Below are positions 1 through 64,000 of a DNA stretch of 64,000 bases, piece by piece. The stretch is from positions 18,460 to 82,459 of the forward strand of contig JAFWQC010000009.1 of the NCBI GenBank assembly GCA_017509245.1, given 5' to 3'. Source of the DNA: Clostridiales bacterium. Lineage in GTDB: Bacteria > Bacillota > Clostridia > Saccharofermentanales > Saccharofermentanaceae. Every line of letters starts with the position of its first letter. Position 1 is the first letter of the stretch. The notes under the pieces were generated by a model, which had not been told where the DNA came from, ran no database searches, and worked only from the letters and a program-made list of their open reading frames with translations. The position numbers were made by a program, and so were the translations under genes.

Positions 1-411
1 ATATCATGTAAAGCCACTCTACAAGGCGTTTCCGTCATGATGCTCGACTTAGACCATTTCAAGACCGTAAATGATAACTACGGCCATTCAGTAGGCGACC
101 TTACCTTAAAGCATTTCGCGAAGATCATGAAGGAACTTGCAGTGTCACAGCATGCATCCGTAGGCCGCTGGGGCGGTGAGGAGTTCGTCATAGTCTGCTA
201 TAAGAAGGATGCGGGGAAAGCTTCTGAGATGGCAGAGGAATTAAGAAGGAATGTTGACGAATATCTCTTCCCTGAGATAGCGCATATAACCTGTTCCATC
301 GGTGTTACCGAGCTTAAGCCCGGAGATGATTTTGCCAAGGCTTTTAACAGGATCGACAAAGCCATGTATGCTTCCAAGCATAACGGAAGAAACATGGTTA
401 CCGTGATGTAA
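1..411 (+). CDS. Diguanylate cyclase (GGDEF domain), 3' part; the gene begins upstream of the window
   Basis: DLDHFKTVNDNYGH, GRWGGEEF and ITCSIG motifs, with a typical GRN C-terminus; the reading frame runs in from the left edge. Confidence 0.92.
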   Translation: MSCKATLQGVSVMMLDLDHFKTVNDNYGHSVGDLTLKHFAKIMKELAVSQHASVGRWGGEEFVIVCYKKDAGKASEMAEELRRNVDEYLFPEIAHITCSIGVTELKPGDDFAKAFNRIDKAMYASKHNGRNMVTVM

Positions 412-448
412 TTCCTTACTCCTGATTATTTCCCGATAAAGCGTATGG

Positions 449-471
449 TGTCCGGATTTGTCATCCGGACA
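449..471. terminator. Hairpin between convergent genes, a probable bidirectional terminator
   Basis: TGTCCGGAT-5nt-ATCCGGACA perfect inverted repeat between the GGDEF and sulP stop codons. Confidence 0.55.
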
Positions 472-2127
472 TTATGCTTTTACGATCTCCTGTGCGCGTG
501 CGAGCGCATCGTCGATGTGTGCGCAGAAGTTAGCCTCGCCGAGCTTTTGGTCGAATCCGGCCTTGTGGATGACCTTCATCGGCTGCTCATTTACGTGTGA
601 CATGATGAGCTGAACGCCGCGGCTCGTGCACTCGTCGTAGAGAAGCTCGAGATTGCGCATGGCTGTGGCGTCTATCGTACTGACACTTCTCATTCTTATA
701 ACAAGAGCTTTTGTGCCTTCTTTGGGCGAGATCTGGAGTATCTTTCCCGCGCTCGCGAAAAACATGGGTCCGGAGATCTCATAGACGAGAGTGTTCTCGG
801 GAAGGACACGAAGATCGATGCTGTCAGGATCGTTCTCGGGATCGAAATCCTTCCAGCCTGCAACCTGTGTGACCTCGCTCATTCTCTTCATGAAGAGAAC
901 AGCTGCAAGGAGCACGCCTACTTCAATAGCTACGACGAGATCGAAGATGACCGTGAGTGCGAAAGTGATAAGGAGTACAACGATGTCGCTCTTAGGTGAG
1001 CTCTTAACGAGCTTAACGAATCTCCTCCAGCCGCTCATGTTATATGCAACCTGGAAAAGGATCGCAGCGATGCAGGGCATGGGGATGAGCTTTGCATAGG
1101 GCATGAGGAATACAACAACGATAAGAAGTGTTACAGAGTGGATCATGCCGGCAACAGGTGTCTTACCGCCGTTCTTGATGTTAGCGGCAGTTCTGGCGAT
1201 GGCTCCTGTGGCAGGGATACCGCCGAAGCATGCGGATGCCATGTTACCCAGACCCTGGGCAACGAGTTCTGCATTCGGGCGGTGTTTTGAACCGATCATG
1301 GAATCGGCAACCACTGCGGAGAGCAGGGATTCGACACCTGCGAGGAATGCGATCGTGACGGCGTTCGATAGCTGGCCTTTTATGTTTTCGAACGTGAACA
1401 CAGAAAAGTTCAGGCTGAAAGGGGGAAGACCTGCCGGGATATCCGCAAACTGCTTTCCGATAGTATTAACGTCGAGATGGAATACTTCGACGATGACTGC
1501 GGTAACGATTACCGCAATGAATGAACCGGGGATCTTTTTGAAGAAGATGGGCCATACGATGAGGATAACGAGTGCGATCGCGCCTACCATGACTGCCTGC
1601 CAGTTGAGAGTAACGGCGTTGTTTATGAGGGCCATGATCTTCTCGCCTGTCTCGATGGGCTTCTCGCCGTTCTGGTAAGTGATGCCTGTGAAGTCCTTGA
1701 TCTGGCCGATGAGGAGAGTAACTGCAATACCTGCTGTAAAGCCTGTGGTGATAGGATCGGGAATATATTTGAGCAGGCTTCCGAAGCGGCACAGACCCAT
1801 GATTATGAGGAGGATGCCCGCCATGATCGTAGCGATCATGAGCCCTTCTCTGCCGTCCTTCATTACGATGCCTGCAACGATCGTCGCAAAAGCTGCCGTG
1901 GGTCCTGCGATCTGGACACGGCTTCCGCCAAGGAAAGATACGATGAATCCTGCCACGATCGCGGTGTAGATACCGGCTTCAGGTCCGACGCCCGACGCTA
2001 TGGCAAGTGCAATTGATAAAGGCAGCGCTATGATGGCAACGATTATTCCGGCAACGAGATCCTTTACGAACTGGCTGCCTGTGTAATCCTTCATAACCGA
2101 GAACAGCTTTGGCTTGAATTCATTCAT
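472..2127 (-). CDS. sulP: SulP/SLC26 family anion permease with C-terminal STAS domain
   Basis: DLVAGIIVAIIALPLSIALA, GSRVQIAGPT and GGIPATGAIART motifs; STAS segment GPMFFA...IDATA. Confidence 0.95.
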   Translation of the reverse strand: MNEFKPKLFSVMKDYTGSQFVKDLVAGIIVAIIALPLSIALAIASGVGPEAGIYTAIVAGFIVSFLGGSRVQIAGPTAAFATIVAGIVMKDGREGLMIATIMAGILLIIMGLCRFGSLLKYIPDPITTGFTAGIAVTLLIGQIKDFTGITYQNGEKPIETGEKIMALINNAVTLNWQAVMVGAIALVILIVWPIFFKKIPGSFIAVIVTAVIVEVFHLDVNTIGKQFADIPAGLPPFSLNFSVFTFENIKGQLSNAVTIAFLAGVESLLSAVVADSMIGSKHRPNAELVAQGLGNMASACFGGIPATGAIARTAANIKNGGKTPVAGMIHSVTLLIVVVFLMPYAKLIPMPCIAAILFQVAYNMSGWRRFVKLVKSSPKSDIVVLLITFALTVIFDLVVAIEVGVLLAAVLFMKRMSEVTQVAGWKDFDPENDPDSIDLRVLPENTLVYEISGPMFFASAGKILQISPKEGTKALVIRMRSVSTIDATAMRNLELLYDECTSRGVQLIMSHVNEQPMKVIHKAGFDQKLGEANFCAHIDDALARAQEIVKA

Positions 2128-2426
2128 GGATATATCCTCAATTCTTCTTTCTTATTAGCAAAACCACAGAATTATAGAAATAGAGAACGTTGTTATCAAT
2201 TCGCATTTTCACAAATGAACACATGCCGGGATAAGGGCTCCTTTGTGTACTCGATACCAATATGAAGCGCTTGCTTCATGCGTTATCTGGTATAATTTAA
2301 AGATACGGGGCAAGCCCGCGGAATAAGGAAAACAAGGTTTCTCCGGCTTTTGATGTTCAGTGGAACGGCAAAAGATCATCCGGAAAGGTACGAACGCTGC
2401 GAACGCATAAAGGAGATGTACGGCCT

Positions 2427-3155
2427 ATGATCGAAGCCAGATCCCTTACCATGATATACGGCAACGGCCACAAGGCGACCGATGATGTCTCTTTCAACAT
2501 TAAGGCAGGAGAGATAGTGGGTTTTGCAGGACCTAACGGGGCAGGCAAGACCACGGTCATCAAGATGCTCACGGGTATCCTTAAGCCAACATCGGGCACG
2601 GTCCTGATCAATGGTTTTGATATCGGCAGGGATCCTGTAAAGACCAAGATGTCATTTGCCTATATTGCCGACAATCCGGACATACTGATACAGCTTACGG
2701 GCCTTGAATATTTAAACTTCATTGCGGATATGTATGAGGTCCCGGAAGATAAGAGAAAACAGAAGATCGGTGTCCTCGCGGAAAGATTCGGAATGAGCGG
2801 CGTCTTAAATACCCGGATGCGTGAATACTCACACGGAATGAGGCAGAAGCTCATGGTCATCTCGGCGCTTATTCACGACCCTCCGGCATGGATCCTTGAT
2901 GAGCCCATGACAGGTCTTGATCCTTCAGCGGCATTTGAGCTGAAACAGATGATGAGAGAGCATGCTGCAGCAGGCAATGCCGTACTGTTCTCGACCCACG
3001 TTCTTGAAGTGGCTGAACAGCTGTGCGACAGGATCCTTATAATCAACAAAGGAAAGATAATCAGGGAAGGAACGCTCGATTTCTTAAAACTCGACAATCC
3101 CGGAATGACCCTGGAAGAGATATTTGTCAAGCTCACGGGCAAGCCGGAGGATTGA
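2427..3155 (+). CDS. ABC transporter ATP-binding protein (ABC-2 type)
   Basis: Walker A GPNGAGKT, signature YSHGMRQK, Walker B ILDEP, H-loop STH. Confidence 0.95.
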   Translation: MIEARSLTMIYGNGHKATDDVSFNIKAGEIVGFAGPNGAGKTTVIKMLTGILKPTSGTVLINGFDIGRDPVKTKMSFAYIADNPDILIQLTGLEYLNFIADMYEVPEDKRKQKIGVLAERFGMSGVLNTRMREYSHGMRQKLMVISALIHDPPAWILDEPMTGLDPSAAFELKQMMREHAAAGNAVLFSTHVLEVAEQLCDRILIINKGKIIREGTLDFLKLDNPGMTLEEIFVKLTGKPED

Positions 3156-3156
3156 T

Positions 3157-4827
3157 ATGAACAAGACCAGGAGCCTTTATAAGGCGTTCAGCTCCAATCT
3201 TGAGATGCCAAAGCCGAACGGTGAGAAGAAGGTGAAGCTCTATAACCGTTTCGGCATGATCGCATTCATCGGGATAATGCTGCCCATATCCGTCATCGTC
3301 GGCTATATAACGTATATCCTTACGGATCTGCTCTATATGTTCGACGGCAATGCTTACGGGCTTTTATCAGAGCTTGATCTGATATCGGCTTTTGCCATGA
3401 TATTCGGTATGCCGCTCATGTTCAGCGTGCTGTTCTTTTCTTCAGATCTTAAGTTCCTGACAGCGCTTCCCGTGAAGTCCACGTCGCTTTACAAGGCAAG
3501 ATTCTGGCACACGTTCAAGGCCGAGAATGTCATGACATCAAACGTTCTTTTCGCGATATACATCGGATATTTCATAGCCTGCGCAAAGCATTCGGGACTT
3601 AAGGCGGCGCTCCATCCGGCAGCGCTTATCTCTTCAGTAATAGGGCTTTATTCTGCGCTCCTGCTGCCCCTGATCTATTGCTCGGTCATCGCAATGCTCC
3701 TGATGCTGGTATTAAGGAAGATCAAGCGCACGGATATCTATTACCACTCGTCACTTATTCTGTTTATCGTCTTTGCGGTCATGTTCCTCTTGTCTTTCAG
3801 GAGTTACGGCGCCATAAGCATGATGAACTATATCGATTCACTCGTCCTGAGCAACAACACATTTACCAGGATCTGCAATGTTTTGTTCCCGACAAACTAT
3901 CTGACCACGCTTTCCATAAGGACACACAGGATCCTTCCGCTTTCAGGCTCCGTTGCAATAACCGCGGCGCTTTATTTCCTGTCGGTCCTTACTGCTCATT
4001 TCACATATCGAAAAGGTCTCTTCGCGGCAGCAGTTATCAGCGACAGAAAACCGTCCGGAAAGATCCGCTCCGGATACGCAAGCCGCAAGGTCTTTTCGTC
4101 TCTTGTGATAAAGGAAGCCCGCGTCCTCATGAGGACGATGACATACAGGATGAACTGCGTTTATGCGAATCTCCTCTGGCCCGTGGCAGCCGTGATCTTT
4201 ATTTTCGAGGCGCCGAACTTTGAGATCCTGAAGAAGTTCTCTTATAACCTGCAGAACGGGGACGCGAAAAGCCAGGTCATCCTGTTTGCAGTTGTCATCG
4301 CAGTCTCCTTCATCGCTTCCGGCCTCAATTCCATAGCCTCGACTTCATTTACGCGCGAGGGCACGCACCTTGATATGCTTAACTACCTGCCATCCGGTCC
4401 CGGCAAACAGATCAGCGCGAAAGTCCTTATTGCCGTGCTCTTTACGCTCATTCCCGAAGTGATCGCAATCATCCCGGTGACCGTTTACCTGGGCAACGCC
4501 GCAATGCTTCCGCTCTATATCATCGTCTCTTCCGCATGCGTTCTTACCGCGACCATGATCGGTGTGATAATGGATTCGATATCGCCTTATACCGCATGGT
4601 CTGACGAACTGTCGGCTCTCCGCGGCAATCTGAACTGCTTCTTCAACCTCGCAGCCGAGATGATCGCGGCGCTCTTGACGGGCGCTTTGGCTTACGGACT
4701 CTATCTCCTGTCCGGAAGTGCCGTGCTCACGATAGCTCCGGTCTCAGTGCTACTCTTTGCAGGCTGCGCCATTCTGGTCATCTCCGGTCTTCCGCGTGTT
4801 CGAAAAAACATCGAGCTGCTGAAGTGA
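3157..4827 (+). CDS. ABC-2 type exporter permease
   Basis: About 12-14 hydrophobic segments and an SFTREG motif; GGAGG RBS before ATG 3157; adjacent to the ATPase. Confidence 0.85.
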   Translation: MNKTRSLYKAFSSNLEMPKPNGEKKVKLYNRFGMIAFIGIMLPISVIVGYITYILTDLLYMFDGNAYGLLSELDLISAFAMIFGMPLMFSVLFFSSDLKFLTALPVKSTSLYKARFWHTFKAENVMTSNVLFAIYIGYFIACAKHSGLKAALHPAALISSVIGLYSALLLPLIYCSVIAMLLMLVLRKIKRTDIYYHSSLILFIVFAVMFLLSFRSYGAISMMNYIDSLVLSNNTFTRICNVLFPTNYLTTLSIRTHRILPLSGSVAITAALYFLSVLTAHFTYRKGLFAAAVISDRKPSGKIRSGYASRKVFSSLVIKEARVLMRTMTYRMNCVYANLLWPVAAVIFIFEAPNFEILKKFSYNLQNGDAKSQVILFAVVIAVSFIASGLNSIASTSFTREGTHLDMLNYLPSGPGKQISAKVLIAVLFTLIPEVIAIIPVTVYLGNAAMLPLYIIVSSACVLTATMIGVIMDSISPYTAWSDELSALRGNLNCFFNLAAEMIAALLTGALAYGLYLLSGSAVLTIAPVSVLLFAGCAILVISGLPRVRKNIELLK

Positions 4828-4912
4828 CTCGCTCTGTTCTTGAACAGACTTGATAATGCTATAATTCTCATCGAAAAAGGTTTTCGGGACCGCAAAAGAA
4901 AGGGAAATTAAT

Positions 4913-5620
4913 ATGATCAAGGCACTTCTTACGATCGATGATGTCTCATCCAAAAACACACCTGCCATTGTTGACTACCTGTGTGAAAAGAACATACGTG
5001 TTCTGATGTTCATGGTCGGGCAGTGGGCCGAAGACTGTCCTGATGAACTGATCTATGCATTAAAGCACGGGATCACGGTCGGAAATCACAGCTACTCCCA
5101 TCCGCATTTTTCAGAGCTTACCTTTGAGCAGTGCAAGGCGGAGATCGAGAAGAACGAGCAAGTGCTGGACCGCTTCTATGAAAAGGCCGGCGTCGAAAGA
5201 AAATACAGGCCTTTCCGCTTCCCCTTCGGCGACAAGGGCGGTGACAATAAGGAGCTTCTCTCGGCATACCTCAAAGAGAACGGCTTTGACAAGGTAAAGG
5301 ACACGGATATTGACTATCCCTGGTGGAAGGAGATGGGCCTTGATAAGGACATCGATACCTTCTGGACCTTTGATTTTGCGGAATATAACATCCGTCCGGA
5401 CAGCGGCTTTACAATAGATGACGTCATGAAGAGGATCTACGATCAGGAGCCTCAGGACGGCGCGGTCCTCTTTAAGGATGGAAGCAGTCACATCCTGCTT
5501 CTTCATGCCCACGACATTACTGACGAGATGGCGCCCGGCTACTATAAGATCTTCATTGAGGAATTGCTCAAGAACGGCGTTGAGTTTGTAAGTCCGGAGT
5601 TTATTAAGACAGCGGAGTGA
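4913..5620 (+). CDS. Polysaccharide deacetylase (CE4/NodB family)
   Basis: LTIDD, GNHSYSH, FRFPFG and LLLH motifs. Confidence 0.9.
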   Translation: MIKALLTIDDVSSKNTPAIVDYLCEKNIRVLMFMVGQWAEDCPDELIYALKHGITVGNHSYSHPHFSELTFEQCKAEIEKNEQVLDRFYEKAGVERKYRPFRFPFGDKGGDNKELLSAYLKENGFDKVKDTDIDYPWWKEMGLDKDIDTFWTFDFAEYNIRPDSGFTIDDVMKRIYDQEPQDGAVLFKDGSSHILLLHAHDITDEMAPGYYKIFIEELLKNGVEFVSPEFIKTAE

Positions 5621-5822
5621 GTGCGGATTTGCGGAGGGTGTGCGGCGTGCTGACGGCTGCGTGTTGCCGATGAGTCGTGGCGTGCTGATGACGTCCACGG
5701 CGGTGTGCTGACGGCGAGTTTCCGGTGCGCAGCCGTGGAAAGCATGTGATATTAAATTTTACGTTTAAAGTATTAAATATGCTATAATTATCGCGGAGTA
5801 AAAATAGGGGAGGGTTAAGATT

Positions 5823-6764
5823 ATGAAGTTACAAAGTTTGAATTGTCCCAATTGCGGATCTCCACTCAGAACTGAAGGCCAGATGCAGTATTGCGACAGC
5901 TGCGGATCCTCATTCAAGATCGATTACGATGAGTCCGACGTAGAGTTCGAGCGCTTGAGCAAAGCCAATGAGCTCAACAAGCAGCAGTTTGCTCATGAGA
6001 AGGAAATGCTGGAGACCCAGTTCCGTCTTCAGGAAGAAGCCCGCATCAAGAACGAGAAGAGGCAGAAATCCGAGGCGCGCAGAACCCAGGCAGCCAACAA
6101 ATTCAAGGCTTTGCTCTCGCTGGTTATTTTCCTTGTCGTCTTCTTCGGCATCGGAATCTTATTCTACAAGCTGGTCATGGGCCAGTCACTTTTCGATCAG
6201 CTCAGAGATGAACTGCAGACAACAACCACAGAGACGACGTTGTCTCCCTACATCACGATAACCGTTGCCGATGTTGAAGCTGACACCGAGTTCATGGAAA
6301 ACGCACAGGCTTCCGTCATGTCCTATGTCAATAAGGAAAGAAACGAGAAGAAGGTCACCACATATGATCTTCCCGTTACTGACTGGTCTATCTGCAGCGA
6401 TCCCGAGATCTACGAATGCTATCTCTTTACGAGCGAAAATGAGAGCAGACTGGTATTCTTGGTCAAGATGACATATCAGAGTGAGAGGGACAGCGATGAT
6501 ACCCAAGAGGTATATGACGCCCTCTATCTCAAGAATATTAAGGTCGGCTCTGACGGCAAGATCGCAAGCGATTATTCAGTCAAAAAGGACAGAGGCGAAG
6601 GCGCCGTTGACTGGACCTGGGATGGTGCTGTTGATTCCGATCAGCTTTACAGATCCGCAGTCCTCGGCAAGACCGAATTCACCAATGCAAAGGTCAAGTT
6701 CATTGCTCCTGCTATCGAGACCGAGGCGGAAGAGACTGAAGCCGAAGCAGAAGATGAGGATTGA
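5823..6764 (+). CDS. Zinc-ribbon membrane protein
   Basis: N-terminal CPNC...CDSC, coiled coil, one TM helix, acidic extracellular domain. Confidence 0.75.
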   Translation: MKLQSLNCPNCGSPLRTEGQMQYCDSCGSSFKIDYDESDVEFERLSKANELNKQQFAHEKEMLETQFRLQEEARIKNEKRQKSEARRTQAANKFKALLSLVIFLVVFFGIGILFYKLVMGQSLFDQLRDELQTTTTETTLSPYITITVADVEADTEFMENAQASVMSYVNKERNEKKVTTYDLPVTDWSICSDPEIYECYLFTSENESRLVFLVKMTYQSERDSDDTQEVYDALYLKNIKVGSDGKIASDYSVKKDRGEGAVDWTWDGAVDSDQLYRSAVLGKTEFTNAKVKFIAPAIETEAEETEAEAEDED

Positions 6765-6934
6765 TCTCACAACCACGTAATAAACAAGTTATAATAAGGC
6801 GGCTGCAATGCGTAAGGTGTTGCAGCCGTTGTTTTTGACTTGTGATAATAACCTAATGGCGTTATCTGTCTGATAAAAGCCGGCAACACCCTTTGGTTAC
6901 GAAATGGTGATGAGATTTGCCATTTCCGCGCCCC

Positions 6935-7033
6935 GTATTCATCGTCAGGTCTTGATCCGAGATACGAGTATGCAAGACGGAATGCGTCATCGGCATACTT
7001 GTCGTAGAATCTCAACACTGCTTCGTTGGTCAT
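6935..7033 (-). pseudogene. Truncated ECF sigma-70 factor N-terminus
   Basis: MTNEAVLRFYDKYADDAFRLAYSYLGSRPD resembles the ECF region 1.2/2.1 start (Y..Y...vyr.a..yl....dAED) and has an AAGGAAGG RBS; similarity stops after about 30 codons. Confidence 0.55.
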
Positions 7034-7233
7034 GTCTTATGTCCTTCCTTTTCTCCGGTTTTTGAGATCTCACCTATAAGACGAATGAGGACGTGCGTTT
7101 TCACACATTCCGGAAAAAGAGTTTTCGAGCGAGTTCGAAAATACAGCACCAAAATATCATTAATACCACGGATATCAAGCTTGTAATGTAAGTTTTTGTT
7201 GGTATAATTCTTAGATATTTTCAAAGGTGGGGT

Positions 7234-8646
7234 ATGAAAAGAATGACCTTAAATCTGCACAGATTTATAGGGGATAAGAAGTTTTACAAGAATCTGTTCC
7301 TTATAACAATACCGATCATGCTGCAGAATGCTCTGACGAGTGTCGTCGGACTTCTGGATAATGTCATGGTCGGACAGTTGGGAACGGACAGCATGACGGG
7401 AGTGTCGATCGCGGGCAATCTCCTGTTTGTATTTATAATCGTATGCTTTGGCGCGGTGTCGGGAGCGGGAATATTCAGCTCGCAGTATTTCGGCAAGGCG
7501 GATTACAAAGAGATGGCTGCTGCTTTCAGAATGAAGCTCTATATCTGCGCGGTCGTCTCAGTCATATCGATATTCTTTTTCCTGATCTGGGGAAAGGATC
7601 TTATCGCGCTATACATCCATGATTCACAGGACGGCATCGGAAACATAGTCCTTGCAGCCAATGCCTCATGGGAATATCTTTATATAATGCTTTTCGGTCT
7701 CCCGTTCCTGGGCATCTCGATGTGCTATTCATCTACCGTGCGTGAGTGCAGGGTAACTCTCCCGCCCATGATCACCGGAATAATCGCGGTGCTTACTGAC
7801 CTCGTATTCAACTATCTTCTTATCTTCGGCAACTTCGGTTTCCCGGAGCTCGGAGTAAAGGGTGCGGCCATCGCCACAGTCATCGCAAGGATCACGGAGT
7901 GCGTGCTCAACATTGCTTATACCCATATAAAGGCCGGGCGTTTTGAGTTCATCAGGCATGCATATAAGACGTTCAGGATCTCAGGCACGCTTCTCAAGGG
8001 AATAGCGTCGAAAGGCTTTCCGCTGGTAGCAAATGAGACGCTGTGGGTAATATCGATAACTGTTGCGACACAGTGCTATTCCACGAGAGGACTCTCTGCT
8101 CTTGCGGCGCTTAACATCAACACTTCGATCGCAAATGTCTTCAACATTTTCTTCCTTGCCATGGGCTCTGCGGTATCCATCATAATCGGACCCATGCTCG
8201 GTGCCAACAAGATCAAGGAAGCAAAGGAGACCACGACGAAGCTCATCTTCTGCACGTTCATTATCTGCATCATTTCGGGTTCGCTGATGGCGCTCTGCGC
8301 AAGGCCGTTCCCGGATTTCTTCAATACCGAACCGGAAGTCAAGGAACTGGCACTAAAGATAATCCTTCTCGCGAGCTGCTACGTGCCGTTCCAGGGAATC
8401 TGCCACGCGTCGTATTTCGCGCTCAGATCGGGCGGCAAGACATGGCTCACGTTCCTCTTCGACAGCGGTCTCCAGTGGGTATTGTACATACCGCTTGCTT
8501 ACTTCCTGTCGCACTTCACTGACCTTGATGTTATCCGCATCTTCGTACTCGTCAACTGCTCTGATATCGTCAAGTGCTGCCTGTCACTGCTCTTCTTGCG
8601 GAAGATCAACTGGGCACAGAACATCGTGTCAACGACAGATGCATAA
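7234..8646 (+). CDS. MATE family efflux transporter
   Basis: DNVMVGQLG, FGFPELGVKGAAIATVIAR and LRSGG motifs; about 12 TM segments. Confidence 0.93.
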   Translation: MKRMTLNLHRFIGDKKFYKNLFLITIPIMLQNALTSVVGLLDNVMVGQLGTDSMTGVSIAGNLLFVFIIVCFGAVSGAGIFSSQYFGKADYKEMAAAFRMKLYICAVVSVISIFFFLIWGKDLIALYIHDSQDGIGNIVLAANASWEYLYIMLFGLPFLGISMCYSSTVRECRVTLPPMITGIIAVLTDLVFNYLLIFGNFGFPELGVKGAAIATVIARITECVLNIAYTHIKAGRFEFIRHAYKTFRISGTLLKGIASKGFPLVANETLWVISITVATQCYSTRGLSALAALNINTSIANVFNIFFLAMGSAVSIIIGPMLGANKIKEAKETTTKLIFCTFIICIISGSLMALCARPFPDFFNTEPEVKELALKIILLASCYVPFQGICHASYFALRSGGKTWLTFLFDSGLQWVLYIPLAYFLSHFTDLDVIRIFVLVNCSDIVKCCLSLLFLRKINWAQNIVSTTDA

Positions 8647-8680
8647 CGGCCTTTTGCCTCGCTGAGAAGCTGGCCCGCTA

Positions 8681-9736
8681 TCAGGTGTATTTTCCGTAGT
8701 GATCAATGTCGTTCTGAAGAAGCTCCATGACTCTGGCTTTCTGCTCATCAGTCAGGTCTTCAGAACGGATCTCATCTGCGAAATCATTGTACTGGGCGAT
8801 CGCGCCTTCATCATCGCCCTCTTTCTTGAGCGCAACGAGCTTGAAAAATGCGAGGCTCCTTCTGATGCGCAGGTAATGCTCCATATTGACAGCTTCTTTT
8901 CTTGATGCGAAAGCCTTCACGATCCCTTCGCACCAGTTGCACATTGCGAGCGCCTCGTCCTTGTTATTGTCCCACCAGCCGTAGTTCTGCGCGAATGTGT
9001 TCAGCATGCTTGCCACGAGCTCGAAAAGCATTACCGAGTTTTCCGATATGTCGCCCTTCATCTTTTCGAACCCGCTCTCGAAAAAAGTCAGCTCCATGCT
9101 GAGCTTCTCCTTAATGCGGTTCGTCGATATTGCGGGCAGCACGTTGATATGCTCTCTCGCATTGTCAAAATCCTTGTCGTGTATGTATATCCACGCAACG
9201 CCGTAATGCGTCTTCTCGATCAGCGTCTTATCTGTGCAGTGACTGATAAGATAAGCCCCTTTGCGGATGGCATCGCTGTATAACTTTTTGATGTGGTCCA
9301 TGTCGTCGGGGAATGAATCCTCAAGCACCGGATCTGCATACATGCTCAGGTTTGCGGTCTCTTCAACGTAGTCCTTGATTATCTCGAAACATCCGGGATT
9401 AAGCGTCGTCTCAGCAGAGAGAAATTCACATATCTGAAGGGCCTTTTGCGCCCTGTCATCACCGCTGTTCTTAATGCCTTCCACAGTCTGCCTGACCCTG
9501 GTGATCAGCTCCTCGTTCTCAGACATGGAATCATAACCCAGCAGCGCATCCGTGCTGACACCCAGGATCTGCGCAAGCGGTATGAGCATCGAAACATCAG
9601 GAAGCCCGTTCTCCGATTCCCACTTGCTCACAGCCTGCGGCGTGACGCTCAGAAGATCCGCAAGCTCCTCCTGCGTAAAACCCTTATTCTTCCGGTAAAT
9701 CTTGATGTTATTCCCGATAGTCTTTCCCATATCCAT
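8681..9736 (-). CDS. XRE-family HTH regulator with helical (TPR-like) C-terminal domain
   Basis: IKIYRKNKGFTQEELADLLSVTPQAVSKWE...PD HTH_3 signature. Confidence 0.88.
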   Translation of the reverse strand: MDMGKTIGNNIKIYRKNKGFTQEELADLLSVTPQAVSKWESENGLPDVSMLIPLAQILGVSTDALLGYDSMSENEELITRVRQTVEGIKNSGDDRAQKALQICEFLSAETTLNPGCFEIIKDYVEETANLSMYADPVLEDSFPDDMDHIKKLYSDAIRKGAYLISHCTDKTLIEKTHYGVAWIYIHDKDFDNAREHINVLPAISTNRIKEKLSMELTFFESGFEKMKGDISENSVMLFELVASMLNTFAQNYGWWDNNKDEALAMCNWCEGIVKAFASRKEAVNMEHYLRIRRSLAFFKLVALKKEGDDEGAIAQYNDFADEIRSEDLTDEQKARVMELLQNDIDHYGKYT

Positions 9737-9891
9737 TCTCCTTGATGTTTATTGATCAAGAGTTTGCATGCTTTTCCTGACTTAATGACATCGTATATTT
9801 TGCCACGAATAATATCAAGCAACGCACAGTTGATACGGGCTCAACGGAGTGGGGCGGGGCGGATCTAAGCGTTATGGCTTGTGACTTGGCG

Positions 9892-10480
9892 AACATCCCA
9901 AATGGCTTAAAAACGTGATTTGGGGTGTTTTTAGGGGGCTGAATGTATCCCAAACAGGCTGTTTTTCGTGATTTGGGATGTATGTTTAGAGCGCGCGAAA
10001 ATGCCGTTTTTGGAGATCATTTGCCGGAAAATGCCTCATTTTCCCCCAAGGTGGCGTTTTGTGGCGGAAACGGATGCGAGGCGGCTTTTAAAAGTGCGGC
10101 GGAGATAGATGGCAGCTTATACGGGGTATGCGATTCGGGTTGGGTTGAGGAGGGGTGAGGAGATCCGCTCGGTCAAATTCTTTTGAGAAATATGCTAAAA
10201 CCCTTAAATCTGACGGTTTAGCATACGTTTTATGGGTTGGGGCGGGTTGCTCGCCCGTGTCAGAGCCGCTTGGAGGGGCAAAACGTATGCTAAAAGTCTT
10301 AAATTTAGAGATTTAGCATACACTTGGGTGCAAATCGTATGCTTTTTGGGCTGATTTTGGTGATTTAGCATATTTTGGGCGGTTTGCATTTTCGAGCGCG
10401 CGAAAAAATATAACGGGAGGGATAATCCTACCTCCCGTTATTCAGCTTAAGAAGCAAAGCGGTTCTAATCGTATGCTAAA
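9892..10480. repeat. REP-like array of palindromic units in a long intergenic region
   Basis: Three TATGCT(AAA/TTT)-17nt-TTTAGCATA units and two (C/T)ATCCCAAA-16/17nt-TTTGGG(G/A)TG units; each set is followed by AGCGCGCGAAAA. Confidence 0.6.
10410..10441 (-). terminator. Rho-independent terminator of the lipoprotein gene
   Basis: ATAACGGGAGG-10nt-CCTCCCGTTAT inverted repeat with an adjacent A run (U tract on the minus strand). Confidence 0.7.
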
Positions 10481-10485
10481 GACCC

Positions 10486-11682
10486 TTATTCCTGAAGATG
10501 ATTATTTGCCACACACCAGCTGCCGAACTTAGTGAAGACGTCATCGCCGAAGATTGACTTAATGGCTTCGGCATATTTCACAGTTGCGTCACCATCGTAA
10601 TAGCCGTAGTCGTAGTGAAGTCCGTTGGCAGTTATATAGGTATTTAATCTGCTGAAGTAGTCGGCACCGTATTCTTCGCTCAGGAAATTATAGAGATATT
10701 TGCCGTAGACGTATTCGGGGCCGCGCTCCATCGCCGTGAGAGTGTTGTAATCCTCGATAAAGATCCTTTCGGCATTGTCGGCATTTACTGCTTCGGGAAC
10801 GCTAAAGTCGTAAGGCTCGGTTTTTTCTTTGTATTCGCCGATGGAAGGATAATCGTCAGCAAGTGCATCGATGACAGTGCCTGCCATGTATTGAGCGATG
10901 CCTTCCGTGAGGATGTCAGTCAGATCGCAGTTCCTTTCCGTGATCGTATGCGTCAGTTCGTGAGCGATAGAATCATAATCCATGTAGTCAAATCTGCGCC
11001 ATGGATTGTCCCTGTATTCAGGAACGGAGTTCCATAATTCATCAGAAAAGCATTCGTATATTACCAGGACCGCATCAGAAGCAGTGGCGCAGGAGATCAA
11101 ACCCTTGGATTCTCTGTCTACCATAAGAAAGATCGGGATCTTCTTGCCTGTGCACCAGCCTTCCCATGGATTGAAACCGCCGTAGTATATGGAGTTGTCG
11201 GTTACACCGCAATAATCAAAAGAATCTGGGCAGGCAGATATGCCTAACTGGTTTTCGAGCTCATTGATGATCGCATCAACGTTGTCGGCGAAATCACCGG
11301 GAAGTTCGATGTCCTTATCCAAAAATAAGAAGGATCTCTCCGTCTCGATATAGCAGAAGTCATCTGCAATAAAGTGATGGTCCTTAACACCATCAAGAGT
11401 GATCTTCTTATAAGGCGTTGAGTCGGGAATGTATATCTGTGTGTAATCCCTGTCAACGTATGGCTGAGTGTCATCAGTGGCCGTGGTTGCAGCGGAGGTG
11501 GTGCCTGAAGTCGTTGTTACGGCAGCTGTGTCAGAACCTTCAAGTTTCTCACCGTCAGAGGTGTTCCGGCCGGACTTTGGAGTCCCTTTGTTGCATGCAC
11601 ATAAAAGCATGCAGCAGGCCAATACGGCAGCCGTGAAAAGCAAAGGCGTTTTTCGGTTAGATGCGAATAATCTCCTGTTCAT
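10486..11682 (-). CDS. Lipoprotein with gluzincin-like metallopeptidase motif
   Basis: Lipobox LLCAC, Thr-rich linker, AHELTH followed by LTEGIAQY. Confidence 0.7.
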   Translation of the reverse strand: MNRRLFASNRKTPLLFTAAVLACCMLLCACNKGTPKSGRNTSDGEKLEGSDTAAVTTTSGTTSAATTATDDTQPYVDRDYTQIYIPDSTPYKKITLDGVKDHHFIADDFCYIETERSFLFLDKDIELPGDFADNVDAIINELENQLGISACPDSFDYCGVTDNSIYYGGFNPWEGWCTGKKIPIFLMVDRESKGLISCATASDAVLVIYECFSDELWNSVPEYRDNPWRRFDYMDYDSIAHELTHTITERNCDLTDILTEGIAQYMAGTVIDALADDYPSIGEYKEKTEPYDFSVPEAVNADNAERIFIEDYNTLTAMERGPEYVYGKYLYNFLSEEYGADYFSRLNTYITANGLHYDYGYYDGDATVKYAEAIKSIFGDDVFTKFGSWCVANNHLQE

Positions 11683-11780
11683 AGTTCTCTCCTAAGATCT
11701 ATCCTGTAATCCAATCCCATCCGGACAAAGGCATTCCGGGCCTTTAAGTCCGCCAACAGATAAATGATATCACATCTTCC

Positions 11781-11858
11781 GGGCGGGAGTAGAGATTCCG
11801 GGTGGGAGTAGAGATTCCGGGTGGGAGTAGAGATTCCGCGCGGGAACAGAGAAGTTCC
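11781..11858. repeat. 19-bp tandem repeat, three copies plus one degenerate copy
   Basis: GGG(C/T)GGGAGTAGAGATTCC at 11781, 11800 and 11819. Confidence 0.9.
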
Positions 11859-11888
11859 AGGCAGCGAAAACGCAAAACGTATCCGTTC

Positions 11889-11972
11889 TTACTCCTTTGC
11901 AACGGTGAACAACGCCTTGAAGTATCCGTACCTACCCCTTTGCGACCGTGAACAATGCCTTGAAGTATCCGT
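11889..11972 (-). repeat. Imperfect tandem duplication (43-bp period) of the ABC gene 3' end
   Basis: The two copies encode GYFKALFTVAKG* and GYFKALFTVAKE*. Confidence 0.85.
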
Positions 11973-13647
11973 CGTTTTTCATGAGGCTCGAAAAGTCCCC
12001 TTTCTCCTCGATCGTCCCGTTCCTAAGCACGATTATCTCGTCGAAGCGCTTCAGGGTCTGCTCTTCGAGAGAGTGGGTAACGACGATCCGTGTCATCGAA
12101 TCAAGGTCAAGGATGCCGTTGATGACTTCGTGAGATGTCTTTGCATCAAGGGCTGAGGTTATCTCGTCGGCAAGGAGTATTTTGGACTTTTTGAGAAGAC
12201 CTCTTGCAATCGAGATGCGCTGTTTCTCACCGCCGGAAAGACCTTTTCCGTTCTCTCCGCAGAGGTAGCCGGCGCCTTTTTCCTCTATGAGTTCTGTGAG
12301 GCGGGCCTGGGCCAGAGCAGCGTCAACCACGGGCTTTTCGAAGCCGCGGAACATTGTTACATTGTCTCTTATCGACGAATTGAAGATGAAAACATTCTGC
12401 TGAATGACCGTCATGATGTCGTAGAGTGTCTCTGTGTTGACCGACGAGAGTTCCTTGCCGTCGATCGTGATGCTTCCGCCGTATTTGCCGTCGCCGGAGG
12501 TGAGGAGATTTAAGAGCGTTGACTTGCCGCTCCCGCTGGAACCGACGATCGCATAGGACCTGCCGGGAAGGAAAGAGCAGGTGACATCGTGGAGGACTTC
12601 CTTTTTGCCGTCGTAGGCGAAAGACACGTTCTGGAAGCTGATCGCTTCACCGACAGTGCCCACTGAAAGGGTGCCTTTGGTGTCGGCATTCTTTTCGAGC
12701 GCGGAGGAAAGCTTGTCAATGAGGGCGGATGAAGCCTTTTTGCCTGCAAGGAGCTTCGGCAGTTTGGAGACAGGGGCGACCATGAAGTTCATGAGGTTTA
12801 CGAACATCATTACCGAACCGGCTGTTACGCCCTTGCCGTTAAGCACGAGATAAGTTCCTGCAAGGAATACGCCGAACTGGGCAACTGCGCCTGATATGGC
12901 ACCGAGTGCGCCGGCAGCGCCCGTGATCTTTCTTAAGCGGCACTTTGTATCCTCAAGCTTGCGGTCGCCGGACTCGAAGATCTTATATGCTTCTTTCTCG
13001 GCCCTGAAGCTCTTTATAACCTGGAATCCGCCGAGGCAGTCAGTGAGCGTTGCGACAAAATCCTTATTCCTGTCCGATACTTCCTTTTGGGCCTTTGCCA
13101 TCTTCTTACCCATAACGGCCGATATCGATGCGGGGATCACGGTTATCAGCACAGCGACTGCGGTAAGTGCAGGTGAGTAGTAGAGCATCAGAGCAACGGA
13201 AACGACAAGCGAGACCGTTTCAGATACGATCGGGAGTATGGAAGCGACATAATTAGTCTCGACAGACGTCGCGTCGTTCGTCAGCGCTGAAAGATATGTG
13301 GAAGTCTCTTCCTGCCTGAAGGATGCGATGTTTTTCTTTGAGAGAATGCAGAATGCCCTGTCCTTGAACTGGCGCATCGCCCTGCTTACAAAGTGCGGTT
13401 CCGAATGATAATTGATCACCGTGAGCAAAAGCGTGAAGACGGTAAAAGCGATGCACATCATTGCCATCTGCTGAAGGGTATAATGTCCCTGCCCCGACAT
13501 GAGATCGATGATCCCCATTAAGATCCAGGAGACCATGGGACCTGTAGTTCCGGAGAGCATGGATATTATCAGTGCCGTGAAAAAGGCGCAGTGATTCTTC
13601 ACGTAGAACCGGGAGACCAGTTCCGCGCGTACGGAAGTTTTATTCAT
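11932..13647 (-). CDS. ABC exporter, fused permease/ATP-binding subunit
   Basis: N-terminal TM domain; GSSGSGKST, LSGGEKQR and LADEITSALD motifs. Confidence 0.93.
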   Translation of the reverse strand: MNKTSVRAELVSRFYVKNHCAFFTALIISMLSGTTGPMVSWILMGIIDLMSGQGHYTLQQMAMMCIAFTVFTLLLTVINYHSEPHFVSRAMRQFKDRAFCILSKKNIASFRQEETSTYLSALTNDATSVETNYVASILPIVSETVSLVVSVALMLYYSPALTAVAVLITVIPASISAVMGKKMAKAQKEVSDRNKDFVATLTDCLGGFQVIKSFRAEKEAYKIFESGDRKLEDTKCRLRKITGAAGALGAISGAVAQFGVFLAGTYLVLNGKGVTAGSVMMFVNLMNFMVAPVSKLPKLLAGKKASSALIDKLSSALEKNADTKGTLSVGTVGEAISFQNVSFAYDGKKEVLHDVTCSFLPGRSYAIVGSSGSGKSTLLNLLTSGDGKYGGSITIDGKELSSVNTETLYDIMTVIQQNVFIFNSSIRDNVTMFRGFEKPVVDAALAQARLTELIEEKGAGYLCGENGKGLSGGEKQRISIARGLLKKSKILLADEITSALDAKTSHEVINGILDLDSMTRIVVTHSLEEQTLKRFDEIIVLRNGTIEEKGDFSSLMKNDGYFKALFTVAKG

Positions 13648-13658
13648 TTGTGGTTACC

Positions 13659-14729
13659 TCATTTGTTGATTGATTTCCAGAGCTTCATGAGTTCGGGTGA
13701 TCTTAGCTCTGATATGGAATTTTCCACGATTTCTTTGCACGTCGAACCCAAAGTGTCGTAAGCGGAAAGACATTCCCGGCGCGATACAAAACGCAGATTG
13801 GTCAGGTCGTAATCAGGAGCGGAATCAAAAGCTTCTGCTTTGCTCTTTACGTCCTTAAGGATCCTTAATGCTTCCTTCTTGTTCTTTTGGTTCAGCTCGA
13901 TGAAGGCAAGTCCCGTAAGGTATACGCAGTCCAGCCTGTCGAGAAAAGACGGATCGTCATTCTTTCTCATGTAATTGTTCTCGCTTAATACCATCTCGAA
14001 AAGAACCTTTGCCTCGTCCAGCTGTCCCGTGCGGTAGTAATAGAGAGCCTTGGCCAGAAACAGATTGATCCCCCTGCCGACGCGGTCGATAAAGCCATAT
14101 GACAGATAGCGGTCGGCTTCCTCCAAGTCCATTCCGTTAGTTATCATTATCAGACCGATAGGAGTGTTGAATATCCCGCCCGCATTATGTGCCTTATAGA
14201 TCTCAAGACTTTTACTTATGTCTCCCATCGCGTGATATACACCTGCAAGCTCACCATAGAGTTCGGTCTCATTGATATTAGGATCGTTATTCTGAGATAT
14301 AAGCTTTATGGCCTGCTCGTAGAGTTCTTTAGCCCGGCGGTTATACTTCAGGTCGATCTTGAACATGGAACCGTAAGCTCTGTAAAGGTTTGCACACATC
14401 CGTACCACTGCAAAGCTGTGAGGATACTTCTTGAGCGCTTTCTCGGCTTCAGAAGGACCTTCGGGATCCATTGATTCGACCATTTTCTTAAGGCGCTCCA
14501 CCAGAGTCTCTATCCTGTTGTCGCGCACATCAAAACCAACAAGCACATCGAGGGAAGTGTCAAAGAAATCAGCCATGTCGAGGAGCAGCGGAAGTTCAGG
14601 TGTCGACAGACCCGCTTCCCACTTGTGGACCGCTCCGAACGTTACATTGAAGACTTCTGCAAACTGCTCCTGGGTAAGGCCTCTTTCTTTGCGGAATGTC
14701 CTGATGTTTTCTGCAAGATTATTCTTCAT
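13659..14729 (-). CDS. XRE-family HTH regulator with TPR-like domain
   Basis: IRTFRKERGLTQEQFAE...VHKWEAG; AAGGAG RBS before ATG 14729. Confidence 0.88.
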   Translation of the reverse strand: MKNNLAENIRTFRKERGLTQEQFAEVFNVTFGAVHKWEAGLSTPELPLLLDMADFFDTSLDVLVGFDVRDNRIETLVERLKKMVESMDPEGPSEAEKALKKYPHSFAVVRMCANLYRAYGSMFKIDLKYNRRAKELYEQAIKLISQNNDPNINETELYGELAGVYHAMGDISKSLEIYKAHNAGGIFNTPIGLIMITNGMDLEEADRYLSYGFIDRVGRGINLFLAKALYYYRTGQLDEAKVLFEMVLSENNYMRKNDDPSFLDRLDCVYLTGLAFIELNQKNKKEALRILKDVKSKAEAFDSAPDYDLTNLRFVSRRECLSAYDTLGSTCKEIVENSISELRSPELMKLWKSINK

Positions 14730-14992
14730 ATTGCTTCTCCTTAAGACTGCCGTTGCCGGTACCTTTGCTGTCCTGATTGTAGATGATACGGGCTCGAAAA
14801 TGAATACACCGGTAATACAAATAGAATAAAACTTTTTATACCAACAGTATAACAGTCTTTGTTTATTGCGTTTCAACTTGCCACATCTTTGCCGAAAATT
14901 AGTTTGACTATCAAAGTATTTTTGCCGTATTATGCGGCTAGGAGAGAGGGATATCCCCGTTAGCTACCGCCATTATTAAGGAGGTACTGAAA

Positions 14993-15412
14993 ATGGAAAA
15001 CAGGATTTTGGAAAACAACCCGTTGCAGCCGGAAACGGTAACAAATGAAATACCGGCAAAGCCGCAGGACGATACTGCCGCAAGAAAGAGTAAAGCAAAT
15101 TTACTTTGCTATATCTCGTTGAGCTTATTCATAGCAACAATTCTTTTGTTCACAGGTACATGCCTTTTCTTTATTCTGTTTGATTACGACATTGGCCATT
15201 TTGGCATGAAGATCACAAGCATTCTTGGTTCTTTTTCTTATGAAGCTTCCTGGGTGCTCGTGATCGTGGCAAGGGCAAAGTATAGAGAAAACAAGTTCGC
15301 CAAGAAACTGCTGATAATCTATATAGCGATTACCGTAACGGCTGCAGTTATACTCATAGCGTACATTGCATACTGTCTTTATACCTGCGCCACATGCTAT
15401 ATGCCGGGGTAA
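14993..15412 (+). CDS. Hypothetical 3-TM membrane protein with Cys-rich C-terminus
   Basis: AAGGAGG RBS; three hydrophobic segments; ends CLYTCATCYMPG. Confidence 0.7.
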   Translation: MENRILENNPLQPETVTNEIPAKPQDDTAARKSKANLLCYISLSLFIATILLFTGTCLFFILFDYDIGHFGMKITSILGSFSYEASWVLVIVARAKYRENKFAKKLLIIYIAITVTAAVILIAYIAYCLYTCATCYMPG

Positions 15413-15418
15413 CTCCTT

Positions 15419-16129
15419 ATGAAGATCTATATTCCCGAACTGGCATGGTCTCCTTACGGTCTGCTGGTATTATCCTCAGTTGCTATTGGCTTTGCAGCAG
15501 CGGTATATCTCATGAGAAAATCCGGGGTCACAAAGAATACGATACGTTACACATGTCTTCTGACAGCAGTATTCACCGTGACGAATTCGGTAGTGGTAAA
15601 CAGGCTGATGAATGAAGATCCCGGAGCACTCGGATTCTCAGGGCTCGGAGCCGTGGTCGGCATGATCCTTGGAGTGCTTATATCAGGCCTTATCTTCAGG
15701 GACAAACCCGAAAGCGTCATGGCTTCCTTTATTGCAACTGCACCTTTGATGTACGGACTCGCGAAAAGCGGATGCCTTATCGGAGGATGCTGCCACGGGA
15801 AAGAATATGAAGGCCCTTTGGCAATAGTTTATTCAGGTGCAAACGGTGGGTCTTATTTCCCTGCGCAGATCGTCGACATGGCAGTTTTCATAGCGATGTT
15901 TGCGGTAAATCTGATACTCGTCAAAAAGATGAAGAACAAGCTCACAGCGATATATGTGATCCTTGCAGCCTTAACCGTCGTAAGGTTCCTTCTGGAATAC
16001 TTAAAGTACTATCACGACGGCTCTCTGATCGCTTCAGGGCAGGTCAGTGTTCTTATAGCAGGCGCAGCATCTGTCGTGCTTGTTACGGTATGGAAATTCC
16101 TTTTGGGGATCGGGAAAGAACCGGCTTAA
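15419..16129 (+). CDS. Prolipoprotein diacylglyceryl transferase (Lgt)-like membrane protein, divergent
   Basis: YG start motif, AKSGCLIGGCCHG (compare RxGCFxxGCCyG), FPAQ and RFLLEYLK. Confidence 0.75.
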   Translation: MKIYIPELAWSPYGLLVLSSVAIGFAAAVYLMRKSGVTKNTIRYTCLLTAVFTVTNSVVVNRLMNEDPGALGFSGLGAVVGMILGVLISGLIFRDKPESVMASFIATAPLMYGLAKSGCLIGGCCHGKEYEGPLAIVYSGANGGSYFPAQIVDMAVFIAMFAVNLILVKKMKNKLTAIYVILAALTVVRFLLEYLKYYHDGSLIASGQVSVLIAGAASVVLVTVWKFLLGIGKEPA

Positions 16130-16169
16130 AGCAAGCGCCGGGAATTGAATAGAAAGACAGGTAAGGATC

Positions 16170-16388
16170 ATGAATTTTCTGGTGTCTGCATTTATAACGC
16201 TTCTAGTATTATTGGGAATTATGGCCGGTTATTTGCTTATCTGCTTAGGAATAGTTCTTATTGTTGTCAGACTGGACAGAAAGAAATCCGGCAAGAAGGT
16301 AGGGAAAGTCCTTAATTTCTTTTCGTTTGTCAACATACCGCTTGGACTGGTGCTAATGGTTGGTGGATGGATATATATGACCACCTGA
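16170..16388 (+). CDS. Small 2-TM hypothetical protein
   Basis: 72 aa, two hydrophobic helices around a basic loop, AAGGA RBS. Confidence 0.55.
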   Translation: MNFLVSAFITLLVLLGIMAGYLLICLGIVLIVVRLDRKKSGKKVGKVLNFFSFVNIPLGLVLMVGGWIYMTT

Positions 16389-16451
16389 TAATATATTTAT
16401 TATAATTTGGCGCTTTAACCTTATTGTGGTAGGATAAGCGAGGAGGAGAGT

Positions 16452-17042
16452 ATGATTAAGATTGTTGGAATGATGTACGTTACCCTTGTTCCGGTAATAC
16501 TGGCGGGGATAATGGTAATGCTGTGGTGTAAGCTGCCCATATTAAAAGCTTTAGCTAAACCTATTGACTTCGGTAAGAATTTTATAGACGGTAAGAGGCT
16601 CTTCGGTGACAACAAGACATGGAAAGGCCTTTTGGGATACGTTCTTTTTAATCTAATCTTCCAAATCCTCTGGGGACTTGCCTGCAATAATGAGACCTTG
16701 AAAAGTCTGAATTTCTTTTATCAGCACCATGAGAATACGCTGATGTTTAACGTCATTACGGGCATACTGCTGGGCCTCGGGTATGCTCTTTTCGAGCTGC
16801 CGAACAGTTTCCTCAAAAGAAGACTTGATATCACTCCCGGTAAGACAGTAAACGGTTTCTGGAAGGTGTTCTTCGTATTCCTTGATCAGGCTGATTCGAT
16901 ATTCGGAGTTGCACTGGTGGTCTGGTTTTTCTTCCCTCTGGGAATACTCTTATATCTCGCTTATGTGCTCGTGGGGGCATTAACCCACATCATTCTGAAT
17001 ATGCTGCTTTATTTCATGCATCTCAGAAAAAACATGGTTTAA
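16452..17042 (+). CDS. carS: CDP-archaeol synthase (CarS/DUF46)-like cytidylyltransferase
   Basis: PIDFGK..DGKRLFGDNKTWKG, ELPNSFLKRRLDI.PG and LDQADS motifs. Confidence 0.82.
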   Translation: MIKIVGMMYVTLVPVILAGIMVMLWCKLPILKALAKPIDFGKNFIDGKRLFGDNKTWKGLLGYVLFNLIFQILWGLACNNETLKSLNFFYQHHENTLMFNVITGILLGLGYALFELPNSFLKRRLDITPGKTVNGFWKVFFVFLDQADSIFGVALVVWFFFPLGILLYLAYVLVGALTHIILNMLLYFMHLRKNMV

Positions 17043-17051
17043 GGAATAGTT

Positions 17052-19556
17052 ATGTTGATCAGATTAGACAGTAATGAAAAAGACAACGGCAAGTTAGGAA
17101 ACAAGGGCAGATTCCTTCTGCTCATGAAGCAGAACGGCTTTAATGTGCCCGGCGGTTTTGTGCTGGACAGCGGCACATATGATGAGACGGTTGAAGGCGT
17201 GCCGGGAAAGATAATAAGCGAAGCAATATCCAAGCTAAACAAGGATAACGTTGCGGAGACTTCCGCAGGCCTTTATGAACTCTTCGGCAAGATAAGTCTT
17301 CCTTCGAAGGTCAGTGAAGAGATAAAGGCGGCGCTTGATCCGGATAAGCTCTATGCCGTCAGGAGCAGCGGAACCAAGGAGGATCTCGATGAGTTCTCAT
17401 TTGCGGGACAGTATCAGACTTTCCTCAATACAAAGCCTGAGGATGTCGAAGCAAGAGTCATCGACTGCTACAGGTCGATGTTCAGTGAGATCATCTTAAG
17501 CTATCTTGTTAACCGCAATATTGACACGGCTGATCTTAAGATGTCCGTTGTGGTTCAGGAGATGGTCGCTTCCGACAAGAGCGGTATATGCTTTACGATC
17601 GACCCCGTTACGGGCAACGACAAGACGATGCTGATCGAAGTATCGGAGGGTCTTGGCGAGGATATCGTCAGCGGCAAGACCGTGCCGGAGCAGTACCACT
17701 ACAACTGGTTTGATGACAAAGAAGTCGGCAGGGCTCCTGAGAACAGGCTTATCTCTGAAGATAAGGTTATAGAGTATGCGAAGGTTTTCGCGAAAATACA
17801 ACAGCACTTTGGATATCCCTGCGATATCGAGTTTGCGATCAAGGATGATGAACTCTTTATCCTTCAGTCAAGAAGGATCACCAAACTGAATTATTCCGGC
17901 ATCAATGATGTCTGGACGACGGCTGACTTCAAGGATGGCGGTGTGTCCGCAACCGTATGCACGCCTTACATGTGGAGCCTTTATGAATACATCTGGGAGT
18001 ATTCGCTCCGTGTGTTTATCGTTAATTCAAAGATCCTTAAAGATGAGCAGCTTCCCAAAAAGCTCGGTGAGATGTATTACGGCAGATGCTACTGGAATCT
18101 TTCCGCTGTCAAGAAGACGATGGAACAGATCGTGGGATATAAGGAAAGGGAATTCGATAACGAATACGGGATCGTCGGAAATTACGAAGGTGACGGCAAG
18201 GTTACCGGCGCGACTCCAAAGGTGCTCTTACACATGATCCCGATCATAATCGAGCAGACAAAAATCTTAAATGACCGCAAGAAGAATTCCGAGCGTTATA
18301 AGCAGGAACTTTTAGACCTCTATTACGATTACAAGAAGCACCTCGATGAGGGCACGATAGATGATATCACGAGATGCTTTTATAAGATCACTCATGAGAC
18401 ATACTTAAGGTCGGAGACCACCTATTTCCACCAGATATTCATCAATACGATCCACCAGTCGCTCTATAAGGACAGCCTGTTAAAGTATGTGTCTGAGAGT
18501 GAGTATCTCTCGCTCCTTTCAAGCATCGACAACATATCGCATCTTCTCCCGTTCTACGACATGTGGGATATCACGAGAAAGATCAGGGCAAATGAGGATG
18601 ATATGAAGTTCTGGCAGGAGGTTTCCGCGGAAGATATTGCCGGTGATCTTGAAAGTGACAGCCATAATATCCCGCTCGTTAAAAAGCTGATCGATGACTA
18701 TGGTTATCACTCCGACAAGGAACTTGATATCACATATCCGTGCTACTACGAGGAGCCTCAGGTAATGATCTCTATGGTTAAGGACATGATCATGCTGGAC
18801 GATTCCTATTCCCCCGAGAAGGATAAGGAACGCGGCACGGCCGTTTATACGAAGATCCTTGAAGACCTTGGTAAGAACCACTCCGCTTCGGAGGTCAAAA
18901 AGATAAAGGAAAAAGTTGCCAAGATGCGCAAGATGCTCTGGTGGCGTGAAGAATTCCGCGATGTCTCTACAAGGTTCTACTATATGCTACGTATGTATAC
19001 GATCGAGTATGCCAAAAAGCTTGTAAGAGACGGTGTTCTCTCACGCTGGGAGGATGTCTGGTTCTTAAAGGTAGGAAACCTCTGGGACTACATCGAAGGT
19101 AATATCGATGAAGATGATCTTAGTGCCCTGATCGCAAAAAACAAGTTCTACTATAACGCTTACAGGAACTACATCAGTGACAATGAGATCGGCCATGACT
19201 TCAAGGTTATAAATGATACGGAAAGCAAGAATTCCGTAAGAGGCCTTGGAGCAAATAACGGAAAGATCAGGGGTATTGCAAGAGTAATCGAAGACTTCAC
19301 GCAGATAGACAGATTGGAGCAGGGTGATATCCTAGTAACAAGGTTTACCGATACCGGCTGGACTCCGAAGTTCGCTATCCTTTCCGGTATCGTAACCGAG
19401 TACGGCGGTATCTTATGCCATGCGGCGATCGTTTCAAGAGAGTACGGAATTCCTGCGATCGTTTGCTGCAGGGATGCTATGAGCAGGATCCGTGACGGAC
19501 AGATCATAACGATCGACGGAAGCACGGGTGTGGTTACACTGGAGGACGAATCATGA
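17052..19556 (+). CDS. PEP synthase/rifampin phosphotransferase-like dikinase 1
   Basis: ATP-grasp motifs (AVRSSG..ED...SFAGQY, VVVQEM, DIEFA, LQSRRIT), a long helical middle domain and a C-terminal phospho-His domain GGILCHAAIVSRE; no C-terminal pyruvate-binding barrel. Confidence 0.88.
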   Translation: MLIRLDSNEKDNGKLGNKGRFLLLMKQNGFNVPGGFVLDSGTYDETVEGVPGKIISEAISKLNKDNVAETSAGLYELFGKISLPSKVSEEIKAALDPDKLYAVRSSGTKEDLDEFSFAGQYQTFLNTKPEDVEARVIDCYRSMFSEIILSYLVNRNIDTADLKMSVVVQEMVASDKSGICFTIDPVTGNDKTMLIEVSEGLGEDIVSGKTVPEQYHYNWFDDKEVGRAPENRLISEDKVIEYAKVFAKIQQHFGYPCDIEFAIKDDELFILQSRRITKLNYSGINDVWTTADFKDGGVSATVCTPYMWSLYEYIWEYSLRVFIVNSKILKDEQLPKKLGEMYYGRCYWNLSAVKKTMEQIVGYKEREFDNEYGIVGNYEGDGKVTGATPKVLLHMIPIIIEQTKILNDRKKNSERYKQELLDLYYDYKKHLDEGTIDDITRCFYKITHETYLRSETTYFHQIFINTIHQSLYKDSLLKYVSESEYLSLLSSIDNISHLLPFYDMWDITRKIRANEDDMKFWQEVSAEDIAGDLESDSHNIPLVKKLIDDYGYHSDKELDITYPCYYEEPQVMISMVKDMIMLDDSYSPEKDKERGTAVYTKILEDLGKNHSASEVKKIKEKVAKMRKMLWWREEFRDVSTRFYYMLRMYTIEYAKKLVRDGVLSRWEDVWFLKVGNLWDYIEGNIDEDDLSALIAKNKFYYNAYRNYISDNEIGHDFKVINDTESKNSVRGLGANNGKIRGIARVIEDFTQIDRLEQGDILVTRFTDTGWTPKFAILSGIVTEYGGILCHAAIVSREYGIPAIVCCRDAMSRIRDGQIITIDGSTGVVTLEDES

Positions 19557-20164
19557 TCGTAGGCAAGTGGAACAAATCGGTGATCCTGACTTATGCGGGC
19601 ATGCTTTTCGCGGTGCTTGGCATGGTCCTCGCATTCACATGCGGAAAGATCAATTACGCAATGTGCTGTCTTATGGTCGCGGGAGTCTGTGATCTTTTCG
19701 ACGGCATGGTCGCAAGACGCTGCAAGCGTACTGAAGAAGAGAAGAAGTTCGGAATAGAACTCGATTCGATCGTCGACACATTGAGTTTTGTTGCCCTTCC
19801 TGTATGTATCTTCATTTCAATGGGACTAACGAAGGTATGGGATATCGTGATATTCATGTTTTTCGCGCTGGCAGGCGTAGCAAGACTTGCATATTTCAAT
19901 ATCTATACCGCTGACAGCGAGAAGGCGGTCAAGCACTATACCGGCCTGCCCGTTACTTATGCGGCTTTGATATTCCCTCTTGTATATCTTTTGTTCCTGC
20001 CTTTTGAAGGAGATGTATTCATGTGGATATACAGAGCGGCTATAGTTCTTATCTCCGTTTTTGAGATCCTTAAGATAAAAGTTCCGAAGCCTACAGGCTT
20101 CTGGTACATAATATTCGGATTGGCGGCAATTGCTTTATTAGTTGTTTATCTTGCAGTTATCTGA
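19553..20164 (+). CDS. pssA: CDP-alcohol phosphatidyltransferase (phosphatidylserine synthase-like)
   Basis: DLFDGMVAR...FGIELDSIVD signature; RLAYFN and YTGLP motifs. Confidence 0.85.
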   Translation: MIVGKWNKSVILTYAGMLFAVLGMVLAFTCGKINYAMCCLMVAGVCDLFDGMVARRCKRTEEEKKFGIELDSIVDTLSFVALPVCIFISMGLTKVWDIVIFMFFALAGVARLAYFNIYTADSEKAVKHYTGLPVTYAALIFPLVYLLFLPFEGDVFMWIYRAAIVLISVFEILKIKVPKPTGFWYIIFGLAAIALLVVYLAVI

Positions 20165-20170
20165 AAGCCT

Positions 20171-21025
20171 ATGAAGATCTACGACCGACAGACTGAATCT
20201 TACGAAGAGATAGAGCAGTTCGGAGCAGGGAAACTGAATTTCCTTTACAACAATCCGTTCGGCCGTCTGTTCCTGGGAATCGCCGTGTCGTCCTTCGTGT
20301 CAGATATCTATTCAAAAAAGAAATCGAAAAAGAGCTCTTGCAAAGATATCCCGGAATTCATCAGAAATCACAATATTGACATGGGTGATTACGAAGATAA
20401 GGAATATGAGTCTTTCACCGATTTTTTCACAAGAAAGATCAAGCCCGGCAAACGCCCTGTGGATATGGATCCAAAAGCTTTTATCTCACCGTGCGATTCA
20501 AAGCTCCTTGTCTATAAGATCGATTCCAATACCGGAATGAATATAAAGGGACGTGAATATACAGTCGATGAGATCCTTGGCGGAACAGGCGATGCGCAGG
20601 AGTTTAAAGACGGAATAGCAATGGTGTTCAGGCTTACGGTTGACGACTATCACAGATATTGTTTCCCGGACAGCGGAAGCGTCATATGCAGGAAGAGCAT
20701 AAAGGGCAAGCTCCATACGGTCAGCCCGGTTTCAAAAGACCATAAGATCTACCACGAGAACACAAGGGATGTCAGCATCCTGAAGACTGATAATTTCGGC
20801 ACCATGGCATATATCGAAGTCGGTGCGATGCTCGTCGGAAGGATCGTGGACGAAGGGATCGGTATTTTCGCGAAAGGCCAGGAAAAAGGACATTTTGAAC
20901 CCGGCGGATCGACAGTAATAATACTCGCGAATAACATAAAGATAGACGAAGATATAATGGAACAAAGCGTCTCAGGGATAGAGACAAAAGTCAGATACGG
21001 AGAGAGGATAGGTACGGCATTATGA
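20171..21025 (+). CDS. psd: Phosphatidylserine decarboxylase
   Basis: FTDFFTRK, SPCDS, DYHRY and EVGAMLVG motifs; GGST self-cleavage site. Confidence 0.92.
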   Translation: MKIYDRQTESYEEIEQFGAGKLNFLYNNPFGRLFLGIAVSSFVSDIYSKKKSKKSSCKDIPEFIRNHNIDMGDYEDKEYESFTDFFTRKIKPGKRPVDMDPKAFISPCDSKLLVYKIDSNTGMNIKGREYTVDEILGGTGDAQEFKDGIAMVFRLTVDDYHRYCFPDSGSVICRKSIKGKLHTVSPVSKDHKIYHENTRDVSILKTDNFGTMAYIEVGAMLVGRIVDEGIGIFAKGQEKGHFEPGGSTVIILANNIKIDEDIMEQSVSGIETKVRYGERIGTAL

Positions 21026-21930
21026 TCAAAAGGCTCCACATCTATTTCAAAGAACGTTATCCGATCATTCCGAGGATAATCCTGGGCATCATCCTTTTCC
21101 TGGAGATCCATTTCATAATCCTTTTGAACATGGGTGTCACATGGAAAGAGGTCCATCTCGGTCCCGCCGAAGCAACAGGCGCTTTCACGTGCTTTGCTTT
21201 TCTTTTGTGGCTCAGGATCGCTGACGACTTAAAGGACTTCGAGACTGATAAGAAACTCTTCCCCGACAGGCCCCTGCCGAGCGGAAGAGTATTCAAGAAG
21301 GACGTAATGGTCGCATGCGTAATAGTTCAGGTTATAGCAATTGCCCTGAATGTCTTATTCATGCGCGAAAACCTGATCTTCCTCGTTATCCTCTACATCT
21401 ACGGATATCTGATGAGCAAGTGGTTCTTCAAGAAAAAGAAGATCCAGCCGAGCCTTCCTCTGGCGCTCATCACGCACAATCCCGTCCAGGCATTCATAAA
21501 CCTTTACATCATCGCCTTCACCATTCAGAAATACCAGCTTCCGTTCTTCTCGCTGACCAACATAATGGCACTGTGGACGCTTTATTTCCCTGCGCTTATC
21601 TGGGAGGTATCAAGAAAGATCAGGGCGCCAAAAGACGAGACGGAATATACGACATATTCGAAGCTCTTCGGTTACAAGGATTCAACCAAGTTCGTATTGA
21701 TACTGACGATCCTGGACATCATCACGAACTTCATCCTCGTATGGAATCTCAACAAGATATCCGTAGGCGTTCTCTTCCTGCTCGTATCCTGGATGACATG
21801 GAAGTTTATCCAGTTCATTAAGAACCCCGAGAGGTTCGTCCTGGTAGAGAAAGTCGAGCTCTACACTTATCTGCAGGAATCGACGATGCTCTTAACCATT
21901 GTCTGCTTCATAATCTTCGGAAAGATCTGA
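21022..21930 (+). CDS. UbiA-family prenyltransferase
   Basis: Multi-TM protein with the first Asp-rich motif RIADDLKDFETD...DRPLPSG. Confidence 0.8.
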   Translation: MIKRLHIYFKERYPIIPRIILGIILFLEIHFIILLNMGVTWKEVHLGPAEATGAFTCFAFLLWLRIADDLKDFETDKKLFPDRPLPSGRVFKKDVMVACVIVQVIAIALNVLFMRENLIFLVILYIYGYLMSKWFFKKKKIQPSLPLALITHNPVQAFINLYIIAFTIQKYQLPFFSLTNIMALWTLYFPALIWEVSRKIRAPKDETEYTTYSKLFGYKDSTKFVLILTILDIITNFILVWNLNKISVGVLFLLVSWMTWKFIQFIKNPERFVLVEKVELYTYLQESTMLLTIVCFIIFGKI

Positions 21931-21931
21931 T

Positions 21932-24205
21932 ATGTACGGCTCTAAGATTGACAATCTCATAAAGCTAAGTGACAGCGGATTTAATGTTCCGGCATTTACC
22001 ATTGTGCCTTATGAGGATGCTGTCAGGGAAGACCTTGAGGTAAAGCTGCCTTCATCAGGAAAACTCTTTTCAGTCAGAAGTTCTGCCAATGTCGAGGACG
22101 GTGAATTCCAGAGCTTTGCAGGGCAGTTCGATACTTTCCTTAATGTATCGCGCGATGATGTCGCTTCGAAAATAAAGACGATAGTAAATTCCCTTAACAG
22201 CGACAGCGTTAAGGCATATGCAGAGTCTAAAAAAATCGATGTTTCCGACATCAGGATGAACATTATCGTGCAGGACATGATAGATTCCGAAGTATCCGGC
22301 GTCCTCTTTACAGCTAACCCTCAAGGCATCTTGAATGAGAGCGTTATAACTGTCGGAAGAGGTCTTGGTGAAGGCATCGTCTCATCCAGAGTTGATACGA
22401 CATCTTACTACTACAACCTTACTGATAAGATCTGTTATTTCGAAGGCAAGGAAGACCTGATATCACAGGACAGGATCGAAGAGCTTATCGGTATCTCAGA
22501 TAAGATGAAGCCCCTCTTTGGTGAGTATCTTGATATCGAATTTGCAATCAGGGACGATGAGGTATTTATCCTTCAGGTGCGCCCGATAACTACACTTAAG
22601 ACTGACGATCCGCTCATTATGGATAACAGCAATATCGTTGAGAGTTATCCGGGAATCTCTTCGCCTCTTACGACGTCATTTGTGGATCTCGTTTACAGCG
22701 GAGTCTTCAAAGGCGTGTGCGGAAGAGTCCTTAAGAACGATAGGGAACTAAACAAGCACGAGGACGTTTTCCTCAACATGACAGGTCACGTAAACGGCCG
22801 TGTTTACTATAAGATCAGCAACTGGTATACGGTTATAAAGTTCCTGCCGATGAGCAAGAAGATCATCCCCGTATGGCAGGAGATGATGGGCGTGCGCAAC
22901 AAAACATATAACGAAGACGATGTTAAGATCGGTTTCTTCACGCGCATCGCTACGTATTTTAATTCCGTTTATGAGCTTTGCGCCGTTCCGAAGAACATGC
23001 GAAAACTCAACGAGAAATTCATCGTAATCAATGACGATTTCTACAGTAAGTTCGATACTTCTTTGTCGCCTGCAGAGCTAGTCGCGCTGTTTAATGACGT
23101 TAAGGTCAAGCTTTTCGACTGCTGGGACGTAACGCTTCTAAACGACATGTATTCATTTATCTTCACGGGTCTTCTCAAGTCCCGCATGAAGAAGAAATAC
23201 GGTAAGGACGACAAGGAGATCAATGAGTACATAAGCGGCATCTCCGACATCGAGAGCATGAAGCCTGTCATCGAGATCACAAGGCTTGCGCTTGAGAAAG
23301 ATAATATGACCGAAGAAGAGTTTGCAGCCGCAAAGAGAGAATACATAAGGCTTTACGGCGACCGCAATCTCGAGGAATTAAAGCTAGAGAGCAGGACGTT
23401 CAGGAGCAATCCCGAGCTTCTCGACTGGCGCATTAACCAGTACAGGAAAGACATGGAGCGCCTTAAGGCAACATGGGACAGCTTCACTAGAAAAAAGAAT
23501 ACTGAAGATAAGTACGACGCGCTGACCCGGTTCTACGTTAAGAAGAGTTCTCTCGGTATCTATAACCGTGAGATCTCAAGGCTTAACAGAAGCCGAATCT
23601 ACGGCGTCGTAAGACTTATCGTAGACGCTCTTGGCGCGAAATATAAAGAGCAGGGCCTTATCGAGAAAGCACACGATATCTACTACATGAAGGTCGACGA
23701 GGCATTAGGCCTTGCAAGCGATCCTAAGGATATGAGAAAGACCGTAAGTGACCGCAAGGACCAGTATAAGCTCTACAGGGAGCTTCCGCCTTATTCGAGG
23801 CTCATCTTTGCTGAAGGACCTTTCAACAAGCGACACGCAAATGTTAATTCTTACCACAAGAAACTCAAGGATAACGAGCTCTTCGGAGTGCCCTGTTCAG
23901 GCGGCATATGCGAGGGTGAAGCACTTGTAATTACTGACGTAAACGACACGGGCGATGTGAAGGATAAGATCCTCATCACGAAGATGACAGATCCCGGCTG
24001 GGTGTTCCTTCTGACACAGGCAAAGGGCGTTATCTCTGAGAAGGGTTCGCTTTTATCTCACACGGCGATCGTCTCAAGAGAGATAGGCATACCTTCGATA
24101 GTCGGTGTCAAAGACCTGATGGATACGATCCGGACGGGCGACCTTATCAGGATGAACGGCGATAAGGGAAAGATCGAGATATTGAAAAGGAGCGGCGATA
24201 CATGA
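21932..24205 (+). CDS. PEP synthase/rifampin phosphotransferase-like dikinase 2
   Basis: SVRSSANVED...SFAGQF, LQVRPIT, TDPGW and GSLLSHTAIVSRE motifs. Confidence 0.88.
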   Translation: MYGSKIDNLIKLSDSGFNVPAFTIVPYEDAVREDLEVKLPSSGKLFSVRSSANVEDGEFQSFAGQFDTFLNVSRDDVASKIKTIVNSLNSDSVKAYAESKKIDVSDIRMNIIVQDMIDSEVSGVLFTANPQGILNESVITVGRGLGEGIVSSRVDTTSYYYNLTDKICYFEGKEDLISQDRIEELIGISDKMKPLFGEYLDIEFAIRDDEVFILQVRPITTLKTDDPLIMDNSNIVESYPGISSPLTTSFVDLVYSGVFKGVCGRVLKNDRELNKHEDVFLNMTGHVNGRVYYKISNWYTVIKFLPMSKKIIPVWQEMMGVRNKTYNEDDVKIGFFTRIATYFNSVYELCAVPKNMRKLNEKFIVINDDFYSKFDTSLSPAELVALFNDVKVKLFDCWDVTLLNDMYSFIFTGLLKSRMKKKYGKDDKEINEYISGISDIESMKPVIEITRLALEKDNMTEEEFAAAKREYIRLYGDRNLEELKLESRTFRSNPELLDWRINQYRKDMERLKATWDSFTRKKNTEDKYDALTRFYVKKSSLGIYNREISRLNRSRIYGVVRLIVDALGAKYKEQGLIEKAHDIYYMKVDEALGLASDPKDMRKTVSDRKDQYKLYRELPPYSRLIFAEGPFNKRHANVNSYHKKLKDNELFGVPCSGGICEGEALVITDVNDTGDVKDKILITKMTDPGWVFLLTQAKGVISEKGSLLSHTAIVSREIGIPSIVGVKDLMDTIRTGDLIRMNGDKGKIEILKRSGDT

Positions 24206-25272
24206 AGTTAGTCAAGTTTGATCTGGAAGAGAATTACATAAAGGATTTTGTAAAGCTCGCAGAGAAGATCTACGATACTTCCGACAACATGGAAGATCCT
24301 GATTCGATAAAGAAGATACTCAAAGGAGGGCATCCTTTAAGCAAGTATTTCACGCTTGCAAAGTTCCTTGTATACGATGACAGCGGTATTGCCAAAGGCC
24401 GTTTCTGCATCACTTCATATGAGGGCGATGAGACAGCATATCTCGGCTTTTTCGAATGCGTAAATGATGCAGAAGTTGCAAAGTTCCTATTCGACAGCGC
24501 ATATTCATATTGCAGCGAAAATGGTTTTGCGAAGATCCAGGGCCCGGTCGATGCTTCCTTCTGGATCAAGTACAGACTTAAGATCAACAAGTTCGATGCT
24601 CCTTATACGGGTGAACCTTACAACAAAGATTACTACTTGAAGCTCTTCGAAGACAACGGTTTTATTGTCGCCGAGCACTACACATCACATGCCTTCAGAA
24701 GCGTCGGCGAGGAGTATAAGAATCCGAAGTTTGAAGAGCATTACCAGGAATTCCTTAACGCCGGCTATGAGATCAGGAGTCCAAAGGAAGAAGAGTTTTC
24801 GCAGGCGATAGATGACGTCTACAGACTCGTAACTGACCTTTACAGCGACTTCCCGATCTTCAAGGACGTTAAGCAGGAGGACTTCAGGGAAGTCTTCATG
24901 AGCTATAAGCAGATAATGAACATGAGCATGACCAAGCTCGCTTACTATAACGGCAAGGCTGTCGGCTTCTATGTCTCGATCCCTGATTACGGCAATCTTG
25001 TTTACCATACGGGCAATCCTGTTAACATCGCGAAGATCCTCATGACGAAGAAAAAGCCGAAGCGCTATGTAATGCTCTACATGGGTGTTGACCAGCAGCA
25101 CAGGGGTTTGGGAAAAGCGCTCGTTTACGCGATCATGAAGGAACTTATGGCATCAGGGCTCCCGAGCATCGGCGCGCTCATGAGGGACGGCAAATTAACA
25201 CAGACATATGCGAATGGTGACATCACCGGCGTTTACGAATATGTACTTTTGGAAAGGACGATAGAGAGATGA
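24202..25272 (+). CDS. GNAT-fold protein
   Basis: LGFFEC, GP, PYN..YY and MGVDQQHRGLGKAL acyl-CoA-binding-like motifs. Confidence 0.7.
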   Translation: MKLVKFDLEENYIKDFVKLAEKIYDTSDNMEDPDSIKKILKGGHPLSKYFTLAKFLVYDDSGIAKGRFCITSYEGDETAYLGFFECVNDAEVAKFLFDSAYSYCSENGFAKIQGPVDASFWIKYRLKINKFDAPYTGEPYNKDYYLKLFEDNGFIVAEHYTSHAFRSVGEEYKNPKFEEHYQEFLNAGYEIRSPKEEEFSQAIDDVYRLVTDLYSDFPIFKDVKQEDFREVFMSYKQIMNMSMTKLAYYNGKAVGFYVSIPDYGNLVYHTGNPVNIAKILMTKKKPKRYVMLYMGVDQQHRGLGKALVYAIMKELMASGLPSIGALMRDGKLTQTYANGDITGVYEYVLLERTIER

Positions 25273-26726
25273 ATGAACTTGAGAAGTTTTTAAGAGCGGA
25301 CTATGAGAAGTGGAAGGACAACGATTACCTCCACGAGATGGTCGACGGCAAGTATGTAGGTATTACGATGGGCGAATTCATCGAGAAGGTGAATTACCTC
25401 GGAACCTATCTTGTTAATAACGGCTATAAGGGCAAGAATATCGGTATCTACAGCCCGAACTCGATCGCTTGGATGATCGCAGATGTTGCGATCATGAACT
25501 ATGTCGGATTAAGCGTCGGTCTTAACAAGGACTGGAAGGACGATAATCTCGATTATGCTATCGGCAAATGCGAGATCGCTCTGATGCTTTACAGCAAGGG
25601 ATTAGAAGACAAGATCAACGCCGTTAAGGATAAGTATCCGTCAGTTGAATTCGTGTGCATCGAAGAGAATTTCGACAGGATGATCGATGAGGGTAAAGCA
25701 GCATGCAAAGAGCTTTTCGCGCTCGAACCGGTTGATGAGGACAAGCCCGCGAAGATCGTATTTACGAGCGGCTCCACATCTTTCCCGAAGGCCGTAATGC
25801 TGTCAGTCAAAAATATCTATTCAAGCTATGAAGCACTGGGCAGAAGGATCAGTGTCGATACAAATGACGTCTGCTACCTGTTCCTGCCTTTGAATCATAC
25901 TTACGGTTCCATCTTCAATTTCCTGTATTCATTGGTGTTCGGTTACAGCATCTATCTAACGGGAGACATTAAGAACATGGCTCAGGAGATGATGACGGTA
26001 AAGCCTACTGTCTTCTGCGCGGTGCCTCTTGTCTGCGTCAAATTCTGCGAGGGCGCAAAGGCAATGAATGTGCCTTTGAAGATGCTCCTTGGCGGCAGGA
26101 TGAGATATCTTTTCATCGGAGGTTCATGTCTGCCTTATGATATCCGTCAGGCCTTTATCGATCAGGGTATCAACCCGATGAATGCATATGCGCTTTCTGA
26201 GACATCTTCGGGCTTCTCGATCGACTATCCTGACGTTACCGACATGGACAGTGCAGGCACGCTTCTGGAATATGTTGATGCTAAGGTCATAGATCCTGAT
26301 GAGGACGGCATCGGCGAGCTTGCGATCAAGGGACCGAATATTTTCCACGGTTATCTGAACGATCCTGAAGCAACTAAGAGAGCCTTCGACAAGGACGGAT
26401 ATTTCCTTACGGGCGACCTTGGAAAGATCGTCGGCAACATGGTCTATGTCAAGGGAAGAAAGGACACGATGCTCGTTCTTTTGAACGGCGAAAATGTTTC
26501 CTCCAAGCGCATCTGCGAGAAGGTAAAAGCTGCTGATCCGAGGATCTCATCGGTTAAGGCTTATATCAGGGATGACTTGCTCACATGCGATATTTTCGTG
26601 AACGGAAAAGAAAATGTCGAAGGCGACTGGCAGGCCGTCATCGATAAAGTCAATGAAGATCTCTCAAAGTATGAGAAAATAAGAAAGTTCAGTGTCGTTG
26701 ATTCAAGCGCGCTTCTAAAAGGATAA
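25269..26726 (+). CDS. AMP-binding enzyme (long-chain acyl-CoA synthetase-like)
   Basis: FTSGSTSFPK, YALSET, YFLTGDLG and GRKD motifs. Confidence 0.9.
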   Translation: MNELEKFLRADYEKWKDNDYLHEMVDGKYVGITMGEFIEKVNYLGTYLVNNGYKGKNIGIYSPNSIAWMIADVAIMNYVGLSVGLNKDWKDDNLDYAIGKCEIALMLYSKGLEDKINAVKDKYPSVEFVCIEENFDRMIDEGKAACKELFALEPVDEDKPAKIVFTSGSTSFPKAVMLSVKNIYSSYEALGRRISVDTNDVCYLFLPLNHTYGSIFNFLYSLVFGYSIYLTGDIKNMAQEMMTVKPTVFCAVPLVCVKFCEGAKAMNVPLKMLLGGRMRYLFIGGSCLPYDIRQAFIDQGINPMNAYALSETSSGFSIDYPDVTDMDSAGTLLEYVDAKVIDPDEDGIGELAIKGPNIFHGYLNDPEATKRAFDKDGYFLTGDLGKIVGNMVYVKGRKDTMLVLLNGENVSSKRICEKVKAADPRISSVKAYIRDDLLTCDIFVNGKENVEGDWQAVIDKVNEDLSKYEKIRKFSVVDSSALLKG

Positions 26727-26824
26727 GCAAATAAAGATCAGAGAATCTGGAACAGCAGGTCCCGGTGTGTCATAATAATTTCTGATGGCTTAGGGTTAAG
26801 GGATAGTTTTCCGGGGGGATCTTT

Positions 26825-28324
26825 ATGAGAAAACTTATCAGTTATTCATGCTCAACATGCGGCGGAGCTCTGATCGTTAACAGAAGTGAAGAGGTATTGA
26901 ACTGCCCTTTCTGCGGCAATGCATTTGATCTGACTCTGATGCACAGGAAAGAGCTCCTTGAAGATGCTGCTGTTAATATGCAGCAAAGAGAATTCAACGC
27001 GGCAAAAGCCAAGTTTAATTCGCTTCTCGAGAGCGATCCTCATGATTTTGAAGCATTAAGAGGACTTGCCCTTTGCGCGGGAAAGCTCCAGTCTGTTTTC
27101 TCGCTCAAATCACCTGACAAGATAAAGAAGCCGGAACTTGATGAGATGCGGACAGCATTAGAGTTTGCGAAGGCAAATGCTTCCGCTGATGATGCATCCT
27201 ATTTTGCAGATCTTTTAAGCCTTGCTGATATCGTGGACGAGCGCTTTAAGAATGCCGAAGATAAGACCGGAAATAACGAGAATGTCAAAGAGGAGATCAG
27301 TAACAGGAGCACTCCCGAGATCATCTTAAACATCATATATTTCTGCTCGGGTCTGGTATCGGTATCGGTACTTATTTACTTCTTCCTTGTCATTCAGAAT
27401 CCTAATCCCGGTATATTCACTGTTCTTGGCATAATCGCATTCTGCCTGATCTTACATGCTGTGGACGTGCTTTTCATCCGCCGCCGTGTCAATGAACAGA
27501 GGCACAGGAAGATCGTTCAAATGAACCGCGAGACCGATGTCATATCTTCAAATATGGATGAGCTGGAGAAGAAATACGACGGGATCTTTAAATCACTTAT
27601 CAGGCGTGAGCCTTCTTTAACTTCTTCGAAGATCCCCAAATATATCGCGAAAGATTCATACAAGGCTGGAGCTTCCGTACAGGGAGATTCCAAAGTAACC
27701 TGCACCAAGTGCGCCGGAAGTCTTATTCCGGACAAGGATAACAACATCTACAGGTGTCTGTCATGCGGTGTGGCATACGGAAGCTCCATTCTTTTCGACA
27801 GCGATGCGAAAACAAAAGCCGAGAGTTCCGTTTTGCTTGGCGAATTCAACGAAGCTGACGTCTGGTATAACTGCATGCTCATGGTGCGTTCTTATGACTT
27901 TGATGCTCTCCGCGGACGTATCCTCTGCGCAGCAAGATGGAAGGACTTTGCCGGTGTCGAGTGCCCGACGTCGGTATCAGTCGTGCGAATAAAGAATATC
28001 CGCGACCGTATCGGTGAGGCTTTGGTCCATGCATGGGATAAGGACCGCGGATATTTTGATACCTGCAAGAGTTTTATTGATCTTTATGAAGAATTGTGGA
28101 ACAAGGAACTGAAGATGAAGCCTCTTACTGATAAGAGAGACGCTCTCAGGAAAACTCTTCAGTATCAGTATCTGGGCATGAATGCCGAGATGAAGACGAC
28201 GGATTACTATATTGCAAGAGAACTTGATCCGCTGATAAGCGAAAGGGATGAAGTTAAAGAAAGATTCCTGAAAGTCCGTGACGAACTTGCACGTATCGAT
28301 GCAGGCAGTCCGGCTAATGTCTAA
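26825..28324 (+). CDS. Hypothetical protein with internally duplicated Zn-ribbon + TPR-like unit and central 2-TM hairpin
   Basis: CSTC..CPFC..EFNAA..DFEALRG..CA is repeated as CTKC..CLSC..EFNEA..DFDALRG..CA. Confidence 0.75.
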   Translation: MRKLISYSCSTCGGALIVNRSEEVLNCPFCGNAFDLTLMHRKELLEDAAVNMQQREFNAAKAKFNSLLESDPHDFEALRGLALCAGKLQSVFSLKSPDKIKKPELDEMRTALEFAKANASADDASYFADLLSLADIVDERFKNAEDKTGNNENVKEEISNRSTPEIILNIIYFCSGLVSVSVLIYFFLVIQNPNPGIFTVLGIIAFCLILHAVDVLFIRRRVNEQRHRKIVQMNRETDVISSNMDELEKKYDGIFKSLIRREPSLTSSKIPKYIAKDSYKAGASVQGDSKVTCTKCAGSLIPDKDNNIYRCLSCGVAYGSSILFDSDAKTKAESSVLLGEFNEADVWYNCMLMVRSYDFDALRGRILCAARWKDFAGVECPTSVSVVRIKNIRDRIGEALVHAWDKDRGYFDTCKSFIDLYEELWNKELKMKPLTDKRDALRKTLQYQYLGMNAEMKTTDYYIARELDPLISERDEVKERFLKVRDELARIDAGSPANV

Positions 28325-28511
28325 GCCTTTATAATTTCCCTGTATTTTCTGCGGATTGATCCTGGGCGCTGCCGTGCTGCCTTTGGTCGACGGCAACACC
28401 GTATTCTTCTCACAGGAATGATGAATATTACGGCATTACTGTTCCATAACTTGATTTGAGTACCTGTGAGTGCTAGCATTTGCCGGTATAAAAAATGCAA
28501 GGACAGCAGTA

Positions 28512-29279
28512 ATGGGTTATCTATACGAGACACACAGCCATACCTGTGAAGCAAGCGCGTGCGGCAAGGTCCACGGGGAAGATTACATCTCTTACATGAT
28601 GGATAAGGGCTACAGCGGAATGATCATTACCGATCATTTCTTTAACGGCAACACATGCGTGCCGGAAGACCTCCCATGGAAAGAAAGAGTCGAGATATAC
28701 TGCTCGGGTTACGAGAGAGCTCTGAAGGCTGCTGAAGGCAAGGATTTCAACGTTATGTTCGGTGTTGAGATCAATTACTGGAAAGACGAATACCTTCTCT
28801 ACGGCATCGATAAAGAATGGCTCATCAATAATGAAGGCATAATGCGCATGACTAGGCATGAACTGAAGGATGCCATCCATAAAGCCGGCGGTGCAATGGT
28901 CTGCGCGCATCCTTTCAGGGAGAGGGATTACTACGAGGATATCAAGCTTGCTCCTACAGCAAGTGACGGCATCGAAGTATATAATGCCGCAAATACTCCC
29001 AACATGAATGCTCTTGCTTTTGAATACTGCACAAAGCTCGGCCAGACCATGACATCCGGATCTGATATACATTATTTCTACGACGGCGACATGGGAGGAA
29101 TGCTTTTCGAGCACAGGATAGATTCTGTAAAAGACTATGTTAAAGCCATATTTGACGGATCGGGAATCCCCGTCCGCCTTGGTAATGACGGAACTATAAC
29201 ACCTGTCAGTGAGATCCGCGAGCAGACCGTATCAACAGCCCTGCCGACGATGAGGATCTTTTATCCCGAAGGAAAATAA
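28512..29279 (+). CDS. PHP-family phosphoesterase
   Basis: ETHSHT, ITDH, GVE, AHP and SGSDIH metal-binding motifs. Confidence 0.88.
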   Translation: MGYLYETHSHTCEASACGKVHGEDYISYMMDKGYSGMIITDHFFNGNTCVPEDLPWKERVEIYCSGYERALKAAEGKDFNVMFGVEINYWKDEYLLYGIDKEWLINNEGIMRMTRHELKDAIHKAGGAMVCAHPFRERDYYEDIKLAPTASDGIEVYNAANTPNMNALAFEYCTKLGQTMTSGSDIHYFYDGDMGGMLFEHRIDSVKDYVKAIFDGSGIPVRLGNDGTITPVSEIREQTVSTALPTMRIFYPEGK

Positions 29280-29435
29280 ACTCCGGTTTTTTGTAAACAT
29301 TCGTGTCAGATTATAGACAAATCTGTTAAATCTTCCTACAATAGCTTGTGGGGACGGAATTATGCTTTCGTGACAATGCAGCAATCCTTTTCCCGTTCGG
29401 TTTTATTGTGGTGGGGATAATTTGGAGAATGAACA

Positions 29436-29567
29436 ATGGATGTCTTTTTTTGGATCGTTGGCGCTGTCGTCATAATTATAAGCATATGTGTGATCATCTC
29501 GGGGATCACGGATCTTATCAAGCATAAGAAGAAATGCACAAAATCTAAAGTGAGCGAGCGCAGATGA
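29436..29567 (+). CDS. Small single-TM protein (43 aa), not in the ORF track
   Basis: GGAG RBS; MDVFFWIVGAVVIIISICVIISGITDLIKHKKKCTKSKVSERR. Confidence 0.45.
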   Translation: MDVFFWIVGAVVIIISICVIISGITDLIKHKKKCTKSKVSERR

Positions 29568-29605
29568 AAATGTTATATTTTCTGCCGGAACGGAGAATCT
29601 GATAT

Positions 29606-30643
29606 ATGACAGAGGATCAAGCTGTATTCACAAAGAAGGCACGCAATAAAGCTGCCGTTTTCTTTACTACGCTCATAGCGACGACTTTCTTGTTTTTCAT
29701 AATGCTGAGTTCCCTTTTCGGAAGAGCCGGTTATACAGCCGAGTCTGCTTATTATGTCAAAGTTGCCATCTCAGTCTCGTTAGGCATCGTTGTTGCCATA
29801 TGCGCCTTGATCTCGAATAAAGATATAAAGATCACGATAGACAGGGAAAACGTCACTTATACAAGAGGCAAGGATCAGAAGATATTTCCCATCTCATCGT
29901 ACCGCGGAACATATATCGCAACATTTAACGGCGTGGAGGAAAGAAATCTCAGATTTGCTTTGCCAAACGGCAGGCTGCAATCGATCAAGCTGCCGTTTGA
30001 AAATGCGGAATTCTCTGACATCGTATCAGCTATAACAAAGTTCGGCCGTGCTGATGAAGATAATGAGGAATCAAAAGAAGCTATAAGAGATTTCTTCGAA
30101 GGTGAATTCACGATCGGTGTTCCAAGCGTTAAGCTGTCACAGGCGCTCTCAAAGACTTTAAAGATACGTTCCATAACATCAGTAATTCTTGCAGGATTAG
30201 CAGTAATCATATGTCCCGTTGCCTTTGTGTTGCTGGACATATATACGGCGATCGCTGTTGCTTTGATCTTCGGAGTCATGGGCCTGTCTTTTGCCATGCT
30301 GTTATTCCTTTACGGCAGAAAAGAGAATAAAGCTGCAATTGAGTGCACGCCGGAATTTGTTGCAGCAGGTCCTTACTGCATCACATTCGGAAACGAGAAG
30401 TTTGACGCATCCCGGATCAGGAAGGTTACCGCAACCCCGCCTGCTTATGAAAATGTCACCAAGAACTTCGATTTCAGATCCGTAGCCGTAACGGATATTA
30501 AAGGCAATGTTCATAAGTTCTACTTCGGCAAATCACCTAAAAACAATAAGAATAAAGTCTTCAACGAATATGCGTCTGTTGTCAGTCTGATCGATCAATG
30601 GTGCTTTGCGAATAATATCGATTTCAGAATGGACCTTGCATAA
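29606..30643 (+). CDS. Hypothetical membrane protein
   Basis: Two pairs of TM helices, each followed by a soluble beta-rich domain. Confidence 0.7.
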   Translation: MTEDQAVFTKKARNKAAVFFTTLIATTFLFFIMLSSLFGRAGYTAESAYYVKVAISVSLGIVVAICALISNKDIKITIDRENVTYTRGKDQKIFPISSYRGTYIATFNGVEERNLRFALPNGRLQSIKLPFENAEFSDIVSAITKFGRADEDNEESKEAIRDFFEGEFTIGVPSVKLSQALSKTLKIRSITSVILAGLAVIICPVAFVLLDIYTAIAVALIFGVMGLSFAMLLFLYGRKENKAAIECTPEFVAAGPYCITFGNEKFDASRIRKVTATPPAYENVTKNFDFRSVAVTDIKGNVHKFYFGKSPKNNKNKVFNEYASVVSLIDQWCFANNIDFRMDLA

Positions 30644-30805
30644 GGGGAGAAGCCCCGGCTGGATCCGCCGGCTTGTCTTTCCATAAAACAGGCCCGGAAA
30701 AATGTGTTTCCGTGGAAAAATCCGCATTTTTTCCACGGAAGAGCCAAAATTCATGCCCATTTTGTGGAACTCGAAAATGTATCTCGGAGCAAGCAAAAAT
30801 CTCTC

Positions 30806-30857
30806 TTGACAATAATGGTAAAACGTACCATAATACAAGTGGTACAAACAACCATAA
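30806..30857 (+). promoter_or_regulatory. Sigma-A promoter of nrtR overlapped by two tandem palindromic operators
   Basis: TTGACA (30806)-17nt-CATAAT (30829); ATGGTA-5nt-TACCAT (30815-30831) and TGGTA-5nt-AACCAT (30840-30855). Confidence 0.75.
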
Positions 30858-30869
30858 CGGAGGGAGCAC

Positions 30870-31631
30870 ATGAAAAAGCGCAATAACCCGTCAAAGGAAG
30901 AGAAAGAATTCCTGGAGCAATATGACGTTACTAAATTCGAGCGTCCTTCCGTTACGGCAGATATCGTTATCTTCACATTGGACGATGCTGATGAGCTGAA
31001 CATCCTTCTTATCAAGCGCGGAGGATTCCCTTATAAGGACTGCTGGGCAATCCCCGGCGGATTCCTCGAAGCGGGTAAGGAATCGATCGATGAAGCTGCA
31101 GCAAGGGAACTCAGGACTGAGACCAACATTGATGACGTATATCTCAAGCAGCTCTATACATTCGGCGATCTTGGAAGAGATCCCAGAACCACAGTCATAT
31201 CTGTTGCATATACAGCACTTGTACCAAAGCACAAACTTGATATAAAAGCCGGTGATGACGCCAAGGAAGCAAAACTCTTCGCTATTAAATATGACGTTAA
31301 CGGCATCATCTTCACAAACGGGAATACGGTAATTACCGAAAGTGATCTTGCGTTCGATCACGCCGAGATCATCAAGATGGCCATCACCAGATTAAGGAAT
31401 AGGATAGATTACGAAGATGATGCCTTTAACCTCCTTAAAAACAAAGAGAAATTCACTATCTCAGAACTCAAGAGGATCCACGAGACTATAAAGAACAGGA
31501 CTCTGGATCTTCCGAATTTCCGGAAGACCTTCTTGAGAGATTATGTCTCAACAGGCAAAGTGATCGACCTGAACAAGACTGAATCATCGAAGGGAAAACC
31601 GGCGCGGCTTTACAAGTATCTTGAGAGGTAA
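30870..31631 (+). CDS. nrtR: NrtR-type Nudix-family transcriptional regulator
   Basis: PSVTADIVIF, WAIPGGF, Nudix box AAARELRTET, RDPR, LAFDHAEII and a C-terminal wHTH ending GKPARLY. Confidence 0.88.
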   Translation: MKKRNNPSKEEKEFLEQYDVTKFERPSVTADIVIFTLDDADELNILLIKRGGFPYKDCWAIPGGFLEAGKESIDEAAARELRTETNIDDVYLKQLYTFGDLGRDPRTTVISVAYTALVPKHKLDIKAGDDAKEAKLFAIKYDVNGIIFTNGNTVITESDLAFDHAEIIKMAITRLRNRIDYEDDAFNLLKNKEKFTISELKRIHETIKNRTLDLPNFRKTFLRDYVSTGKVIDLNKTESSKGKPARLYKYLER

Positions 31632-31635
31632 GGAT

Positions 31636-32637
31636 ATGAGGCGCATCGTGACAGGGATCCTGATACTGGCACTGTTGCTGCCGTTGTCAGGCTGCCTGAA
31701 CCAAGAGAAGGATATAGATATTGACAGAGAGCATTTTCCGGATGAAGTGTTATGGGAAGCAGCAAGGAAAAAGGATCTTGATCACAACACAAAACTGAGC
31801 AGCGATGAGATAGAGAGCGCAACTAAGATCTATCTTGACGGAGTGCAGGATCTTACGGGATTAGAAGTATTTACAAGCCTTGACAGCATTAGTTTAAGAA
31901 ATGGGAAAAATATGAAATATGACTTTAAATGCTTTACCAATCTCAGGTCAATAGCCATCGACGGAACCTGGGCATCAGACCGCATAGATCTGAGCGGAAA
32001 TACAAACCTGCAATGGATCAAGATCAAATGCAAAAACCTTGAAGAATTGATCCTGCCGGAGGATGCTCCTCTTAAGGAATTAACATGCATCAAGTCACAG
32101 TTGACGGATATGGATCTTAACAACTATAAAAGCCTTAAGATCATCCACATTGAGAGCAATAATTCCATTACAGAACTGGAATTCAGCGGTTTGCCGGAAC
32201 TGACAGAACTTAACTGCAGTGACAATAAGCTCCTGAACAAGATAACCATAAGGGATTGCCCCAATCTGAAAAAACTGGAGTGCTCATTCAATAATCTTAC
32301 TGAACTGAATATCTCCGGATGCGAAGAACTGGAGGAGCTCAAGTGCATCTCGAATAATCTGTGCAAACTTGATGTAAGCGCTTACAAGAATCTGAAGTCA
32401 TTGGAATGTGATACTAATAACCTGACAGAATTAGATGTTACAGGGTGCCCTAATCTCGGCTGGCTTCTTTGTGAGGATAACGGACTGTCATCTTTGGATA
32501 TCAGAAACTGCCCTAAACTTACGGAACTGATGCAAAATGTTGAAGCGGAAGAACGTGCTAGCGGATGCATAGTTTACCGGGACAGGGATATTCGCATGCT
32601 GCGCTTTGATACTGACGTCAGATTAATAACGGACTGA
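31636..32637 (+). CDS. Leucine-rich-repeat lipoprotein
   Basis: Lipobox LSGC; repeated LxxLxCxxNxLxxLD units. Confidence 0.85.
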   Translation: MRRIVTGILILALLLPLSGCLNQEKDIDIDREHFPDEVLWEAARKKDLDHNTKLSSDEIESATKIYLDGVQDLTGLEVFTSLDSISLRNGKNMKYDFKCFTNLRSIAIDGTWASDRIDLSGNTNLQWIKIKCKNLEELILPEDAPLKELTCIKSQLTDMDLNNYKSLKIIHIESNNSITELEFSGLPELTELNCSDNKLLNKITIRDCPNLKKLECSFNNLTELNISGCEELEELKCISNNLCKLDVSAYKNLKSLECDTNNLTELDVTGCPNLGWLLCEDNGLSSLDIRNCPKLTELMQNVEAEERASGCIVYRDRDIRMLRFDTDVRLITD

Positions 32638-32675
32638 CAGGTGATATAAGCCTCAAAAACAGTTATTATACTCGT

Positions 32676-32855
32676 ATGGAAAACGAACACGGATTTATCA
32701 TTCCCGGCAATATAAAAAGCCTCATATCCGGCAGGGAATACACTACTGACGATACCGGCATGTCCGGTTCCTGCATCATGATCTTTGACGCGCTGGGCAT
32801 AGAACCTGACCGGGATAAGATAGATTATTTCATCCTGCTGGATGAACTGTTTTGA
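32676..32855 (+). pseudogene. Internally deleted aminoglycoside 3'-phosphotransferase (APH(3')-like) remnant, 59 aa
   Basis: The N-terminus (...DDTGMSGS) is joined in frame to the C-terminal FDALGIEPDRDKIDYFILLDELF, which matches the APH(3')-III C-terminus; the catalytic core is absent. Confidence 0.75.
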
Positions 32856-32892
32856 ATCCGGGTTAATAAGTTAACGAGAGTGGGAATTGCAG

Positions 32893-33429
32893 ATGCTTTT
32901 TTGGAATAAAACTATACCTCAATTGAATATCGATCAACGCGAGTATAAACCATTCATCAAAAATGATTGGTTTAGAAAGCATTACATGTGGTTTGCATAC
33001 GGCCTCATGATTCTTATTTACCTCACTGCTTTCTTTACGGGCGGTTTCCGGGCAGGGAACATAATAATTAGAATACTGGTCTTTCTTGCTGTTTATCCGG
33101 TTCATGAATTGCTTCATATCGTTACCGTTTGCAGAAAAGGAGATATCTATCTCAGTCATTCCGGGATTTATTTCTGGCTTACACCCGATATCGAATTGAG
33201 CAAGGGAAGGTTCTGGATCTTCATTACTTTGCCGCTCATTATACTTACGGGATTTACCGGTGCCGGTGCTGTTTTCGCTTCAGGCGCGCTAAGAGAATAT
33301 CTCGCTTATATAGCATGGATCAATGCGTTCATTGCAGGATCTGACATCATCAATTCATTTCTTATTCTAATCAAGCCTTCCGGTTCTTCGTTCTACAGAG
33401 GATATTACAGGTTAAAGGAAACCGGATGA
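32893..33429 (+). CDS. DUF3267-like membrane protein (HExxH, putative zincin)
   Basis: VHELLH, P-containing TM segment and N...GSD motif. Confidence 0.65.
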   Translation: MLFWNKTIPQLNIDQREYKPFIKNDWFRKHYMWFAYGLMILIYLTAFFTGGFRAGNIIIRILVFLAVYPVHELLHIVTVCRKGDIYLSHSGIYFWLTPDIELSKGRFWIFITLPLIILTGFTGAGAVFASGALREYLAYIAWINAFIAGSDIINSFLILIKPSGSSFYRGYYRLKETG

Positions 33430-33457
33430 AAACATTAAGCGTTGCGAGGGAAGAATA

Positions 33458-34246
33458 ATGTACGGAGCAGTTTTCGGAGACATAATAGGTTCGTCTTACG
33501 AGTGGCACAATGTCAGAACGGAAGATTTTGAACTGTTTCCAAAAGGCGCGCATTTTACTGACGATACGGTGCTCACTGTGGCTGTTGCCGACAGCATTCT
33601 TAACATGGACGGGACAGTGCCGCGCAAGTGTTATGCGCAGCATATAAAGACTTATTATTCGCGTTATCCGCACGCAGGGTTTGGCCAGATGTTCATTAAC
33701 TGGGCGGAGTCGGATTCTCTTTATGTTCAGAAGAGCTACGGCAACGGTGCTTCAATGCGCGTTTCCGCGATCGGCTGGGCATTTGAAGATGAGGACACGA
33801 TAAGAAAACAGGTCAGCGAGAGCTGCTATTATACCCACCATAACCGTGAAGCAGTAAGTTGCGCGCAGGCTGTTGCGCTGGCAGTATTCTATGCCAGGAA
33901 AGGCGTGGATAAGAATGAGATACGCCGCCGTCTGGAAGAAGAATTCAAGCTCTATTTTGTTCCGATCGCCGATGTGCGGGACGGATATCAGTTTGACTCA
34001 AGATCAATCAATTCGGTGCCGCATGCCATAGAGGCATTTTTCGAGACGGACGATTACGAATCGTGCATAAGAAGAGCAATATCCTTGGGCGGTGACAGTG
34101 ATACGATCGCTGCGATCGCCGGCGGTATTGCTGAAGCATATTACGGTGAGATCCCGGCCCATATCGTGAGCAAAGGCAAACTCATCCTGGACAGCGGACT
34201 GAAGCGTGTTTTGAATCAGTTTGAGGAAAGATACGGCAGTAGATAA
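33458..34246 (+). CDS. ADP-ribosylglycohydrolase family protein
   Basis: GDIIGS, FTDDT, SYGNGASMR and GGDSDTIAAIAG motifs. Confidence 0.92.
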   Translation: MYGAVFGDIIGSSYEWHNVRTEDFELFPKGAHFTDDTVLTVAVADSILNMDGTVPRKCYAQHIKTYYSRYPHAGFGQMFINWAESDSLYVQKSYGNGASMRVSAIGWAFEDEDTIRKQVSESCYYTHHNREAVSCAQAVALAVFYARKGVDKNEIRRRLEEEFKLYFVPIADVRDGYQFDSRSINSVPHAIEAFFETDDYESCIRRAISLGGDSDTIAAIAGGIAEAYYGEIPAHIVSKGKLILDSGLKRVLNQFEERYGSR

Positions 34247-34266
34247 AACCGTTTCCGTAAAACTTA

Positions 34267-34303
34267 AACAGGGGCTGTCCGTTATATTTGGACAACCCCT
34301 GTT
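34267..34303. terminator. Bidirectional terminator-like hairpin
   Basis: AACAGGGGCTGTCC...GGACAACCCCTGTT between convergent genes. Confidence 0.65.
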
Positions 34304-34321
34304 CAGTTATAGACTTAATGC

Positions 34322-34693
34322 TTATAAATTCTCTTCGATCGTTGCTTCCGGAGCATTCTTCTTTACAGATTCGATTCCGTTAAGGCAGCTGTCGATCTTT
34401 GTATAGCCTTCGCTTGCTGCGATGATCTGGCCGTTCTTTGCCTTTAAGCGGAAACGGAATTCACCGCCCTTGTCCTCGTAAACCTCGAATTTGGGATTAA
34501 CTTCTTCCTTAAAGTCCTTCTCTGTCTGGTTTTCGATGTTTGCGATGGGTGCGTTTGTCACAATGGATGCGATGCCTGCTTTAGCAGTATCAACTGATGC
34601 GTAAACCTGACTTGTGGCAATTACTTGTCCGTTGCCTGCAACCAGATTGAACCTGAAGCCGTTGCTTGTTGATGTTAATACAAATTTCGCCAT
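34322..34693 (-). CDS. yegP: YegP/DUF1508 family protein (two repeats)
   Basis: FRFNLVAGNGQVIATSQ and FRFRLKAKNGQIIAASEGY repeats; GGAGG RBS before ATG 34693. Confidence 0.88.
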   Translation of the reverse strand: MAKFVLTSTSNGFRFNLVAGNGQVIATSQVYASVDTAKAGIASIVTNAPIANIENQTEKDFKEEVNPKFEVYEDKGGEFRFRLKAKNGQIIAASEGYTKIDSCLNGIESVKKNAPEATIEENL

Positions 34694-34819
34694 AAAAAAC
34701 CTCCTATGAAACAGATTGGTTAATTGTAAAAGCATTTTAATAATAGCAAAGTAGACACCTGTCCACAAGTAAATGATACTATTAAGACTAAAGTTGACTT
34801 AGTGAAAGTTGGTGTTTTT

Positions 34820-35296
34820 ATGGTGATCCGTCTGGCGGTAAAAGAAGATACGGCTGTTGTGGGCGAAGTCCATTCTCTGGCCTGGAAGCAAACGTATCAG
34901 GGCATTTTCGCGAGAGGGTACATAGATGAGGATTCGCCTTCTAAAAGAAGCGCCGAGTTCCTCCGTTACATTGAAGATGAGCGCTGCGTCTATCTGCTTC
35001 TTGAAGAGAATTCACGTGCGGCCGGTATCGTTAAGCTTTTTTCCGATGGCTCGAAAATTGAGATCGCAAGCATCTATATCCTTGAAGAATTCAGGGGCCT
35101 GGGGTTCGGTCGTGAGGCGATCAGATACATCAGGTCAGAATATAAGGATCAAAAGGTTATACTGTGGGTGCTGGAAGTGAACACGAATGCCAGGGCGTTC
35201 TATGAGAAATGCGGTTTTGTATTAACTGACTGTGTCCGTACGATCAGCCGCGGCGGTGAGTTCAGACAGCTTATGTATGTGAGTGAAGGAGAATGA
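34820..35296 (+). CDS. GNAT family N-acetyltransferase
   Basis: FRGLGFG and LWVLEVNTNARAFYEKCGF motifs. Confidence 0.9.
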   Translation: MVIRLAVKEDTAVVGEVHSLAWKQTYQGIFARGYIDEDSPSKRSAEFLRYIEDERCVYLLLEENSRAAGIVKLFSDGSKIEIASIYILEEFRGLGFGREAIRYIRSEYKDQKVILWVLEVNTNARAFYEKCGFVLTDCVRTISRGGEFRQLMYVSEGE

Positions 35297-35297
35297 T

Positions 35298-35801
35298 ATG
35301 GCGGAAAAGATACTGGTATTGATGGCAGACCTGGACGGTGAAACACAGAAGATCTTATCGGGCTGGTATGACGAGCTGACCCTGGCAGGGTTTGAAGGCA
35401 AACAGACATTAGGACTGCCTTACCACATCACCATGTCCACATATCCGCTCGAGAAGGAAGCTGAAGCAGTCGAACATATGAAGAAGGTTGCATCCGGTTT
35501 TGCTCCGTTTACGGTGCACCTGAGTCATATGGGAATGTTCGCCGGCGGAAGCGTTCTTTTCGCAGGCCCGGAAAGAAATCCTGAACTCGACAGACTTCAT
35601 GAGGCATGTGATCTCGGCGTCGTTCAGGAGCATCCATGGACACCACATACAACAATACTTATCAACGAACCCGAAGTTGTTCATGCGGCTCTGCCTACGG
35701 TCGTGAAGTCATTCAGACCTTTGGCGGCAACTGTCACGAGACTTCATCTTTGCGCATTCTGGCCGACCAGAGAGATCGCGGCATATGAATTGAAAGGCTG
35801 A
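35298..35801 (+). CDS. 2H phosphoesterase (2'-5' RNA ligase superfamily)
   Basis: Two HxT motifs: PYHITM and TPHTTI. Confidence 0.85.
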   Translation: MAEKILVLMADLDGETQKILSGWYDELTLAGFEGKQTLGLPYHITMSTYPLEKEAEAVEHMKKVASGFAPFTVHLSHMGMFAGGSVLFAGPERNPELDRLHEACDLGVVQEHPWTPHTTILINEPEVVHAALPTVVKSFRPLAATVTRLHLCAFWPTREIAAYELKG

Positions 35802-35878
35802 CAATTTTCCGCAAACGGGGAAATGTCCCTTTCACTGATCTCGTCCATAATGGGCTTGTAAGCAGGAGGACCTAAAGC

Positions 35879-36769
35879 ATGGAATGGATCGAAGCATTAC
35901 AAAAAGCTATCACGTATATGGAAGATCATCTTCTCGAGGAGATCAACTATGAAGACGTAGCGAAGCAGGTGCACACGTCAAGCTACGAGTTTCACAGGGC
36001 TTTCAGTTTCGTGACGGGCTTAACGGCCAACGCATACATCCGCAACCGCCGCTTATCTCTGGCGGGAAGGGAACTCGTTGAGACCGATGCGAAGATCACG
36101 GATCTGGCAATGAAATACGGCTACGAGACACCGGAGAGCTTTACTAAAGCTTTTACAAGGTTTCATGGTGTTGCGCCTAAGACGGCCAGAGAAGAAGCCG
36201 GCAAACTTGTGCTTTTCAATCCGCTTACGATTACATTATCCGTGAAAGGTGGTAAGAGTATGGATTACCGTATAGTACAGACAAAAGAAAAGAAGTTTAT
36301 TGCACTCGTAAGAGAATTCAGCAACGCGATCATCAACGATGAAGCAAACCACGACGTGGCAGACTTCTGGGGCGAGGTCAACAGCAATCAGATGCTTTCT
36401 CCCATCTGGATGCTTAGAGAAGACGGAAAGCGCGACCTTTACGGTCTTTGCAGCCCGACGACAGAAGGACAGGATACTTTCGAATATGGTATCGGCATCA
36501 TCATCGATGAGGACACTGCCGCTTTTGATCAGGCAGATCTTGAGAAGAAAGGATTCCGTATCTGGGACGTCAAGCCCGGTACATATGTAGTCTTTGATTG
36601 TATTGGCGAAGATGGCGACTGCATCGCAAAGACATGGGTGAATTTCTATAAGGAATTCCTGCCCCAGATGGGTTACGAAGCAGGCAATGAGACTGACTAC
36701 GAACTCTACTTCGACAACAGCAGACCTGATCTTTTCTGCGAATTATGGATACCGATCGTTAAGAAGTGA
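35879..36769 (+). CDS. AraC-family regulator with GyrI-like effector domain
   Basis: YIRNRRLS...YGYETPESFTKAFTRFHG; C-terminal ELWIPI. Confidence 0.93.
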   Translation: MEWIEALQKAITYMEDHLLEEINYEDVAKQVHTSSYEFHRAFSFVTGLTANAYIRNRRLSLAGRELVETDAKITDLAMKYGYETPESFTKAFTRFHGVAPKTAREEAGKLVLFNPLTITLSVKGGKSMDYRIVQTKEKKFIALVREFSNAIINDEANHDVADFWGEVNSNQMLSPIWMLREDGKRDLYGLCSPTTEGQDTFEYGIGIIIDEDTAAFDQADLEKKGFRIWDVKPGTYVVFDCIGEDGDCIAKTWVNFYKEFLPQMGYEAGNETDYELYFDNSRPDLFCELWIPIVKK

Positions 36770-36789
36770 GACCGGTGAATTGATCTGAA

Positions 36790-36820
36790 GCTGCCCCGGA
36801 CAAATCTGTGTTCCGGGGCA
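36790..36820 (+). terminator. Rho-independent terminator
   Basis: CTGCCCCGGA...TCCGGGGCAG followed by AATTTTGTTT. Confidence 0.7.
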
Positions 36821-37103
36821 GAATTTTGTTTGCATGTAATTTTGGTGGTTGGAAATCCAACCATATTTCATTTTTGTTTTCCACCGGGGTATACGGCTGT
36901 TTTTCTGACGTATGCTGACGTCATTGACTGCAAAGACTGCAGGTGCTACCGTACGCTCTGTTAAATATCTCATCCACATCACTTTTCAAGGATTGCTTTT
37001 TCTTATCTTTCTTACGGAAGCATTAGCTCAAATCACGAAAAAATATATGCTTTAATGATGAGTGTGTTAACTATTAAATGTGTAGTTTTATTTTTTGTAA
37101 TAC

Positions 37104-38039
37104 TTAGTTTCTTACTATCTCTGTTGTATAAATATATTTTGGATTGACTTCAATTACACCTGAAGAGAATACTCCATTTGGCAAATAATTGAACCTTGAA
37201 GCCCCATCTAAATCTCTTCGTCTTATTGATTTAATAAGCATTTTATATAAACGAATATAGTATTTTTCTTTAGTAATTATCTCGTCATCACAATGAATGT
37301 TGATTTCTAATTTTTCTAATGGAATTTTTGAAAAATTATAAGGTGCAAATGTTAGCCAGTCTTTTTTTTGCATAAAGAAACTATGACACGTGTATGAAGT
37401 TTCTACTATAAAAGATTCATTTTTCCCAATTGGTTTATCAAATAACAACGGAATAATGATCATATTGCTTTTATCACAGATATGATCATCATCGGTTTTC
37501 ATATTAGTTTTTTGAGTAGTGCCACCACCGTAATTTATTACCTGATTTGCGGAAAATGCTAGTTTAGAATATGATGTGGATGAAGCAGTAAATAGACGAA
37601 AGAAGAAGCGGTCAAGATTCTTCTTGTTAGTGTTCTTTCCTTCAAAACGCCATTCGAATCTCATGTCGCAATCTTCATTATTATTTGAATATTCACTTCT
37701 GTAATTTACAACAGAAATATCAACAGTCGCTTTGTCTATTCTAACAGTATTTGCATACAAGTCTTTGTTTAAAAACATTTGAATAGCAGAAGTTAAATTT
37801 ACTCGCTCGTTATTCTCCAATGCTTTGATGAATGATAGTTGGCATTTGTAGTTATAAGTGAAACCAATTAGAACAAAAATAAAACATCCCTGAATAATAA
37901 CGAGGCAGGAAAGAACAATAGTATGAGGAAAATCTTTTATAAACCAGGATACGATCGTGAGTATAAACTGAATTATTGTGGCTATAAGAACTAAAAGTTC
38001 TCCAAACTTATATAACCAAGTTTCGCGAATGTTATCCAT
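37104..38039 (-). CDS. AT-rich orphan protein with N-terminal 2-TM anchor
   Basis: 311-aa ORF; visibly much more AT-rich than its neighbours; GGGGA RBS. Confidence 0.7.
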   Translation of the reverse strand: MDNIRETWLYKFGELLVLIATIIQFILTIVSWFIKDFPHTIVLSCLVIIQGCFIFVLIGFTYNYKCQLSFIKALENNERVNLTSAIQMFLNKDLYANTVRIDKATVDISVVNYRSEYSNNNEDCDMRFEWRFEGKNTNKKNLDRFFFRLFTASSTSYSKLAFSANQVINYGGGTTQKTNMKTDDDHICDKSNMIIIPLLFDKPIGKNESFIVETSYTCHSFFMQKKDWLTFAPYNFSKIPLEKLEINIHCDDEIITKEKYYIRLYKMLIKSIRRRDLDGASRFNYLPNGVFSSGVIEVNPKYIYTTEIVRN

Positions 38040-38206
38040 ATGTCCCCCATAATATTTCAATAATCAAAGTAATAAATTCATTATATCATCACTAACAAGA
38101 ATTGCTATTCATATCAAATAAAAGATATCAAAACAATTAATGGGGATTTTTAATCACCATAATAGGCAATGGTAAAATATGCAAAAAGCTATTTGGAGGA
38201 TCCATC

Positions 38207-38617
38207 ATGAGATTAGACGGGTTTGGTTTGTTTGTTGAAGATCTGGGCGTAATGATTCCTTTTTACAGGGACGTGCTCGGATTTGAGATCAAGGAGAAGC
38301 CTGAGGACGGGAATGTATACCTTGTAAAGGACGGGACGCTTTTCCTGATGTTCGGAAGGAAAGACTTTGAGAAGATGACAAGCCGCACATACGAATATTT
38401 AAAGGGTCCCAACGGACATTTTGAACTTGCGCTCTATGTCGATACTTATGATGAAGTTGACGCTGAGTTCAAGCGTATCGTGGAGCAGAGCGGAACGCCT
38501 GTTCTTGAGCCGACGACTGAGCCATGGGGACAGAGGACGTGCTATATTGCCGACCCTGAAGGCAATCTTATTGAGATAGGTTCCTGGGACAAACCTTACG
38601 AAGAGAAGGATCTGTAA
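38207..38617 (+). CDS. VOC/glyoxalase family protein
   Basis: FYRDVLGF and EPWGQR...DPEGNLIEI motifs. Confidence 0.92.
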   Translation: MRLDGFGLFVEDLGVMIPFYRDVLGFEIKEKPEDGNVYLVKDGTLFLMFGRKDFEKMTSRTYEYLKGPNGHFELALYVDTYDEVDAEFKRIVEQSGTPVLEPTTEPWGQRTCYIADPEGNLIEIGSWDKPYEEKDL

Positions 38618-39061
38618 GTGGAGATAGTTGAATACAGTGAAGAGTATAAGAAGAGCGTTTTCGAGTTTACGGAAAGATGCTTTGAAGAGCTTGGCAAAAA
38701 GTTCGAGCCTGACGGACGTCACAGCTTCTATAATGACATCGCGGATGAGTTTGATGTGTTCTATTGCGTGCTCGAGGATAACCGCGTCACGGGAACCGTG
38801 GGCTTGAAGAAGTTCAATACCGATACCGTGGAGCTTAAGGCTTTGTATCTGGATAAAGGCCTGAGAGGGCAGGGCATTGGCCGCAAGCTGATGGATAAGG
38901 CCGTCTCGGCTGCAAAAGAACTCGGGTATAAGAGCATTGTCCTTGATTCGATGTCAAAGTATAAGGACGCCAGAAGGCTTTATGAACGTGCGGGTTTTAA
39001 GGATACGGAAAGATATAACGATAATTTGCATGCCGATGTTTTTATGAGGCTGGAGCTTTAA
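38618..39061 (+). CDS. GNAT family N-acetyltransferase
   Basis: ELKALYL...RGQGIG...LYERAGF. Confidence 0.9.
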   Translation: MEIVEYSEEYKKSVFEFTERCFEELGKKFEPDGRHSFYNDIADEFDVFYCVLEDNRVTGTVGLKKFNTDTVELKALYLDKGLRGQGIGRKLMDKAVSAAKELGYKSIVLDSMSKYKDARRLYERAGFKDTERYNDNLHADVFMRLEL

Positions 39062-39118
39062 CTTACATTTAAGCCGCAAAGGCCTGCTTCCTTAAGTGGT
39101 ATAATCCAGTCGGGAGTA

Positions 39119-39802
39119 ATGAAAATGTATAAGATCTATATAGTTGAAGATGACAAGGGAATTGCTGAAGGTATCATAGGGTGCCTTAAGAATTTCGGCA
39201 TGGAGGGCAGAGTGGTCTCTGACTTCATGAAGGTCATGGAAGAGATAAGTGAATACGATCCGCACCTGATAATCATGGATATCACTTTGCCTTATATGGG
39301 CGGCTACCACTGGTGCCAGGAGATCAGGAAGACCAGCAAGGTGCCGATAATATTCATATCTTCCGCGACCGACAACATGAATATCGTCATGGCGATCAAT
39401 ATGGGCGCGGATGATTTTATTGCAAAGCCCTTTGACCAGAGCGTGCTTATCGCAAAGGTATCTGCGCTCTTAAGAAGGACTTATGATTTTGCACAGTCCG
39501 GAAGCACACTCGAAGTTGCCGGCGCCGTGCTCAATACCAATAACAACACACTTTCGTATAACGGCAGGGATATAGATCTTGCGCGCAACGAATATAAGAT
39601 CCTGTTAACGCTCGTTCAGAACAAGAACAAGGTCGTAAGCCGTGAGAAGCTCATGGAGGCGTTGTGGGAGACCGACTGCTATGTCGACGAGAATACGCTT
39701 ACCGTAAACGTCGGGCGTCTTAGAAAGACTCTTGAGAATGCCGGATTAAAGGATCTGATCAAGACCAAGTTCGGTGTGGGATATATCCTGGAGGATCAAT
39801 GA
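39119..39802 (+). CDS. OmpR-family response regulator (BceR/GraR-like)
   Basis: IVEDD, MDITLP, GYHWCQEIRK, GADDFIAKPF and NTLTVNV motifs. Confidence 0.93.
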   Translation: MKMYKIYIVEDDKGIAEGIIGCLKNFGMEGRVVSDFMKVMEEISEYDPHLIIMDITLPYMGGYHWCQEIRKTSKVPIIFISSATDNMNIVMAINMGADDFIAKPFDQSVLIAKVSALLRRTYDFAQSGSTLEVAGAVLNTNNNTLSYNGRDIDLARNEYKILLTLVQNKNKVVSREKLMEALWETDCYVDENTLTVNVGRLRKTLENAGLKDLIKTKFGVGYILEDQ

Positions 39803-40755
39803 TAAAAGATTATCTCAAATCCCGCCTTAAGGTCATCATCCTGCTCATGACGGCAGTCCTGATCTTCGCGTCCTCATATCTGCTGTTTGATATGCCTGTT
39901 GTAACAGTGTTATATCCGGTAATTTTATGCTTTGCATTCCTTCTGTTAATAGGAATAATAGATTTTCTTATTACTCTGGGCAAGCATAAGCAGCTTCAGA
40001 TGCGTGAGATGCCTGCCCCTTCCGGAATTCTCGAAAAGGATTACCAGAAGATAATCCTTAAACTCAAGGAAGAAGAGGAATTATCCCGCAAGAAGGCCAA
40101 TGAGGACTTTAACAACATGGTGGAATACTATACCGTGTGGGCACATCAGATAAAGACTCCGATTGCTTCCATGCGCCTGCAGCTCCAGTCTGAGGATACG
40201 GATGTTGCAAGACGCCTTAACGGCGACCTTAACAGGATAGAGGAATATGTCGGGATGGTCCTTACTTTCTTAAGGCTGGATTCCGACAGCACGGATTATG
40301 TGATCAAAGAGATCGATCTTGATAAAGTAATTAAACCCGTAATAAGAAAATTCGCGCGCGACTTTATATCCAAAAAACTCTCGATGGATTATGAAACTTT
40401 GGAAACAAAAGTCTTATCTGACGAGAAATGGCTGTCATTCGTGATCGAGCAGGTCATCTCCAATGCCGTCAAATATACGAAGACCGGCGGGATCCGTATT
40501 TACATGAAAGAAGCCGGGATACTGTGCATAGAAGACACGGGCATCGGAATAAGTGCTGAGGATCTGCCGAGAGTTTTCGAGAACGGGTATACGGGCTTTA
40601 ACGGACGCGAGGACAAGCGTGCGAGCGGGATAGGGTTATATCTCTGCAAACGTGTCTGTGACAATCTGGGACATAAGATCTCTGCTGAATCCGCGCAGGG
40701 TGTGGGGACTAAGATAATGATAGATCTTAATCAGCATCAACTCGGAATCGAGTAA
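39799..40755 (+). CDS. Intramembrane-sensing histidine kinase (BceS/GraS-like)
   Basis: Two adjacent TMs with a tiny loop; WAHQIKTP, SDEKWL, SNAVKY and SGIGLYL motifs. Confidence 0.93.
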   Translation: MIKDYLKSRLKVIILLMTAVLIFASSYLLFDMPVVTVLYPVILCFAFLLLIGIIDFLITLGKHKQLQMREMPAPSGILEKDYQKIILKLKEEEELSRKKANEDFNNMVEYYTVWAHQIKTPIASMRLQLQSEDTDVARRLNGDLNRIEEYVGMVLTFLRLDSDSTDYVIKEIDLDKVIKPVIRKFARDFISKKLSMDYETLETKVLSDEKWLSFVIEQVISNAVKYTKTGGIRIYMKEAGILCIEDTGIGISAEDLPRVFENGYTGFNGREDKRASGIGLYLCKRVCDNLGHKISAESAQGVGTKIMIDLNQHQLGIE

Positions 40756-40758
40756 TTG

Positions 40759-40772
40759 TGACAGACTTGTTA
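40759..40772 (+). promoter_or_regulatory. Putative BceR-type binding site upstream of the ABC transporter
   Basis: TGACA-GACT-TGTTA resembles the TnACA-N4-TGTAA consensus of Bce-like systems. Confidence 0.5.
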
Positions 40773-40855
40773 GATTTGCGTAAGCACTTCTTAAGGAATG
40801 AAAACTCATTGAATACTAAACTCAAGCTATCCAAAATACGAAAGGGAGTTTAGTT

Positions 40856-41617
40856 ATGAGTTTGCTTGAAGCAAGAAATATCAGAAAAGTATATAAGACA
40901 CGTTTTGGCGGTGCCTCTGTCGAAGCGCTGAAGAATGTAAGCTTCACCGTCGAAAAGGGTGAATATGTTGCGATCATGGGCGAGTCGGGATCAGGAAAGA
41001 CAACGCTCCTTAACATCATCGCAGCACTCGATAAGGCTACTGAAGGTACTGTCATCCTCGACGGCATGGATCTTACCAAAGTTAAGGACAAGGATGTTGC
41101 AAAGTTCAGAAGAGACAATCTGGGATACGTGTTCCAGGATTTCAACCTTCTTGATACATTCTCTCTGGAAGATAATATCTACCTCCCTCTGGTGCTCGCA
41201 GGCAAGAAGCATGCCGAGATGAAGCAGAGGCTTGACGGGATTGCGGGAACTTTGGGCATCGCAGAACTCCTGAAGAAGTATCCTTATGAGGTTTCCGGCG
41301 GTCAGAAGCAGAGAGCGGCAGTTGCAAGAGCCCTCATCACAAATCCCCGTATGATCCTGGCAGACGAGCCTACCGGTGCGTTGGATTCAAAGTCTTCCGA
41401 CGAGCTTCTCGCTCTCTTTAAGAAGGTCAACCAGATGGGTCAGACAGTTCTTATGGTTACACACTCAACAAAGGCGGCATCCAATGCCTCCAGAGTGCTC
41501 TTCATCAAGGACGGAACGATCTTCCATCAGATCTATAAGGGACAGGCTACCGACCAGCAGATGTACCAGTCCATCAGTGACACGCTGACGCTTCTTGCTC
41601 GGGGAGGTGACCAGTAA
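40856..41617 (+). CDS. BceA-like ABC ATP-binding protein
   Basis: GESGSGKTT, VSGGQKQR and ADEPTGALDSKS motifs. Confidence 0.93.
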   Translation: MSLLEARNIRKVYKTRFGGASVEALKNVSFTVEKGEYVAIMGESGSGKTTLLNIIAALDKATEGTVILDGMDLTKVKDKDVAKFRRDNLGYVFQDFNLLDTFSLEDNIYLPLVLAGKKHAEMKQRLDGIAGTLGIAELLKKYPYEVSGGQKQRAAVARALITNPRMILADEPTGALDSKSSDELLALFKKVNQMGQTVLMVTHSTKAASNASRVLFIKDGTIFHQIYKGQATDQQMYQSISDTLTLLARGGDQ

Positions 41618-43647
41618 TGAAGGCCGGTTTCTATCCGAAGATGGCCGTCAGCGGAATGCGTAAGAACGGCAGGCTTTATATGCCGTATCTTATCACCTGC
41701 ATCCTGATGGTCGCAGTTTTTTACATAGTTCATTTCCTCGCTTTCTCTGACGTAATGGACGGAATGATGGGCGTAACAACCGCAAGGCAAATGTTGGGAT
41801 TCGGAGTTTTTGTCATCGCGATCTTCGCTGCGATATTCCTTTTCTATACACAGTCGACGCTTATCAAGGGACGCAAGAAAGAGTTTGGTCTTTACAGTAT
41901 TCTCGGCATGAACAAGCGCAATATCGGCAAGATCTTATTCTGGGAATCAGTGGTCAACTGGGCAGTATCTCTGGGTCTCGGCCTTCTTGCAGGTATCGGT
42001 CTTTCCAAGCTTGCGGAATTGGGGTTTACCAAGATGATCGAAGCAAAGACGGATTACAGCTTTAAAGTATCCGGCGGTTCCATCGTTGCATCTGTCATAC
42101 TATTCTCGGCCATATTCTTCCTGATCTACTTAAATTCCGTAAGACAGATCAGATTCGCTAATGCAACACAGCTTATCACGACCGAAAAGGCAGGCGAGAA
42201 GCCCCCGAAGTCAAACTGGGTACTCGGCATCATCGGACTTCTTTCAATGGGTGCAGGATATTTCATCGCTATTAAGATCAAGGAACCTATATCAGCACTT
42301 ACACTGTTCTTTGTTGCGGTAATCCTGGTTATAATCGGCACATACTTCCTGCTCATTGCAGGCTCTGTGATCTTTTGCAGACTGCTTCAGAAGAATAAGG
42401 GCTATTATTATAAGACAAACCATTTCGTTTCCGTATCTTCAATGGCATACAGAATGAAGAGGAACGGCGCGGGACTTGCATCCATCTGCATCCTTATCAC
42501 TATGGTTCTTGTAACCCTCTCATCAACATCGGCTCTCTATGCAGGTAAGGAGCAGACGCTTAAGGCACATTGTCCGCAGGAGATCGATGCATACATGAGC
42601 AACACCGGCTTCAATGAAGAGCTTCCTGAACAGACTGAAAGAATGAGTGGGATCATCAGGAATACCGCTGAAGAGAGCGGCGCTGAGATGAAGAACATCC
42701 GCAGTTATTCAAATTATTCCATAAGCGGTTATCTCGATAATGATGTGCTTGAGACAGACATAAATATGGTAAACGGATTTCAGCTTATCGACTACGATAA
42801 GATCGTGTCACTCGAGATATTTGATGTCGATGAGTTTAACCGGGAATTCGGGTTCAATGAGAAGGTCGAACCCGGAAAGATGCTCGTAGGCACGGCAAAG
42901 AACATTCACATAGGAGATGAACTGACTATCGGGGGTCATACGTTTGAGATCAGCGGAAGAATTGATGACAAGATCTCCGCCATCGATCCGTCGGCTGCCG
43001 GTTCGCCGATCATAATACTCTTCGTTGTAGTTGATGATGTTCAGTCGCTCGCACGTGAGTTTGAAGGTCTTCCGGGCAACGAAAACGGCAAAATGGTTTC
43101 CTGGTCATGGTATATGCAGTTCGATTCGGGACTTGATTCTGACGGCCAGATCGCTCTTGCAGACAAGATAAACACCGCTATGACGGATGAGCTTCAGGGC
43201 AAGGGATTCACCATCTATTATTGTGAAAGCAGGGAAGCGGAAAGAGATGATTTTGTAAGCACATTCGGCGGTCTTTTCTTCCTCGGCATCCTCTTAAGCC
43301 TCATATTCCTCGTATCCTGTGTAGTCATCATCTACTACAAGCAGATCTCGGAGGGTCTTGAGGACCAGTCAAGATTCGGCATCATGCAGAAGGTCGGAAT
43401 GACCGGCAAGGAGATCAAGAAGAGTATCAACTCACAGATGATCACTGTATTCATGATCCCTGTCATCGTTGCAGGCATCCATCTGCTGGTAGTTCTTCCT
43501 GTCGTAGACAAGCTCCTTACGCTTTTCGGACTTTTCAATATGAACCTGCTTCTCGTATGTGCGGGAATCTGTGTGGTCATCTGCGGAGTATTCTATGCGG
43601 TGATCTACAAAGTAACCTCTAACGCATACTACAAGATAGTCTCTTAA
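41617..43647 (+). CDS. BceB-like (FtsX-type) antimicrobial peptide resistance permease
   Basis: RKKEFGLYSILGM and IYYKQISEG motifs; large extracellular loop. Confidence 0.92.
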   Translation: MKAGFYPKMAVSGMRKNGRLYMPYLITCILMVAVFYIVHFLAFSDVMDGMMGVTTARQMLGFGVFVIAIFAAIFLFYTQSTLIKGRKKEFGLYSILGMNKRNIGKILFWESVVNWAVSLGLGLLAGIGLSKLAELGFTKMIEAKTDYSFKVSGGSIVASVILFSAIFFLIYLNSVRQIRFANATQLITTEKAGEKPPKSNWVLGIIGLLSMGAGYFIAIKIKEPISALTLFFVAVILVIIGTYFLLIAGSVIFCRLLQKNKGYYYKTNHFVSVSSMAYRMKRNGAGLASICILITMVLVTLSSTSALYAGKEQTLKAHCPQEIDAYMSNTGFNEELPEQTERMSGIIRNTAEESGAEMKNIRSYSNYSISGYLDNDVLETDINMVNGFQLIDYDKIVSLEIFDVDEFNREFGFNEKVEPGKMLVGTAKNIHIGDELTIGGHTFEISGRIDDKISAIDPSAAGSPIIILFVVVDDVQSLAREFEGLPGNENGKMVSWSWYMQFDSGLDSDGQIALADKINTAMTDELQGKGFTIYYCESREAERDDFVSTFGGLFFLGILLSLIFLVSCVVIIYYKQISEGLEDQSRFGIMQKVGMTGKEIKKSINSQMITVFMIPVIVAGIHLLVVLPVVDKLLTLFGLFNMNLLLVCAGICVVICGVFYAVIYKVTSNAYYKIVS

Positions 43648-43663
43648 GAGTTTCCATATATTA

Positions 43664-43701
43664 AGAAACGGAGTGGTGAGTTCTCACTGCTCCGTTTTCT
43701 T
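43664..43701. terminator. Bidirectional terminator-like hairpin
   Basis: AAACGGAG(T)GGTGAG...CTCACTGCTCCGTTT between convergent genes. Confidence 0.65.
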
Positions 43702-45141
43702 TTGCATTTTCACACAATCGAAATTACCGCTCTTTACCACATCGTCATCTGTGTGCTGATAGCCGAGCTTCTCATAGAAATCTATTGCTTCCAGCCTGCT
43801 GTCTATCAGGATGTTGCCGTAACCCAGCTCTTTTATCCATTTCTCGGCTTCGGTGACGACGCGGCTGCCGAGTCCCTTGCCGCGGTACTCAGGAAGGACC
43901 ACGACACGGCCTAAAGTCACGCTGTCTTTATCTGTTTCGTAGAAGCGGCATGTCGCAACGGGATAACCGTCATCAAGTATGACGATATATTTTGTTCCGT
44001 CGCAGTCATGCTCATCGAATTCCTCTCTGAGCGTTATGTGATGCTGACGGTTCATTCCCTCGATACGCACCGAGTACGCACCGGCTCTCTGCCATTCGTG
44101 TTCTGCTCTTAATACTCCCATGCGTGAATTAATTGTTCTTTCCACCGATTTTTCTTCTGACTGGCCCGTATAAACTTCAAGTGCCTGTGAGTAGTAATTC
44201 CTGAGTCTTGATCTGAGTTTTCCGGGCTTCAATACGACAGCATCTTTTCCGAATCTTCGAAAATAATCATCAAGCTGAACCTCCGGCCAATCGAAGACAT
44301 AGACATCACCGTCTATCTTCGTAACCTGCGGTCTGTTCTTGACTATCAGCCTGTATTTCCTTTTTCCTGCCTCGTTAAGACGTATGAGAGCATGGATGTC
44401 AGGGGCAGCGGTGTGAGGACTTCTTGCAGCTATCGCACGGAGCCTCTCATAGAACTTCCCGTCAGTCTTAAAAGTGTCTGAAGTTACAAAAGGAGTCCTT
44501 ATTCTTGAGATCCTGAATGTTCTTGATTTTTTAGTCTTAACATCGCGGCACAGGAGATAGTTGCACTGCTCTTCCTTGGAAGGTGCGATTATGTAAGGTT
44601 CGACCGTGAAGTTGAATTCGTTGCTCGTGGATGAGAGCGACAGACGTTTATGTTCTGCTATGGCTCTTCTGATATCCGCGTAGACATCCTTGAAGATGAT
44701 CTCTTCGCGCCTGCTTCTGGGAATTGAGAGATAAGACGTGAACATATCCTTCATGTAGCCGGACAAAGACTTATCCTGAAGAAGGTTATTCTCTATGGTC
44801 TTTATGATGTTGTAAGAAGGACCGCTTACGGTAAGTGTTATAACGGCTTTGCCTCCTGTAGAAGATGATTCACCCCTTATGTAAGTGCTGATTATCTTAT
44901 CTGCGAGGGCAGCGGCATCCTTGCGCTTAATGGATCTGACGGATGCTATATCGTCAATGATTCCGCTTAAGAGTTCTTCCGAGTCCTTTCTGTACTGATC
45001 GAAGTAGTTTACGATAAGTTCCTTTAAGAAACCGTTGAGGTTTACGGAAGCATCACTCCTTGTGAATTCAAAGAGTTCTGCATCGTTTATAAGCCTTGTT
45101 CTTATGTCCTCTGAAAGGTAGATCTTATATTTCTCAGTCAT
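43684..45141 (-). CDS. WYL-domain (plus WCX-like) transcriptional regulator fused to a C-terminal GNAT domain
   Basis: RAI...VEPYII...NYLLC...RTFRISRI (WYL); FGKDAVVLKP (WCX-like); GRVVVLPEYRGKGLG...FYEKLGY (GNAT). Confidence 0.82.
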   Translation of the reverse strand: MTEKYKIYLSEDIRTRLINDAELFEFTRSDASVNLNGFLKELIVNYFDQYRKDSEELLSGIIDDIASVRSIKRKDAAALADKIISTYIRGESSSTGGKAVITLTVSGPSYNIIKTIENNLLQDKSLSGYMKDMFTSYLSIPRSRREEIIFKDVYADIRRAIAEHKRLSLSSTSNEFNFTVEPYIIAPSKEEQCNYLLCRDVKTKKSRTFRISRIRTPFVTSDTFKTDGKFYERLRAIAARSPHTAAPDIHALIRLNEAGKRKYRLIVKNRPQVTKIDGDVYVFDWPEVQLDDYFRRFGKDAVVLKPGKLRSRLRNYYSQALEVYTGQSEEKSVERTINSRMGVLRAEHEWQRAGAYSVRIEGMNRQHHITLREEFDEHDCDGTKYIVILDDGYPVATCRFYETDKDSVTLGRVVVLPEYRGKGLGSRVVTEAEKWIKELGYGNILIDSRLEAIDFYEKLGYQHTDDDVVKSGNFDCVKMQKKTEQ

Positions 45142-45265
45142 TAGATAACTCCTGTTTGGGGTCGTGATTTTCGATGAATATAACGTAATTATACAATAAA
45201 TCCTGATAAAAGTGGGGTTATAAATTGAAATGATTCTGCATCTTTAAGAACCCAACCGGCAGGGC

Positions 45266-45271
45266 TATCAT
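45266..45271 (+). promoter_or_regulatory. Putative -10 element for the ncRNA-DUF2828-rtcB transcript
   Basis: TATCAT 17 nt upstream of element 1; only a weak -35 (TTTAAG). Confidence 0.4.
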
Positions 45272-45287
45272 AAGGCTGTAACGTGAT

Positions 45288-45368
45288 AAGACACTTACAG
45301 CAAATATTCAGGCGGTCTCTGCGGGGGTTCGAATCCCCCCTTTGAAAGAACCCTTCGGGGAGTGTCTT
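45288..45368 (+). ncRNA. Candidate Y-RNA-like/tRNA-mimic RNA 1
   Basis: 8-bp terminal stem AAGACACT/AGTGTCTT, TACAGCAA motif, T-arm GGGGG-TTCGAAT-CCCCC and CCC-TTCG-GGG tetraloop hairpin. Confidence 0.65.
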
Positions 45369-45388
45369 GGAAATATGTTACGGAAATA

Positions 45389-45450
45389 AAGGTGCATACA
45401 GCAAGTAGCCTCGTTCAGTAATCCCCGGGGTGGAGCCCGGGGGGCACCTT
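45389..45450 (+). ncRNA. Candidate Y-RNA-like RNA 2
   Basis: 7-bp terminal stem AAGGTGC/GCACCTT, the same TACAGCAA motif, and an internal CCCCGGG-GTGGAG-CCCGGGG hairpin. Confidence 0.6.
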
Positions 45451-45471
45451 GTAAAAAAGGAGATAATGAAA

Positions 45472-46932
45472 ATGTTGAAATTTTTGAAGAAGGAAGCTAA
45501 TCAGACATTCACTGAGAACGGTGCTGTCACATTCATGAGCACAGAGTCTTTCTGCCTTGATCTTTTCGCTACGGCAGGCGCACTCCGCCAGGCTTCAGAC
45601 GAAGAGATCATCAGCAGATTCATCAAGGCATTTGCAGAAGACAGGGACCTTGCCGTTAAGACACTCTTCTTTGCAAGAGATATCAGAGGCGGTCTGGGTG
45701 AGAGAAGATTCTTTAAGGTTATCCTGAAGTATCTTGCAGAAGCAGAACCTGAAACGGTTATAAAGAATATCGCTAACATTGCCGAATACGGCAGATATGA
45801 CGACATTCTTGTACTTATAGGCACACCTTGTGAGCAGGCTGCGCTGGAATACATCAGATCCACGCTTGCCGGCGATATACAGGCACTTAATGCCGGCGGC
45901 GAAGTGTCCCTGCTCGCAAAGTGGCTCCCTTCCGTAAATGCTTCAAGCGAAGCAACGGTAAGAACTGCAAGAAAGATTGCAAAAGTCATTGGCATGTCCG
46001 AAGCCGAGTACAGAAAGACATTGTCTTCCTTAAGAGCTCAGATAAAGATTATCGAGAACAACTTAAGGGAAAAGGACTACACTTTCGAGTATGAGAAGCA
46101 GCCTTCAAAGGCGCTCTACAAATACAGAAGAGCCTTCATAAGAAACGATATCGAAAGATACTGCAAGTTCATGGACAGGGCTTCAGCAGATCCGTCCTTA
46201 CTGAACACCGGCACACTTACACCTTACGATGTCATCGCACCTGTAATCAGGCGTGCCGACATAAGCAAACAGGAGAGAAAGTCCATGAACGTTACATGGA
46301 ATGCTTTGGAGGACTTCACGGGTTCTGACAACGCTCTTGCCGTTGTAGACGGTTCCGGTTCAATGTATTTTCTCGGCGAACCCTGCGCTGCAGCAGTTGC
46401 GCAGTCTCTGGGTATCTACTTTGCAGAGCACAACAAGGGTGCATTTAAAAACCACTTCATAACTTTCTCCACCAATCCCAGACTGGTCGAGATAAGGGGC
46501 AGAGATATTGTCGAGAAGGTCAGATACTGCATGAGCTTTAACGAAGCAAGCAATACTGATATCGGAAAGGTTTTCGAGCTCATCCTGAAAACTGCAGTAA
46601 AGAACAGACTGAAGCAGAAGGATATGCCTGAGAAGATATACATCATATCCGACATGGAGTTTGACTACTGCGCTGCTAACGCAGACGAAACAAACTTCGA
46701 GCATGCGAAGAAAAGATTTGCATTATACGGCTACAGACTGCCTCAGATAATCTTCTGGAACGTCAGAAGCCGCAATGCTCAGCAGCCCGTCAAAATGAAT
46801 GAACAGGGCGCAGCGCTCGTATCAGGCTGCAGTCCTCAGATCTTCAAGATGCTAAAGGAAGGCAATCTTGAGCCCTACAGGTTCATGATGAGCGTTCTTA
46901 AGTCTGAAAGATATGAGAATATCGCTGCTTAA
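45472..46932 (+). CDS. DUF2828 family protein (TROVE/Ro60-like helical domain + vWA/MIDAS domain)
   Basis: TENGA, ARDIRGGLGER, LLAKWLPS, MIDAS VDGSGSM, FITFS, ISDMEFD and IIFWNV motifs; AAGGAG RBS. Confidence 0.85.
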   Translation: MLKFLKKEANQTFTENGAVTFMSTESFCLDLFATAGALRQASDEEIISRFIKAFAEDRDLAVKTLFFARDIRGGLGERRFFKVILKYLAEAEPETVIKNIANIAEYGRYDDILVLIGTPCEQAALEYIRSTLAGDIQALNAGGEVSLLAKWLPSVNASSEATVRTARKIAKVIGMSEAEYRKTLSSLRAQIKIIENNLREKDYTFEYEKQPSKALYKYRRAFIRNDIERYCKFMDRASADPSLLNTGTLTPYDVIAPVIRRADISKQERKSMNVTWNALEDFTGSDNALAVVDGSGSMYFLGEPCAAAVAQSLGIYFAEHNKGAFKNHFITFSTNPRLVEIRGRDIVEKVRYCMSFNEASNTDIGKVFELILKTAVKNRLKQKDMPEKIYIISDMEFDYCAANADETNFEHAKKRFALYGYRLPQIIFWNVRSRNAQQPVKMNEQGAALVSGCSPQIFKMLKEGNLEPYRFMMSVLKSERYENIAA

Positions 46933-46995
46933 GAAATCCAGGTCCCCGGTGCAATATAATCAAAGCCGGGGACTTTTTTAAGAAAGGAAAAGACT

Positions 46996-48210
46996 ATGGA
47001 ATATATAGAAATACAGGGAAAGGTCAACACTGCCATCTGCTATGCGAAGGTGGTTGAAGAAGAGGCCATAGAACAGATCAGACGTATGTGTGACTATCCT
47101 ATGACTGAGGGCTCGAAAATACGTATCATGCCTGACGTTCACTCCGGTAAGGGCTGCACGATAGGAACAACAATGACCATCACTGACAAGGCTGTTCCCA
47201 ACGTCGTAGGTGTCGATATCGGCTGCGGTATGTACACGGTTGATCTCGGCAAGGGTGACATCGATCTCATGCTGCTCGATGCAACAGCGCATTTTATTCC
47301 TTCCGGCATGAATGTATGGGAAGGAAGACAGGAGAGATTTGACTTGACGGGTCTTAAGTGTTTCAGGGAACTCAAGGATACAAGAAGACTTGAAAGATCC
47401 TTAGGTACGTTAGGAGGCGGAAACCACTTCATAGAAGTCGATGTTTCTTCCGACGGAACAAAGTATCTTGTAATTCACTCCGGATCGAGAAACCTCGGAA
47501 AGCAGGTTGCCGAATATTACCAGAAGCTCGCAATAAACCTCAACAGAGGTTATGGTGATTATCTTGAGAAAAGAGATGAGATCATAAGAACCTACAAGGA
47601 GCAGGGAAGACAGGAAGAGATCCAGGAAGCATTAAAGCAGCTTCACTGGAAGGTTTTCGGAGGCGAGACAAGCATACCCGAAGATCTCTGTTACTTAACA
47701 GGTAAGTATCTTGAAGATTATCTCCGCGATGTTGAGATCTGCCAGGCATTCGCTAAGCGCAGCCGTGAGAAGATGGCTGAGATCCTTATTGAAAAGACAG
47801 GACTTTCGGCAGGTGATTCCTTCCACACTATCCATAACTACATCGATACTGATGAGATGATCTTAAGAAAGGGTTCGATCGCTGCTCACGAGGGGGAGAA
47901 GGTCCTTATCCCGATCAACATGAGAGACGGTTCCGTCCTTGCAATAGGAAAGGGCAACCCTGAATGGAACTATTCCGCGCCTCACGGTGCCGGACGCATC
48001 ATGTCCAGAACAAAGGCTAAGAACACTCTTTCTATGGACGATTACAGGGAAGCGATGAAGGATGTCTTCACTACATCAGTAAACAGTCAGACATTGGATG
48101 AGGCTCCGATGGCTTATAAGTCACTGGACGACATCATCGATGTTATCTCGGAATCCGTTGACGTAATCGAGGTTTTGAAGCCCATATATAACTTCAAGGC
48201 TTCAGAGTGA
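46996..48210 (+). CDS. rtcB: RtcB family RNA ligase
   Basis: MPDVH, GVDIGCG, GGGNHFIE, HSGSR, HNY, HGAGR and DEAPMAYK motifs. Confidence 0.96.
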   Translation: MEYIEIQGKVNTAICYAKVVEEEAIEQIRRMCDYPMTEGSKIRIMPDVHSGKGCTIGTTMTITDKAVPNVVGVDIGCGMYTVDLGKGDIDLMLLDATAHFIPSGMNVWEGRQERFDLTGLKCFRELKDTRRLERSLGTLGGGNHFIEVDVSSDGTKYLVIHSGSRNLGKQVAEYYQKLAINLNRGYGDYLEKRDEIIRTYKEQGRQEEIQEALKQLHWKVFGGETSIPEDLCYLTGKYLEDYLRDVEICQAFAKRSREKMAEILIEKTGLSAGDSFHTIHNYIDTDEMILRKGSIAAHEGEKVLIPINMRDGSVLAIGKGNPEWNYSAPHGAGRIMSRTKAKNTLSMDDYREAMKDVFTTSVNSQTLDEAPMAYKSLDDIIDVISESVDVIEVLKPIYNFKASE

Positions 48211-48247
48211 TCTTTCTGATTGCGGTCTAGTGTTATACTGGATTCTG

Positions 48248-49048
48248 ATGAATGAAGTTAACAAGACACTTTATATACCTCTTTACGGCAAGTCGTTTGT
48301 GAGCCGGCAGGGAATAATACTGCAGGATACAAAGGCCGAAGAGATATGGAATAAGGAAGGCTTTGAGCTTAAGGGTAAGTCGAAGTCCAAGTGGCTTGCC
48401 TATAACATGGCAATGCGCGCGAAGGTTTTCGATGACTGGACGGAATCAATGACCGCCCAAAACCCTGAAGCCATAGTCATCCATATCGGCTGCGGACTAG
48501 ACAGCAGGTGTTTCAGGGTAAAGCGCAACTATAAGCTCTGGCTCGACTGTGATTTACCTGACGTCATTACTGTCCGGAAACAATACTTCAAAGAAACGCC
48601 CAATTACCATATGGCAGAACTCGATGCCACGGACACTGATGCGGTAAAGGGTCTCCCTGATGCTGATGCCGCCGTGATCGTTCTTGAAGGCATCTCGATG
48701 TATCTTGCCAATGGTGAGTTAAAGGCACTTCTCAGGACTCTGAAGGACAAATACCCGAAGCTCAATGTTCTGATGGATGTCTATACGGAGTTCGGAGCAA
48801 AAGCCACCAAATACAAGAATCCCATAAACGACGTCGGTGTCACTGAGGTTCATGGCGTGGATGATATTGGTAAATTGCTTGAAGGCACAGGTGTTAGGGT
48901 GGTCAAAGAACACTCTTTTACACCGGATCATCTCGTAAGCCGGTTAAAGAATTCCGAACGCCGTTTCTTCAAGCTGATGTTCAGGGAAAAAACATACAGC
49001 AGGATGTACCGGTTATACGAATTGGAAGGTGTGCGGCCTCAGGAGTAA
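48248..49048 (+). CDS. Class I SAM-dependent methyltransferase (LCM/TcmP-like)
   Basis: TLYIPLYG, HIGCGLDSR, DLPDV and EGISMY motifs. Confidence 0.88.
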   Translation: MNEVNKTLYIPLYGKSFVSRQGIILQDTKAEEIWNKEGFELKGKSKSKWLAYNMAMRAKVFDDWTESMTAQNPEAIVIHIGCGLDSRCFRVKRNYKLWLDCDLPDVITVRKQYFKETPNYHMAELDATDTDAVKGLPDADAAVIVLEGISMYLANGELKALLRTLKDKYPKLNVLMDVYTEFGAKATKYKNPINDVGVTEVHGVDDIGKLLEGTGVRVVKEHSFTPDHLVSRLKNSERRFFKLMFREKTYSRMYRLYELEGVRPQE

Positions 49049-49227
49049 ACGGATAAGGGAGACAACGCATGGAATTGTTAAAAGGAAGCATTTGATCAGG
49101 CTTTTTCGTGTCCCGGCACTTTTTTAGACAAAATTCTAAAATATGTGAGTAAACCCGGATTTTAGTGCAATAAAATAATGTGCAGAAGGAAGTTGGATAA
49201 TAATTGCTTTTTCCCGAGGGGCTTATT

Positions 49228-50853
49228 ATGGGGTTTATTGAGAAGATCAGGGGGTTATCCCGTAAGAACAGGATTATCATAATCTCGGCGCTGGCAGCTG
49301 TTGTCGTGGCAGCTGTGGTAATTATTCTTCTTTCAAGAAATAATTATCTTGCTAAGACAATGAGGCTTTTGCGTGTCGAAGGCACGGTAAATATCGAGTC
49401 TTCCACAGGCGGAACAAAGCCCGCTGCCGACAATATCAGATTCCAGTCAGGCGACGCCCTCAATACCGGTTCTGACGGTCTTGCTTCAGTAGGCCTTGAT
49501 GACACGAAAATTATCACTCTGCAAAATGACAGCCGTGCCGAATTCAAGAAGAACGGCAAACAGCTTGAATTAAACCTCACCAAGGGTGCGGTCTTCTTTA
49601 ACGTAACCGAGAAGCTCAAGCCTGAAGAGACATTTGAGATAAAGACATCCACGATGACAGCCGGTATCAGAGGAACATCCGGCATGATCTACTATGATGA
49701 GGCCGAGGGAAGGGATTCCATTATCGTTACTGACGGTTCCGTTGAAGTAACGGCAGTAAACCCGACTACAGGTGAAGTAAAGACTGCAAAGGTTGAAGGT
49801 GGTCAGAGGATAAAGGTCTATCTTTATACAGAAACGACAGAGAGCCACGACACAGTCGAATTCTTCCTTGATGAGATAACAGAAGAAGAGCTTCCTGATT
49901 TCTCCGTACAGATGATCGCTGAGAATGAAGAACTCTTGAACAGGGTCTGTGAATACACAGGCTGGGACAAAGAGACATTAAAGGAACTGGTACAGGATAT
50001 AGAAAGCGGGGAAGCGGAAGGTGAGGAGATCGAACTGACGCCTACTCCTGAACTGACGGAAGTGCCGGAAGAAACGCCTGCGCCTGACAATATAGCGGAT
50101 ATTACACCGTCTCCGACACCGACAGGCACGCCGTCACCGACGCCTGAACCGACAGCAACTACAAAGCCGGGAGCTACGGTAACACCAAGCCCTGCAGCAA
50201 CGGCAACACCCAAATTGACAAATACTCCTACTTTGACGCCGGTTCCTACGGCTACATCGACATCCACATTGACGCCGACACCTTCAAACACATCCACGCC
50301 GACAAACACGCCGACAAATACTTCGACGCCGACAAATACGCCTACACTGATCCCGGGTGGTCCGGCTCTCCCTGCGGGTTATTATCAAACTTCGTTATGG
50401 GGAGTTACATACGGCGGTTCTACCGTTTATATAGCCAAACTTAATGATTCAGGCAAAGCAAAGAGTTTCGGGCAGTCTCCTCGTCAATACAGAGGTTACG
50501 AGAATGGTCACTGGTATGACCTCATCCTTCATGATCTTGGAGATTCGAGCTATTACGAACTTGAAACTTTCAATGGAGTTTATTATTCAGATCAGTATTT
50601 GTCAGGTCCGGGCTATCCGTCTTACAGCATGGAACTTCCTTCCGGCTATGAAGAATATATTTGGGACCAAAGATACAACGGCAAGGATATATATATATGC
50701 CGTACTCCCATGAATTCTTCGTACGATTATCTTGGCTATGATGACATATGGTTTGATATTTATAATGAACAAAATGGTAATAACGAGTACTTCTATTACA
50801 CAGGCTCAGACCAGATATATTATTATGGTCCTATCCCTGTGGTGACAAATTAG
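49228..50853 (+). CDS. FecR-domain membrane-anchored protein 1, Pro/Thr stalk and two Tyr-rich repeats
   Basis: N-terminal TM; L..GAVFF...[11 protein letters not shown] FecR-like motif; TP repeats. Confidence 0.85.
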
Positions 50854-50968
50854 CGGTATCAGGAGAATAACAGACACTGATTTATTGATATAATTGACAA
50901 ATTCAGAAATCCTTGAAGACGTGCTAAAATATTAAGTTGCAAAAACACGATTGAGGAAGGCTGAAGTT

Positions 50969-52192
50969 ATGGGATTCTTAGATGGACTCACCTATTTGCC
51001 GCGCAAAAATAAGATAATCATTCTTGCTGCCATTGCTGTAGTTGTAGTAGCAACGGTTGTGGGATGTGTTATTTTCGCGAACACAAGATACACGGCAACA
51101 TCAATGAGACTCCTTCGAGTAGAAGGTTCAGTCAAGGTTATCGATTCCAACGGAAAGAATAAATTCGTCAAAAAGAATGCAAGATTCCAGTCGGGCGAGT
51201 CGATCACCACGCTTTCGAATGGTTTGGCTACCGTAGGACTTGATGAGGGCAAGTCAGTTACACTGCAGCCCAGGACCACGGCTTGCTTCACGAAGTTTAA
51301 CAAGCATATCGAACTCAAGCTGACCGAGGGTGCCATTTTCTTTGAAGTAACCGACAAGCTTAATGATGATGAGAACTTCTTCATTAAGACTGCAACCATG
51401 ACTGCCGATATCAAAACAGCATCAGGTTATATCTATGTCGATGAGGAGGGTCATGATTCGATCATCGTTACGGATGGAGAAGTTATCGTTACTTCCATAA
51501 ATGCTGATTCCGGTGAGACCAAATATACCAAGGTTCAGGGCGGACAGAGGATGACGGTCATCCTTTATTCCGACAGAGCTGAGGATTCGATCGTGTTTGA
51601 TTCCCAAGATATCGGAGCTGAAGAGCTTCCCGCACTGCCCCTTAAGATGATCACAGAGAATGAGGAGCTTTTAAATAAGGTTTGCGGATCTACAGGCTGG
51701 GACAAGCAAGTGCTTTTGGATATCGTAGCCGATAAACCGGTTGAGACAGAACCTGTATCGATAGAAGAACTCACACCTGTTCCCACACCGGAAGCAACGT
51801 CTGATGTATCTTCGGAGACGACTTCTGAGGAAGTGACAGAGGAGGCTACACCTACTCCGGAACCTGAATCCACTACTGAGGCCACATCCAAGCCGGCGGA
51901 TAACAAAAAGCCGACTCCGAAGCCGACATCGAAGCCTAAGGCGACGACTGCGCCTACTAAGAAGGCGACTAATACACCGACATTAACACCGACGACCACG
52001 CCTTCGAATTCGCCGACAAACACACCTACGAATACACCTACCAGCACTCCGACGAATACACCGTCAAATACACCTTCGAATACGCCTTCGAATACACCTT
52101 CGAATACACCTTCGAATACACCGAGCACGGCGCCTTCTGAGGATGATCCCAACAATACGTCCGGAGGCTCCGGAGATGAAGGAAACGGTTGA
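50969..52192 (+). CDS. FecR-domain protein 2 (divergent), Pro/Thr stalk, no distal domain
   Basis: Homologous N-terminal domain (TATMTADIKTA); TPSN repeats run almost to the C-terminus. Confidence 0.85.
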   Translation: MGFLDGLTYLPRKNKIIILAAIAVVVVATVVGCVIFANTRYTATSMRLLRVEGSVKVIDSNGKNKFVKKNARFQSGESITTLSNGLATVGLDEGKSVTLQPRTTACFTKFNKHIELKLTEGAIFFEVTDKLNDDENFFIKTATMTADIKTASGYIYVDEEGHDSIIVTDGEVIVTSINADSGETKYTKVQGGQRMTVILYSDRAEDSIVFDSQDIGAEELPALPLKMITENEELLNKVCGSTGWDKQVLLDIVADKPVETEPVSIEELTPVPTPEATSDVSSETTSEEVTEEATPTPEPESTTEATSKPADNKKPTPKPTSKPKATTAPTKKATNTPTLTPTTTPSNSPTNTPTNTPTSTPTNTPSNTPSNTPSNTPSNTPSNTPSTAPSEDDPNNTSGGSGDEGNG

Positions 52193-52273
52193 TGCCTTGA
52201 TCGCAAGGCTTAAAAACGGCTGCCTGATTTGATATAATAAAATAGTTGATTCAGAAGTTATAAGGCAGAAGTT

Positions 52274-53683
52274 ATGAGTTTATTCGACAAGATCAAGAAT
52301 TTAACCCGAAGAAATAAGATAATCGTAACTGTTATAGCGGCGGCTGTTGTTACAGCCGTCGTTATTTGTATATTGCTGGCACGGAAAGGGTATCTGGCAA
52401 CGACCATGAGACTCCTCCACGTAGAGGGAACGGTTAACATCGAAGACGCCGGTGGCGGCAGCAAGCCTGCTTCCGGAAACATCAGATTCCAGTCAGGAGA
52501 TGCCCTCAATACAGGTGCTGACGGTCTGGCATCCGTAGGTCTTGATGATTCCAAGATAGTTACGCTCCAGAACAACAGCAGGGCCGAATTCACAAAGAAC
52601 GGAAAGAAACTCGAACTTAAGCTCACAAAGGGTGCGGTCTTCTTCAACGTAACGGAAAAACTCAAGCCCGATGAGACCTTTGAGATAAAGACATCCACAA
52701 TGACTGCCGGTATCAGAGGCACATCAGGCATGATCTATTACGATGAGACTGAGGGAAGGGATTCCATTATCGTTACTGACGGTACCGTTGAGGTAACCGC
52801 GGTCAACCCGACTACCGGTGAAGTTAAGCATGCCAAGGTGGAAGGCGGACAGAGGATCAAGGTCTATCTTTATAATGAGAATACCGAGAATCACGATTCC
52901 GTAGAATTCTATCTTGATGAGATAACAGAAAAAGAACTTCCTGATTTCTCCGTTCAGATGATCGCAGAGAATGAGGATCTCTTAAACAGGGTCTGTGAAT
53001 ACACCGGTTGGGATAAAGAGACATTGAAAGAACTTGTTAAAGATATTGTCAGCGGAGAGGCTGAGGGTGAAGAGATCGAACTGACTCCGACTCCGGAACC
53101 TCTTGATACACCGACACCTTCACCGGCACCGTCTGTGACACCGGCACCGCCGTCGATTTCACCGACACCGTTTGTGACGCCGGCACCGCCTGCTGACCCG
53201 CCGCTTGATGTGCCTGAGGCACCGGCCAATCCGACGAATACGCCTACTAACACGCCGACGAATACGCCGACTGTGACGTCATCGCCGACATCCACAATTA
53301 CGAATACGCCTACTAACACGCCGACCATTACGCCTACTAACACATCGACGAACACACCGACCACTACGCCGTCGGACATGCTGACCATTACGCCGACGAA
53401 TACATCTACTAACACGCCGACTAATACGCCGACAGAAGTCCCGTCGACCACACCGGGTCCTGAGATCCCGTCCGGAGCCTGGGAATATGTATCTGTTCCT
53501 GAGAAGGGAATCTACATTTGCATGAGTCAGTCAAGCGGCGGTTCAGACCGTTATTACGGATATATCGGCGATACATGGGAGTATCTGCGCACTGAGAACG
53601 ATACCGGTGCCGGAGTCAGGAAGTTCTATTATACTGATGACGGCGGAAATGTTATCGTGTACTATACGGAACCGCTGAATTAA
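52274..53683 (+). CDS. FecR-domain protein 3, Pro/Thr stalk and one Tyr-rich repeat
   Basis: FecR region nearly identical to proteins 1 and 4. Confidence 0.85.
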
Positions 53684-53831
53684 ACTGCGGATGAGAGGAA
53701 CTGACAGCAGAAGAAATCAACAGCTGATATTATGGGGAGCTTTGCATTTCAGGTGAGCAAAAAACGGCTGTAATGCAATTAAATTTAGGATAGTCAATAT
53801 TTTTGGGTTATACATCAAGGGAGGGTGTTGT

Positions 53832-55439
53832 ATGAGCTTTATTGACAAACTAAAGAAGATGTCCTTAAAGAGCAAGATTATCTGCGGAGCGGCCGCTGTG
53901 GCTGTTATTGCAATTGCAGTTGTCTGCATCGTTCTCGGCAGAAACGGTTATCTGGCTTCTACAATGAGGCTGCTCCGCGTTGAAGGAACAGTCAGTATTG
54001 AGGATTCTTCCGGCGGTACCAAACCTGTTACCAATAACATCAGGTTCCAGTCAGGTGATGCTTTGAATACCGGTGAGGACGGCCTTGCTTCAGTAGGACT
54101 TGATGATACAAAGATCGTCACCCTTCAGAACAGCAGCCGTGCTGAATTCAAGAAGAACGGCAAACAGCTTGAGCTTAAGCTCACAAAGGGCGCCGTATTC
54201 TTCAACGTAACTGAGAAGCTCAAGCCTGATGAGACATTCGAGATAAAGACATCTACAATGACTGCCGGCATCAGAGGCACATCAGGCATCATCTATTACG
54301 ATGAGGAAGCACAGAGGGATTCACTTATCGTAACTGACGGTATGGTTGAAGTCACGGCTGTTAATCCGGAGACGGGCGAAGTTAAGCATGCAAAGGTTGA
54401 AGGCGGTCAGAGGATCAAGGTCTACCTGTATTCTGACAGTGACGATTCCCATGACAGCGTCGAGTTCTATCTTGATGAAGTAACTGAAGAAGAACTCACT
54501 GATTTTACACTTCAGAATATCGTTGAGAACAAGGAGCTCATGAACAGGGTCTGTGAATACACGGGCTGGGATGAAGAGAAGCTCAAAGAACTCGTCAGCA
54601 GTATTACGAGCGGCGAGGTGGAAGGACAGGAGATCGAACTGACACCTACTCCCGAACCGACAGAAGAAGGTGAAGATACACCGACGCCTCCGCCTGCCAA
54701 CATAGCGGACGAGACGCCGACACCGCCTGCGACACCTCCTGCAACGGGAACTCCGGTTGCCACACCGAAGCCGACTGTTTCCGCAACACCTACAACTAAG
54801 CCGACATCAACTCCGGCAGGAACGGCTACGCCGTCACCTCTGCCTACAGCACCTCTGACGTTGACTTCATCACCGTCGCCGACAGATGCTGTTGAATACG
54901 AATATGAGTACATCGTTAGGAATAAGACTTTCAATGGCGGCACTGTTACCATACGTGCACACATCGAAAATGAAAAGCCGGTATATGAAGGCCTGCTTTC
55001 GAACGGTAATTGGGATAAACTCACTTATGAAGAATCCGAAGAAGGAAACTTTACGATCTACAGATACTATTCTACAACCGGTTCTGTATATTACGAGTAC
55101 AGTGTTGAGAAGGAACAGCCGATTATTACTACCCATCAATCCGATATGACCGTAGGAACTGAGCCTGAACCCCCGTCAGGGTATTCGAAGACCTCCTGGT
55201 GCTGGGATAAGCGCAATGATTACTTTGACCATATCTTTATTTGTCAGAGTAATTCGGCAGACGGCGGCCTTAAAGGATATATAGACGGAAGAGGATGGGT
55301 CGATCTTACCGGAAAGAGAGTTGAAAACATAAACTATGCCGGATTAATGATCAATTACTATTATGATGGGGACAAATTCTATTACCATCGAGAGACTCCG
55401 TCTACTGAATTGTATGATTACGAATGGACACAAACATGA
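53832..55439 (+). CDS. FecR-domain protein 4, Pro/Thr stalk and two Tyr-rich repeats
   Basis: FecR region nearly identical to proteins 1 and 3; stop codon overlaps the cyclase start (ATGA). Confidence 0.85.
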   Translation: MSFIDKLKKMSLKSKIICGAAAVAVIAIAVVCIVLGRNGYLASTMRLLRVEGTVSIEDSSGGTKPVTNNIRFQSGDALNTGEDGLASVGLDDTKIVTLQNSSRAEFKKNGKQLELKLTKGAVFFNVTEKLKPDETFEIKTSTMTAGIRGTSGIIYYDEEAQRDSLIVTDGMVEVTAVNPETGEVKHAKVEGGQRIKVYLYSDSDDSHDSVEFYLDEVTEEELTDFTLQNIVENKELMNRVCEYTGWDEEKLKELVSSITSGEVEGQEIELTPTPEPTEEGEDTPTPPPANIADETPTPPATPPATGTPVATPKPTVSATPTTKPTSTPAGTATPSPLPTAPLTLTSSPSPTDAVEYEYEYIVRNKTFNGGTVTIRAHIENEKPVYEGLLSNGNWDKLTYEESEEGNFTIYRYYSTTGSVYYEYSVEKEQPIITTHQSDMTVGTEPEPPSGYSKTSWCWDKRNDYFDHIFICQSNSADGGLKGYIDGRGWVDLTGKRVENINYAGLMINYYYDGDKFYYHRETPSTELYDYEWTQT

Positions 55440-57229
55440 AAAAACGGACGAGAGAAATATTAATCGCATTATCCTGGGCACTTGTTATCACGGTGCTCTG
55501 CGGTCTGGGTGTTTTCAGAAGTCCTGAATTATGGCTTGAAGACACTTTATACCAGCAGCCTGTATATGTGCCCGGCGACATTATCGTAATCGGTATCACC
55601 GATGAGGATTTTGATGAGTTCGGTCCTTATTATTCCTGGGACAGAACTGTTTATGCCAGGGTTCTTGAAGCGCTTGCATCTGACCCTGATAATAAGCCGG
55701 CAGTAGTCGTAATGGACGTTCTTTTCGATGGCGAGACAGATAAAGAAAAAGATTCCAGACTCGCATCTGCGGCGGGGGAACTCAATGTAGTTGTCGCTAC
55801 CGAGGCAAAGATCGGCACCGAGAGGATTTTCGGAACCGCATCAACGATATATGAAGATGACTATGCGGTACTGGATTACATAGAGCCGTTTGATGAACTG
55901 AAGAATGCTACAACACAGGGCTTCATGAACACGATGTATGACGAGGACGGAGTTATCCGCCATTCGGCTCTGTATCTCGAACCCGGCGGCAATCGCGTTT
56001 ACTCGATGCCTTATGTGGGGGCAAAGCTTTATGCTCAGCAGCAGGGCTTTGATATTGAGATGCCTCCGACGGACGCAAGAGGCTGGTTCTATGTGCCTTT
56101 CTCTGCCCAGCCCGGTGATTTCTATGATGATATTTCCTTAAGTGATGTTATCAACGGTGAATTCAAACCGGAGTTTTTTGCAGACAAACTCGTCGTTATC
56201 GGACCTTATGCTTCCGGTCTACAGGACGCTTTCATCACTGCGATCGACAGAGGACGCATGATGTATGGTGTTGAATATCATGCAAATGTCATGCAGTGCC
56301 TTTTGGACGGCAGATATAAGAGGGAAGCTTCAGACTTTCTTCAGCTGGCGATACTCTTCGTTATCTGCTTTGCTTTCTTCTATTTCTGCAGCAATAGAAA
56401 ACTCCGCGTTGTCGTACCTGCATTTGCAGTATTGGCAGGTCTTGCAATAGGTGCAGCCATGCTGATCTACGAGGCCGGATACATCATTCATGCACTGTGG
56501 ATACCTGTAGGTCTCCTAATCCTGTTTGTCGTATGTGTGGCAAGAAATTACATCAACGCTGCCATCGCAAAGCAGAACGTCACAAGGACATTCGAGAGAT
56601 ATGTTGCGCCGAATATCGTCGGCGAGATATTGAAGGAAGGTACGGATGCGCTGAAGCTTGGCGGCAAGACTGTCGATATCGCAGTTCTTTTCGTTGATGT
56701 CAGAGGCTTCACTACGATGTCGGAGAGACTGTCTCCTGAGGTTGTCGTCAAGATCCTCAACAGATATCTTACGATGGCAAGCGCATGCGTTGATGACACC
56801 AAGGGTACTGTCGACAAGTTCGTCGGCGACGCCATGATGGCCTTCTGGGGTGCACCCATCGATGACGATGATCCGGTTTACCATGCAGCAGTCACGGCTC
56901 TCGGTATTGTCGAGGGCGCGAAAAAGATTTCTGCCGAGTTAAAGGAAGAGATCGGCGAAGAGCTCAACGTCGGTGTCGGTATCAACTACGGACCGGCTGT
57001 CGTCGGCAATATGGGCTCTGAAAAAAGAATGGACTACACTGCCATCGGCGATACGGTCAACACGTCGGCAAGACTTGAGGCCAATGCGCCCGGCGGCACT
57101 GTATATATCAGCCGTTCCTGCGCTGACAGACTTGAGGGAAGAATGAAGTTCGAACCTCTGGATCACCCGATCAAGCTCAAGGGTAAGGCTGACGGATTTG
57201 AAATATTGAAACTGATCGGACCAGTATAA
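55436..57229 (+). CDS. CHASE2-domain class III adenylate cyclase
   Basis: CHASE2 motifs (WDR, DVLF, DEDGVIR, GVEYHAN), three TMs, then FVDVRGFT, DKFVGD and YTAIGDTVNTSARLE. Confidence 0.93.
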   Translation: MKKRTREILIALSWALVITVLCGLGVFRSPELWLEDTLYQQPVYVPGDIIVIGITDEDFDEFGPYYSWDRTVYARVLEALASDPDNKPAVVVMDVLFDGETDKEKDSRLASAAGELNVVVATEAKIGTERIFGTASTIYEDDYAVLDYIEPFDELKNATTQGFMNTMYDEDGVIRHSALYLEPGGNRVYSMPYVGAKLYAQQQGFDIEMPPTDARGWFYVPFSAQPGDFYDDISLSDVINGEFKPEFFADKLVVIGPYASGLQDAFITAIDRGRMMYGVEYHANVMQCLLDGRYKREASDFLQLAILFVICFAFFYFCSNRKLRVVVPAFAVLAGLAIGAAMLIYEAGYIIHALWIPVGLLILFVVCVARNYINAAIAKQNVTRTFERYVAPNIVGEILKEGTDALKLGGKTVDIAVLFVDVRGFTTMSERLSPEVVVKILNRYLTMASACVDDTKGTVDKFVGDAMMAFWGAPIDDDDPVYHAAVTALGIVEGAKKISAELKEEIGEELNVGVGINYGPAVVGNMGSEKRMDYTAIGDTVNTSARLEANAPGGTVYISRSCADRLEGRMKFEPLDHPIKLKGKADGFEILKLIGPV

Positions 57230-57237
57230 TAATATAT

Positions 57238-57286
57238 TGATGGGGTCAGACCCCATCAGGCATTTTTGACGGGGTCAACCCCCTCA
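57238..57286. repeat. Pair of GGGGTCA-type palindromes
   Basis: TGATGGGGTC-A-GACCCCATCA and the imperfect TGACGGGGTCAACCCCCTCA. Confidence 0.7.
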
Positions 57287-57301
57287 AAAAAGGAGGAATA
57301 A

Positions 57302-59014
57302 ATGATGCTGAAATTTCTCGGCAGAGGTTCTGCGTTTACGGACGAGCATAACAGCGCATATTTCATAAGAAATGATGAGCTGGTCCTGATCGACTGTCCG
57401 ATGAGTGCCTTCATGAGACTCAACGACAGGAATATGGCCTTGTTCGATCATGTATATGTGCTTGTAACTCATACCCACGGAGACCATGTCGGCGGAATCG
57501 GAATGCTCATTGACCTTTTAGAGTTTACCGTTAAGACTCCGATTACGATCGTTGCACCTTCCAAAGATGTTGAAGCAGATCTTTTCTACCTGATATCAAG
57601 GATCGAAGGATGCAGTTCATCCTGGTATGAACTGATCTCGGTCGAAGACCTTGAGAAAGACTGGTTCGTCTGTTCGATACCGACTTCCCACACTGAAGAA
57701 CTTGCAGGCAAATGCTTCGGCTATTGTCTTAACATAGACGGCAAAAATGTTGTTTACACGGGTGATACGAATACCCTGATACCTTATGAAAAGTATCTCA
57801 AAAAAGACACCTTTTTCTATTGCGAGATGTCTGCTTACAAATCACCCGTACACCTTTACTGCACCGATATGGTGGATAAGATCAAGGAACTTGTTGATTC
57901 CGGTATTCATGTTTACCTCATGCATATGGATGATGAGAAGAGGATACTTCAGGTCATGGAGAATACCGGCGCGGAGTTTGCACCGCTTGAACTTGAAGGA
58001 GCTACTATGGAAGATAACGGAAGAATGCTGAGCGGTATTTTCGATATCACGAACAGCCTTTACAGAGACATGTGCATGAACGACAGCAAGGACCATAATC
58101 TTCTGTTCTCGTATCTTACCGGTCTTTCCAAGACTATCGTCGATGCCGACAGGGCAAGCTTCTGGAAGTGGGACAAGAGAAAGGGCGAGATCTGGACAAT
58201 GTCTGCCACGGGCGTTGACAAGATCGTCATTCCCGATGACACGGGGCTTGTAGGAAAAGCATTAAGGCTTAAGAAGACCATCATTACCAACGATCCTTAT
58301 AACGATCCTGACTTCAACCACGAGATCGACATTCAGACAGGATATAAGACAAAGTCCATCCTGGTCCTTCCCGTTGCGGATGTGAACGGAAACTTCATCG
58401 GTGCTCTGCAGCTTATCAACAAGAATGATGAGCACGGATTTGATGATGAGACTGATCCCAAGAAACTCTCTCTTGCAGCTCTCGTCTGCGGCATCGCACT
58501 GGAGTCCGAGACATTCCTTGAGGACTCGCACCATGACAAGCTCACGGGCCTTAAGAACAGAATGGGTTTCTACTATGATTTCAACAACAGATACAAGGAT
58601 TACATGATCCCGGCATCCGGCAAGACGCTGTCATTATTCATCTGCGATATCGATAAGTTTAAAAATGTCAACGATACCTACGGCCACAATGCCGGTGATG
58701 ATGTCCTTAAGTTTACTGCAGGCCTTCTCGAATCTTTCTGCGATGAGAAGGGCGGTGTCTACAGATGGGGTGGTGAGGAGTTCGTCATGGTAATGCGTGA
58801 CACTGATCTTGATGGCGCCGTTAAGAAGGCTGAAGAGATCAGGTTAAAGCTCATGGATTCCGACATCGAAGCTGACGGAAATACTATAAGATGCACGATG
58901 AGTTTCGGATGTGCTCTTTTCGATCCCGCCAAAGCGATCGAGGAAAATGTGAGCGTTGCTGATGAGAAGCTCTATAATGCAAAAGAGACCGGAAGAAATA
59001 GAGTCTGCCGGTAA
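57302..59014 (+). CDS. Metallo-beta-lactamase-fold hydrolase + GAF + GGDEF fusion protein
   Basis: THTHGDH and YTGDT (MBL); TGYKTKSILVLP...QLINK (GAF); DIDKFK...RWGGEEF (GGDEF). Confidence 0.9.
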   Translation: MMLKFLGRGSAFTDEHNSAYFIRNDELVLIDCPMSAFMRLNDRNMALFDHVYVLVTHTHGDHVGGIGMLIDLLEFTVKTPITIVAPSKDVEADLFYLISRIEGCSSSWYELISVEDLEKDWFVCSIPTSHTEELAGKCFGYCLNIDGKNVVYTGDTNTLIPYEKYLKKDTFFYCEMSAYKSPVHLYCTDMVDKIKELVDSGIHVYLMHMDDEKRILQVMENTGAEFAPLELEGATMEDNGRMLSGIFDITNSLYRDMCMNDSKDHNLLFSYLTGLSKTIVDADRASFWKWDKRKGEIWTMSATGVDKIVIPDDTGLVGKALRLKKTIITNDPYNDPDFNHEIDIQTGYKTKSILVLPVADVNGNFIGALQLINKNDEHGFDDETDPKKLSLAALVCGIALESETFLEDSHHDKLTGLKNRMGFYYDFNNRYKDYMIPASGKTLSLFICDIDKFKNVNDTYGHNAGDDVLKFTAGLLESFCDEKGGVYRWGGEEFVMVMRDTDLDGAVKKAEEIRLKLMDSDIEADGNTIRCTMSFGCALFDPAKAIEENVSVADEKLYNAKETGRNRVCR

Positions 59015-59134
59015 CAGGCAATAGTTGTTGTAAAACATATTTTATTACTGTATTATTGTATTTATCGGGAACCTGTGCGCGGTAGCACAGGTTTTTTCGA
59101 AGAAATAAGGGTAGAGATATATAAGGAGGTTACT

Positions 59135-59890
59135 ATGGATACTTGTAAGGCATGTGGAACTATTCTTCCCTTCAGTGGAATGAAATGCCCCAGGTGTGGT
59201 TATTCAAAAGATGAAGCCGGCGCTGCCGGCGGAGATGCATCTGCCACAATCAAACCGTTCAATACGGAAAAGCACGTATTGATCATGAACCTTACTAAGC
59301 TCAGAGATCTTCTGGGCGAGAATGAAGAGCTTGAGACTATGATCAAGCCGCAGAGCGAATTCCCGTCATCGGATGAAAAGATCTATAAGAAGAGATCGCT
59401 CATGAGATTCTTCTGGCCGTTTTTGGTCGGCGGAATCGGCGCAGGTTTTCTCATTTATTGCATCTCGCTGTTTATCATGTTCTCATCAATGGTAGATGCA
59501 AGCTCGAGGGACCACATTTCTTCACAGGAAGCTCAGACACTTGTGAACAATGCTATGGGTGACATTTACGGCGGCTTTATTGTTGCCGTAATCGTAGCTG
59601 TTGCAATCATCATAATCGGTGTGAAGATCTCCAGAAGAAAAAGAGATGACATTAACAGCAATGCAGACATGATGAACCGCATTGCTGCCGAGAGATACCA
59701 GATGGGCCTTAAGAACGAGAAGCTGATAGATCTCTATCAGAGCAATCTCGGCAACATCAAGAGATATGAAAACCTCGTTCCTCCGGAATACCGCACGAGC
59801 CGCAAGGTTAACCTAATCATTGAATGCCTTAAAGAAGACAAGGCAACTACTGTTGAAGAAGCTATAGCTCAGATCGGCGCGGTAGAGTAA
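59135..59890 (+). CDS. Zinc-ribbon membrane protein
   Basis: CKAC...CPRC, two TMs, AAGGAGG RBS. Confidence 0.7.
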   Translation: MDTCKACGTILPFSGMKCPRCGYSKDEAGAAGGDASATIKPFNTEKHVLIMNLTKLRDLLGENEELETMIKPQSEFPSSDEKIYKKRSLMRFFWPFLVGGIGAGFLIYCISLFIMFSSMVDASSRDHISSQEAQTLVNNAMGDIYGGFIVAVIVAVAIIIIGVKISRRKRDDINSNADMMNRIAAERYQMGLKNEKLIDLYQSNLGNIKRYENLVPPEYRTSRKVNLIIECLKEDKATTVEEAIAQIGAVE

Positions 59891-59907
59891 AAGATCAGAC
59901 TTTTAAG

Positions 59908-61744
59908 AAGGGGCTGTGAAAAAACTTCGGTTCAAAAATCGGGAGTTCACGGCCCCTTTTTTATGAAATTAAAGGCTCGGGGAATCGAACCCGGAGCCTT
60001 TAATAATGGTAGTATATCTTTGTTCAGGAGATATATACCATGTGTGATTATTTTACCATACGCCAACAGCGCATGTTCCCTTCTTACACTATAGATGTGA
60101 AGGAGCAGGCGAAAATTGATCGTTTTTTGCAGCTGCTCAACATAAGCGGTGTCGCCCATATCTTAGATTTAGTTAAGGATAAAGACGTTAGTTCTGGCGG
60201 CCGACCATCCTATGACATATACAATCTATTCTCAACCATCCTCTACGGATTTGCGTTTGGAACTGGAACATTAAGGGATTTGGAATCGTCTTGCAAAAAC
60301 GATTTGCGATACCTGTATCTTATGCAAGAAGAAATTCCAACTTATAGGACGATCTGTAACTATATCAACGAATACATAGTGCCTAATACAGATGCAATAT
60401 TCCAAGCAATAAACAACGCAATACTTAATGAATGCGGCATAAATCTTGACGATGCGTATATTGACGGGACAAAGATAGAAGCCAACGCGAACAAATATAA
60501 ATTTGTCTGGAAACCAACAACATTACATATTCGCCTATCGGATAAGATAAGAACATTGCTTTCAATTAACAACCTCGACAGAGGCATTCCAAATAAGGGA
60601 ATTATACATTCATCCAAAATAGCAGAGAAACTGGCTGAACACTATAAACTTATAGATCAAGCTGAAGATGAAAGGCAGAAAGAAATACTTCTCAAACAAT
60701 ACGATCAATCGAGTATTTATCTAGAAAAGTCGTTGGAATATGAGGAGAAAGAACGGATATGTGGGCCGGATCGAAATTCGTATTATAAGACCGATCACGA
60801 TGCAACAGCGATGACTTTAAAGACAGATTACTATGCAGGTCTTGGAAGTAATATGCATGCAGCATATAATGTTCAGGCAATTGTATCTCAAGGGTTTGTC
60901 AGCGCCTTTTATTTATCTCAATCCCGAAATGACATTAAAGATCTTATTCCCACGCTTGAAAAGTTTTATGAGTTTCACGGATGTTATCCGAAGCGTTTGT
61001 GTGCTGATTCTGGGTATGGATCTTTGGAAAACTATGAATTCCTTGAAACAAACGGAATTGATAACTATGTAAAGCATATGTCGTGGCAAGGCAATGTATC
61101 TGGAAAGAATCCTGCTCAATATCGTCTAAATCCAGATAAAACAATTACTTGTCTTAACGGAAACACGGGACATGTAATCACCTTAAATGACAGGCATCCC
61201 AAGTATGCCAATTCTTTATTTTATAAGATTGTTGGTTGCAAACACTGTGAGTTCAGCACCTACTGCAAAAGATGGCAGAAAAAGAAGAATGAGAATTTCA
61301 AGATATTCGAAGTGGTTGTACCATTAAGCAGATATATACAACAGGCAGAAGATAATCTTCTCTCCGTGCAAGGCATCTGTATGCGAGTTAATCGAAGCGT
61401 TCAAAGTGAAGGTGCATTTGGTGCTTTGAAGCAAGATATGCGTTATGTTAGATTTCGCAGAATCACAAAAGCAAAAGCAACAACTGAATATATGCTCACG
61501 TTCCTTGGCTTTAACATAAGGAAGCTTTTTAAGTTCTATTCTGGAAATCTCAAAACTTCTTACTGGAAAGCCCCTCCAGAAATGCAGCCGGAGACATTCA
61601 AGAAACCTTCGGCTAAGCGCCTGGCAAACTCAGTAAATAGACGCACACTAAAAAGTAAAAATGCTGTCGCTAAGGACAGCTACAAGTATAAAAAGGGGGC
61701 TGTGTAACCTCGATTTTTAGGTCGAGGTTTTTTCACAGCCCCTT
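59908..61744 (+). mobile_element. IS1182-family insertion sequence
   Basis: Terminal inverted repeats AAGGGGCTGTGAAAAAAC(T/C)TCG (21/22 match, extending imperfectly to about 55 bp) flank one transposase; AT-richer than the host. Confidence 0.88.
60040..61707 (+). CDS. IS1182-family DDE transposase
   Basis: GGRPSY, YIDGTKIEANANKYKFVW, KTDHDAT, YNVQ, ADSGY and R...SEGAFG motifs. Confidence 0.92.
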   Translation: MCDYFTIRQQRMFPSYTIDVKEQAKIDRFLQLLNISGVAHILDLVKDKDVSSGGRPSYDIYNLFSTILYGFAFGTGTLRDLESSCKNDLRYLYLMQEEIPTYRTICNYINEYIVPNTDAIFQAINNAILNECGINLDDAYIDGTKIEANANKYKFVWKPTTLHIRLSDKIRTLLSINNLDRGIPNKGIIHSSKIAEKLAEHYKLIDQAEDERQKEILLKQYDQSSIYLEKSLEYEEKERICGPDRNSYYKTDHDATAMTLKTDYYAGLGSNMHAAYNVQAIVSQGFVSAFYLSQSRNDIKDLIPTLEKFYEFHGCYPKRLCADSGYGSLENYEFLETNGIDNYVKHMSWQGNVSGKNPAQYRLNPDKTITCLNGNTGHVITLNDRHPKYANSLFYKIVGCKHCEFSTYCKRWQKKKNENFKIFEVVVPLSRYIQQAEDNLLSVQGICMRVNRSVQSEGAFGALKQDMRYVRFRRITKAKATTEYMLTFLGFNIRKLFKFYSGNLKTSYWKAPPEMQPETFKKPSAKRLANSVNRRTLKSKNAVAKDSYKYKKGAV

Positions 61745-61828
61745 TTATTATGCACAGAAAAAGCAGAGGAGATGTTACATTATTCCCGATATGGTGTAAA
61801 ATCTACCATTGGTCAGAGGAGTGTATAA

Positions 61829-62962
61829 ATGCAGAAACTTATCAACAGCATTAAGAACAACGCGATCCTTTACATATCGGGACTGCTTGCTTTCATATCG
61901 TGCTTTTTCGTAAAGCCCGATAAGCAGTATCTTGATTACATAAACGTCAGGGTCCTCGCGATCCTCTTTGGCCTGATGCTCATCGTCGGCGCTATGGGTC
62001 ACATCGGAACCTTCGATGCGCTGACCAACAAACTCCTCACCAGGGTCAAGTCATACAGGGGCATAAGCCTGCTCATGTCACTGCTCGCATTCTTCTTAAG
62101 CATGTTCCTTACAAACGACGTATCGCTCGTAACGCTGGTTCCCTTTGCGATAATGGTCCTCGCCCCCTTCTGCGAAAACAGAAAACTCATGCACACGCTG
62201 ATAATAATGACCGTCGCAGCAAACCTCGGAAGCATGCTTACACCGATCGGCAATCCGCAGAATCTTTATCTTTACGATACCTACAAGGTGCCTGTTAAAG
62301 ATTTTATTCTCCTGATGCTGCCGTATTCGGCACTGTCCCTGGCACTGATCGTTGTGCTTACGTTCACCCTCATAAAGGGGTCAACGGAACTGCCCGTCAA
62401 CGGCAGGCGTGAAGTCAAGGGCCTTTCCGCCGTTAAAGTCATCATATACTTCGCACTTTTTATCCTGAATATCCTCACGGTCATCGGTGTCGTTCATTTC
62501 CTGATCCCTCTGATCGTAACAGTAACAGCGATGTTCATCATGGACCGCAAAGCCTTCCTCAAAGCAGATTACAATCTCCTTCTGACATTTGTATTCTTCT
62601 TTATCCTGATAGGTAATATCGGCCGCATTGACGCTATAACAAATTCGCTGTCAGGCCTCGTTTCCGGTTACCCCGTGCCTGCGGCGATCCTCTCATCGCA
62701 GATCATCAGCAACGTTCCCGCAGCCATGCTCCTTTCCGCATTTACGCAAGACGGCAAGTCGCTCATCATCGGTACCAACCTTGGCGGTCTCGGCACGCTC
62801 ATCGCAAGCATGGCAAGCCTCATCACATACAGATTCCACTCTGCACTCACGAAGACTCAGAAAGACGGCGGCAAGCAGGGAAACTATCTCCTTCACTTTA
62901 CCGTGATCAATGTGATAATGCTCGCGGTCCTTTTCGCGCTGTATCTGATATTGAATCACTGA
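61829..62962 (+). CDS. ArsB/NhaD/SLC13-like (CitMHS) anion transporter
   Basis: LTNDV, AANLGSMLTPIGNPQNLY, SQIISNVPAA and GTLIASMASL motifs. Confidence 0.88.
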   Translation: MQKLINSIKNNAILYISGLLAFISCFFVKPDKQYLDYINVRVLAILFGLMLIVGAMGHIGTFDALTNKLLTRVKSYRGISLLMSLLAFFLSMFLTNDVSLVTLVPFAIMVLAPFCENRKLMHTLIIMTVAANLGSMLTPIGNPQNLYLYDTYKVPVKDFILLMLPYSALSLALIVVLTFTLIKGSTELPVNGRREVKGLSAVKVIIYFALFILNILTVIGVVHFLIPLIVTVTAMFIMDRKAFLKADYNLLLTFVFFFILIGNIGRIDAITNSLSGLVSGYPVPAAILSSQIISNVPAAMLLSAFTQDGKSLIIGTNLGGLGTLIASMASLITYRFHSALTKTQKDGGKQGNYLLHFTVINVIMLAVLFALYLILNH

Positions 62963-63105
62963 GCGGGTAATTAGCGCGTGCCGTATCGGTGCCCGAAAAT
63001 CGTTCTTGATACGGATCAGCCGCCAAGCTTTGATTTTCGCGCACACAGCATCAAAAAAGGCTGCCCGCACAAAGGACAGCCCCTGAATCAGATCCGTGCA
63101 ATGAA

Positions 63106-63780
63106 TTATTCTGCGATGTACTCGCTGTATGCTTTCTTAATGATGTCCCAGTCGAGTTCGAATCTTGACATGTGCTTTGCGAAAGCGGCTTCGGCAGCAT
63201 CCTTGTCGTGAGCTGCGATAGCATCCGCGATGGCCTTATGGTCAGATACGAGCTTGGTGTCCTTTATGGTCTTGAGGGACAGGGATCTTACGCGGTCGAA
63301 GTGAAGGCTCATGAGGCCTACCATGTAGAAGCACTGCATCTTGTTGCATGCGACGTAGATGCTCTTGTGGAAATCGTTGTCGAGATCCAAGAACTTCGGC
63401 GGGTCGTTCTCGATGTAGAACTGCTGAAGCTTGATGTTTGCGTATAGCTTCTGGATATCTTCTTCGGTTGCGACGTCGCAGGCTTCTCTTAAGAGCGCAG
63501 TCTCAACTGCGATACGGAGGAACCTGGATTCCTTGATGAGCTCATAATCGATCAGGGATACATTGCAGCCCTTCTGGGGAAGGATATTAACGATCTTGGA
63601 CTTTGATAATTCGAGGAATGCTTCGTGAACCGGGGTTCTGGAGATACCGAGCTGGGTTGCGATCTCCTGCTCGCCGATCAATGATCCGGGCTTGATCTCC
63701 ATGTTGATGATGTTGTCTTTTACGATCCGGAAAGCATACTCGCGGTTGGGTTCAAAAGTCTTCTTGGGCGTGATGATCAT
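63106..63780 (-). CDS. GntR (FadR subfamily, FCD domain) transcriptional regulator
   Basis: LGISRTPVHEA HTH; DNDFH and H...H FCD residues. Confidence 0.93.
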   Translation of the reverse strand: MIITPKKTFEPNREYAFRIVKDNIINMEIKPGSLIGEQEIATQLGISRTPVHEAFLELSKSKIVNILPQKGCNVSLIDYELIKESRFLRIAVETALLREACDVATEEDIQKLYANIKLQQFYIENDPPKFLDLDNDFHKSIYVACNKMQCFYMVGLMSLHFDRVRSLSLKTIKDTKLVSDHKAIADAIAAHDKDAAEAAFAKHMSRFELDWDIIKKAYSEYIAE

Positions 63781-64000
63781 TTATAGAATTCCCCTTTAAA
63801 ATACGAAATCTATAAAGAAACTAACATAAAAAAATATTTATGTCTAGCGCTTACATACTAATTAGCAACCACGTTGTGAAGTGTGTTTCGAACAGCACCT
63901 TTTCCTTTGTTCAAATCGTCAAAATATTGCTCAATTAAAGGCGTTAAGCCGGTCTTGTTTATGTCGGTTCCGAAAACCGTTTCGTTAGACAGAATGCCTG

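What the first reader, a model, noticed from the sequence alone, without database searches (positions are those of the whole stretch)
16452..26726. Eight-gene operon resembling an archaeal-type (prenyl-ether) phospholipid pathway in a Firmicute, fed by two dikinases
Seen in sequence: carS-like, dikinase 1, pssA, psd, ubiA-like, dikinase 2, GNAT and acyl-adenylate ligase, joined by four ATGA overlaps and gaps of 1-9 bp. Established: archaea make archaetidylethanolamine through a UbiA-family DGGGP synthase, CarS, a CDP-alcohol transferase and a decarboxylase. No GGGP synthase, G1P dehydrogenase or polyprenyl synthase lies in the window. Inference: the two Rph-like ATP-dependent dikinases phosphorylate scavenged lipid alcohols (for example prenols such as phytol, or alkyl/acyl-glycerols) to supply the UbiA donor and acceptor. 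The ligase and GNAT may add an acyl chain, giving an undescribed ether or hybrid aminophospholipid.
Basis: partly seen in the sequence, partly recalled or inferred. Interest (0 to 1): 0.82.

Follow-up and report, generated by a model that had tools for sequence, protein, structure and literature searches.

The report
Undescribed ceramide-like phospholipid operon
This gut bacterium carries a real, tightly packed eight-gene set, shared with many other bacteria and not found in the papers searched, that likely joins a long-chain alcohol and a fatty acid into an unknown, probably ceramide-like membrane phospholipid rather than an archaeal-type lipid.

Summary
The eight genes, overlaps and family labels are confirmed. 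Of 57 well-covered Clostridia loci, all keep the UbiA-like gene and dikinase 2, 56 keep the GNAT and 24 have all eight genes. The archaeal reading weakens: no GGGP synthase in this genome or 29 near-complete carriers, DGGGP-synthase motifs 2 and 3 are replaced, and the fold ties with ordinary UbiA. In distant versions, three unrelated acyl reductases (FcrA-type, FAR, amine-forming TamH-like) take turns beside the core, pointing to straight-chain alcohols or amines, not prenyls. Dikinase 1 and DgkA never co-occur (42 versus 19 of 65 loci) and both go with CarS, so dikinase 1 is probably the kinase feeding CarS-PssA-Psd. The GNAT is a full-length homolog of YghO (bacterial ceramide-synthase family), yet no serine palmitoyltransferase is present. 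Best guess (0.38): an amide-containing, two-tailed phosphoethanolamine lipid; main rival (0.25): a one-ether, one-acyl lipid. No product is shown, and this genome has no obvious alcohol-making gene. Ten literature searches found no description. The scan found this gene set before on other DNA (e1-4019894, e1-3008986, e1-7668217 and others).

The parts
16452..17042 (+). CarS-like CTP transferase (196 aa); predicted to CDP-activate the non-standard phosphatidic-acid analogue
   Evidence: PF01864 71 bits; only related PDB hit ApCarS 5guf, E 3e-6; ELPNSFxKRR and DQxDS conserved in 61 aligned homologs; below the archaeal equivalog cut-off, 74 vs 148
17052..19556 (+). Dikinase 1 (834 aa), RPH architecture, His790; likely phosphorylates the free hydroxyl of the finished two-chain lipid
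   Evidence: separate clade, support 1.0; never with DgkA and always with CarS in 65 loci
19553..20164 (+). PssA-type CDP-alcohol phosphotransferase (203 aa)
   Evidence: PF01066; pssA and archaetidylserine synthase models tie at 74 bits, both under cut-off; DxxDGxxAR motif residues conserved
20171..21025 (+). Phosphatidylserine-decarboxylase-type enzyme (284 aa)
   Evidence: PF02666 171 bits; GGSTV at 245; only psd found in this genome
21022..21930 (+). Divergent UbiA-fold membrane transferase (302 aa, PRK13592-like), core enzyme; first Asp motif kept, second replaced by WExxRK..E..YxTYS
   Evidence: model pLDDT 97; fold matches 6m31 Z 18.6, rmsd 3.8, 268 aligned, and 4od4 Z 18.5, rmsd 3.1, 258 aligned
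21932..24205 (+). Dikinase 2 (757 aa), RPH architecture, His710; near-constant partner of the UbiA-like gene; predicted to phosphoryl-activate the UbiA substrate
   Evidence: PRK06241.2-3 804 bits vs cut-off 850; in 57 of 57 Clostridia loci and 34 of 38 longer distant loci
24202..25272 (+). Tandem GNAT (356 aa) of the YghO / bacterial ceramide synthase group; predicted long-chain N-acyltransferase
   Evidence: profile vs E. coli YghO: probability 99.9, 352 columns; YghO listed as the dihydroceramide acyltransferase gene in PMC9386255; model matches tandem GNATs
25269..26726 (+). Acyl-adenylating ligase (485 aa); predicted to activate the fatty acid for the GNAT
   Evidence: PF00501 180 bits; best NCBIfam long-chain-fatty-acid--CoA ligase, under cut-off; Lys484 conserved in 53 aligned homologs; present in 45 of 57 loci

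Best explanation
The operon likely builds an undescribed, probably ceramide-like membrane lipid with one long-chain-alcohol tail, one amide-linked fatty-acid tail and a phosphoethanolamine head. Inferred steps: (1) dikinase 2 phosphoryl-activates a small amino-hydroxy unit (serine or N-acyl-serine is my best guess), and the UbiA-fold enzyme lets the long-chain alcohol (an amine in TamH-like versions) displace that phosphate. (2) The ligase and the YghO-like GNAT add the N-acyl tail; a seryl ester or amide resembles 3-ketosphinganine, the bCerS substrate. (3) Dikinase 1 phosphorylates the free hydroxyl, as DgkA would in other copies. (4) CarS-like, PssA and Psd add CDP, then serine, then decarboxylate. 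Shown: gene content, families, motifs and which genes replace which. Inferred: every substrate and product. In this organism the alcohol would come from outside (plant wax alcohols or phytol) or from an enzyme not identified.
For: The core UbiA+dikinase 2 is in 57 of 57 loci and the GNAT in 56. Beside the core in 38 longer distant loci stand FcrA-type (9), TamH-like (9) or FAR-type (2) reductases, never two together. FcrA signature: Glu at the Ser684 site in 11 of 11, non-Lys in 12 of 12, Phe/Tyr at Leu862 in 11 of 11. The TamH-like proteins keep the reductase Cys motif in 11 of 11 and the PLP-Lys motif in 6 of 11 by a strict pattern; TamH makes fatty amines (PMC9594044). Cores with TamH-like and FAR reductases are sister groups in the GNAT tree (L116/L121 with L136, support 0.99), which suits a chain used as a nucleophile. 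The GNAT matches YghO end to end, with no Spt in 0 of 202 loci or the own genome. Dikinase 1+CarS in 42, DgkA+CarS in 19, neither and no CarS in 4 of 65 loci; those 4 genomes have no PF01864. BtaA-like (13) and CarS/CdsA (12) never co-occur in the 38 loci. G485 keeps both the operon psd and a separate pssA-psd pair.
Against: No product or activity was observed. I know no precedent for a UbiA-fold enzyme doing acyl transfer or for an RPH-type enzyme making an acyl phosphate; UbiA members normally transfer a prenyl group (PMC9385802). No serine-handling gene marks the core. The GNAT is missing from 15 of 38 distant loci (many are cut short, but L135 and L144 are long and lack it). The dikinase 1/DgkA swap and the 4 minimal loci come from kin and may be one event each. 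DgkA and the phytol-kinase-like family also phosphorylate prenols (recalled), and a phytol-kinase-like domain is fused to the UbiA in three proteins, which fits the alkyl-diphosphate rival equally. This genome and 29 of 29 carriers lack FcrA, so the alcohol source is open. The operon's pssA and psd are the only ones found here, so they may also make ordinary PE.
Confidence: 0.38

Rival explanations
1. A new ether-lipid route. Dikinase 1 (or DgkA, or a phytol-kinase-like enzyme) and dikinase 2 turn a fatty alcohol into its mono- and diphosphate, the UbiA-like enzyme transfers the alkyl group to a glycerol unit, the GNAT O-acylates, and CarS/PssA/Psd give alkyl-acyl PE.
For: Alkyl transfer from a diphosphate is the UbiA default and Asp motif 1 (D72, D76) is kept. 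The best Foldseek hit is the ether-forming MjDGGGPS, TM 0.64-0.66. Kinase-UbiA fusions and an FcrA-kinase fusion (L169) exist. PMC11948995 suggests some FcrA feed ether lipids. A second kinase also occurs in BtaA-like versions.
Against: Saturated primary alkyl diphosphates do not ionise as allylic ones do (established chemistry). Motifs 2 and 3 are replaced. Amine-forming TamH-like enzymes occupy the same slot. The GNAT belongs to an N-acylating group. Four related loci lack a second kinase and CarS together.
Confidence: 0.25
2. One reading: scavenged prenols (phytol, geranylgeraniol, farnesol) are phosphorylated twice and transferred by the UbiA-like enzyme, giving a prenyl-ether / acyl hybrid PE.
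For: Allylic donors suit UbiA chemistry. Gut versions have no reductase gene (0 of 80 loci), so an outside alcohol is needed, and the closest loci are from rumen and gut genomes by title. Archaeal CarS prefers isoprenoid lipids (PMC9385802).
Against: Homologous cores in other bacteria are paired with fatty-acyl reductases. A polyprenyl synthase appears in 1 of 80 and 0 of 122 loci. CdsA replaces CarS in two distant loci.
Confidence: 0.15
3. The genes make only ordinary diacyl PE (lipid recycling by kinase, CDP transferase, PssA, Psd), and the UbiA-dikinase 2-GNAT-ligase core makes an unrelated lipid or small metabolite, as PigC/TamQ-type condensing enzymes do.
For: The pssA and psd are the only copies found in this genome. 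TamH-like and PigC-like enzymes together recall tambjamine synthesis. Some distant loci show no head-group gene.
Against: Head-group genes of different families (CarS, CdsA, BtaA-like, Psd, PEMT) recur beside the core. The genome has its own cdsA. Ordinary pssA-psd pairs in congeners stand alone without carS or dikinase 1 in 6 of 6 regions read.
Confidence: 0.12
4. A true archaeal-type diether (archaetidylethanolamine) pathway.
For: CarS-like and UbiA-like genes together; nearest solved relatives by sequence are ApCarS and MjDGGGPS.
Against: No GGGP synthase over cut-off in 1 + 29 genomes. No G1P dehydrogenase model among the hits of 7 Fe-ADH-family ORFs. UbiA is 28.6 bits against 353 and CarS 74 against 148. 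The fold ties with non-DGGGPS UbiA.
Confidence: 0.03

Closest known systems
Archaeal archaetidylethanolamine pathway (GGGPS, DGGGPS, CarS, archaetidylserine synthase and decarboxylase)
   Same: CarS-family CTP transferase, CDP-alcohol transferase, decarboxylase, and a UbiA-fold enzyme with Asp motif 1
   Different: No GGGPS or G1PDH found; DGGGPS motifs 2 and 3 replaced; adds two RPH-type dikinases, a GNAT and a ligase; homologous loci use fatty-acyl reductases
Bacterial sphingolipid pathway (Spt, bCerS/YghO, CerR, AasR)
   Same: Full-length YghO-like GNAT with an acyl-adenylating ligase; a second kinase from families that hold DAG or ceramide kinases
   Different: No Spt or CerR in the loci or this genome; the backbone would come from the UbiA-like enzyme and dikinase 2
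Rifampin phosphotransferase (RPH, PDB 5fbs/5hv1) and PigC/RedH-type enzymes
   Same: ATP-grasp, middle and swivel-His architecture; SFAGQ, DIEF, RE and His motifs
   Different: Far below equivalog cut-offs (325 and 208 vs 999 bits); two distinct clades tied to lipid genes
FcrA (PMC11948995) and TamH (PMC9594044)
   Same: Distant copies of this cluster carry FcrA-signature or TA-TR reductases
   Different: Neither is in this window or genome; neither paper's passages that I read mention this cluster (0 hits for UbiA in the FcrA paper)
Known bacterial ether-lipid routes (AGPS, ElbD, PlsAR, Ger)
   Same: Would also use a reduced fatty chain
   Different: No shared domain with the operon; the 2026 preprint listing these routes has 0 hits for UbiA or FcrA

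Membership tests
Archaeal ether-phospholipid pathway | GGGP synthase (PcrB family) in the genome | tested here: not met
   0 of 1 own genome (79% complete); 0 of 29 near-complete carriers over cut-off, 5 short sub-cut-off hits
Archaeal ether-phospholipid pathway | G1P dehydrogenase (EgsA/AraM) | tested here: inconclusive
   7 PF13685 hits resolve to alcohol dehydrogenases and AroB; genome incomplete; relatives not searched
DGGGP synthase | UbiA fold and Asp motif 1 (D66, D70) | tested here: met
   D72 and D76 align and are invariant in 123 of 123; Z 18.6, rmsd 3.8, 268 aligned
DGGGP synthase | Motif 2 (Y125, K130) and Asp motif 3 (D180, D183, D187) | tested here: not met
   Y125/K130 align to M131/F136; motif 3 reads K199, A202, E206 by my own alignment by eye (no tool aligned that stretch)
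DGGGP synthase | Score over the curated model cut-off | tested here: not met
   NF009522 28.6 bits vs 353
CDP-archaeol synthase (CarS) | PF01864 domain with CTP/metal-site motifs | tested here: met
   71 bits vs 22; S119, K122, R123, D145, D148 conserved; the role of these residues is recalled
CDP-archaeol synthase (CarS) | Archaeal equivalog score | tested here: not met
   74 vs 148 bits; nearest Atlas clusters are bacterial
CDP-archaeol synthase (CarS) | Preference for DGGGP over phosphatidic acid | not testable with these tools
   needs an enzyme assay
Bacterial ceramide pathway | bCerS/YghO-type tandem GNAT | tested here: met
   probability 99.9 over 352 columns, 18% identity; operon GNATs branch apart from YghO and the Spt-linked Streptomyces GNAT in an unrooted tree
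Bacterial ceramide pathway | Spt and CerR | tested here: not met
   no tblastn hit in the own genome or in 202 loci, one query each
Rifampin phosphotransferase | Three-domain dikinase with swivel His | tested here: met
Rifampin phosphotransferase | Equivalog score | tested here: not met
   325 and 208.5 bits vs 999
FcrA (neighbours in distant loci only) | Glu for Ser684, loss of the HMG-binding Lys, bulky residue for Leu862, catalytic residues kept | tested here: met
   12 distinct proteins; the paper prints Lys795, which I mapped to human Lys735 from recall
Known bacterial ether routes (AGPS, ElbD, PlsAR/Ger) | Their signature domains in the operon | tested here: not met
   Pfam scan of all eight proteins shows none; a PlsA-like 1484-aa frame lies elsewhere in the genome

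The most novel reading that the evidence does not exclude
The UbiA-fold enzyme and dikinase 2 are a new bond-forming pair that attaches straight-chain alcohols or amines to a phosphate-activated polar unit. With a ceramide-synthase-like GNAT they make Spt-independent ceramide mimics, or ethers, across many bacteria, with swappable reductase, kinase and head-group modules: a new class of membrane lipid and a new reaction for the UbiA superfamily.
Probability: 0.35. Interest if true: 0.88.

Novelty: categorically new. Interest (0 to 1): 0.7.

Why it matters
How bacteria make many of their ether and amide lipids is still open, and the routes listed in the papers read (AGPS, ElbD, PlsAR, Ger, Spt/bCerS) do not include this gene set. 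It offers a compact, expressible operon with cultured carriers, assigns testable roles to two large groups of dikinases now labelled PEP synthase, and predicts new chemistry for a UbiA subfamily (548 representative proteins at E 1e-10 or better). A ceramide-like lipid in gut Clostridia could matter for host signalling and for rumen lipid turnover. All of this rests on gene context until a lipid is seen.

Tried and rejected
Complex prediction of the UbiA-like protein with dikinase 2 residues 226-757 gave no verdict. A search for longer fused forms with the UbiA profile found none among 7995 candidates of 596-2000 aa, which is weak evidence. Promoter scan: 13 sites against 17 expected, and no terminator-like site after the last gene, so not used. 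RNA-library contigs of four runs cover 17 to 25 of 30 bins and some bridge gene borders, but contigs do not show transcription, strand or one transcript, and no silent stretch was laid. Loss of PlsY as the operon's reason: PlsY is missing from 138 of 143 family genomes whether or not they carry the operon. Fatty-acid auxotrophy: FabF-type genes are in 128 of 143. PF07993 hits in 10 of 29 carriers are mostly weak (43-63 bits; one 112-bit hit in a 1995-aa frame) and were not followed. No PDB sequence hit for the GNAT profile. I could not build trees against archaeal CarS or DGGGPS because no archaeal sequences were in hand. Papers checked by passage and found off-topic: PMC10128005, PMC12973609, PMC12419801. 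No supplements were read; those of the FcrA paper may show gene neighbourhoods.
Full report
Observation. Pfam and NCBIfam give CarS-like, two RPH-architecture dikinases, PssA-type, Psd, UbiA, a weak GNAT and an AMP ligase. Motifs are intact, all eight genes show an excess of third-position differences against locus L005, and the operon's GC (0.458) equals the genome's (0.462). The closest loci (up to 97% identical in the UbiA) are titled Clostridiales, Ruminococcaceae or Saccharofermentans, mostly from rumen and gut genomes.

Conservation in Clostridia. The UbiA query found 248 relatives; the best 80 were kept. I dropped 23 loci with under 5 kb upstream or 6.5 kb downstream. In the other 57: UbiA 57, dikinase 2 57, GNAT 56, carS 53, psd 46, ligase 45, pssA 40, dikinase 1 35; all eight in 24. 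The set is patchy: 46 of 143 genomes of the family, 43 of 99 congeners, 5 of 399 in a class sample with a profile (two genomes unscored), and only the own genome among 401 in a phylum sample.

Dikinase 1 swaps with DgkA. A PF01219 gene lies just upstream of carS in 22 of the 80 loci. Among 65 loci with 5 kb upstream, 42 have dikinase 1 and carS, 19 have DgkA and carS, 4 have neither and no carS, and none has both. The genomes of those 4 have no PF01864 match (completeness not given). In a tree of 65 dikinases the dikinase 1 type forms one clade of 15 (support 1.0), apart from the UbiA-adjacent type, with different middle-domain signatures. These loci are kin, so this may be one swap and one loss. 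I read dikinase 1 as a lipid kinase that makes the substrate of CarS; an alcohol-kinase role is not excluded.

The wider family. A plasmid-collection search led to a Brevibacillus locus with an HMG-CoA-reductase-like gene, UbiA, dikinase, DUF3419, a membrane protein, GNAT, ligase and P450, and to a similar Roseinatronobacter locus. A motif scan returned 120 of about 220 metagenome stretches, with flanks fetched for 80. In the 38 loci of 5 kb or more (36 of these plus the two plasmid loci): dikinase 2 in 34, GNAT in 23; reductase FcrA-type 9, TamH-like 9, FAR-type 2, never two; head group BtaA-like (DUF3419) 13, CarS 10, CdsA 2, never BtaA-like with CarS or CdsA, and BtaA-like with Psd in 4; second kinase dikinase 1 type 8, phytol-kinase-like 7, DAGK_cat 2. 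The label phytol/dolichol-kinase-like rests on recalled motifs, since Pfam gave no hit; the link of DUF3419 to BtaA is also recalled. A polyprenyl synthase query hit 1 of 80 and 0 of 122 loci, and an Spt query 0 of 202.

What the reductases say. The lead to FcrA came from earlier scan notes; I tested it. PMC11948995 (passages and sections 19 and 20 read) shows FcrA reduces fatty acyl-CoA to alcohol and defines three pocket changes. The 12 distinct HMGR-like neighbours carry them wherever the site is covered. The roughly 970-aa neighbours have an N-terminal class III transaminase and a C-terminal domain with the ACMxE Cys motif (11 of 11), the layout of TamH, which converts an acyl chain to a fatty amine (PMC9594044, passages read). 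Closely related cores use different reductases. The simplest shared role for an alcohol and an amine is that of nucleophile. This is inference.

The UbiA-like protein. Across 123 aligned homologs R65, D68, K71, D72, D76, R83, H152, E195, R198, K199, E206, T211 and Y212 are near-invariant (121 or more of 123). Against MjDGGGPS, motif 1 is kept, motif 2 aligns to M131/F136, and motif 3, whose aspartates are needed for activity (PMC9385802, section 8 read), reads K199/A202/E206 by my alignment by eye. The model (pLDDT 97) matches DGGGPS best by Foldseek (TM 0.64-0.66, 16% identity), but ties with A. pernix UbiA by VIA-align (Z 18.6 vs 18.5). It is a UbiA-fold enzyme with a rebuilt, more basic active site, not a DGGGPS by any curated score.

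The GNAT. Its plasmid homologs include one between an Spt-like and an epimerase gene in Streptomyces and one in a different context in Ensifer. A profile of 29 operon GNATs aligns with E. coli YghO over 352 columns; PMC9386255 lists yghO as the acyl-CoA N-acyltransferase gene for dihydroceramide (passages read), and PMC11087976 has bCerS acylating 3-ketosphinganine (passages read). The fold is a tandem GNAT.

This genome (79% complete). It has cdsA, one FPP-synthase-like gene, FabF and a PlsA-like frame. Not found: PcrB, HMGR/FcrA, Spt, CerR, FAR, DgkA, DUF3419, PlsY. Of 29 near-complete carriers, none has PcrB over cut-off or HMGR/FcrA. Psd is in 10 of 10 carriers and 5 of 20 non-carriers tested; in those five, and as a second copy in carrier G485, it is a lone pssA-psd pair.

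Mechanism. I put 0.38 on an amide-containing, ceramide-like lipid: dikinase 2 activates a small amino-hydroxy unit, the UbiA-fold enzyme couples it to a long-chain alcohol, GNAT and ligase add an N-acyl tail, dikinase 1 phosphorylates, and CarS, PssA and Psd finish a phosphoethanolamine head. It accounts for the alcohol/amine exchange, the bCerS-like GNAT without Spt, the lost second Asp motif and the tie of the second kinase to CarS. Against it: no precedent known to me for such UbiA chemistry, no marker gene for serine, GNAT absent from some long loci (L135, L144), and no alcohol source here. An alkyl-ether route gets 0.25, the prenol-scavenging hybrid 0.15, ordinary PE plus an unrelated product 0.12, and a true archaeal diether 0.03.

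Novelty. Ten full-text searches of the open library found no description of this cluster; subscription papers and supplements were not seen. PMC7852524 (passages read) deals with GGGPS plus DGGGPS in FCB bacteria, a different case with no CarS. The 2026 preprint 10.64898/2026.06.23.733905 (passages read) lists ElbD, AGPS, PlsAR and Ger as the bacterial ether routes. The scan noted this gene set before on other DNA. What I tested here beyond those notes, as far as their short texts show: the dikinase 1/DgkA exchange, the amine-forming TamH-like module, and the exclusion between head-group modules. Verdict: a real, conserved and apparently undescribed lipid pathway, not archaeal-type; interest 0.7.

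Noticed in passing
family-wide, G000 and 142 relatives: PlsY (PF02660) is found in only 5 of 143 genomes of this family (4 of 85 near-complete), so how they acylate glycerol-3-phosphate is unclear; the four congeners that have it all carry the operon.
   Followed up: partly
L006:9441-12479: An in-frame deletion fuses the UbiA-like gene to dikinase 2 in one 1012-aa frame, losing the kinase's first 34 residues with its conserved Lys5; a real fusion or an assembly error.
   Followed up: partly
P0230, P0244, P0267; L112:5044-6786; L098:6327-8861; L169:9073-11826: Fusions in the wider family: kinase-like membrane domain with UbiA, AMP ligase with UbiA, and FcrA-type reductase with an APH-like kinase.
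   Followed up: partly
L092, L109, L129, L164: A version with carS, UbiA, dikinase, (P450) GNAT and a TamH-like gene lies beside a LolA-like protein and an ABC exporter, suggesting export of the lipid to an outer membrane.
   Followed up: no
L026: The full eight-gene operon is on a contig titled Candidatus Saccharibacteria; binning not checked.
   Followed up: no
G000:C110 (L222:4541-6868): A third RPH-architecture dikinase (776 aa) elsewhere in this genome, without lipid genes seen beside it.
   Followed up: partly
window 49204-57226: Four tandem FecR-domain membrane proteins followed by a CHASE2 adenylate/guanylate cyclase.
   Followed up: no
window 43687-48207: A WYL-GNAT regulator divergent from a DUF2828/DUF7788 gene and rtcB, an RNA-repair-type cluster; NrtR regulator and ADP-ribosylglycohydrolase at 30870-34243.
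   Followed up: no
window 15419-16129: A divergent Lgt-family gene lies upstream of the operon, but next to it in only 1 of the 80 related loci, so it is not counted as a part.
   Followed up: yes
L085:6483-7436: An ORF two kilobases past the Brevibacillus cluster looks like a pore-forming insecticidal toxin (resemblance recalled, not tested).
   Followed up: no
window 60040-61704: DDE transposase with DUF772 in a lower-GC stretch.
   Followed up: no

Follow-up and report, generated by a model that had tools for sequence, protein, structure and literature searches.

Bacterial Y RNAs carry a Ro-binding motif, GNCGAAN0-1G, near their 5' end, as described in the available part of PMC4201824, and YrlA appears in the corresponding sections of PMC7790460 as a competitive inhibitor of anticodon nuclease, a proposal of Hughes 2020. 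The Class I RNAs are reported, in the accessible text of PMC7919456, to be unique to dictyostelids and to have the RRM protein Rnp1A as their direct partner. Among WYL-domain proteins, most characterised regulators sense ssDNA, according to the excerpts of PMC10693628; RspWYL1 prefers ssRNA, and WYL1, a Cas13d accessory, disfavours dsDNA (PMC6547453). Here we describe a mobile four-part cassette of a gut bacterium, composed of a WYL regulator, two small RNA-like elements, a DUF2828 gene and rtcB, in a 64,000-nucleotide stretch of a Clostridiales contig (JAFWQC010000009.1; hereafter the window).

Organization of the cassette

The ORF list and domain search confirmed the gene layout of the original prediction, with a WYL ORF divergent from two elements, DUF2828 and rtcB. 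A hairpin terminator (43665..43698; 15-pair stem plus T-run) separates the convergent ABC-permease and WYL-GNAT genes. DUF2828 ends at 46932 and the intact RtcB RNA ligase gene spans 46996..48210 on the + strand (PF01139, E 1.6e-54), in agreement with the 63-bp gap given before. Within this gap, an 8-bp inverted repeat with a 16-nt loop and a T-run (46942..46979, + strand), read from the sequence, is a possible partial terminator; the terminator scan did not call it, and similar repeats occur in loci L024, L036 and L038 and are absent from L027, L028, L032 and L035. Neither RtcR, the CARF/AAA+ sigma54 activator, nor rtcA was found among the locus ORFs, and the ORFs read at 36-56 kb of the window include no cas genes.

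A neighbourhood survey showed that the linkage of DUF2828 to the elements, to WYL and to rtcB is conserved in other genomes. The wider counts come from the best 80 matches per collection (genome and viral), and because these loci are also related, the counts do not represent independent events. The recurring neighbours of DUF2828 are RNA-repair genes, with RlaP in 9/80 of the best 80 loci, and Thg1 and RNA ligase each in 5/80 of the best 80 viral ones. At genome loci, rtcB was the first gene downstream of DUF2828 in 43/76 and missing in 33/76, and among the best 80 viral DUF2828 loci 0/80 had rtcB or a window-type WYL. Within the genus, rtcB was missing beside DUF2828 in 2/16 loci, and close rtcB genes were present in three genomes without DUF2828. 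The proposed partnership with rtcB is thus frequent but not obligatory, rtcB being an optional part of the cassette. RtcB residues D47, H49, C77, N143, H144, H161, H280, H330 and K401 are invariant in 37 neighbours; the D, C, N and H residues among them we take to be those of the metal-binding and guanylylation motifs.

The DUF2828 protein is predicted to have a Ro60 fold

The DUF2828+DUF7788 gene (45472..46932, + strand) most likely starts at ATG 45472, preceded by AAGGAG at 45457-62; its cluster includes members of 486 aa. Its only Pfam matches are PF11443 and PF25043, and PHROG 850, 'RNA-binding protein', matches with E 4e-129. TROVE (PF05731) had no match in the protein, nor anywhere in the genome, which is 79% complete. 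The DxSxS MIDAS motif noted earlier was borne out as D294-x-S296-x-S298, and T363 and D395 complete the set (numbering counted from 45469); these residues are invariant or at least 90% conserved among 144 homologues.

Comparison of a predicted structure (pLDDT 96.5) with Ro60 revealed a Ro60-like helical ring, or toroid, closed by a vWA domain with the MIDAS intact. The model aligned with Ro60 2i91 with Z 24.1 and rmsd 3.9 over 417 residues, spanning 8-467 and thus nearly the whole length, and the 11 top entries listed by Foldseek were all Ro60/Rsr/TROVE proteins (best E 1.7e-9). Against 9KOP, in the comparison with RYPER and phiRo60, Z was 15, as against 24 for vertebrate Ro60. Structural identity to Ro60-type proteins was 10-16%, and a remote profile match linked DUF2828 to Ro60 over 388 columns (P 92.6, E 4.6e-7). 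The earlier view of DUF2828 as a functional analogue of Ro60 is supported by the predicted fold; given the profile match, the protein looks like a distant homologue rather than only an analogue. Of the conditions set to refute the original prediction, those open to computation, a missing Ro-like fold and missing linkage, did not apply.

Handle elements are strand-specific and covarying

Both small elements, termed handles here, lie on the + strand upstream of DUF2828. Element 1 (45288..45369) consists of an AAGACAC stem, TACAGCAA (45296-303), a T-arm cargo and GTGTCTTG, and element 2 (45389..45451) of an AAGGTGC stem, TACAGCAA (45397-404), a GC-hairpin cargo and GCACCTTG. The terminal stem of each has 7-9 bp, with TACAGCAA adjoining the 5' strand, and the layout of the class is AAG-stem, CAGCAA, variable cargo and stem-CTTG. 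Since the folding energies of the single elements were not significant (z -1.1 and -1.3), we judged the elements real from comparative evidence and not from folding energy alone. Sense-strand handles were found upstream of DUF2828 in 68/74 genome and 49/79 viral loci, while the same regions contained 0 antisense handles and shuffled sets about 1 per set. With anchors that impose no pairing requirement, the five inner stem positions paired in 192/253 elements, compared with 22.5 +/- 4.3 when the 5' strands were re-dealt, and compensatory pairs were seen at all five. The two structured non-coding elements predicted originally, for which folding energy alone would not have spoken, belong to a strand-specific, covarying, uncatalogued class of RNA-like elements.

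One size-fractionated small-RNA library, without a DNA control, contained a 171-nt contig identical to 45292-45462 and covering both elements, which gives neither ends nor strand. The contig of another strain had 11 substitutions, 7 of them within 28 nt of cargo; the one at 45445 breaks one pair of handle 2, and that at 45160 alters the first GGGGT site.

Among the best 80 loci of each collection, handles lay within -1600/+600 nt of DUF2828 in 75/80 genome and 62/80 viral loci. The pattern was present in 17/18 DUF2828-positive genus genomes versus 1/18 negative ones, and in 3/4 cultured phages examined; Vibrio phage nt-1 had no handle within 2.5 kb. Handles were absent from 8/8 classical Rsr/TROVE loci and from the second rtcB locus of the genome. 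Across these loci, the handle tracks DUF2828 and not rtcB or WYL. Judging by this co-occurrence, DUF2828 very probably binds handle RNA.

We also considered whether handles are Y RNAs of the YrlA type. This assignment was rejected, as their 5' motif is (A)CAGCAA and not GNCGAAN0-1G, and RF02553 (YrlA) had no match in the window region nor in 8 DUF2828 loci; the YrlA model gave weak, sub-threshold matches in 5/8 TROVE control loci. Of the claim that DUF2828 has its own class of Y-like RNAs, the conserved linkage and the distinct class hold and the label 'Y-like' does not.

tRNA pieces in the cargo

Element 1 carries a T-arm at 45323-45339, whose T-loop is kept in 16/18 same-genus loci. The cargo of element 2 in the window is a GC hairpin without an anticodon arm, where relatives usually have an anticodon-like arm, often Asn GUU; a 7-nt anticodon-like loop on at least 3 bp was found in 14/18 same-genus loci, with one more ambiguous. 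T-arms occurred in 54/194 genome and 20/140 viral cargoes, versus 0.1 in shuffled sequences, and hairpins whose loop exactly matches a real anticodon loop in 33/194 and 14/140 (shuffled 1.2 and 0.9; antisense 4 and 1). No tRNA piece of any kind was found in 97/194 genome and 96/140 viral cargoes. ARAGORN made five tRNA calls inside handles, in 4/17 loci scanned. The D-arm preceded the T-arm in 22/23 genome cargoes, while T came before D in 4/6 viral cargoes and in the handles of phages Alf5 and UPIE; the window has a T-arm only. The cargoes are modular and enriched in tRNA T-arms (the elbow) and true anticodon loops, with about half carrying no tRNA piece.

A WYL1-type regulator and its candidate operator

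The WYL ORF (45141-43684, - strand; 485 aa) contains a WYL domain (PF13280, aa 153-216), a weak WCX match and a GNAT domain at aa ~341-485. Its WYL1-type core (44161..45141, - strand) is modelled as two ribbon-helix-helix (RHH) units, a WYL barrel and WCX (pLDDT 85), with 6OAW/WYL1 as the best match (Foldseek E 5e-18; Z 21.7 over 315 residues; HMM E 5.7e-22). The WYL activators PafBC, DriD and SiwR have a winged HTH in place of RHH. The original prediction correctly named a WYL-domain gene, here found to encode a WYL1-type RHH protein, and missed the GNAT acetyltransferase (43684..44121, - strand; PF00583, E 4.5e-17), which is in frame with WYL in the window strain. In close strains GNAT is a separate 145-aa gene, and members of 485, 332 and 145 aa share one 90% cluster; none of 18 same-genus loci has the fusion, and GNAT lies outside the conserved cassette.

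A WYL gene stood beside DUF2828 in 57/65 loci, and a close homologue of the window's was present in 18/18 DUF2828-positive versus 0/18 negative genus genomes (36 in total). A WYL gene is also present at 3/8 classical TROVE loci, so that DUF2828 is not alone among Ro-type proteins in having such a neighbour. Between the regulator and element 1 lies a candidate WYL operator or activator-dependent promoter block (45158..45253), largely invariant in 15 aligned loci and at a constant distance from the -10 box; its parts are GGGGTC (45158-63), GGGGTT (45214-19), GCATCT (45238-43) and AACCC (45249-53). The candidate -10 box is TATCAT (45266..45271, + strand), with T, A, A and T invariant in 15 loci and no consensus -35. 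The window-type promoter motif was found in 19/25 loci with the window's WYL type and in 0/36 with the other type; reciprocally, another motif was found in 33/36 and 0/25. This showed that the promoter motif changes with WYL type, and it stands in place of the -35 box. It is likely that the WYL protein regulates the operon. Of the arginines in RHH2 with which RspWYL1 binds ssRNA, R131/R133 align to Ala/Val and the invariant Thr102, and because these two needed residues are replaced, the ligand of RspWYL1 is not transferable to the window regulator.

Proposed function and alternatives

We propose, with somewhat better than even confidence, that the cassette is a damage-induced tRNA decoy-and-repair kit parallel to Ro/Y-RNA, with decoy and repair as its main function. 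Nucleic-acid fragments would bind the WYL domain, and the liganded regulator would switch on one transcript starting about 10 nt before element 1, which would then be cut into handle RNAs of 50-130 nt. The DUF2828 ring would bind the fixed handle, that is, terminal stem plus CAGCAA, and stabilise these RNAs. When tRNA is under attack, their tRNA-like cargo would likely serve as a decoy that cannot be charged, or as a docking mimic: the particle would offer pieces of tRNA to anticodon nucleases or further enzymes that target tRNA and spare real tRNA, or alternatively hold broken tRNA for RtcB, which would re-join cut tRNAs. Counted against a decoy are the half of cargoes without a tRNA piece, the window's element 2 without an anticodon arm, the frequent lack of rtcB beside DUF2828 and the RspWYL1 arginines that are not kept.

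An unlikely alternative is that the particle degrades or matures RNA in the manner of RYPER, the handle sitting on DUF2828 and the cargo tethering a host nuclease or other effector; damaged structured RNA would then be cleared and not shielded. The predicted fold is that of Rsr, tRNA parts are missing from half of the cargoes, and the D-before-T order in genome cargoes recalls the tRNA-like domain of D. radiodurans Yrn1, oriented differently from that of YrlA in the available text of PMC4201824; phage phiRo60, together with Yrl1/2, assembles with PNPase, as given in the part of PMC12135203 at hand. This reading, however, explains neither the copying of specific anticodon loops nor the 7/11 strain-contig substitutions within 28 nt of cargo, and no nuclease gene recurs as a neighbour in bacterial loci. 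The elements are quite unlikely to be a cis-acting leader, whereby DUF2828 would bind handles in its own mRNA and limit translation or transcription with no free small RNA. The last handle does end within 60 nt of the DUF2828 start in 53/75 genome loci (median 38 nt), and both elements are continuous with the ribosome-binding site in the RNA contig, but that site stays unpaired (probability 0.83-0.96), a leader has no need of tRNA cargo, and handles form arrays of up to 9 copies, with downstream handles in 27 loci and downstream ones only in 4. Moreover, a complete orphan handle lies on a separate contig in genome G017, and phage handles are interspersed among tRNA genes. Autoregulation via handles may be a side use.

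A tripwire seems similarly improbable: here an invader's anticodon nuclease would cut the mimic, the fragment would activate the WYL1-type regulator, and RtcB would re-seal the mimic to switch the system off. The ssRNA preference of RspWYL1, the closest solved relative (PMC6547453), would fit, as would the activation of Salmonella RtcR by tRNA fragments, the enrichment of anticodon loops and the covariation of promoter motif with regulator type. Yet viral loci have the same RNAs without window-type WYL, the RNA-binding arginines are gone, element 2 lacks an anticodon arm, and ssDNA is what most characterised WYL regulators sense in the accessible part of PMC10693628. It is very improbable that the elements have no function as RNA and are simply repeats in the DNA or decayed tRNA genes. 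Weak folding z-scores and cargoes scoring as tRNA genes would fit this view; against it stand the strict sense orientation of the elements, compensatory pairing throughout the five inner stem positions, a single-stranded motif that does not vary, conserved T-loops and anticodons, and the contig in one small-RNA library without a DNA control.

Beyond the decoy-and-repair kit, a more speculative and on the whole doubtful reading, taken as one joint claim, would place DUF2828 at the centre of another widespread Ro-type particle, the second of its kind, for programmable tRNA-mimic display. An invariant handle would present swappable cargo (elbow, chosen anticodon arm or acceptor-less tRNA body) tuned against anticodon nucleases; in these bacteria the cleaved mimic would also alert a transcription factor of the WYL1 type that senses RNA, phages would turn the same RNAs to counter-defence, and the Class I RNAs of dictyostelids would be the eukaryotic branch.

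Comparison with known systems

The Class I RNAs (RF01414), as presented in the available part of PMC7919456, resemble handles in their short terminal stem, AAG start, variable centre and similar length. Beside the 5' strand they have an unpaired 11-nt motif with T3, C6, C9, A10 and A11; element 1 has all five positions (45293-45303) and element 2 four, without T3. In 5 genomes RF01414 gave 15 matches at E<=10, of which none fell on a handle or passed the cut-off, and it had no match in the window region nor in 8 DUF2828 loci.

The cassette is likewise comparable to Ro60/Rsr with Y RNA and to Salmonella rsr-yrlBA-rtcBA/RtcR, as far as the consulted sections of PMC4201824 and PMC7790460 describe them. 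Shared are the ring with vWA/MIDAS (predicted here), same-strand tandem small RNAs adjoining the gene, a stem of paired 5' and 3' ends, which handles have as Y RNAs do, tRNA-like parts, a frequent rtcB neighbour and a dedicated ligand-sensing regulator. Unlike Ro60/Rsr, DUF2828 has no PF05731 match and only 10-16% structural identity; unlike YrlA in the same sections, the window elements have ACAGCAA in place of GNCGAAN0-1G and no RF02553 match. Their class has interchangeable cargo that includes isolated anticodon arms. The YrlA tRNA-like domain runs T, acceptor, D; the window has a T-arm only, and in the class the order varies, with D before T in 22/23 genome cargoes and T before D in 4/6 viral ones. 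Salmonella uses the CARF/sigma54 RtcR, whereas the window has a WYL regulator at a sigma70-type -10 box and no rtcA. With Deinococcus radiodurans Rsr-Yrn1-PNPase (RYPER) and Thermus phiRo60-Yrl1/Yrl2, the handles share a terminal stem, an unpaired motif beside it and a tRNA-like module, and with phiLo the placement of two RNAs immediately ahead of the Ro gene, in what the available parts of PMC4201824 and PMC12135203 report; the protein family differs, the motif is CAGCAA here and CGAA there, and the PNPase link is one shown for those systems.

On the side of the regulator, RspWYL1 (6OAW; PMC6547453) shares with the window regulator its architecture of two RHH units, a WYL barrel and a C-terminal domain. 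The window regulator adjoins a Ro/RtcB operon and has Thr where WYL1 has a clashing Arg. In its promoter the locus resembles SiwR/PafBC (-26), as described in the excerpts of PMC10693628, in having a divergent local regulator and, where a -35 box would be expected, a conserved stretch from about -40 to -23.

Organization of the locus

ORF and domain searches placed the WYL-containing ORF at 45141-43684 (minus strand) and the DUF2828+DUF7788 gene on the plus strand, with its start most likely at 45472 and its stop at 46932, giving a protein of 486 aa; rtcB (46996-48210, plus strand) follows 63 bp 3' of the latter. Two elements, element 1 (45288-45369, plus strand) and element 2 (45389-45451, plus strand), lie in the non-coding gap between the WYL ORF and DUF2828. 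In both, a terminal stem opens with AAG and closes with CTTG, and TACAGCAA stands unpaired next to the 5' strand; this frame is referred to as the handle, and the variable centre inside it as the cargo. Element 1 contains a tRNA T-arm, matched by Rfam as a tmRNA fragment (E 7e-4), while no family reached its gathering score in the Rfam scan of the element region. ARAGORN called no tRNA over the window, and the folding energy of the elements is nothing out of the ordinary. The source genome (79% complete) has a further rtcB on a separate contig and yielded no match to TROVE, the classical Ro60/Rsr family. Elsewhere in the window lie four tandem membrane-anchored paralogues with Pro/Thr-rich linkers (49204-55439; FecR domain confirmed in the first), an ORF after them that resembles an adenylate/guanylate cyclase by reading of its sequence (55424-57229), and an orphan-like 318-aa ORF of low-GC look (37104-38060, minus strand), matched by DUF7359 alone and below threshold.

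DUF2828 is predicted to resemble Ro60

The Ro-like fold claimed for DUF2828 in the original prediction was borne out by its AlphaFold2 model (pLDDT 96.5, 144 homologues). All 11 top entries listed by Foldseek were Ro60, Rsr or TROVE (best E 1.7e-9), and VIA-align against Ro60 gave Z 24.1 at an rmsd of 3.9 over 417 aligned residues (span 8-467), compared with Z 11 for lone vWA domains. Profile-profile comparison with same-phylum TROVE gave P 92.6 and E 4.6e-7, with 15% identity across the 388 columns matched; the TROVE alignment has eight rows, one of them probably noise (L230, plus strand, which looks like the antisense frame of the real gene). A PDB sequence search with the single DUF2828 protein returned alphaRep repeats alone and did not link Ro60, and with the DUF2828 profile TROVE entries were no better than E 1.5; what ties DUF2828 to Ro60 is its fold and the profile-profile match. 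The MIDAS is kept across homologues (144-row alignment). In the profile-profile alignment, the conserved SLLAKWLPS of DUF2828 falls on a TROVE stretch ending in HPKP, which belongs to the surface through which Ro60 binds Y RNA; the residues differ, as would be expected if a different RNA motif were bound.

DUF2828 is present in 18 of 36 genus genomes and, at the level of the phylum, in 8 of the 401 genomes searched, with 711 matches in 50,697 phage records and four in 72,556 plasmids, and giant-virus proteins resemble it by fold. Ro likeness already appears in annotation (PHROG 850, 'RNA-binding protein'; 'Ro-like RNA binding protein' in mycobacteriophages). The search of Chen 2014 is restricted to TROVE-annotated genomes (PMC4201824), Iyer 2021 describes jumbo-phage ROT/TROVE proteins with a tRNA-like partner (PMC7824862), and a phage Ro60-like protein is mentioned in passing (PMC7765460). 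DUF2828 may already stand under ROT/TROVE in print, and the protein-level link is perhaps not new. Literature searches on DUF2828, DUF7788, PF11443, PF25043, UCP015417, IPR011205 and phrog850 found nothing on such a system, and none found an account of the ACAGCAA handle RNA class. PADLOC matched generic WYL models and neither DUF2828 nor RtcB.

The handle defines an RNA class that goes with DUF2828

We surveyed the best 80 genome and best 80 viral DUF2828 matches. Non-coding elements linked to DUF2828 had been predicted, and the linkage is conserved: a sense-strand handle lies within 400 nt upstream in 68/74 genome and 49/79 viral loci (six genome loci and one viral locus left out, the DNA being too short), against no antisense handle in the same stretch and about one in each shuffled set. 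The stems covary. With only AA, CAGCRA and a downstream TTG as anchors and pairing not demanded, 192 of the 253 distinct elements had Watson-Crick pairs at the five inner stem positions, compared with 22.5 ± 4.3 (maximum 37) when 5' strands were redealt; G-C/A-U swaps occurred at each of the five positions. Related sequences inflate the observed count, but it draws on 52 different 5' strands. Handles measure 49-130 nt (5th-95th percentile) and form arrays of 1-9 copies separated by a median of 10 nt, and copies also lie downstream of DUF2828 in 27 loci.

The handle goes with DUF2828. Its pattern occurs in 17 of the 18 genus genomes that have DUF2828 and in one of the 18 that lack it; since it was derived from these loci, its absence from DUF2828-negative genomes is the informative half. 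It is absent from all eight TROVE loci, five of which match YrlA, the TROVE RNA (E 2e-5 to 0.07, all under the gathering score), and from the second rtcB locus of the source genome. Handles occur in 62 of 80 viral loci; among four cultured phages examined, three have 3-4, namely Alf5 of E. coli K-12 (four, L245), P100, and UPIE of M. smegmatis (three, L247), and none was seen at nt-1. Two pattern matches were judged chance, one inside an ORF on the opposite strand (G022), the other missing the closing stem (G056). A complete orphan handle lies away from DUF2828 in G017 (L234:2573). The second match in G006 (L235:~2612), also apart from DUF2828 and directly 3' of a second rtcB-type operon, is the 5' half of a handle with a nearly identical cargo start. 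In a distant genus (L238, L239, L241, L243), DUF2828 together with a single T-loop handle occupies one and the same chromosomal site across loci, adjoined by mobile-element-like genes and with no WYL or rtcB in view; L243 retains broken remnants only.

Four of 24 listed RNA runs were aligned to the locus, and uncovered stretches were not counted as evidence. In a size-fractionated library, a contig of 171 nt covers 45292-45462 without a mismatch at depth 18.7, and one contig falls within DUF2828 (depth 3.9). Because RNA contigs reveal neither ends nor strand, depth is unfit for ranking genes and there was no DNA control, the 171-nt contig is a hint of element expression. The X1 contig, which spans the divergent promoter and could be DNA, was used for strain variation alone. 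An other-strain contig carries 11 substitutions in 875 nt, of which seven, together with a deletion, fall in 45304-45331 (cargo 1); one disrupts a handle 2 pair and another changes the first GGGGT site.

Many cargoes carry pieces of tRNA

Among 194 genome and 140 viral cargoes, a T-arm occurs in 54 and 20 (0.1 expected), an anticodon-type arm in 51 and 28 (4.2 and 3.0 expected), and no tRNA piece in 97 and 96, respectively. Measured against 34 real anticodon loops of the source genome, the hairpin loop equals a real one in 33 genome and 14 viral cargoes (1.2 and 0.9 expected; antisense, 4 and 1), most commonly Asn, Ser, Tyr, Met and Phe; the Lys-UUU loop, outside this reference, was seen in a separate cargo scan. 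Known anticodon nucleases (colicin E5, PrrC, VapC) target several of these anticodons. In 22 of 23 genome cargoes the D piece comes before T, placing the handle where the acceptor end would be. Across genus loci, the T-loop of element 1 is kept in 16/18 and an anticodon-like loop occurs in element 2 in 14/18, with none in the window's own element 2.

ARAGORN made five tRNA calls inside handles, in 4 of 17 loci scanned (L084:3494-3566 and 3704-3776; L070:2850-2922; L058:3824-3895; L078:3888-3961), and the acceptor stem of the one that was aligned pairs poorly; part of the tRNA annotation close to DUF2828 may therefore be in error. In some genomes the cassette is followed directly by large arrays of tRNA genes (L070:5203-6991; L027:8132-9202). 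Some phages have tRNA-like genes in which the acceptor, D and T arms are intact and a 50-65 nt insert replaces the anticodon arm (L157:2312-2428, 2525-2640, 2739-2861; L141:2528-2653; L165:2355-2473; L187:4723-4835). In L157 these genes and handle elements alternate, and the inserts have a motif in common; the L165 insert contains a CAGCAA handle half. Such genes are possibly a further RNA type of the DUF2828 system.

The WYL regulator, promoter and neighbours

In its predicted model the WYL core (327 aa), the regulator part of the ORF, combines a pair of beta-alpha-alpha units with a WYL barrel and a WCX domain; it matches WYL1 (6OAW; Foldseek E 5e-18, VIA Z 21.7, HMM E 5.7e-22). RspWYL1 is reported to bind ssRNA preferentially, and one of its arginines to disfavour dsDNA (PMC6547453). 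This residue is Thr in the window's WYL, which would fit DNA binding by the core and does not settle the ligand. Within the WYL-GNAT cluster, of which 40 of 70 entries were covered, nine of 15 members listed are fused, three end at 332 aa and two are GNAT alone. The acetyltransferase (GNAT) tail corresponds to an adjacent gene that is fused to WYL in some strains, and it was rejected as part of the system; the read-through fusion (43684-44160) is polymorphic among close strains.

A WYL gene beside DUF2828 had been noted in the window, and the association extends beyond this locus: of 65 wider loci with 2.5 kb of DNA, 57 have WYL upstream, be it the window's divergent type or a pair belonging to another type, and close copies of the window's WYL occur in 18/18 DUF2828-positive versus 0/18 negative genus genomes. 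The promoter motif GGGGYY..GCWTCT accompanies the window's WYL type (19/25 loci, versus 0/36 with the other), and TCGCAVCTTTTT the other type (33/36 versus 0/25); the latter is also found in 5 of the 13 loci where no WYL gene could be seen. This covariation could come from shared cassette ancestry, without binding. The conserved block stands at a fixed distance 5' of a TAnnAT box and a -35 is missing, much as a similar block replaces the -35 in the SiwR and PafBC promoters (PMC10693628). The source genome has no second clear motif copy, and loose patterns give 5-11 matches.

The predicted linkage to rtcB held in part. rtcB lies directly 3' of DUF2828 in 14 of the 16 genus loci whose DNA extends downstream and in 43 of 76 wider loci, but it is optional, and neither rtcB nor the window's WYL was found by tblastn in any of 80 viral loci. 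RlaP joins in 9/80 loci, viral neighbours include Thg1, RNA ligase, Band-7 and vault-like proteins, and flanking genes vary among most genus loci. The cassette core is WYL, handles and DUF2828, with rtcB a common passenger. No WYL-RtcB link was found in the part of PMC4012209 available. In L227, L229 and L233 a TROVE/Rsr gene with a YrlA-like RNA is divergent from a WYL gene, two of them with RlaP; both Ro families thus occupy the same slot, and WYL control of Ro operons would reach beyond DUF2828.

Discussion

The DUF2828-handle system is real, a variant of the Ro/Y-RNA kind that has yet to be characterised. For its function we lean, with moderate confidence, towards a Ro-type particle that damage would induce and that, next to a tRNA ligase, would present pieces of tRNA as decoys or docking mimics. 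A RYPER-like tether is an unlikely alternative to such a particle. That the handles serve as a cis leader is improbable, and we hold just as low an opinion of the cargo as a tripwire for WYL. That the elements have no RNA function at all is very hard to credit beside their covarying stems.

Because the RNAs have a single, sharply defined handle and differ naturally in anticodon cargo, the decoy idea is open to direct test. Should it hold, it would add an abundant uncatalogued RNA class, some copies of which ARAGORN calls tRNAs, a likely phage counter-defence against anticodon nucleases, and a transcription-factor role for WYL1-type proteins.

In Hughes 2020 (PMC7790460), decoy and decay roles of Ro/Y-RNA particles in RNA-repair operons are listed as untested. 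YrlA (RF02553) has no match in the window or in eight DUF2828 loci; some phage cargoes share its order of tRNA parts. The handles are like the dictyostelid Class I RNAs (PMC7919456) in features, though not by Rfam score, and DUF2828, if the proposed reading is true, would offer a candidate partner family for these unexplained RNAs of social amoebae.
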